Positions 1 to 35,802 of a stretch of 35,802 nucleotides of DNA are shown here, piece after piece. The stretch is from Streblomastix strix (Eukaryota). How positions within the stretch are numbered: position 1 is the first letter of the stretch; each line of letters begins with the position of its first letter. The stretch lies in assembly GCA_008636045.1 (NCBI GenBank), contig SNRW01000045.1, positions 1 to 35,802 of the forward strand. Reading direction: 5' to 3'. Made by a program: the position numbers and the translations under genes. The notes below the pieces were generated by a model, which searched no databases, was not told the DNA's origin, and worked only from the letters and a program-made list of their open reading frames with translations.

Positions 1-1
1 A

Positions 2-2062
2 TGTCATGAATGTGATAATCAAGTATGTAGTAACTGTTTCTTGAAGTGTGAGCTTTGTTAGAATGATTATTGCATTGATCATATAGGCTAAGAATCCAAA
101 TGCTATATTTGCTCGAATATGATTTGTAATAACTGCAAAACTAAATGTTAGATCTGCTAAAAGGACATATGCAAAAGTTGTGGTAAATAATGTAATAGAT
201 GTAAATATTATTTATGTTCATTATGTGTTGATGATGGCATATCTTGTTCTTATTGTGGATAAGTGACATGTAAGGTTTGCCGTGCAAAATGTCAGAAATG
301 TAATAAATTGATATGCAAAACATGCTTAGAAAAAGGAATATAATGTGAAGGATGCCAACGAAGTATTTGTTAAAAATGCATTAAAGAATGTGAAGCATGC
401 TAAAAGAAATGGTGCAGTGGGTGTGCAAGTTCTGGAGTTAGATGTTATAAATGCAGCAAAATGACATGCAGAACTTGTCATACTAACTGTCAGATGTGCA
501 ATAAGGACATTTGTACTGTTTGCTTAAGCAAAGGAATTAAATGTTCTGGATGTGATAAATTGATTTGTGAAAATTGTATAAGGAAATGTTAAGATTGTTA
601 ATAGAAGTGGTGTTCTGACCATGTAAGCATTGGAGAAAGTTGTTACTAATGCAAATAGATTATGTGTACACAATGCAAAACAAATTGTCAGATTTGCAAT
701 AAAGATATTTGCACATGATGCTTAAACTATGGAATTAAATGTGATGGATGCTAGAATTAGATCTGCCAAAAATGCATCAAGAATTGCGAAACTTGCTCAT
801 CGAGATGTTGTTCTAAATGTGTACTTACAGAATCTAAATGTCATTCATGTTAAAACATTATGTGTAAGATTTGCTTAAGATAATGTGAAAGATGTAATAA
901 AGATATTTGCAAAGGATGTTTATCAAAAGGAATTTAATGTGATGGATGTTAGAAATAGATCTGTCAAGAATGTATCAATAATTGTGAAGTATGTTCGAAG
1001 CTATGGTGCAAAGACTGTGTTAATTCTGAATCTAAATGCTACAAGTGTGATAAAATGACATGTAGAGATTGCCAAATTAAATGTTAGAAATGTGATAAGA
1101 ACTTTTGCAAAGGATGTTTGATTAAAGAAACTAAATGCTAAAAATGTGAATAGCAAGTTTATGGAAATTAAATTTAATAGAATGAAACTTCATTAGGAAT
1201 ATAATGTAAAGATTGTCTAGGAAATGAATCAAATTGCAATTCTTGCTAAAAGTTATTATGCTCTAAATGCCAAATCAGATGCTAGAAATGCGATAAGATA
1301 TTTTGCAATGATTGTTTATCCAAAGGAATAACATGCTCTTGTAATTTAAAAGTTTGTGAAGCATGCTTCAAACAATGCCATATTTGTTAGAAGAGATAGT
1401 GCAATAATTGCAACAATAATTGGATTGAATGCAAGATTTGTAAGAAATGGACATGCAAAGATTGCTTCAAGAAATGTCCTAAATGCAATGAGAATGTTTG
1501 TAAATATTGTCTTTCTAGTGGTGCAATGTGTGCAACATGCAACTAATAAGTGTGTATTGGATGCTCAAAATAATGCAATGCTTGTTCATAGAAGTGGTGT
1601 TCAGATCATGCAAACACTGGATAAACTTGTATCATTTGTACCAAATTGACTTGTTCATGTTGTATGACAAAATGCCCAAAGTGTAATAAGATCATCTGTG
1701 AAGGATGCTTAGGTAAATAAGACAAATGTAAATTCTGTAATTTGCATCTCTGTCCAGAATGTGTTAGAATTTGTCCCGCATGCAATGAGAAATCATGCAA
1801 TGATCACTATTTAAGTTCAAAGATAAATTGTAACCAATGTGGGAAAATGACTTGTAAAAGCTGCAATACAAAATGCAGTTAATGTCCATAGGATTTCTGC
1901 ACGAATTGTTTATCCAAGTGTTGTAAATGCAATAATATGATATGTGAGTCAAATAGAATTCGATGCTATAGATGCGGTGGATATTTGTGCGATAGACCTA
2001 ATTGTTGGTAATATTCTTATGCTTATAATCGTATTTGCAGAGGTGGATGCCCTCCCAGATGA
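2..2062 (+). CDS. Host cysteine-rich CxxC-repeat protein, 5'-truncated by the window edge
   Basis: Frame 2 with TAA/TAG=Q reads CHECDNQVCSNCFLKCELCQNDYC... through ~685 codons of tandem CxxC-x3-CxxC units to TGA at 2060-2062. One in-frame TGA at 716-718, where some sibling repeats have GGA. Confidence 0.8.
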
Positions 2063-2794
2063 AACCGAGTTCGGTTGCATCAAATATCAATATTTTCATA
2101 AAAACAATAAATAGTATTATGTATTAAAAATATATAATTGTGTTTAATTTTTTTTTAACTGTTTTAGAAAGTTCAATCGTTTTTTTGCTTCTTTTCAAAT
2201 ATAAGATAGTTGAGAATAAAATCAAATGTTGATTAATTAATAATTACCATAATTATCTCAACAATCCGTAATTATTTGAGAAAAATTGTTTTGGATTGTT
2301 TTAACTCACATTCTACAACTGTAACTATTTTCTTTTATTTAATCATTGATTGTAAATATTCCGCTAATATTTTTTTAATAAATTTTTATTCTAATAATAA
2401 GTCATTTGGCTAGTTTTCATGATTCCTATAATTTTACTTTTTAGTTTTTCACAAATTCACCCTTTTTCAAAAATATCGTTTCAAAATTTTAATTACATTT
2501 TCCTATGGCAAACGCTTATAATAAGAATTAATTAATTGAAGATGGTCTACTTTTTGGAGTTGATTTACGTTATTATACCAACAAAGTTGGGAGATGGGAT
2601 TTAAATGCTTTATTGGATGAATATTAAATAAGAAAACCACATGGTTATTCAACAGATTTGAAAAAACCGAGTAAAAGCGGCTGTAAAATAGCGTAAGGAA
2701 GCAAAACAACAACGGGATTAACTTCTGTAAAAATAAAGTTTGGAGGATGAGCAAAATTTAGAACGCGTAACGTCGTCGGCACGAAGAGGAGACA

Positions 2795-3133
2795 CGTGAA
2801 AATTTTGAGAATTTTCGCCAATTTGTTTAACGTAATGATTTTGATAATTTACAGTAACAACGGGAATTACCGGAATACAAAGATGAATATTAGCGAAGAA
2901 TATAAGCGGAGGAGGCTCGTGAGAATTTTGAAAATTTATGTTAGTTTGTTCAACGAAATGATTTTGATAATTTGCAGCTACAAAGGGAATTACAAGAATA
3001 TAAAGAAGAATTTTAGCTGAATGAGCGAGAAGCTGATTATAGGAATAATTTTGATAATTTACGCTAATTTCTTTAACACGATGATTACCATAATCCTTAA
3101 TCTTAAAGAGAATTGTAAGAATTTAAAGAAGAA
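2795..3133 (+). repeat. Three tandem 123-bp (41-aa) coding repeats in the N-terminal part of pPolB
   Basis: Units start at 2795, 2918 and 3041: RENFENFRQFVQRNDFDNLQQQREL / RENFENLCQFVQRNDFDNLQLQREL / RNNFDNLRQFLQHDDYHNPQSQREL. The third unit is incomplete. Confidence 0.85.
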
Positions 3134-4141
3134 TAATTAAGAAATGAAAGATACCAACGGATAAACGATGAATTTAACAATTTATCAGATCAGGAATTAC
3201 GTAAATTTAGATTACTTGATGAAGAGATTGCTGAAGAAATTCGAAAATTAGATTACAAAAATTTCAGAGAAATTAATTTTGAGGATGCTGATGCGCTGAT
3301 GTTAACAGAACCTTTTAAATAGGTATTGTTTTGAAGATAAGTTAAGAAATTTCGATAAAAATACCCGAAATTAACTGTAGAAAAAATGTATTCTAAAAAA
3401 GTAATCTGATAATTTTGAACCAACACACCATTACTATAATAATCATATTACAAGTTAAGAAGATTTGTAAATCATATTAGAAAAGTTGGTTAAATAGAAT
3501 TATAAATGAATAATTTTAAAATATCTTTTGATTGTGGTTATATTGTTGAGATAGTAAGATACGACGAAGATGGTATTCAAGAAGTATCATATGATATAAG
3601 ATATCAGTATAACAATATCTTAAATGCATTAAATCCGGAATCATTAATAGATTCGTAAGAAAAATTAGAGAAATTTATTTAATATCTTCTAGCTAAGATA
3701 ATCGAAAATTAAGTAAGAACTGTTGAAGATACTGTTACAAGGTTTGTTGCGATTGTATCAATGGTTGTTGTTGTATATCGTAACAGAGCTAGAGGTGCAG
3801 CACCAGCAGAGTTATAAAAATATATTTAAAGATAAGAAGTTAAGTTCGTTGATCATTAGAATTATAGAAATAACTGTTTGTTTGATGCATTATCATTTAT
3901 ATCATTACCGGATGAAACATTGAAACGAAAATCTAATTGTAGTAGAGTTGCTGAAGGTAAACATTTAATGAAATAATTTTATTCTGCAATTGGCAATGAA
4001 TAAATTAAGAATTTTACGGAGTTTTGTGATAATTATCAAGGATTTGATTTTGTTTCAGAAGGTAAAAAATCTTGCTAAAATATTTAATATTAATATTTGC
4101 GTTTATGCATATCATCACTTAGATTTTGAGGACGAAAAATA

Positions 4142-4372
4142 AGAGACTGCGCAAGCCCATCGCTAAATCGCAAGCGATTTTGATGATAAACCGAATCCTA
4201 TTCCTTAAATCAATTCAAAAGGCAACAGATCGCATCGTAAAAAAGATGATAGAATCAAAAATGAAACATATGATAATTATTTCCTAGATTTTGTAATTAA
4301 ACCGGTAAACAGCGATAAAGAAATGGATTTAGAGACTGCGCCAGCTCGTCGCAAAATCGCAAGCGATTTTGA
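4142..4372 (+). repeat. Two 42-bp GC-rich direct repeats, each ending in a palindrome, inside the OTU-like region of pPolB
   Basis: 4142-4183 and 4331-4372 match at 38/42 positions; both contain AAATCGC-AA-GCGATTT and translate as ETAxAxRxIASDF. Confidence 0.85.
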
Positions 4373-7300
4373 AACAACATCGGGAATTAAAGAACCAAAA
4401 GACTTTAACATATTACTTGTTCATTTCAGAAATAAGTTCCACGTTTTATATATTTCTGATACACTAGCATTAACTGGCTTAACATATTGTCCGATTTGTA
4501 AGTTACACGTAGTGAAACTAAACGATATCAGTGGTAATTAGTAACGAGATTTAAAAAGGCATATATTGAATTATGCAAATAAAACAATGATGAATTAGTT
4601 AAACCATCAGGAAATTAAATTCCTTTTGCGATACATATCACAAGAAATAAAACTTACGAATATTTCTGGTCTCGTTAAGAATTATAAAATTTTAAACCGA
4701 CGAATTATAATAGAACTTATGATTTTGAAACTATGGAAGAATAAATAAATAAATATTTTGGCAAGACAATCAATAAGGAAGACAATTCTGTCTGCAATTC
4801 AAATCAGAATTCTGCTTTAGTTCCATTATCAGTTGCATCAACATTTGAGTCAAAGAAAAGATTAAAATCAATATATTTTGAATTTAGATACAATGTTTAT
4901 TTAATACTCGAAACAAACAAATCCCGAAGGGATTCATTAGCGATGCTAATCGTTGCAGGTGAAAAAGTTATAATATAAAATTTTATCCAATAATGGCTTG
5001 AAGCATTATGTGAAGAAGCACATTAAATAAAATAAGATAATTTTTACGATGATCTGACGTTCCGTATGACATTGATGTTCCTATTTTAGGTTTTAACTCT
5101 GCACATTTAGACATGATTTTCGTATTACCATATTTGACAAGTTCTAAATGGCATATTACTAATTATCATGATGACTTCTCTCACATTAAACGAGTAGAAG
5201 TTCGCCATAAAATTACCGGTGTGAGAATTTAATTCTTAGACGCTGAATTGTTTGTAATAAAAATGAAATTTAAAGATTTTGTCAAAGATTTTGGCAAGAA
5301 ATCTAGGAAAAGAAGTGAAAATAAGGGGATATTTCCTTATACAGCATTCAACACAACAAACTATGAGGAAATTTTAAATTTAACTGAACCATTTGAATAA
5401 AAAGATTTTTTTAATGAGTTAACTCAACAAAATTTATCAAATTTTGATTATACTGATTATTTGCTGGATTAATTGATAATAATTGTTAACAAAAATGGTA
5501 AAGTTACTGATACCATTAAGAAATTTAATAATCGATGGGATTACTTATAATATTATAATGAACTTGACACATTAATCATGATAAAACCAATTGGCAACTT
5601 AATTAAAATGAATTTTAATAACGGTCTTGATATGTTTAATTACTTATCTATGGCAAGTTGCGCAAATAACACTAAATACATGATGTGTTGCAATGATTTA
5701 GGTCTTAACTCAAGGTATGTTAATAAAGATGATCAAACATTTATATAATTTACTCCATTTGAATTAACTTAAGAACATTGGAATAAAAAAGTTGCAAACT
5801 AAAACATATAAGATACAAAAGCAGGACGTTCGATAAGAGATAATGTTAAAGAAGATGACTTTGAATATTTTCGAGATAAGGTTTTTAAAGGTTAATGCTG
5901 GTTCTGTGAAGTAAGATTCACTAATAATAACCCTCCAACATTGGATAGAATAGATAATAGTCTTGGTCATAGTAAAAATAATGTATAATTAGCTTGTTAA
6001 TGGTGTAATGTTAAGAGAGGAAATAGAGATCCTTTCATAACTAAAGGATTAATATAATTGAAACGATATTATTTATCAAAAGGTTTACCAATGCCATTAA
6101 CAGATCAAGAAACATATCATAAATTAAGACCTAATATTACTGGTGGATTAGAAAATGCTTTTCATAGATACAATGTCAAAGATGAAACTCATATTAATAA
6201 ATTAAAATTCGAAGGATAATATGTTGTAAGTTATGATCTTGATTAAATTATGACATATGTTTGTGATTATGATTTTAATTCATTATATCCATCTGTTTTG
6301 AGCGGAATTCCTCATAATTTCATTAAATATACTGGTAAAAGGATTTATATGCCAGGTTATGAATTAGATAGAATAAATTGTGAAACCGAAAAATAGAAAG
6401 AATTAGGTTTGAAAATTATTAATAAATCATTAAGATTTTCCAATAAAAAATCAGATATTGATAGCGTAACTGTGTTCATTGCCGAAATCAAAGGTCATAT
6501 TGACTATAAATATATTAATGATTTTATTAATTGTCCACCAATAATTAGAAAATATAAATACAAGATTTTAGAATCTGTTATTGGAGATTTTATGCATTAA
6601 CATATGAAAAATAATGATTTGAAAACTGGTGGAGAGGAAAATAAATTAACAGTTTTATTATCTACAATGGGAAAATATATCTGCATCTATTCCTATTATC
6701 TCTGGTTACTTATTGATGATTGTCATTTTATAATTGATGATGTTAAATGTGTTTTGACATTCTCCAAACACATTGGTTTTGAATCATTCGTTAGGAAATT
6801 TATGTAATAACGTATTTATTCCAAGATTGAAGGAAATTCTGGAGATGAATAATTTAGTAAAATTACAATGAATTCATCTTATGGAAGTGATGGTATGAAT
6901 TAAGAACATTTCTCAGATATAATGTTATGCGATATACATGAAACATTCAGGAAACATCTCAGTTGTAGATTCAAAAGTGATCGTAAACTAGGAGATAACT
7001 TATATGCTGTTGAGTTTGAATAAAAAAAAATTAATTGTAAAACATGCTTGTATGTTGCATTTGCTGTGATAGATTGTGCAAAATATTGGTTTATGAACTT
7101 CTATTATAATTTCTTAACTCCTATGGTTGATATGAATCGAGTGCATCTTATATATTGTGATACAGATTCTATGATGTTAGCAGTTGCTGATGATCCAAAA
7201 TAAAATTATTAATAAGGATTCTCTGCTGTGATTAAGGATAAATAATTCAATGATAAAAATTTCTATAAGTTCTTCCCAAAATCTAAGTAAATAATAATTT

Positions 7301-7813
7301 AAGAAAATAAATGCTGCAAAGGTAAAATAAAAGAGTTGCAAATATATGATGACAAAAAACCATTGAGAGTTGCGTATGAACATTGTGGTTCAACTATTAT
7401 AGCATTAGAACCAAAGAATTATCGGTTATGATAAGAATTTGATACGAAAGATCCAGTAGTTATTAAACTTAAAGGAATGAGTTTAAAATTGAATCCATAA
7501 AATAATAAAGATGTTTATGAATACAATGTCAAAAAAAGGAAAGATAGTTAAAGGTAAGAATACTTCGATAAGATTACAATAAGAAAGAAATTCTGAAGAT
7601 GAAGTATTCAATAAGATGAGTAGAATTAATACTACTAAGAATGGAATAACTGGGATTCATACAAAAATGATTGTATTAGAAAATAAATGCTGTTGCCCAT
7701 ATATTGATGGAATAACTGCATATTAATATAAAATTTAATATAAGATGTTGATGCCACCGGAATGAAAATTAATAAAAAATATTTATAGTATTATTTTTGG
7801 AAATTAAAATTTT

Positions 7814-9212
7814 ATGGCTTAACGTAATTTACGCACTCGTAAGAGTAAATCTCCAGCATAAATTCTTGACGAATTACTCAAACGATTTGATAAAACAAAG
7901 AAATAAATAGAAATTGCAGAAGATTCTATGAAATTATCGATATTAACCTTTTTAAAATAACCTCGAAGATTGAATCTTACAGAATTTGTTGATGAAATTC
8001 AAATTCAAGATATTGACAATGAAATTCCTGTAATTATTAAAAAAATTGATAAGATTCAATTCGGTGGCAAGAATATTTAGGATTGATTTGATGATTATAT
8101 TGCAATGGAATTATTGAAAGGCAAGAAGAGATAAAATATCAGATTGCCAGCGGAAAAACCCTCCGAACAATTATACTCACGAAGTGATTAAGCCGCATAA
8201 GCGACATAAATATAATTTCCATTCAAATCCGAAATAAAAGTATATGAATAAGTTCATGGAATTAAATTGAAATAAGAATATAAAACATTTTCAATATCAA
8301 TTCCTGATTATTAAATTAATTAACTTCCTGAAAAATTTGGTAGACCGTATTTCTCTTATGAATTTGGTAGCTGGGAGATTGATGTTGTATTTTCTATGAA
8401 TCCTGAGTTAGTACTGATTAATTAAATTTATTTATTCTGTATCAACATCAATACCAAATATCTTGTTGTATATCCATTACATAGTAAATCTTAGGAAGAT
8501 ATTGAAAAATCATTGTAAAATTTGGTTTAAACCTAGAATGTTACGCATATCAGAGGAGATTGTGAAAAAGGATTTGCAAGTAATTAACTTATGTAATTCT
8601 ATAATAAGAATGACATTAAAACTTATTTTGTGAATGGTTCACGGGAACCAATTTCATTGGCAGAGGTGAGCTAACGCTCACGGCAACTAACAAATCATAA
8701 TCGCGTTATAGATTCTGTAATAAGAACTATTAGAAATGCTTTTAGATAAGATGACAGGCCATTTTCAAATCCAATGTTAATGTAATTAATGGTTGATCTT
8801 TACAATGATACTCCTCACAGTACATTTGATAATAAATTTAGTCCGAAATTAGTCAATAATTTAAAAGAATTTGAATGGATATTTCATAAGAAAGAATGAT
8901 AAGAAGCTTCGTGAAGTGAGATAAGATTAATAAAATTAAGGATTTACTAAATATAAACCAGGAAATATTTTAATGATTCATGTTGATTATTTACGTACAA
9001 TGCATCGATACATGAAATAAAGAAGAAATTTCAATGATCTAGCCAAATTTATTAAATAGGATAATGGAAATGTTGAATGATTATTATTAAAACCATTTAC
9101 GGATTTGGATAAGTTAACTGTACCGATATATTATACAAAATTTATCTGTGAAAATGAATAATAACAAGATTAACCATAATTTAAAAAATTTAAAGATAAA
9201 TTTTTAAATTGA
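7814..9212 (+). pseudogene. Retroviral-type (rve) integrase of the Polinton c-integrase kind
   Basis: ATG 7814; SWEIDVVF, YLFCININTKY, IRGDCEKGF (D at 8558), NRVIDSVIRTIR, YNDTPHST; C-terminal KYKPGNILMI. In-frame TGA at 8084 and 9078; frameshift near 8885; TGA 9210-9212. Confidence 0.88.
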
Positions 9213-9312
9213 TTTAATTATATTAAACTTATTCTTCTGTGAAAAATTTATTTTTGAAAAATTCCAAATATAAAATTGAAAAGGGATTGGTTTAATAAAT
9301 TGTACTTGAAAC

Positions 9313-9754
9313 ATTGGCGGCAGTTAATAAATACCTCAAATATAAATAAAACCTAAATTACCGAGCAATGCGGAGCATATAAGTTCGCAGACAGAGAAGA
9401 TCGTTGCAAAAACTTCTAAACAACGTGGAAGATAATTTAAATTTCAAACAAAAGAATAAGCTTAATAAGTTGCAAAATAATATAAAAAAATAATATGCAA
9501 TTAAATACGCAAAGTAAAAATAATATTTTAAATAAAATTAATCAGATTCCTAATAACTTCTCATAAAAAGATTGTAAAATATGATTATAACAGATTCCGC
9601 AGAAATCGATAAAATGCATGAAATAGTAAATTAATTTGATTCAATTTTAAATAAAAATGATGCTAAGCCTATTGAAGATGTCGAGTCTGCGCAAAGCTAC
9701 TCATTACATTCGCGCTCTAAAGAGTCGTAGCCGATGAAATCGGAAAAAATTTGA
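9313..9754 (+). pseudogene. Remnant of a small basic viral protein, possibly DNA-binding
   Basis: Code-6 reading gives KQRGRQFKFQTKEQAQQVAKQYKK, a frameshift in an A-run at ~9490, and TGA 9752-9754. Start codon not found. Confidence 0.4.
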
Positions 9755-9768
9755 AAATGAAATTCAAT

Positions 9769-10741
9769 TCATTTTTTTTAACGCGTTTCTTTTTCTTAAT
9801 GTTATATTATTTCTTTGAAGATTATAGTAATAAACTTGTTGGAATATAATTCTTTTTTGTTTTTTGGTTTCTTTTCCTCAGGTGTTATTTTTGTATTTTC
9901 TTTCTTGACAACTGCAGATATTGAACCATCTGCATTCATCCACCAACCAGTTTTTTGAGTTTTGAATTATTTTCTATTAAATAAATCATTTACTGGCCTT
10001 CTACCACAATCCAATGCTCCAACATCATAGATTTATGCAAGATTCTCCTATGAAACAAGTTCTTTTTCAATTGCTTATTATTGTTTTTCTATGAGTTTCT
10101 CCTGCATTAACTGCATAGTAGGCTGAATATCTTCTAATATTGAACTTTATCCACGATCTGATTAAGTTTGAATATCGTAAAAATCATCTATTCTTTAATT
10201 TTCCTTTTCTTTTTAATTATTCGAACCTGAATACTTAATCTCATTATTTATGTATTCTAAACTTAAAACTGGTGAAAAATGTCCTAAATATATAGATGGT
10301 TCAGCGAATTTAGCATTAGGATTATACGCATATCGTTATGAGTTCTTTATACATTTTTCTGTAACTAGTTTCCCTTCGTTATTTAACATCATTGCATTCT
10401 CAAGAAATTCTGATCTTAAATCTTCACCAAAGTATTAACTGTAGGATTATCTATTCATTGTTTTGCTAGTTTAACCTATTACTCCTACTAATACTTCATG
10501 TGGAGCAAATCCTGGATCAGTTGCACGAATTTTATCTACAATTCTTTATTTTTATATTTCACCCATATGTTTTTTTAAGTGTAATTCCTTAATTTTTCAA
10601 TATTTATGGAACTTTTGCGATTTAATTAAGATCAACATCTTCACCCTCAATAAATATAGTACCTCTTTATGTCATGTCTTCCTAATATGTATTAGGCATT
10701 GCATCAGCAGATATTGTTTGTTTTTTACCTTTCTTTGACAT
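9769..10741 (-). pseudogene. Viral hypothetical protein, ~320 aa
   Basis: ATG 10741 (MSKKGKKQTISADAMP); one frameshift in a homopolymer at ~10572, then open to TGA at 9771-9769. Confidence 0.7.
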
Positions 10742-10780
10742 TTTGCTTTAAATTAAATACAAAGTGAGTATAAAACAAAT

Positions 10781-10897
10781 ATGACTATGCGTTGGGATTT
10801 ATTAGTAGGTATTTCATCGTGCATATTACTCGTAGTACAGATCGCTAATCTATCTAAACCGACTTCGTCGGCTTGCGCTACGCGTAAACAAAAATGA
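10781..10897 (+). CDS. Putative 38-aa peptide with a hydrophobic N-terminal segment
   Basis: MTMRWDLLVGISSCILLVVQIANLSKPTSSACATRKQK*; divergent from the 10741 gene; its 3' part is encoded by a double hairpin. Confidence 0.35.
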   Translation: MTMRWDLLVGISSCILLVVQIANLSKPTSSACATRKQK

Positions 10898-10940
10898 GCA
10901 GAAAATGCGCAAAAAATTATTTTTCAAATAACTAAACCAA

Positions 10941-11165
10941 ATGCTAATTACTGTTGAAGAATTTCTTGTTTATTCCAATTTTTTAAGTTCATTGTTTTGT
11001 GTTGCAACAAAACCGGATCCATAAATTGAATTAAGATTTATCTTAAGACAATACAATAAACGACTTAAAATGGAATAACTCAAGGAAATCATTAAGATTG
11101 CATAAGAAACAAGTGGATAAGAGGCATCATTAAAATTGAAATAATTACTCAAATATAAAAAATGA
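10941..11165 (+). CDS. Viral hypothetical protein, 74 aa
   Basis: Uninterrupted code-6 ORF MLITVEEFLVYSNFLSSLFCVATKPDPQIELRFILRQY...LLKYKK*. Confidence 0.55.
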
Positions 11166-11206
11166 ATTAGGTTGCTTGCATATTTATTTTTGATTGTTGT
11201 TTAAAG

Positions 11207-12689
11207 ATGACGTAACTTGGTTTATAAATTATATGCTGTGACTCAGATACTGAATTCGTACTATGGAAAACTTCTGTTCCAAGTGGTTCTAACTCGTTTC
11301 AAGTGAATTCGCTAAATAATATGCCAATTAATCTTACTTATTACCTGAATCAAGATTATCTTGAAATATAACATAACATGAAATCAACTATTAATAAGAA
11401 ATACTATGAATAAATATCGAATTCAAATGGGACTTACAAATTAATTGGATTAACCGAAATTCCACTAATAAAAATAAATTTCAATATAACAATCAATAAT
11501 AGATTCACAAACGAATAGAATTATCAAGGATATTAATATGCACCATTAATAATGGCTATAACAACAGCGTAATAAGATGAATTCGTTGATACATAAGAGT
11601 AATACTTCAGAACTTCAAATACAAGTAATCGTGGTGCAATCTGTTTTAATAATGCTGTTAATGAACATTTTCAGAAATTTGCAGATAGAAAATTCTCATT
11701 GAACATTAATGATGGATAAGATATTGTATCTTCTGCAATTAACTACATAAATCTAAGAACAGTTTCGTTTCTTTATAGATATTTTATGCTAAGTGATGGT
11801 TGTTTCTATAGATTTATTGGTATAATTCGTTTGTATTGTCCTACATTCAATAATTTCATAACAACTATTGAACCATTCTTGACAACAGTATCAGTGCATT
11901 CCGTAAAAATAAGATATTTACATGGAAAATAATATAATATCAATGACACTTAAACTATTTTTGAATTAATTGCATTGCCGATGAATATTTAGGATACTTC
12001 TAAGTAATCAATCATAAACAGTTTCAATGCATTCCTAATAAGGATAATTTCATCATTCCTTGGTTAGAATTCTTATGACTGGGATATTATATACACTGCT
12101 GTTAATAGATTTTTGTATTATATTTAGTATATCCCAGATGTATTAACTTAGTTTTCATCTATGAATTAAGTTTCAAACGCATAATTGTTAATGTAACCTA
12201 AAAGAATTGTAGTATCACCTAGATTATTCATGTAAATTAACAGGTGAATTAGATTTGTATGACGGATTATATGAGAATGGTGCAAATTCTATTGTAAATA
12301 ATTCGTTATCGGTGAAATTCATTGATTTGGAAATTTGGTATTATAAATCTGAATTTAATAACTAGAGTTTTCTTGCTGATACTCTAATTTAATGTCCATT
12401 CATAGGAAATTTCGAGTAATATCCTCAGATGCTTATCATAACAATTTCAAATTAATTGTAGGGTATTACACTGTAAGGAATTGGTGGTTAAGGATTCTCC
12501 AACGTATGTTAAAAGTAAAATCTAATTGGTGCACCTGTATTATGGGGTTAGAATATGTTATCTTAGAAATGTAATATAGGATAAAATAAATCAGTTATAT
12601 TTACGTTGTATGATAATTATGGTAGAAAAATACCTAATTAATTTATGGATAAGTACAATAATTTATTGTTGGAAATACAAACTTAATGA
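11207..12689 (+). pseudogene. Putative minor capsid (penton-like) protein, ~490 aa
   Basis: ATG 11207; beta-rich composition; C-terminal VIFTLYDNYGRKIP (12594-12635) resembles the hxhxLxDxxGxxI motif of Polinton/virophage minor capsid proteins; one frameshift near 12240; TGA 12687-12689. Confidence 0.65.
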
Positions 12690-12732
12690 CTGCGCTCCCC
12701 GTCGCCAAACTTCGTTTGGGGGAAAATCAAAA

Positions 12733-13446
12733 TCAAATTAAATCACAATCTCTGAATTAAATTTCCTAAACATACTCTTACTCCTATTTCTAAACAGGAT
12801 TAGGTTTCGGCAGCTTCGCTGACTCGAGTATTGCTCGCTGTTGTTCCTATTCTTCTTAATACTTCTTTTATTTATAACATTTGATTTTTGCTTTGTATTT
12901 TTCGATTTACTTTACTGAATCTTGATGTTATTGCTTAATAAACGAGTTTTCAGTACGTAATCTTATTAACTCTTCTAAATCGACTTATGGTGAAGTATAA
13001 TTTATTTGTGGTTTCTTTATCGTTTTCTATGGAGTTGGCTTTGGAGTTTTCACGGGTTTTTCGATTATAGTTTATTTAGTCTCTTCATCATCGCTGTATA
13101 GCAATTCAGTTTACTGAAATTTACGTTCGTTTTATGAAAATTCGTCATCTTCTTCATCCAAGTACTAACTTCGATAACGGTCCAATTTCATTGGCGACTA
13201 GCTTCGCCTAGTCTCTAGAGACTATTCAATTTAACATTTTGCCGCACGTTTTGGTTTTGTTTAACCTCCGCCTCGTGCTTCCAATAACAATTTAGTTTAT
13301 TATGCTTGAGTCGGAGTCCATACAGATTTCTTTCTTTCTTCATATACTTTGATCTTATCTTTGACTTACATAATATATCCATCATTGTAGTATTCAATTG
13401 GTGTACCGTTTTCCATGAGATTTTTAAGTGTTTTTGCTTGATTCAT
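12733..13446 (-). pseudogene. Viral hypothetical charged/low-complexity protein, ~235 aa
   Basis: ATG 13446 (MNQAKTLKNLMENGTPIEYYNDGYIM); open to TGA 12745-12743, or to 12735-12733 via a likely frameshift near 12880. Confidence 0.65.
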
Positions 13447-13518
13447 CCTGATGTCTGATTTGATTTATATTTAAACTCGCAACTTTAAGTTGCAACCAAA
13501 CCGAAACGTTTCAAAATT

Positions 13519-15339
13519 ATGTCAACAATATAAACAAATCAAATTAGAGTTCATAAAAGCAAACATGCGAGTGTTGTTAAGAAAGAATTATCAGAATAAG
13601 ATAAGACGAGATTATAAGCCATTGATGACGCGATTACAAATGGTTTTAAGAAAGCAATTGAAATACCGCCGCTTTAAATTCCACGGAACCAGCTCTAACC
13701 TATATTTTCACATAAACTGAGCAACGTGGGGACCGAACATGTTTAATCCAGAGATTTAATAATTAATGAACAGAAGGAATTCTAAAGAGGAATTTAAGCT
13801 GACCGTCCACTACGAGCATACAATATTCATAAATATAAAGAGATTGTTCGTGAAACAGCTTAGATTGAACCATAATAAGTTGTAAAGGATGCACACTTAT
13901 CACATCCTAACTTAGAAGTATAGATATTCATTATAGATACAATTTGGAGATATGTTGATTATCGTAAGAATGGTGAAGATTTTAAATTTAACTCGGATAA
14001 TTATATCAAACACTGGGCATTGATAACATTAGAAGAAGAGAAAGATATTATGGTTGTTATGGAAGAACTACTGATGAGATATAATAGTTATACTTCGAAA
14101 AAATACTAGAAGTAAGAGATTGTAAGAGTGGATAATGTACATATAAAAAATGTTTCAAATTCTAATATAGTTAATGTATTATGGAATAGTATTGAGAAGT
14201 TGTATAGGGTTAATAAGGATTTCGTTAGATTTTCTGATAAACTAGAATCAGATATTGGACCTGATGATTTTTGATGAAGATACATATGATTTATTGTTTA
14301 TTTTTGTTGAAAACCAGTGGAAGCAACTTCGTTGCTGAAGGCTACGCCTGAAACCAATGAACAAATAACCGATCTTATTCCGCCATCAGAAGAAGAACTA
14401 AGAGAAATGTAATTAGAATATGAGAAGATGAAGAAATAATAATTAGAAATAGAATCATTATAGAAGTTGTAAAAATAAATAACTTAATAAATAGATAATG
14501 AAATTATAAAATATTTTACTTATTTTAGTTAATACATTAAGAAAATATAAGTAGATTTATCACACTTAGTAACATTAAACACAGCTTAAACTATTACTGG
14601 AACTAAATCATTTACGAATCAAGTTACAGCATAATCTTTTAAAGAACCAGATGGTACTAACTAATAAATTATGCTTGCAAATGGAACGAATTTGAATCAT
14701 TTTAAATTTAGACCTTATTATGATGCTGAATGTGTTGATGGTATAAGAATTTCCAGATATTTAGCAAAATAGACATTGGATTAGAATTCTAGCATATATC
14801 TTGGCTGTTCTAATACTTAGGAAAGTGGTGCTATAAGTGGATAATGGTCAATAAGAGCAAGTAAATTAAATACTTTATTAATTCATCCGAGTAATGATTC
14901 ATAACATGGATTAGCTATGATGAGTGATAGATTAATGTTTAATGATCTCGTAATTTATCCGTCAACTTTATTAACCAGTTATTGTAGTTCAATAACTTTG
15001 AATACAAATGTTTCAATTCCATCAAAATTTTCTACATAATTCGTCTATAAATGGTAAAATATGGTGTTTATTAACATGGTTGTAACAATATATGAGACAT
15101 CATTCAGTTAGAAAGTAGTTACATTAAGCATTCCATAAGATATTAGACCAACATTAGAAAAATAATATATTCCACTTTAAGAAATTTCTATTTCATAAGG
15201 TTCTGCTTATCCAACGAATGTTTTATTAAGAATTAATGGTCCAACTGATGGTTATTACTGGTAAGTATGAAATAATCAAAAATAAAGTTGGGCAACAGGA
15301 AATTCTGTTATAATTAATGGAATGTACTCACTTTAGTGA
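13519..15339 (+). pseudogene. Fibre/receptor-binding-like protein 1, ~600 aa (possibly two genes)
   Basis: ATG 13519, open to 14274. Two apparently compensating indels (~14270, ~14311) join it to a coiled coil, the fibre-like motifs VTLNTAQTITGTKSF (14569-14613) and TAQSFKEPDGTNQQIMLANG, and a head-like C-terminus (YKWQNMVFIN...IPQDIRP...INGMY). In-frame TGA 15268. Confidence 0.65.
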
Positions 15340-15722
15340 GCAGGCAACGAAGTTGCGTATTGCCTTTCAACTTGAGACATTATCATATGTTTTAAGATTC
15401 TATAATTTCAAATACAGAATGTATCTTCACATCTTAGCAAGTTCCTCATCTTATTTTTCAATTATTTCTTTAACGAAATCTTCTATTTATTCATTTTTAT
15501 ACTTAGACCAATGGAAGTAAGAATATTTTTATGATTCTATGCCTTCATTCGTCGTCAGACGTTGTATTATATTTTAGGTTCGTCGACGATAAACAAACTG
15601 AAATTTATAGATAATTATATTCAATGGAACAAAAAGCCACATCAAAATAACTTCATAACTATTTTATTAATGCGATTATTTATGTAAGTTATTCAGGAAT
15701 AGATAATAAAATTACGGATACT

Positions 15723-16862
15723 ATGAAGTTAACACCATAAAATATAGAATTAATTATTAATATTAACAAATTCATTTGTTTATTTAGTAAATAACGTTAT
15801 CCGAGATATAATCCGTAACATTTACTGACAATTCTATGTTAGATGAATGCAAATCAAAGCCATTGACAAGAAATTCATTATTCTTAATCAATGGCAATCA
15901 CTATATATAGTTGGTGCAGTTGATTCAGGAAAAACTTCTTTATTAAATAAACTGATAGTAACCTATAAATAATGAATTAATCCATTTATTTTATACTTCT
16001 CCAACTTTGGTGCTGATGAGACTATGACATTGAATCTAAACTCGAAGAATATCGTATTAACCATCATAACTTATGAAGAAGCAATATATTTCTTACCAAA
16101 TTTTGATGAAATCAAGTATATGGTAAAAGAAATCTATACATATTGGAAACTAAGAGAAGTTAACATCCCTTTTAAATCCGATTTCATACAAAGAATGAAA
16201 GAAAGAATATCATTAACTAATGTAATTAAAGAGATTCCTGCATCACTTCGTTCCTTGTAAGTGCGTTCGGCATAACTAAAGTAATCTTAAAAAGACTATG
16301 TAAAACGAATTGCATATTTATTTTAATAAGGATATATCAATATAATTATCAAATATAGTGTTCCAACAAAAATAATGAGATTTACAATTCAAGCAATGAT
16401 TCAAAATGTTTAATTCGAAAAAAACTAAAAATCGAACTATAGTATTATTAAGCCGACGCTGAATTAAAAGTAATAAAAATTTCAATAATATTTCATAGTT
16501 CACTGTTAAATTCGCTGTTAATATTTGATGACATAGGAAGTAATGCTGATATTTAAAGATTCTCTTCACGATTAGCTAGAATAATAACTCATTTAGTTTC
16601 TGACAGTAGACATAGCAAAAATACTGTGTTCTTTGTTGCATAACGGCCAAGTTACTTGTTCAAAACAGCAAGAATATTATCTCATGTTATGTGTTTAGAG
16701 GTTAGTCTATCAGAATTTGATTTAAAACAAGCTTATGAAGAAAATTCTATACAGAATCTTGATTTTGATGAGTTTATGTTATTGTATGGAACTCTGAATA
16801 AATATGGGTTCATAATACTTAATAAATGGGAATCACGTTATGAGATCTTAAAGAATGAATGA
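15723..16862 (+). pseudogene. A32/FtsK-family DNA packaging ATPase
   Basis: Walker A GAVDSGKTS 15913-15939; Walker B LLIFDD 16515-16532; A32-type SRHSKNTVFFVAQ and KTAR motifs. Frameshifts near 15820, 15905 and 16310; in-frame TGA 15973. Confidence 0.88.
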
Positions 16863-17991
16863 ATGACAATTAAATTCATGACAGATTCTATATTTGCATA
16901 ACTTCCAAATGGCGCAGGCAAAAATCTTGAGTTAGTAATAGATCTAAGTTATTCGTTCTTTGATTTAATCAGATTTCCAATATTTGATGCATTATTCAAG
17001 AAAATCATCAAGTTACAGTAGTTAATTATCAGGAAGTAAATATTAATTAACAGTTGATGACTAAAACTCATTAATATATGCGCCAATAGATGATCCTTAA
17101 AATTTTGCTGTGAAACTGCAAACAAATGGTGTTATGACATTGAAGAATATAAATTTATTAAATAATGATTTCCTAGCAAAAATAACTGCATTAGAATAAG
17201 AAGTTAATTTAATATAATAGACTTTGGTAACTGCAACTTAAGATATTGGTGGTTTATAATAATAAACTTATGTAATTAATGAAGAACTTTATAGATAAAC
17301 ACATTTTAGAGGATACTATTTATTGAACACAGATATATAATAATTAGAAAACTATGCCAATGGTGATTTTGCATTCTCAGCTGAAAGTGGAACAGTATGG
17401 ATGTATGATAATAATTGGTATAACAGTGGAGATATCGTTCCTGATTAAGTAACTCCTGCAAGTGATGCTATTCCATTAACTGATAGTGAAAATGGAGATG
17501 CAGGAACTTCAAATGAGTATTCTCGTGGAGATCATAAGCATCCACTATAAATATCTGATGTTTTACCAAGTAAAGATACATCAATTGGTACTGTTGGATT
17601 AGCTAGTTATTATGCTAGATCTAATCATTAACATCCAATTCAGACTATAGATACTACTCCAGTTAGTGATACAGCAGATGGATCATATGGTACAGTTGAA
17701 TCATACGCTAGAAATGATCATTCACATCCAATTAATGTCTAAACCAATGCTTCAATTGTACCTATAGTTAATGATGTTGGAAATAATGGAACTTCAGCAT
17801 ATTATTCAAGAAATGATCATGTTCATCCACAATAATTAACTTATGATGGAAATGTAACTGCTACTAAATTTATTAAATCCGGAGGATTTTCTACAGAAAT
17901 TCTATGTGCTAATGGAGATACAACTGCAATATCAACTATGAAGATAAAGATTTAATAAGAACAACGATATCACCACTAAAAATTCTGTTGA
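16863..17991 (+). pseudogene. Fibre-like protein 2 with HxH repeats, 3'-truncated
   Basis: ATG immediately after the ATPase stop; frameshift near 17020; coiled coil; FRGYY...NGDFAF...GTVWMYD; four HxHP repeats; TATKFIKSGGFSTEILCANG; fibre-like sequence ends at ~17933. Confidence 0.72.
17503..17829 (+). repeat. Four 31-33 aa coding repeats, GxxxxY(S/A)Rx(D/N)HxHP
   Basis: First His codons at 17533, 17626, 17719 and 17818 (spacing 93, 93, 99 nt). Confidence 0.9.
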
Positions 17992-18374
17992 GTTAAAATA
18001 AATAAGATTCATAACATATATTACTTAAGGAATTAATAAGAATTAATAAGTAATTCACAACATAATAGAGTAAATTATAGTTAATTAAATAATTTGTTGA
18101 TGATGAAGACTATAAGAATAAAATATATGGTGAAAATAATAAATACTATACAAATGAATATAATCAAATCAAGAAAAAGATGGATTTGAATCGATAACTA
18201 TAATTGATAAAGAAACATATTATATCTAAAGCAACTGATGACGAAAAATAGATGTATAATTAATTTGTCATGGATGTAGATAATCAATTATTATGTCGAT
18301 ACTACCAACTTCATTAGTTGGCAAGCAACTCCGTTGCCTTGTAACTGATGCAATTAAGCGTATCTAAATAATGA
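17934..18374 (+). pseudogene. 5'-truncated viral hypothetical protein
   Basis: Open code-6 frame NYEDKDLIRTTISPLKILL... to TGA 18372-18374, with no start codon at the junction with fibre 2. Confidence 0.5.
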
Positions 18375-18578
18375 ATATAATTTATTATATCTTACGTTTT
18401 ATCAAGAATAATTCCAAATCTATCATTATATTCTTACTTTTTTTTATTCATGGAACTATTTTTACTCACCATCTAATTCCTTATCATCAATAAGTGCTTC
18501 AAATATTTTAAACACATTATATTCAGATGCGTTATATATTTTTCCAAGAGATTACGCAAGTTAATCCAATTGCTCCAT
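18311..18578 (-). pseudogene. Small viral hypothetical protein, ~89 aa
   Basis: ATG 18578 (MEQLDQLAQSLGKIYNASEY); frameshift in the homopolymer at ~18440; 3' end overlaps the convergent ORF across a hairpin. Confidence 0.45.
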
Positions 18579-18623
18579 CTTTACGTTTAGATTTTGAAAA
18601 ATAATTATACAACAAAATATTAA

Positions 18624-18830
18624 TCAGATTTTATTTAAGTATGAATCTACTTTTCCAGCAATGTTTCCAACTGTACCCATAATTCCTCCCATTCCAGGAT
18701 GTAACGTACTTACTGGACCAGCTAACACACCCATTACTTTACTTAATATTGGCGCAACCCAATCCGCAGTTTTCTTAATACCATTAAATATCTTGGAACC
18801 AAAATTTTTCAATCCTGTGAAGAATCCCAT
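18624..18830 (-). CDS. 68-aa amphipathic, putatively membrane-active virion peptide resembling the adenovirus protein VI helix
   Basis: Intact ORF MGFFTGLKNFGSKIFNGIKKTADWVAP...; head-to-head with the putative major capsid gene; N-terminal Met-Gly. Confidence 0.7.
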   Translation of the reverse strand: MGFFTGLKNFGSKIFNGIKKTADWVAPILSKVMGVLAGPVSTLHPGMGGIMGTVGNIAGKVDSYLNKI

Positions 18831-18918
18831 TGTTGTAATAGATTTATTTACTTGTATGTGGATTTGATTAATAATAAAACTTACCCGCTGTTTTAAATCA
18901 TAACCAAATCAACGTAAC

Positions 18919-20250
18919 ATGAGTCTCTCAGCAAGTGCATATGTACAAAAATTTGCAAATGCATAACATTCAGATTACATTTCCATATACTCAGCACTAA
19001 ATGAAGTATTGAAAGCACAATCAATAAATCCTTAAAGTTTCTCAATAAGTAGATAACAATTCTTTGACTAACTCGTAACATAACTAACAGGTGATTGATA
19101 ACGATTTCCACGTGCACCATTAGGTGCTAGAGGCACTGATATATGTTCAATGGTATAAACTTGTTAGGTAAATTGGTAAATAACGATTCCTGGAGAAAGA
19201 TTAGCATTATAAATTAATCAGGCTGCTTTAACTGCAATAACTGGTACTGATGCTGAATAAAAAGCAGCTGCATTACCAAGAACAAATTTCACAGGAAATG
19301 CTGATTATTAATTTGATTATGCTCGAACTATGGCAGCTGGAGCTGATGGTGATACATAATAACCATATAATACTTCAGAACATATCAAATTATGGTTTGA
19401 TTTTTCAACTGCGTGTGGTCAATTTTAATAATTTGCTATTTGTTAAGATAATACAAAACTATGGGATACGTCAATCTATGCAAGAGAATAAGCAGTGATC
19501 TCAGCAAATCCATTATCTGATTTATGTATAAATAATTCAGTGAGCGTATCACCATTGGAATCAATAGTCGCTGGAAAAAGATATTGTGGAATATTTATTG
19601 ATATCCCAGTAGCAGCATTCAATGGAACAGCAGGTGCTTTCAATTATAAAATACCATATCCAATAACATTATCAGGAGTACTTGATTTAAATTAGTTAAA
19701 TCCAATTTTCAATTCATTTCCTGTTCTAACACACAATTATGTATCCTTATATCTATAGTTATGGACATAAGATTTCTTATAAGATCTGAAGATTGTTAGG
19801 TTAAACAAGACAAACATAGTAACAAATGAACATTTTGCATATTAAATGATACCACCAGAAAAACCTGATATAATATTCCTAAGAAATCGTGATAATGTTG
19901 CTTATAATATATGTACTGTTAGAATTGTTATTATGGAAGGAAAATAAGTGACTGAAAAATTTCCTACGAATACGATTTCACAAATAAAAGATGCAATATT
20001 TGATAAATTAGATATAAGCAATATAAGTTTCAATATGGAGAATGAAGAAGCAATTATAGATCTAATTCGAGCTCAAAAAATAATTAACTTCCCAATATAA
20101 GTCATTCGTACTTAATCAATAATTTTTCTTTTCAGTGGCTTTGATGAAAATGAAGGAAGTTTATAGAGTATAATGTCATTTGCTAATATCAAAGCAATAT
20201 ATATGACATTTGAAATGAACTAATATCTATCATGGTTCTTTCCTGTTTTA
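18919..20250 (+). pseudogene. Putative major capsid protein, 3'-truncated
   Basis: ATG 18919; >440 codons in one frame with one in-frame TGA (19096); beta-strand-like, Gly/Ala/Pro-rich. Called from context and composition, not from a recognised homolog. Confidence 0.55.
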
Positions 20251-20256
20251 TTTCTC

Positions 20257-23118
20257 ATTCATCTATTTTTCAAGTCTAATTTTCAATATTCCAATAAGAT
20301 CTGATTATGTTAATATCTTTTGAATTTTTTTAGAAGATGTATTGGAATGTGAGAATTAATTATTGTCTTTCAATATGTTATTTAATGGCATCTATCAGAT
20401 CATATCCAGAATCAAGAATATGTTCGCGCATTTGATTCATTTCTCCATAATCTATTCTTGTTAATATTATTAAATATTAAGATTTAATAATAAATTATAA
20501 ATATATAATTATTCATAAAATATAAATATAAAACATACAAGTTCGCATGGATGGCATCATTTGAATCTCTTTTTCATTTTCATCAACTGGTAATAATTCA
20601 ATCAGTTTTTATGAGCGAGCAGAAAGACCTTGCATATGATCAACATAAGGAAAGATATTCAAAAGAACATCACCTGAATTATTAATAATATTAAAATGAG
20701 TTAAAATTAACGAATTTAATAAAATATAAAATTATTTACAAGTTTACTAAAATTAAAAGAAAATAAATAAAATTATTTATGAATAATCAAACCATCAATA
20801 ATTAAACAACATGCAATTGTGATGATCATCATCAACTTATCAGATATATTAACTATACTCACTCCAGAGTCCGTTATTTTAGTTGTCAACACGTCCATAC
20901 CTTCACGTAAGTCATATCGAATGGCTGAGATAACAAAACGAATCTGAATGAATATGAATATAAATATAAATAAAATTAATGAACAAGAAAATATAAATAT
21001 TATTCCATTAATAGAAATAACGAAACTATAAAGACCAACTTCATTCATCTTCTCAGTAATCTTACCAATCGGTGATTCCAGGAGCTGCATCACATACAAC
21101 CTCATTCTTGACACAAGATCAGATACTCCATATATTGGAGGAGTAACTTAGAATACTCTATCTGCACTCGCTGATGTGCATTCATCATCCTTCAATAAAC
21201 ACTTTTATTATTCAAACATGAGATCGTCGTTGATACTTGGACTCATTCTTCCAGATGTTATCTGATCTATTAGTTCATCCCCTAGCAATGTGTATCAACT
21301 TGTCCCAAAGTGTGTGTCCATGTGCAGTTTGTTGAAGTAATCTGATGCTTTGTTTGCGACTTGGAGGAGGAGCTTACGATCTGTTGTTACATGTGAGTCA
21401 TCCTGCCAAACTGGAGTGAAACGATGAATAAAGAAAAAATATGATATATAATGAATATAAAAATTCTAAAAATATGATGTAAAATAAATAAATAAGTAAT
21501 ATACTGGAGTTAGTTGTAGTTGGAAAAATAATATGATCAATTGGTTTGACACAGGAATAATTAGTGACCACGCTTTAAATAATTAAATTAAAGATTAATA
21601 AATAATCAAATTTATCCTAAGTATCAAATTTTAACAAATTAATTTCAATTAAAACAAACCTCAACAAGAAGAATTATATCTGTGAAGGAGATGGTAGCCT
21701 CATTCCAGATAAAAGTATATTTGAAGGTGCCAATGAATAATTCTCCACAAATACAACAAGAAGAATCAATTAAGTCATAAAAACAACGAAAATGATCACA
21801 GTTCCAATTGTCATGTGAATGTAATCTTTCTTTTCAACTACTGATGAGATTTTGTTATAGTCAGCCTAATTGATATAATTTAATATATGAGAAAATAATG
21901 AAAGAATAAAAATCATTAGCATAATTGTTTAATTTTAAATATATTTAATATATTCAAATATTACTATTCAATAATTTTTATTTAATTTCACACTTAAAGC
22001 TCATTAATCTGTTATTCCAATTTCTTTTCCCAAATATCATCATCAATCTTATTTCTAACATAACCCAACTACTCTTATTCTTTTGCACTCTGTTTCTTTA
22101 CTCCATCTTCATCCATATTATCATCATCTGATTCTTATCATTATTCATCATAATCTTCTGATCCATCTGAACGATTCTTCCTTTTTTAATTCTTATGATA
22201 ACCATGTTCATGATGGTGGATGAAATTACTGAGAAATCCATGGTGTGTTTCATTTTCTTTATCATTACTATGATTTTTGTCTTTTTTTTATTTTTATTTT
22301 TATCGTGATCTTTTTCTTTGATACTTTTTCTATCTTCTTCTTCGTCATCATGTTTATCTATTTTTGATTTCAATATTGCTAAATTTTTTTTTCTTTTACT
22401 TTTTCTTTATATTAATTCATTTAATTCTACATTTGAATTTTACATTTGCTTCTACAAATACATTTATTATTGTATCATCATTTGTGGATCAATTCGCATC
22501 ATTTATGGATTAATAGTCAAATGAAGTGATTGCAGTTGAAACAATTGGAATAAATAATACACGGATTACTGGAGATACAAGCCACCGCTTTACATAGATT
22601 ACCCATGGTTATTTTGTCACTATTTCTTTATACTGTAATGCACAAACTCCATACACTATAATGCAACCACCGATGATGATTAAGAATCCAACTGCCATAA
22701 ATACTTCGTTCTTTCCTATTATAAGCCCAACTGAGGTGAGATTTATAAAATTCAGACCCTAAATAATATAAATATGTAAATAATTAATAGGAGAAAATAA
22801 AAATAAATTTAAATTTGTGCAAACATAAGAAAGAGTGGTTTGCAACTCGGTTTCATGGTCAATTCGGAAGAACCCAAGTGTAGTCAGCATTAGAAAGTTC
22901 AAAAACCAGAATATTAGTTGCATGCTCGCATGGCAGCGCTTCTCAAGAGGATAAAGTGGGAAAAGAAAACCATAAAGAATCTCTTGACCTTTGCTCAGTT
23001 GATTTCCACCTCCTCGTTGTCCAAGTGCAGCTGTGCTCCCTTGCGAGCTCACACTCTTTGTTTCATCCCGTGACATTTCTCTGAAAAATTATTTAAAAAT
23101 TAATTAACTAATTTATAT
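20257..23118. repeat. Direct segmental duplication of ~27862-30075 plus ~35201-35802
   Basis: Long co-linear identity including introns, e.g. 20773-21440 vs 28376-29030 and 22516-23110 vs 35206-35800. Confidence 0.92.
20270..23076 (-). pseudogene. Internally deleted paralog of the TmcB/TmcC-like gene at 27874-35767
   Basis: Highly similar 5' exons and 3' exons are joined at ~22515, lacking ~5 kb. The join is out of frame (SFD then TGA within a few codons). A TCA>TGA nonsense change lies at 21297-21295. Confidence 0.85.
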
Positions 23119-23380
23119 AACAATATAAACTCAAGGGAATGAATAGAAACTAAAATTTAAAAAATTGCGGCAAATTTAAACGAAATAGAATTTATTTTAT
23201 TTTCAATTTATATATTCATTGTTGAAAACATATTTTTATTGATTAATTATTTGTATTTATTAGTAATGATACCTGTACGCTGATTTCAATCAACCCCAAT
23301 TCGCTGTAAAGTTATTCAAATCTAACCTTAAAGCATTCCCTGTTTTTAATAAATATTGTTGCTTCAAAAATTTTAATGTG

Positions 23381-23641
23381 TCCATTGAGCTGATTGCAAC
23401 TCGGCGAGGGCAGCATGAATATGAAAGTATGAATGTTGCTGTAGCTGGCGAAGGTCTGAGAAGCGAAGATTCCGAAAGGAGATGCGGCGAAAGCTGCGTT
23501 GCTTGAGCAAGAGAAACAAACACAACAAAAACAAATACAAATTTATGCAACTAATAATTAATTTGGATCTTCACGCATTGCTTAATTGCTATGCTTGGTT
23601 CATTCTGCACTGACAACACGATTCAGATTACAGTTCAAGGA
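23381..23641 (+). ncRNA. Nuclear (eukaryotic-type) RNase P RNA
   Basis: CR-I GAAGGUCUGAGA (23450-23461) and CR-V AACACGAUUCAGAUUAC (23615-23631) form P4. P1 UCC(A)UUGAGCUG/CAGUUCAAGGA; P3 hairpin with internal loop; P7 AAGCGA/UUGCUU; P8 and P9 with GAAA loops; P10/11; CR-II AGAGAAAC; CR-III-like UGGAU; CR-IV-like AAUUGCU. Confidence 0.92.
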
Positions 23642-24250
23642 GCAAATAAACATCAAAATGAGCTGATTTTTTATTCATCTTCATAATTTTTGCTTTCAAA
23701 TTTTAATCAAATGTGAATAAAAGAAAATTATATAAAAACAGATCAGATTTTAAGACATAATTTGTATTAGAAATAAATAGAAATAAATATAAAAAAAATT
23801 GGAGTCTAAAAAAATAAATTTTTATAATAAAAATATATCAGTATTGACCTTCATAATCATCTCATTACAATCACATTATGTTGTAATACTCTGCACAAGC
23901 TCTATACTCATAAATTTGGATTCTTCAGGTTTATTTAATATATCTAATCAAAATGTTTTGAGAAATTCATTTTAATTCAAGTTCAGAATCTTCTTTATTA
24001 TTCTTAAACATCCAAGCTCATCAACAACTAGATTGTGCTTCACCGAGTTCACTTAGCACACAAGCAACCATTCAATTAATTCAAGAGGGTGCATTATAAT
24101 TAAAAATGCAATTTCAGAATCTAACTATTATACTTGCCTTACGAAGAAAATAGCTTGAAGAATACTTCAAATCCGCCTTATAATACCATAGTATCTGATT
24201 CATCATCTCGTTTATCTACTGTAACTACTCTATTTTCCAATAAACAACAG

Positions 24251-25299
24251 TGGGTAAAAATCTGAGCTAACTGCAAAAATGTACGATGGATCAATTTTAG
24301 AAAAACGCGATATATATTATGAGGCTGAGATTAGGAAAATGGTTCAGAAAATGTGCGCTCCGCTTCCAAAATTAATTAAAATTAAGGTATTAAAATAATA
24401 ATTGATGTCAGAATCAGGAGAAAAAAATAAGGAATTTTTTGGCATAACTAATTGTTTAAATGCTTCCAATTTTCTGAAAATTTATTTGAATCAGGGGCGA
24501 ATGAAAGAAAACATTTATGACTTAATTTAATTATTATTATAAGTAAAGTTGGAACTGAAAATTTGAAAAAACATCCCGAATTTTAAATGTAAAAATTATT
24601 TGATAATATCATGTTTATTTGTTGTATACGTCAAAATAATTTGTAGAAATGCATATATGAGTTGTTTTATTATTTTAGGTTGGTCAGCGTGCAATTTTTT
24701 TCTTGAAAGTCAAATCTGCCGATTAATAATAATTAAAAATATATAATTGTATAGTTAAATCCAATAAAAATATAAATATAATAAATTAACTTGATTTAAA
24801 TAGTTTATGGTTGAATATATTATGCAAAAAAGTCGTTTCAATTCTGAAATTTCTTAAAATGATTCCGAAGCAGCGAAGCAGTAAATTTTGTCAATTGTTA
24901 TATTATTAGCATTATGTCCTCAGAAAATTTAATGAAATAATGTTAATTATGAAAATTATAATTGAGATGTTTGTGAAACTGTTCATAAAAAATCAACCTA
25001 TGGAAGTTGTCTTTAATCTTGGCCATAAATGTCATTTTAATTACACAAATTTAATAATTTTACATTTATCATTGAGAGTAATACAATTTATTAACAATTA
25101 CAATATAATTCTTTAATCCTATTTTTTTACACAAAAAATAAAAAGCCTTCTGTTTCTCGATAACTTTCTAATTAACATATATCAAAGAGTTCAAAAACCT
25201 ACGAGACTTGGGTCATAGATCAACAATTTATTAATAACTCAAAAATGACCCATCGTACATATTTAATAAGACTTTACAGAAAGCTCAGATTTTTACCCA
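24251..25299. repeat. Inverted-repeat pair bounding ~1.05 kb (possible decayed MITE/TIR element)
   Basis: TGGGTAAAAATCTGAGCT at 24251-24268 is the exact reverse complement of 25282-25299; a second block at 24279-24298 matches 25242-25260. Confidence 0.6.
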
Positions 25300-26234
25300 A
25301 TCAAACTTTAAATTCATTCAAGTGACCAACATCGCCAATTGTCACAAATTAAGTACTAAAATACATCCTATTTATCATGTCACAGCTAAATATATGCATA
25401 ATATAAATATTTGTTATTCAGATGATGAGAAAATGAGTAAATATTCTTACAAATTATCTGGCCTGCTCTATTCATAATATGTAACCTTACAATTAACTGT
25501 AAATATTTCATAATAAGTTGTGGCTAAATTTACTCATGATTGTGTTTGATATTCGAAGCGGAAATTAATTAATATTTTTATATATCGATATTTCACGGGT
25601 CAATCATTTTTGCATCATTATGTTTGTACTATTTTACAATGAATTACTTTTTTTATAATATTATTGATTAAAATAATGCTAATTTTGAACTTGGAACTTC
25701 TTACCAATCGAATAAATTGGAAGCAAATTTGTGCTGTACACGCTAAATAATTTTTTACGATAGTAACAAATTTGCTCTAAACTAAAATATTGGTAAGTAT
25801 TTTATTTAATTATTAATTAGATTAACACCTGACCAAACCTTAATGAATGTTGAAACAAAATTTTAAATTTATATTGCAAAATGCAAGTTAACACTACAGT
25901 TTTGATCTATATTCCTTAATTGATAATTAACTAAATTTAATTCATTAATAAAATTTGATAAATATTCTATTCAATAAAAATCTACAATTGTTGAAAAAGC
26001 TTTATGAAAAAGATTTTCTCTAATTTTTACAAATATCTGTTTAAATCTTTGAAATTTTTTCATATATTGATTAATCCATTGTATTTTATTCATTATTAAT
26101 GATTCTGATATTTATAATATTCTTATTTGCTTTATCTCTTTAAATCTTTATTCCGAATAATTTTCCAATAATTTTTTTTTATTTCAAGATTTTTATTTTT
26201 ATTAATTAATTATTTTATATTCAGAAACATCGGA

Positions 26235-27570
26235 ATGGACCATGAAAGTGAATATAATATAGATGGAAGTCTGTTGGGATTGGGACCTGATATTCTTCTT
26301 GATTTGATGTCTGAAATGAAATTGCCTCAAGATATATAATAGATTCTTGTTTCATGTAAAAAGATTTATAATTTAAAAGATCATCCCAGATTTCTTCATA
26401 TAATATAATCGATGAGTATGAATAAATATTAAAAATAAGGAAATATTTCTTTATTAAATATTATCATTTTATTTCTTTATTTATTTTATCCAATCATTTA
26501 TTAATCTTCAGTTCAAATTACACCCATTTTCATTATTAAAGAATCATATTAAGGAAAACAAGTAGAAAATAAGTTTATTCATTCGGATGAGGATTAACTT
26601 TGCACAATAACCATTGACCCTATTATAAGTGAAGGCATTGTGAGAATAGAAATCATCCTTGAAAATACTGGAGGAATTGGTTATTGTATGTTAATATGAA
26701 TTAATGAATGTGAATATAAGAATGATAATTATAATGTTTTTATTCTCTATTTCATTCCACTATATATTTGTTACAGCCATGGGTATTGCAGATACATCTT
26801 GCTCTTTTACTGTTAGGAAGGCGCCATTATAAGAAGAAAGTAATTATTTAATATAATTTTTTTTTACTTATTTTTCTGTCCAAATTAATATTTAATATTA
26901 AATATTGATAGTAATTAATCTAAAATTTAATTTGACTTATTTTATTAATTTTCTTATTAATTTTACATTGTAATTTATTTAACTTTTTATTAAATATTTC
27001 TTATAAAGATCGAGAAAAGATTGTTTCATACAGTTGTTTGTATGAATTATATATATTTTTAAATTGCAATAATAATAATATTCTTATAATAATTGTATCA
27101 ATATTTTCATTATTTATTAATCATAATAACTCAATTATTTTATCAATTCATTCTCTTTTTTCATTCATTTTATTATCAGCGGAAACCTTGACCACATAAC
27201 CAGAGGTCCAAAGAATTAAAGATATTATGTTGGATAAAAAGTAGGAATTGAAGTAGACATGACAACAGTTCCGCGTAAAGTTACATTTTTCGTGGACGAT
27301 GTCGAACAGCCAAATTATGTGATTGGTATTCCGTCTGAGATTAGATTCTGGGTACGTTTACAAATACAAATTAATAAATATATATTTTAATTTAGTTATT
27401 TATTTTATATATAATTATTATTCAACATTTATTTATTTATTTCATTCATTCAGGCCTACATTTATTTTGGACGTTCTTCCTTCACAGTAACAAAATTCGA
27501 GCGACTAATTAAATCATCTGCAAAAGGAGTTGAAGGATCGAAAGTATTAGAATGGGGGAAAACATGGTGA
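26235..27570 (+). CDS. Host protein with an N-terminal F-box-like helix and a B30.2/SPRY-like domain; about 5 GT-AG introns
   Basis: Exons read SLLGLGPDILLDLMSEM...; CTITIDPIISEGIVRIEI; MGIAD; GQKVGIEVDMTTVPRKVTFFVDDVEQPNYVIGIPSEIRFW; ...LEWGKTW* (TGA 27568-27570). Exons are separated by very AT-rich introns. Confidence 0.8.
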
Positions 27571-27873
27571 ATGAATAATTGAATGAAAAAGAATATAATA
27601 ATTAATATGATTCAATTCAATAGAAAGAGTTTAATTCACTTCAATTCTGTTTTATTTTTAGTCTTCATTATTGATACTGTCTTAATTTTGAACATCATCG
27701 GTTTATTCTCATATCAATGAATAAAACAAATTATTTGCTAGTAATAATTTTAAAATAAAAATTTGTAATTAAACAGAGCATATTCACAATTCTTTTTTTT
27801 TATTCAACTTGTTTCAAAATCATTTAAAACATAAACTGATTTTATTAATCTTTATCTCTAATTCATCTATTTT

Positions 27874-30800
27874 TCAAGTCTAGCCATCATTATTCCAATA
27901 AGATCTGATTATGTTAATATCTTTTGATTTTATTTTGATGATATTTTGGAATGCGAGAATTAATTATTGTCTTTCAATATGTTATTTAATGGCATCTATC
28001 ATATCTTAACCAGAATCAAGAATATGTTCGCGCATTTGATTCATTTTCTAAAAATCTGTTTTTGTTTATATTATAAAATATTAAGATTTAATAATAAATT
28101 GTAAATATATAATTATTCATAAAATATAAATATAAAACATACAAGTTCGCATGGATGGCATCATTTGAATCTCTTTTTCATTTTCATCAACTGGTAATAA
28201 TTCAATCAGTTTTTATGAGCGAGCAGAAAGACCTTGCATATGATCAACATAAGGAAAGATATTGAAAAGAACATCACCTTAATTATTAATAATATTAAAA
28301 TGAGATAAAATGAATTAAATTAATAAAATATAAAAATTATATGATTATTCAAATTAAAATAGATAGAAAATAAAATTATTTATGAGTAATCAAACCAACA
28401 ATAATTAAACAACATGCAATTGTGATGATCATCATCAACTTATCAGATATATTAACTGTACTCACACCAGAGTCCGTTATTTTAGTTGTCAACACGTCCA
28501 TACCTTCACGTAAGTCATATCGAATGGCTGAGATAACAAAACGAATCTGAATGAATATAAATATAAATAAAATTAATGAACAAGAAAATATAAATATTAT
28601 TCCATTAATAGAAATAACGAAATTATAAAGACCAACTTCATTCATCTTCTCAGTAATCTTACCAATCGGTGATTCCAGGAGCTGCATCACATACAACCTC
28701 ATTCTTGACACAAGATCAGATACTCCATATATTGGAGGAGTAACTTAGAATACTCTATCTGCACTCGCTGATGTGCATTCATCATCCTTCAATAAACACT
28801 CTTATTATTCAAATAGTAGATGGTCGTTGATACTTGGACTCATTCTTCCAGATGTTATCTGATCTATTAGTTCATCCCCTAGCAATGTGTATGAACTTGT
28901 CCCAAAGTGTGTGTCCATGTGCAGTTTGTTGAAGTAATCTGATGCTTTGTTTGCGAGTTGGAGGAGGAGCTTACGATCTGTTGTTACATGCGAGTCATCC
29001 TGCCAAACTGGAGTGAAATGATGAATAAAGAAATAATATGATATATAATGAATATGAAAAATCTAAAAATATGAAATAAAAAAAGTAATATACTGGAGTT
29101 AGTTGTAGTTGGAAAAATAATATGATCAATTGGTTTGACACAGGAATAATTAGCGATCACCCTACAAATAAATAAATAAATAAATAAAAAATTTAATTAA
29201 AACAAATATAACAAATTATAACAAATTATTTTCAATTAAAACAAACCTCAACAAGAAGAATTATATCTGTGAAAGAGTTGGTGGCCTCATTCCAGATAAA
29301 AGTATATTTGAAGGTGCCAATGAATAATTCTCAACAAATACAACAAGAAGAATCAATTAACTCATAAATACAACGAAAATGATCACAATTCCAATTGTCA
29401 TGTGAATATAATCTTTCTTTTCAACTAGCGATGGGATTTTGTTATAGTCAGCTTAATTAATTCAAATAATAAGTATGATAAAAAGATGAAGAGAATTATT
29501 ATTATTAGCTTTATTGCTAAATTTTAAATATATTTAAAATATTAATATTCAATAATTATTATTAAATATCATACTTAAAGTTCATTAATCTGTTATTCCA
29601 ACTTCTTTTCCTAAATATCATCATCAATCTTATTTCTAACATAACCCAACTACTCTTATTCTTTTGCACTCAGTTTCTTTACTAAATCTTCATCCATATT
29701 ATCATCATCTGACTCTTATGATTATTCATCATAATCATCTGATCCATCTGAACGATTCTTTCTTTTTTAATTCTTATGATGAACATGTTCATGTTCATGG
29801 ATGAAATTACTGAGAAATCCATGATGTGTTTCATCTTCTTTATCTTTACTAAGATTTTTGTCTTTATTTTTATTTTTATAGTGATCTTTTTCTTTGGTAC
29901 TTTTTCTATCTTCTTCTTCATCATCATGTTTATCTCTTTTTGATTTCAATGTTGCCAAACTTTTTTTCTTTTTCTTTTTCTTTTACTTTTTCTTATTATT
30001 AATTCATTTAATTCTACATTTGCATTTGCATCTATAAATAAATTTATTATTGCAACATCATCATCTGTAGATTCATTGTGTTTAAAGAAGGCATATTAAT
30101 TGGTGGGGTAGAATTAGTGCTTGCAAATGGATTTTATTGATCAGGAAGAGGAATTGGAGGAAGATTACTAACATCATTTAATGGTTAAGTTATAGGAAGA
30201 GAAGGTAATGCAAGTTAATTGGAATTATTAGATGATGATTAACTTTATTATTATTATTATACTTATAATTGAGCAGATGGCAAAGAAGGTTAAATTGTCT
30301 ATTGAGGGATTGGAGGTGGTTTCACATCTGATATATGAGCTTCTCCTTAGAATGGAGGTAATGATTTGATTGACAGATCAGGAAGAGGTGGAAGATTGGA
30401 TAAATCTAATTATACTGGTTATGTTGTATTTATATTGTTAGTTTATAATGCCTGAAGTTAGAATTACGGTAAACTGTTGTTAGGAACTTGTAATTGAAGA
30501 GGCATCATGTTCATATTCATGTTCATATTCTACAGCATTTAAGGATCAAATTATATGGGTGGCAATTATTGAATCTGCTATTGAACCATCATCATCAAGT
30601 TAGGATCAACATTACTCAGGTTTCCTTATAATGGTGCAATGTTCTGCATTGATAACAAACTTTGAACTTATAATTAATTCAACTGTGGTGTTAATATTCC
30701 ATCTTAACCTGGAGTACTAATTGATGGTATATATTGAGTCTGAAGAGCAGCTGATCTTGCATTTGTTGCTTCAGATGCATTAGATGATGTATTTGTATTT

Positions 30801-33800
30801 GAAGCTCCATGAAGAACACTTTAATCTGTTAATGCAGGTAATGCTGGCAATTATGAGAAATCTAATATTGCAGGTGCTTATTATTAATTATCTTAATTGT
30901 TTTCATCTGAATCTGAATCATCACTACTGCTATCATCTTAACTGATATCTTTTCTTTGATCGTTGATTCCAACTGCATTTCCTTTATCCTCCAATTGAAA
31001 AATTTGATCAGGTTTTTATTTGCTTTTCTTCTTTCCGCCTTTTTTATCACTTTTTCCTTTCTTTTTATCTTTTCCTTTATCCAATTTTTGTGATTTGCTC
31101 AGTTTTGATGGAACTTTTGTTGAACTTTTCTCATTTTACGATTTTTTGGTTGATTTTTCTGAATATTGTGAAATAGCAGTTGTTGTTGATGTTGATGGAT
31201 GCAAAGACAATTTTGATCCTTTTTAAGAAGACTGTGAAGAATTTTATCTCAAAAACAGTGATTCTTCAGATGAAGTTGATCCTGTTGTCAATGATTTCCC
31301 TAATTTCATATAATCATCAGGATTTAAGAATTGATCTTATTTAGATGATTTGCTTTTCTTATTGTCACTTTATTTTTCTTTTGTATCTGGCGTGCTTTTC
31401 TGGTCTTTTTCTGATACTTTAGATTGTTATCTTTTATTACTTATTTAATCATTATCATTATCATTAATCTTATCTGGGATACTTTATAACGATTGAAGAT
31501 TGAATTGTGAATCTTGGATAAACTGTGGAACTGGTGGTGAGAATAAATTAATTGCACCTGGGAATGGTTGATTCATTTAAGTTTATTATATTTATGGTTA
31601 TGCAGTACTTGATTATTATTATTAAGTAGATGATTTTTGTTTCTAATCAGCAGGCTTAATAAATGCCATTGATTAACCTTGATCGCCTTCTTTAATCTCT
31701 TATACATCGTCAAATGTCTGCATACTCATTTATGAAGCGTTGTTCTGCATCTGTTAAGCTGGATCCATCAGAATCTATGCGCTTCTTTGTGTGTTTGTGT
31801 TCGTTTTCAGATTCTTATTACTTACATTGTTGTTATTCGTGTTCATTGTGGCCATGTCTCTGCTTTGCCCAGTTCCAAGTAATCCAAAGCTTTGGTTAGT
31901 GCCCATCGCTAATGAAGCATCAACTGTGCCTTGAATTTCAGCATCTTCTTCCTTTTATTCAACAAATAATAAGAAATCGATGAATGAATAATGAATTGAT
32001 ATTTATAATTGATTAAATAATTTATTAATTTTATCTTTTTATTGTTAAATTTTAATACTTATAATAATCTTCTGATCACAGCTTGAAGTTTGGGTTTTGG
32101 AACATCAAGTAATTGTTGCATTACATATGTTCTTTCTTTTTAGATCTGTTATAATAATGATTAATAAATAAAATATTGATTTGATGTATTTATTTAAATT
32201 CGCATACTGTATATGAGAAGTAGACATAAGTTATTGCCAGAAGTGTAAGAACAACAAACATGAAGAAAACTTTTTATATAAAATAAAATAATAAAATATA
32301 TCCAATAAAATTAATAATATTATTTTATCTTATCTTATATCATATTTTTAATATAATTATTCTACATACTTATAATCACCAATACAGTAGCTAATATTTC
32401 CTTCTTCTAATGTACCATCTCTTACCAATATGATACCATCGCTCTTTTGCATGATTGAACACCAATCTACATTGAATTGAATATCATATAGACAATATCA
32501 TTGTAAAAAGTCGGTGAATCTAATCGAGGGTTGTTTGTGGTCATGTTTCCCAGTTGGCTGGATTTCTGAGCGAGATTAATGAGCACACGCATTAAATTGG
32601 TGCGCTATATAATAAATGAATGAATGAATAAATATAATTTATTAATATCAATATTAAATTTTATTATTTCTAATTCAATTGTTTATAAATTCTAGTTAAA
32701 AATATCAATTTATCCTGAGCTAACATCCTTGGATCTCTTTTAACTGGTCCTTATGATGTTGTATTGGTGTGTTCAATCTCAAATACATATGTATCTATAT
32801 CTGTTTACTAAATAATTATTATGGAAAATATAATAATGATAATAATGTATTTGTATGAATTGAATAAAATTAATATTATTAATTTAGTATATTAATATTA
32901 ATTAATCATAAATAATAAGCATATAAAAAATAATATAATCAAACTTCCCAAGGTACCATTACAGTCGTTTTATCATATATTTTGGATATAATATCAATTA
33001 TCGCTTTAGATTTATTCGTCATTTTTCCTTATAATTCTTCCCAGAAAGGAAATGGTTCAGCTTATCCATCACCAATACCTGAGAAGTTGAAGTTGTAGGC
33101 TATTCATTGAAGATATGAAAAGATTGGAAATAATGAAAAGTATATAATAGAGATGTAAATAAAAATAGAATGATTTGATTTAAAGTATATTTTTATAATA
33201 ATTTGCACACTTAAGTCTAAATATAATGTTTCTAATGCAAATGTTCCAATCTGGACTTCGTTCTAAGCCAAATCGCAAACACTGTACAGATTCTAAAGAC
33301 GTTAAATGTAAGATTTTGCCTGTAAATAAACATGAATATAATAAAAATTAAATTGATAAATCAAATTAAATAATAATAATAATAAATTTAGATTAATTTG
33401 ATAATTATTTAATATTCATTAAAAATAATTCCAATCAATTAACTAAATCTCACAAACCTATATCGAATATATAACAGCACCAAAAATAAGCCCAACAATG
33501 CATATAAAATGAGTTATAAGCACCAATCCCATAATTAACATCCTCATTGATGAATTATCTTCACCTTGCCCACCAGTTAGATCAGCTATTGCACTGTCTG
33601 CTTATGCACCATGACCTTTCTTCTTCTTCCTCTTCTTCCTTTGATTACTCGATTTCTAGCTCCTGTTCTACACAGTATTTGGTTGATCAAGTATATCTGC
33701 ATTAAGTCTTTCATTACCTTTTTGATCATACACGTTTATATTCGATTATGCAGGATCAGCATTCATAATTAGCGGATCTGTAGCTTGTGCCATATTATCG

Positions 33801-35767
33801 CCTTTTGAGTAGTTCTAACTCTGTGTATTCTCCTCTTCAATCACTTCTGCACGTTGTAGGATGATATCAGCTGTGTCATCATCATGATATATGTCCATAA
33901 GGAGACGTGCATAGTTACGAAGCACCGTTGCATTCATTGGTTATAGCACCATCAGTTCTTCATAGCACGATCGAGATTTCTGCTCAGATTCAACAATCTG
34001 TCTCAAATATGGATATATCATATCAAAGTTAGTATGTGCACTCGTCATATTCTCGAAGAAGTCTTTCATTCCTTATTTAGCACCTTCATGGAACTCTTCT
34101 GCTTATGCCATCTTCGTATTGAAAGTAAGTGTATTCATTCCATTCTTATTCTTTTTATCAGATCCACCGGATTATGAGTTATTATCTTTTGATATACAGT
34201 AGAGCACAAATCTCAATGGAAGACTTGGATGTGATTGTCTCGCTAATTTGTATATAGATTGTGCTTTGATCCAATTCTTCTTATATTGAATTAAGAAGTT
34301 TCCATATTGGAATTGTAGTTGAGCATTTCTTTTATGTCTTTTTAATCCTCTTGTATAAACATAGTCTGCATAATCTAAGTATCTTTTATCTCTGAATTCT
34401 TTGTGTTATAAGAATCTAAGCCAAGGTTCTACTGAATCTGGATCTTTGATTTTAGGGAATTGAATTGTTGCAGTTTATTTCGTTTGACTATCTTTAGTTG
34501 CATTATTTTAATTTGATTATTATTATTAATTATTATTTTCATTTTATTATTATTATTAAGTATCATTATTATTCTCAGTTTTAGGTTTCAATCCTTAAAC
34601 ATCAATCAATGGTTGTCCATCATCTGTTAATAGCCATCTTCTACTATCAACAAAATTCATAAGTAAATAAAATATAATACAAAGACTTATGCTTAACACA
34701 ATACTTGATATCAAGAATAGTATCTACGGAACAAATGAATGAGTAGCTTCTTCAACAGCATATCCAATCTCACCGCATAATCTCACACTAGCAAATACTA
34801 ACCATGGAATTGCTGATAAGTAGTTCGATGCAAATGAATAGTATGGAACATACAGGAATATTATAATAACTAATATTAATGAGAGACTAACTGTAACAAC
34901 ACCACGCCAGAATTGCCATGAATAGAGAAGTCGCATACTCAATACAATAAGCACAACAAATATAAGCTGAAGCGTCTCGTATTTTCCATTCGATTTGCTG
35001 AATAATCCTCCGTTCTTAGGATTGTGATTGAATATGAATAATACATTGATGATTGAATATACAATTAATACAAGAAGCATTATTATAGATAACAGCAATG
35101 ATACAATCTGATATGCATTTGTAAGACATTTCAATGTGATATCTCCACGCCATATAATTGTTTTAATGTTTTATCCATCTTCTCCAATACTTATTTCCGA
35201 ATAACAGTCAAATGAAGTGATTGCAGTTGAAACAATTGGAATAAATAATACTCGGATTACCAGAGATACAAGCCACCGCATTACATAGATTACCCATGGT
35301 TATGTTGTCACTATTTCTTTATACAATAATGCACAAACTCCATGCAGTGCAATGCAACCACCGATGATGATTAAGAATCCAACGGCCACAAATACTTCGT
35401 TCTTTCCTATTATAAGCCCAAGTGACGTGAGATTTATAAAATTCAGACCCTAAATAATATAAATATGTAAATAATTAATAGGAGAAAATAAATATAATTT
35501 GAAATTTGTGCAAACATAAGAAAGAGTAGTTTGCTACTCGGTTCCATGGTCAATTCGGAAGAACCCAAGTGTTACAAGCATTAAAAAGTTCAAAAACCAG
35601 AATATTAGTTGCATGCTCGCATGGCTGTGCTTCTCAAGAGGATAAAGTGGGAAAAGAAAACCATAAAGAATCTCCTGGCCTTTGCTCAGCTGATTTCCAC
35701 TTCCTCGTTGTCCAAGTGCAGCTGTGCTCCCTTGCGAGCTCACACTCTTTGTTTCATCCCCTGACAT
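27874..35767 (-). CDS. Large multi-pass membrane protein, TmcB/TmcC-like, multi-intron; 3' end uncertain
   Basis: ATG 35767; N-terminal transmembrane bundle; helical TPR-like region (YADYVYTRGLKRH...YEELMVLQPMNATVLRNYARLLMDIYHDD); further TM pairs and a long Q/P/K low-complexity linker; many GT-AG introns; TAA/TAG=Q throughout. Confidence 0.8.
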
Positions 35768-35802
35768 TTCTCTGAATAATTATTTAAAAATTAATTAAAT
35801 AA

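Follow-up and report, generated by a model that had tools for sequence, protein, structure and literature searches.

The region at about 2430–20246 of the stretch of DNA analysed here (35,802 nucleotides in all, called the window below) is a decayed Maverick/Polinton-like virus, whose host is very likely the oxymonad Streblomastix strix, likely a protist of the termite gut. We consider it highly probable that the region is a broken, right-truncated copy of a likely integrating virus of an oxymonad that used genetic code 6 (TAA and TAG read as Gln) and likely belongs to a separate capsid lineage. The original prediction had described an endogenous Polinton-like virus that carries a virion module, which is supported by the gene homologies and the predicted capsid folds. 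It stood in part: the core genes and the code were recovered, while whole genes and matches for the fibres were not. The features are as follows (strand in brackets; MCP and mCP, major and minor capsid protein; pPolB, protein-primed DNA polymerase).

2430–20246 (no strand): endogenous, decayed Polinton-like virus copy with an approximate left edge and a truncated right end
2505–2750 (+): 81-aa ORFan
2747–7765 (+): pPolB pseudogene with 123-nt repeats and at least six breaks, assigned by PHROG matches and motifs
7814–9212 (+): rve/DDE integrase pseudogene, assigned by Pfam rve, IS30 and an acidic triad; TGA at 8084 and 9078, frameshift near 8890
9368–9754 (+): basic, coiled-coil-like ORFan without family matches
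9769–10700 (-): frameshifted ORFan without significant family matches
10905–11165 (+): 86-aa ORFan
11207–12689 (+): likely mCP (penton), a predicted single jelly roll built from strands of both termini, N and C; contains a large insert and, near 12240, a frameshift
12733–13446 (-): 237-aa ORFan, charged, proline-rich, with a coiled coil; possible core protein
13519–14274 (+): 251-aa ORFan
14311–15270 (+): possible fibre 1, assigned by motif only, with a coiled coil, a beta-rich head and a single fibre-like motif (14581); start uncertain
15847–16862 (+): A32/FtsK-HerA-like packaging ATPase pseudogene, assigned by motifs; TGA at 15973 and frameshifts
16909–17991 (+): possible fibre 2, in which a His-x-His repeat occurs four times (17524, 17617, 17710 and 17809)
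18624–18830 (-): amphipathic peptide of 68 aa, intact; candidate for a membrane-lytic, pVI/cupiennin-like role in entry
18919–20246 (+): MCP pseudogene with a predicted double jelly-roll fold, interrupted by TGA at 19096 and cut off at residue 440 or so of about 649
20247–22481 (no strand): duplicated host unit outside the virus, 91% identical to 27851–30061, which abuts and cuts the capsid gene

The GC content of the element is about 0.25–0.33. At 2421–2513 the summed contig depth in run X1, which is a boundary hint only and not a copy number, rises from about 25–55 to 297–1169, and loose ends lie before 2430. The span first given as 2505–20250 was accordingly corrected to start at about 2430, and its right end is lost at 20246/20247. 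Cysteine-rich ORFs at 2–2062 were judged to lie outside the element, since their depth is the same as that of the flank. The MCP ends at residue 440 or so of 649, where the duplicated host unit starts at 20247. Neither terminal inverted repeats nor a 6-bp target-site duplication were found in the window, where the right end of the copy is lost. It had also been claimed that the fragments merge into whole genes once code 6 is applied, which is not the case: TGA stops and frameshifts persist under this code in the genes for the polymerase, integrase, ATPase, mCP and MCP, as listed above. The copy is dead, with its genes broken, its capsid gene cut by host DNA and no inverted repeats found, and is unable to function alone.

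The product of the 18919 gene shares 83% identity with a full-length protein of S. strix and is predicted to be a double jelly-roll MCP. With the structural model of that relative rather than of the broken window gene (pLDDT 47.8, low confidence), all 11 Foldseek matches in the PDB at E ≤ 0.001 were double jelly-roll capsid or scaffold proteins, so that the guess of an MCP passes the fold test clearly, and BFVD and VIA agree; the TM-scores of the capsid models are 0.13–0.29 and the VIA Z-scores are below 8, a level that the tool calls common. Databases hold 322 relatives of this MCP, the best 120 of which are all labelled S. strix (49–83% identical), in support of the oxymonad host proposed earlier. 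The capsid has no detectable sequence similarity to Pfam families. A degenerate-pattern scan of metagenomes gave nine loci, four of which (L003, L004, L005 and L009) encode MCPs of this family, the other five being chance; a metagenome scan with alignment A1 returned no relatives, as did scans of IMG/VR, for which six proteins and one DNA pattern served as queries, and GenBank phages gave no match. The standard-code relatives in metagenomes are about 25–30% identical to this capsid family. The product of the 11207 gene is 72% identical to an S. strix protein, is homologous to the ORF at 7338–9443 of L009, and is likely a single jelly-roll penton, as judged from a model of a relative (pLDDT 41.9, low confidence). 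VIA ranked Sputnik chain N first (Z 6.6, rmsd 5.1, 132 residues aligned), followed by PBCV-1 and EhV chains (Z 5.5) and the mavirus penton (Z 5.3), all of them near ties with Z below 8, and other beta-sandwiches tie with the pentons in this ranking, which leans moderately towards the mCP guess. The best BFVD match has an E of 0.22 and none was found at E ≤ 0.001; among the Atlas leads is PF21507 V18-19, found on 10% of one cluster. For pPolB, MCP, mCP, integrase and ATPase, sequence searches of the PDB gave either nothing or non-specific matches.

Of the 236 alignment cells in which relatives stand opposite TAR codons (TAA and TAG) of the element, 24.6% hold Gln; elsewhere 3.9% of 3822 cells do. 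This enrichment independently supports the earlier reading of TAA and TAG as Gln in the element. ORF length itself was rejected as proof of the code, because the longest code-6 ORF has 792 aa and shuffles (n = 30; mean 386 aa) reach 746 aa. Among the Gln codons of 10 element ORFs, 209 of 251 are TAR vs 91 of 153 in host ORFs, a comparison in which the host sample consists of two ORFs and the element is also more AT-rich at Leu codons. Code use is uniform across the element ORFs. Since the capsid gene is still 83% identical to its relative, TAR is too frequent to have arisen by decay after insertion; the long adaptation to code 6 that had been suggested is supported.

Under code 6 the polymerase region contains, in order, a putative terminal-protein region, vOTU-like motifs (Cys at 3869, His at 4437), an exonuclease, an endonuclease VII/HNH insert (about 5830–6030) and palm motifs A, B and C (6265, 6859 and 7153). 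This reading of the parts (TP-vOTU-Exo-Palm) was made by inspection against the accessible part of PMC11161782. PHROG profiles matched for DNA polymerase (E 4e-11) and for endonuclease VII (E 1e-11), and Pfam DNA_pol_B_2 did not match; together with the palm motifs and the vOTU-like residues upstream this bears out the pPolB of the original prediction, its protein-primed type being assigned from the architecture. The rve-type integrase holds as well: Pfam rve matched with an E of 0.0011, below the curated cut-off, an IS30 DDE match has an E of 2.8e-4, and the acidic residues near 8372, 8549 and 8702 are D,D,D, with Asp where Glu is usual.

The A32-like nature of the ATPase is upheld by a Walker A (15913), a Walker B (16515) and an Arg finger (16605), and an A32-specific family profile gave no match. 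Its Walker A, hhhhDD, Arg finger and Gln sensor are conserved with L003, L005 and L009, and the relative in L009 matches a PHROG packaging ATPase family (E 1e-5). The two fibres are assigned from motifs, and neither has a named library match. A protein of L009 with a similar fibre motif matches a PHROG tail protein (E 3e-5), while possible fibre 1 matches only PHROGs of unknown function; possible fibre 2 has no library match, and its region has the highest depth. Homology of the window fibres to those of L005 and L009 was rejected as not significant (z ≤ 2.4). In 224 pairs tested, the 237-aa ORFan weakly resembles 11703 of L009 (z 3.2) and the 251-aa ORFan weakly resembles 889–1737 of L009 (z 4.1), and the 81-aa ORFan has no relative among 16 proteins of L005 and L009. 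No match to an adenain-like maturation protease was found in the window or in L004, L005 and L009, all of which are incomplete. An Atlas match to aspartic proteases (query P0121, 0.76) was rejected, as it lies below the chance level of the tool.

The peptide encoded at 18624 has a hydrophobic moment of 0.5–0.58 across residues 4–33 and is already on record in NCBI. Relatives occur in L003, in L009, where the position is directly after the MCP, and in L005, in two copies (z 16.5 to L005), the sizes in the window and the relatives being 68–77 aa. Like adenovirus protein VI, whose membrane-lytic part is its helix (PMC8310329, as far as its accessible part goes), the peptide has an amphipathic helix, which aligns over 12 residues with pre-pVI 40–51. 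Unlike it, the peptide has 68 aa vs 250 aa and carries the helix at its very N-terminus; the profile match to pre-pVI is not significant (E 6–8), and cecropin (E 0.03–0.5) scores as well, so that convergence is possible. Cupiennin-like genes are known in Beta adintoviruses (PMC8502044). These and pVI are precedents for the entry gene set, which had been called unusual.

In intact members, the linear genome would be inserted by the rve integrase and copied by the protein-primed polymerase, whose vOTU protease would release the terminal protein. The A32-like ATPase would then pack the genome into a shell of double jelly-roll capsomers, penton vertices and fibres, in virions that we infer from the gene set, and the short amphipathic peptide may break the endosomal membrane at entry, as adenovirus pVI does.

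Code-6 endogenous viruses in S. strix are already published and are not new. Bellas et al. 2023 (PMC10120064) reported 820 code-6 capsid hits in this species, all of which fall, in the accessible part of that paper, in a single MCP cluster, 40; beyond it, no other report on Streblomastix elements was found in the openly readable literature. The novelty implied by the original prediction is thereby not supported, and its remark that such genes are missed by standard gene calling does not hold, as hundreds of S. strix relatives are already in NCBI. The element could then be one of the 820 counted cluster-40 elements and nothing new, which we regard as unlikely. Like the Metamonada-group elements in the accessible part of that source, it is endogenous in the same host, uses code 6, has a double jelly-roll MCP and occurs in high copy number, so that a metamonad host and an element in the host's code, the criterion of that group, are both found here; moreover, the two MCP types show a faint common pattern by eye. 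However, the MCP has about 650 aa vs about 545–562 aa, and indirect tests gave no sign that its sequence is linked to cluster 40 or to DUF4106, the family of T. vaginalis MCPs: none of 53 members matches DUF4106 at E ≤ 0.1 (its presence in the Pfam copy being assumed), and none of the eight cluster-40 S. strix locus tags taken from the supplement, whose rows used stop before the S. strix part of Table S5, is among the best 120 MCP matches. Five family motifs are likewise absent from the supplement text, in which long cells are incomplete. Cluster-40 proteins match trichomonad contigs at about 32% in the accessible data, whereas none of the 10 distant full-length relatives of the present family that were looked up carries the name of a trichomonad, nor does any of the MCP and profile matches listed (62 of the 212 profile matches lie outside those listed). 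The nearest relatives outside the host, by the same indirect tests, are standard-code and metagenomic rather than trichomonad or Entamoeba elements. Membership of cluster 40 was defined as 25% identity over 30% of the length to T. vaginalis or S. strix MCPs (PMC10120064, accessible part), and the sequence comparisons lean against it for this MCP. The family of about 650 aa is thus probably a second capsid lineage, separate from cluster 40, and this lineage and its standard-code relatives are probably what is new here. A quick tree of this MCP family only included 14 of the 120 S. strix matches, the window, nine distant proteins and two loci.

Like other Maverick/Polinton viruses (Polintoviricetes; adintoviruses, PMC8502044), the element has genes for an rve integrase, an ATPase, an MCP, a likely mCP and a small amphipathic peptide that may be membrane-active, and its pPolB shares with them vOTU-like motifs and a homing-endonuclease insert (PMC11161782, accessible part). 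Unlike them, the window copy has no adenain-type protease, inverted repeat or target-site duplication that was found, its capsid lacks detectable similarity to Pfam families, and its host is a protist. The virophages (Maveriviricetes) mavirus and Sputnik are among the best structural matches for the MCP and penton. Mavirus pairs pPolB with rve. The element might accordingly be a virophage-like parasite of a giant virus, retained in the genome as defence; we hold this to be very improbable, as these weak matches tie with those to other double jelly-roll viruses (proteins of iridovirus, PBCV-1 and poxvirus have equal scores), a maturation protease was found neither in the window nor in the partial loci L004, L005 and L009, and the polymerase has retained an exonuclease region, of which mavirus has little left (PMC11161782, accessible part). 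A chimeric relic, in which recombination or misassembly joined a pPolB-integrase transposon to a foreign capsid module, seems quite improbable to us. It would fit the depth of about 1,000–5,000 on the left vs 13,000–52,000 at 12.8–18.7 kb, the fact that no contig of the depth data set spans the element, and L005, where a primase-SF3 helicase stands in place of the polymerase beside the capsid module. But depth is not a copy-number measure, the genes form a single compact block of consistent orientation whose code use is uniform, and module swapping is normal among Polinton-like viruses (bioRxiv 2026.06.19.733378, accessible part). Metamonad Polinton-like viruses are unplaced in the same source, which calls for more genomes for their placement.

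Returning to a virus of a separate capsid lineage, the intact standard-code loci L003, L005 and L009 share the set of MCP, ATPase and peptide, with an mCP in L009, and penton and peptide are shared by the metagenomic relatives where the contigs reach that far. A further reading, which we think less likely than not, is that of an undescribed lineage of small double jelly-roll protist viruses, unseen by current capsid profiles. In it, one branch would have been rewritten throughout its genome to code 6 and multiplied to hundreds of copies in Streblomastix alongside the known family, sister branches would have retained the standard code and exchanged replication modules, and every member would bear a minimal, stand-alone relative by descent of the pVI helix, a device that would predate adenoviruses. 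If there is a second capsid lineage in S. strix, the viral share of its genome would exceed the published estimate of 10.8%, and the matched standard-code and code-6 relatives would show a virus following its host through stop-codon reassignment. The conserved peptide of 68–77 aa would be a small candidate entry protein for Polinton-like viruses that is directly testable. In addition, a second MCP/mCP pair was found on contigs of matching sizes, 14030 and 11571.

The element, which spans about 2430-20246, is real, but as a copy it is dead; the virus itself is of a known kind. The original prediction of a Polinton-like virus with a virion module thus stands as to the element, but the copy itself is no longer functional, since most of its long genes carry stops or frameshifts. 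On the left, the contig depth rises stepwise near 2430, and on the right the capsid gene stops where the duplicated host unit 20247-22481 starts; no terminal inverted repeats are left in the window. The pPolB gene is spread over several frames and retains vOTU-like Cys and His motifs as well as palm motifs, with matches to DNA polymerase (E 4e-11) and, in an insert, to endonuclease VII (E 1e-11). This arrangement conforms to the TP-vOTU-Exo-Palm layout and the homing-endonuclease inserts of polintons described in the available part of PMC11161782. With the rve-type integrase gene that comes after it, both predicted genes are borne out. Three 123-nt repeats lie at the N-terminus of pPolB (2786-3140), and their units are skipped or repeated in other copies.

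The virion module contains ORFans, the 11207 gene (candidate minor capsid), two fibre-like genes, an ATPase, a 68-aa peptide and the capsid gene at 18919. Walker A/B motifs, an Arg finger and a Gln sensor support the predicted ATPase, while the two fibres have motif support only. The capsid gene aligns with residues 1-440 of a 649-aa S. strix relative, P0002, at 83% with one TGA at 19096. Although the AlphaFold model of P0002 is of low confidence (pLDDT 47.8), all 11 PDB matches with E<=0.001 are double jelly-roll proteins, including those of iridovirus, mavirus, Sputnik and vaccinia (D13), which upholds the predicted major capsid; the same class dominates in BFVD and VIA at low TM (Z<=6.3). 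The 11207 gene has six relatives in S. strix, one with a locus tag neighbouring that of a capsid gene, and four metagenomic ones, and its family has viral leads in Atlas. For the intact relative in the metagenomic locus L009 (model pLDDT 41.9), Sputnik chain N, which we take to be the penton, is the top match out of 48,161 chains (Z 6.6, rmsd 5.1, 132 aligned residues drawn from both termini). The next ranks, at Z 5.3-5.5, go to chains of PBCV-1, EhV and the mavirus penton. The 11207 product is likely a penton; the predicted minor capsid is favoured by the top match but weakened by ties of these next chains with unrelated beta-sandwiches and by the lack of any significant BFVD match. Another S. 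strix protein, P0125, has a piece of the 11207 gene fused to a kinase domain; its gene model is probably a chimera formed at an insertion scar. Contig depth, which is not copy number, is several-fold higher over 12788-18763 than over the polymerase or either capsid gene and peaks on fibre 2; genes in this stretch may also occur in further S. strix elements, for instance those of the published family.

Reading TAA/TAG as Gln (code 6) gives 174 open frames of at least 100 aa in the window versus 7 in the standard code. Against an observed longest frame of 792 aa, 30 shuffles of the AT-rich element gave longest frames with a mean of 386 and a maximum of 746 aa; frame length by itself is therefore weak evidence, and homology was used to test the code. 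The capsid gene has 28 TAA/TAG codons, at which Gln occupies 24.6% of 236 aligned cells from 11 distant relatives taken as standard-code (L009 checked, the other ten assumed), versus 3.9% at other codons (3822 cells) and 7.5% at CAA/CAG (67 cells), in support of the predicted code. Moreover, TAA/TAG make up 209 of 251 Gln codons in 10 element ORFs versus 91 of 153 in a small host sample of two ORFs (p 2e-7). Both observations suggest that, prior to the decay of this copy, the virus lineage was already at equilibrium with code 6. Of 322 capsid relatives, the top 120 all carry the label Streblomastix strix, and the window DNA occurs in termite gut metagenome runs of two studies; the virus host is very likely S. 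strix.

The novelty expected of a code-6 virus falls away, because the available part of Bellas et al. 2023 (PMC10120064) already reports code-6 endogenous viruses in S. strix. There, 820 S. strix MCP hits all belong to cluster 40, together with MCPs of trichomonads and Entamoeba, and the S. strix members are about 545-562 aa with about 32% identity to trichomonad copies. None of the eight cluster-40 S. strix locus tags in the accessible part of the supplement appears in the top 120 of the 322 capsid relatives, none of 53 family members matches DUF4106 (the Pfam family of T. vaginalis MCPs), and four cluster-40 motifs are absent from all 279 proteins retrieved. Judged from these indirect comparisons, there is a good chance that the capsid family is a lineage separate from cluster 40.

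Searched against 1.84 billion representatives, a capsid profile had 212 matches, 150 of them listed; ten long distant ones are metagenomic or NCBI proteins, three on contigs of about 20 kb. A motif scan found four loci with family capsids (25-32% identity to P0002), whose ORFs are standard-code and intact. The peptide and two of these loci are as follows.
Window, minus strand, virion module: 68-aa amphipathic peptide
L009: MCP, ATPase, 11207 homologue, tail-like protein
L005: MCP, ATPase, long tail-like protein, primase-SF3 helicase

Within the part of the locus covered, L005 has the primase-SF3 helicase in place of pPolB. The accessible part of a 2026 preprint (10.64898/2026.06.19.733378) calls replication-module swaps common and leaves metamonad elements ungrouped. 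A quick tree puts 15 S. strix rows on a single long branch (SH-aLRT 100), separate from 11 others; its root is midpoint only, and the direction of code change is not readable from it. The amphipathic peptide recurs once in L003, once in L009 and twice in L005. Its profile reaches E 6-8 against adenovirus pre-pVI residues 40-51 and E 0.03-0.5 against cecropins, so homology is unproven and the peptide is a candidate entry protein. Membrane-active small proteins are described for adintoviruses and adenovirus in the available parts of PMC8502044 and PMC8310329, respectively. Taken together, the element is probably part of a second capsid lineage that is uncatalogued, has sisters in the standard code and conserves a candidate entry peptide. 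In L009, three tandem paralogous ORFans of about 200 aa (5380-7293, plus strand) lie between the ATPase and penton-like genes. In L005, a 1400-aa fibre-like protein (8487-12689, minus strand) adjoins the MCP and contains a Gp10_C domain of the phage baseplate type (E 1e-11).

The host DNA at 2-2062 (plus strand), adjoining the left side of the element, has cysteine-rich ORF(s) with 198-nt repeats, CxxC patterns and no Pfam match, at flank-level depth. The host gene at 26109-27570 (plus strand) lies in several pieces and has no Pfam match at E<=0.03; it is presumably SPRY-like, as in such oxymonad families. In addition, the host DNA within 20247-35802 is tandemly duplicated (20247-22481 with 27851-30061 at 91%, 22508-23111 with 35199-35802 at 94%), and the duplications involve a minus-strand gene whose product is a large membrane protein containing TmcB TPR repeats (E 2.5e-17).
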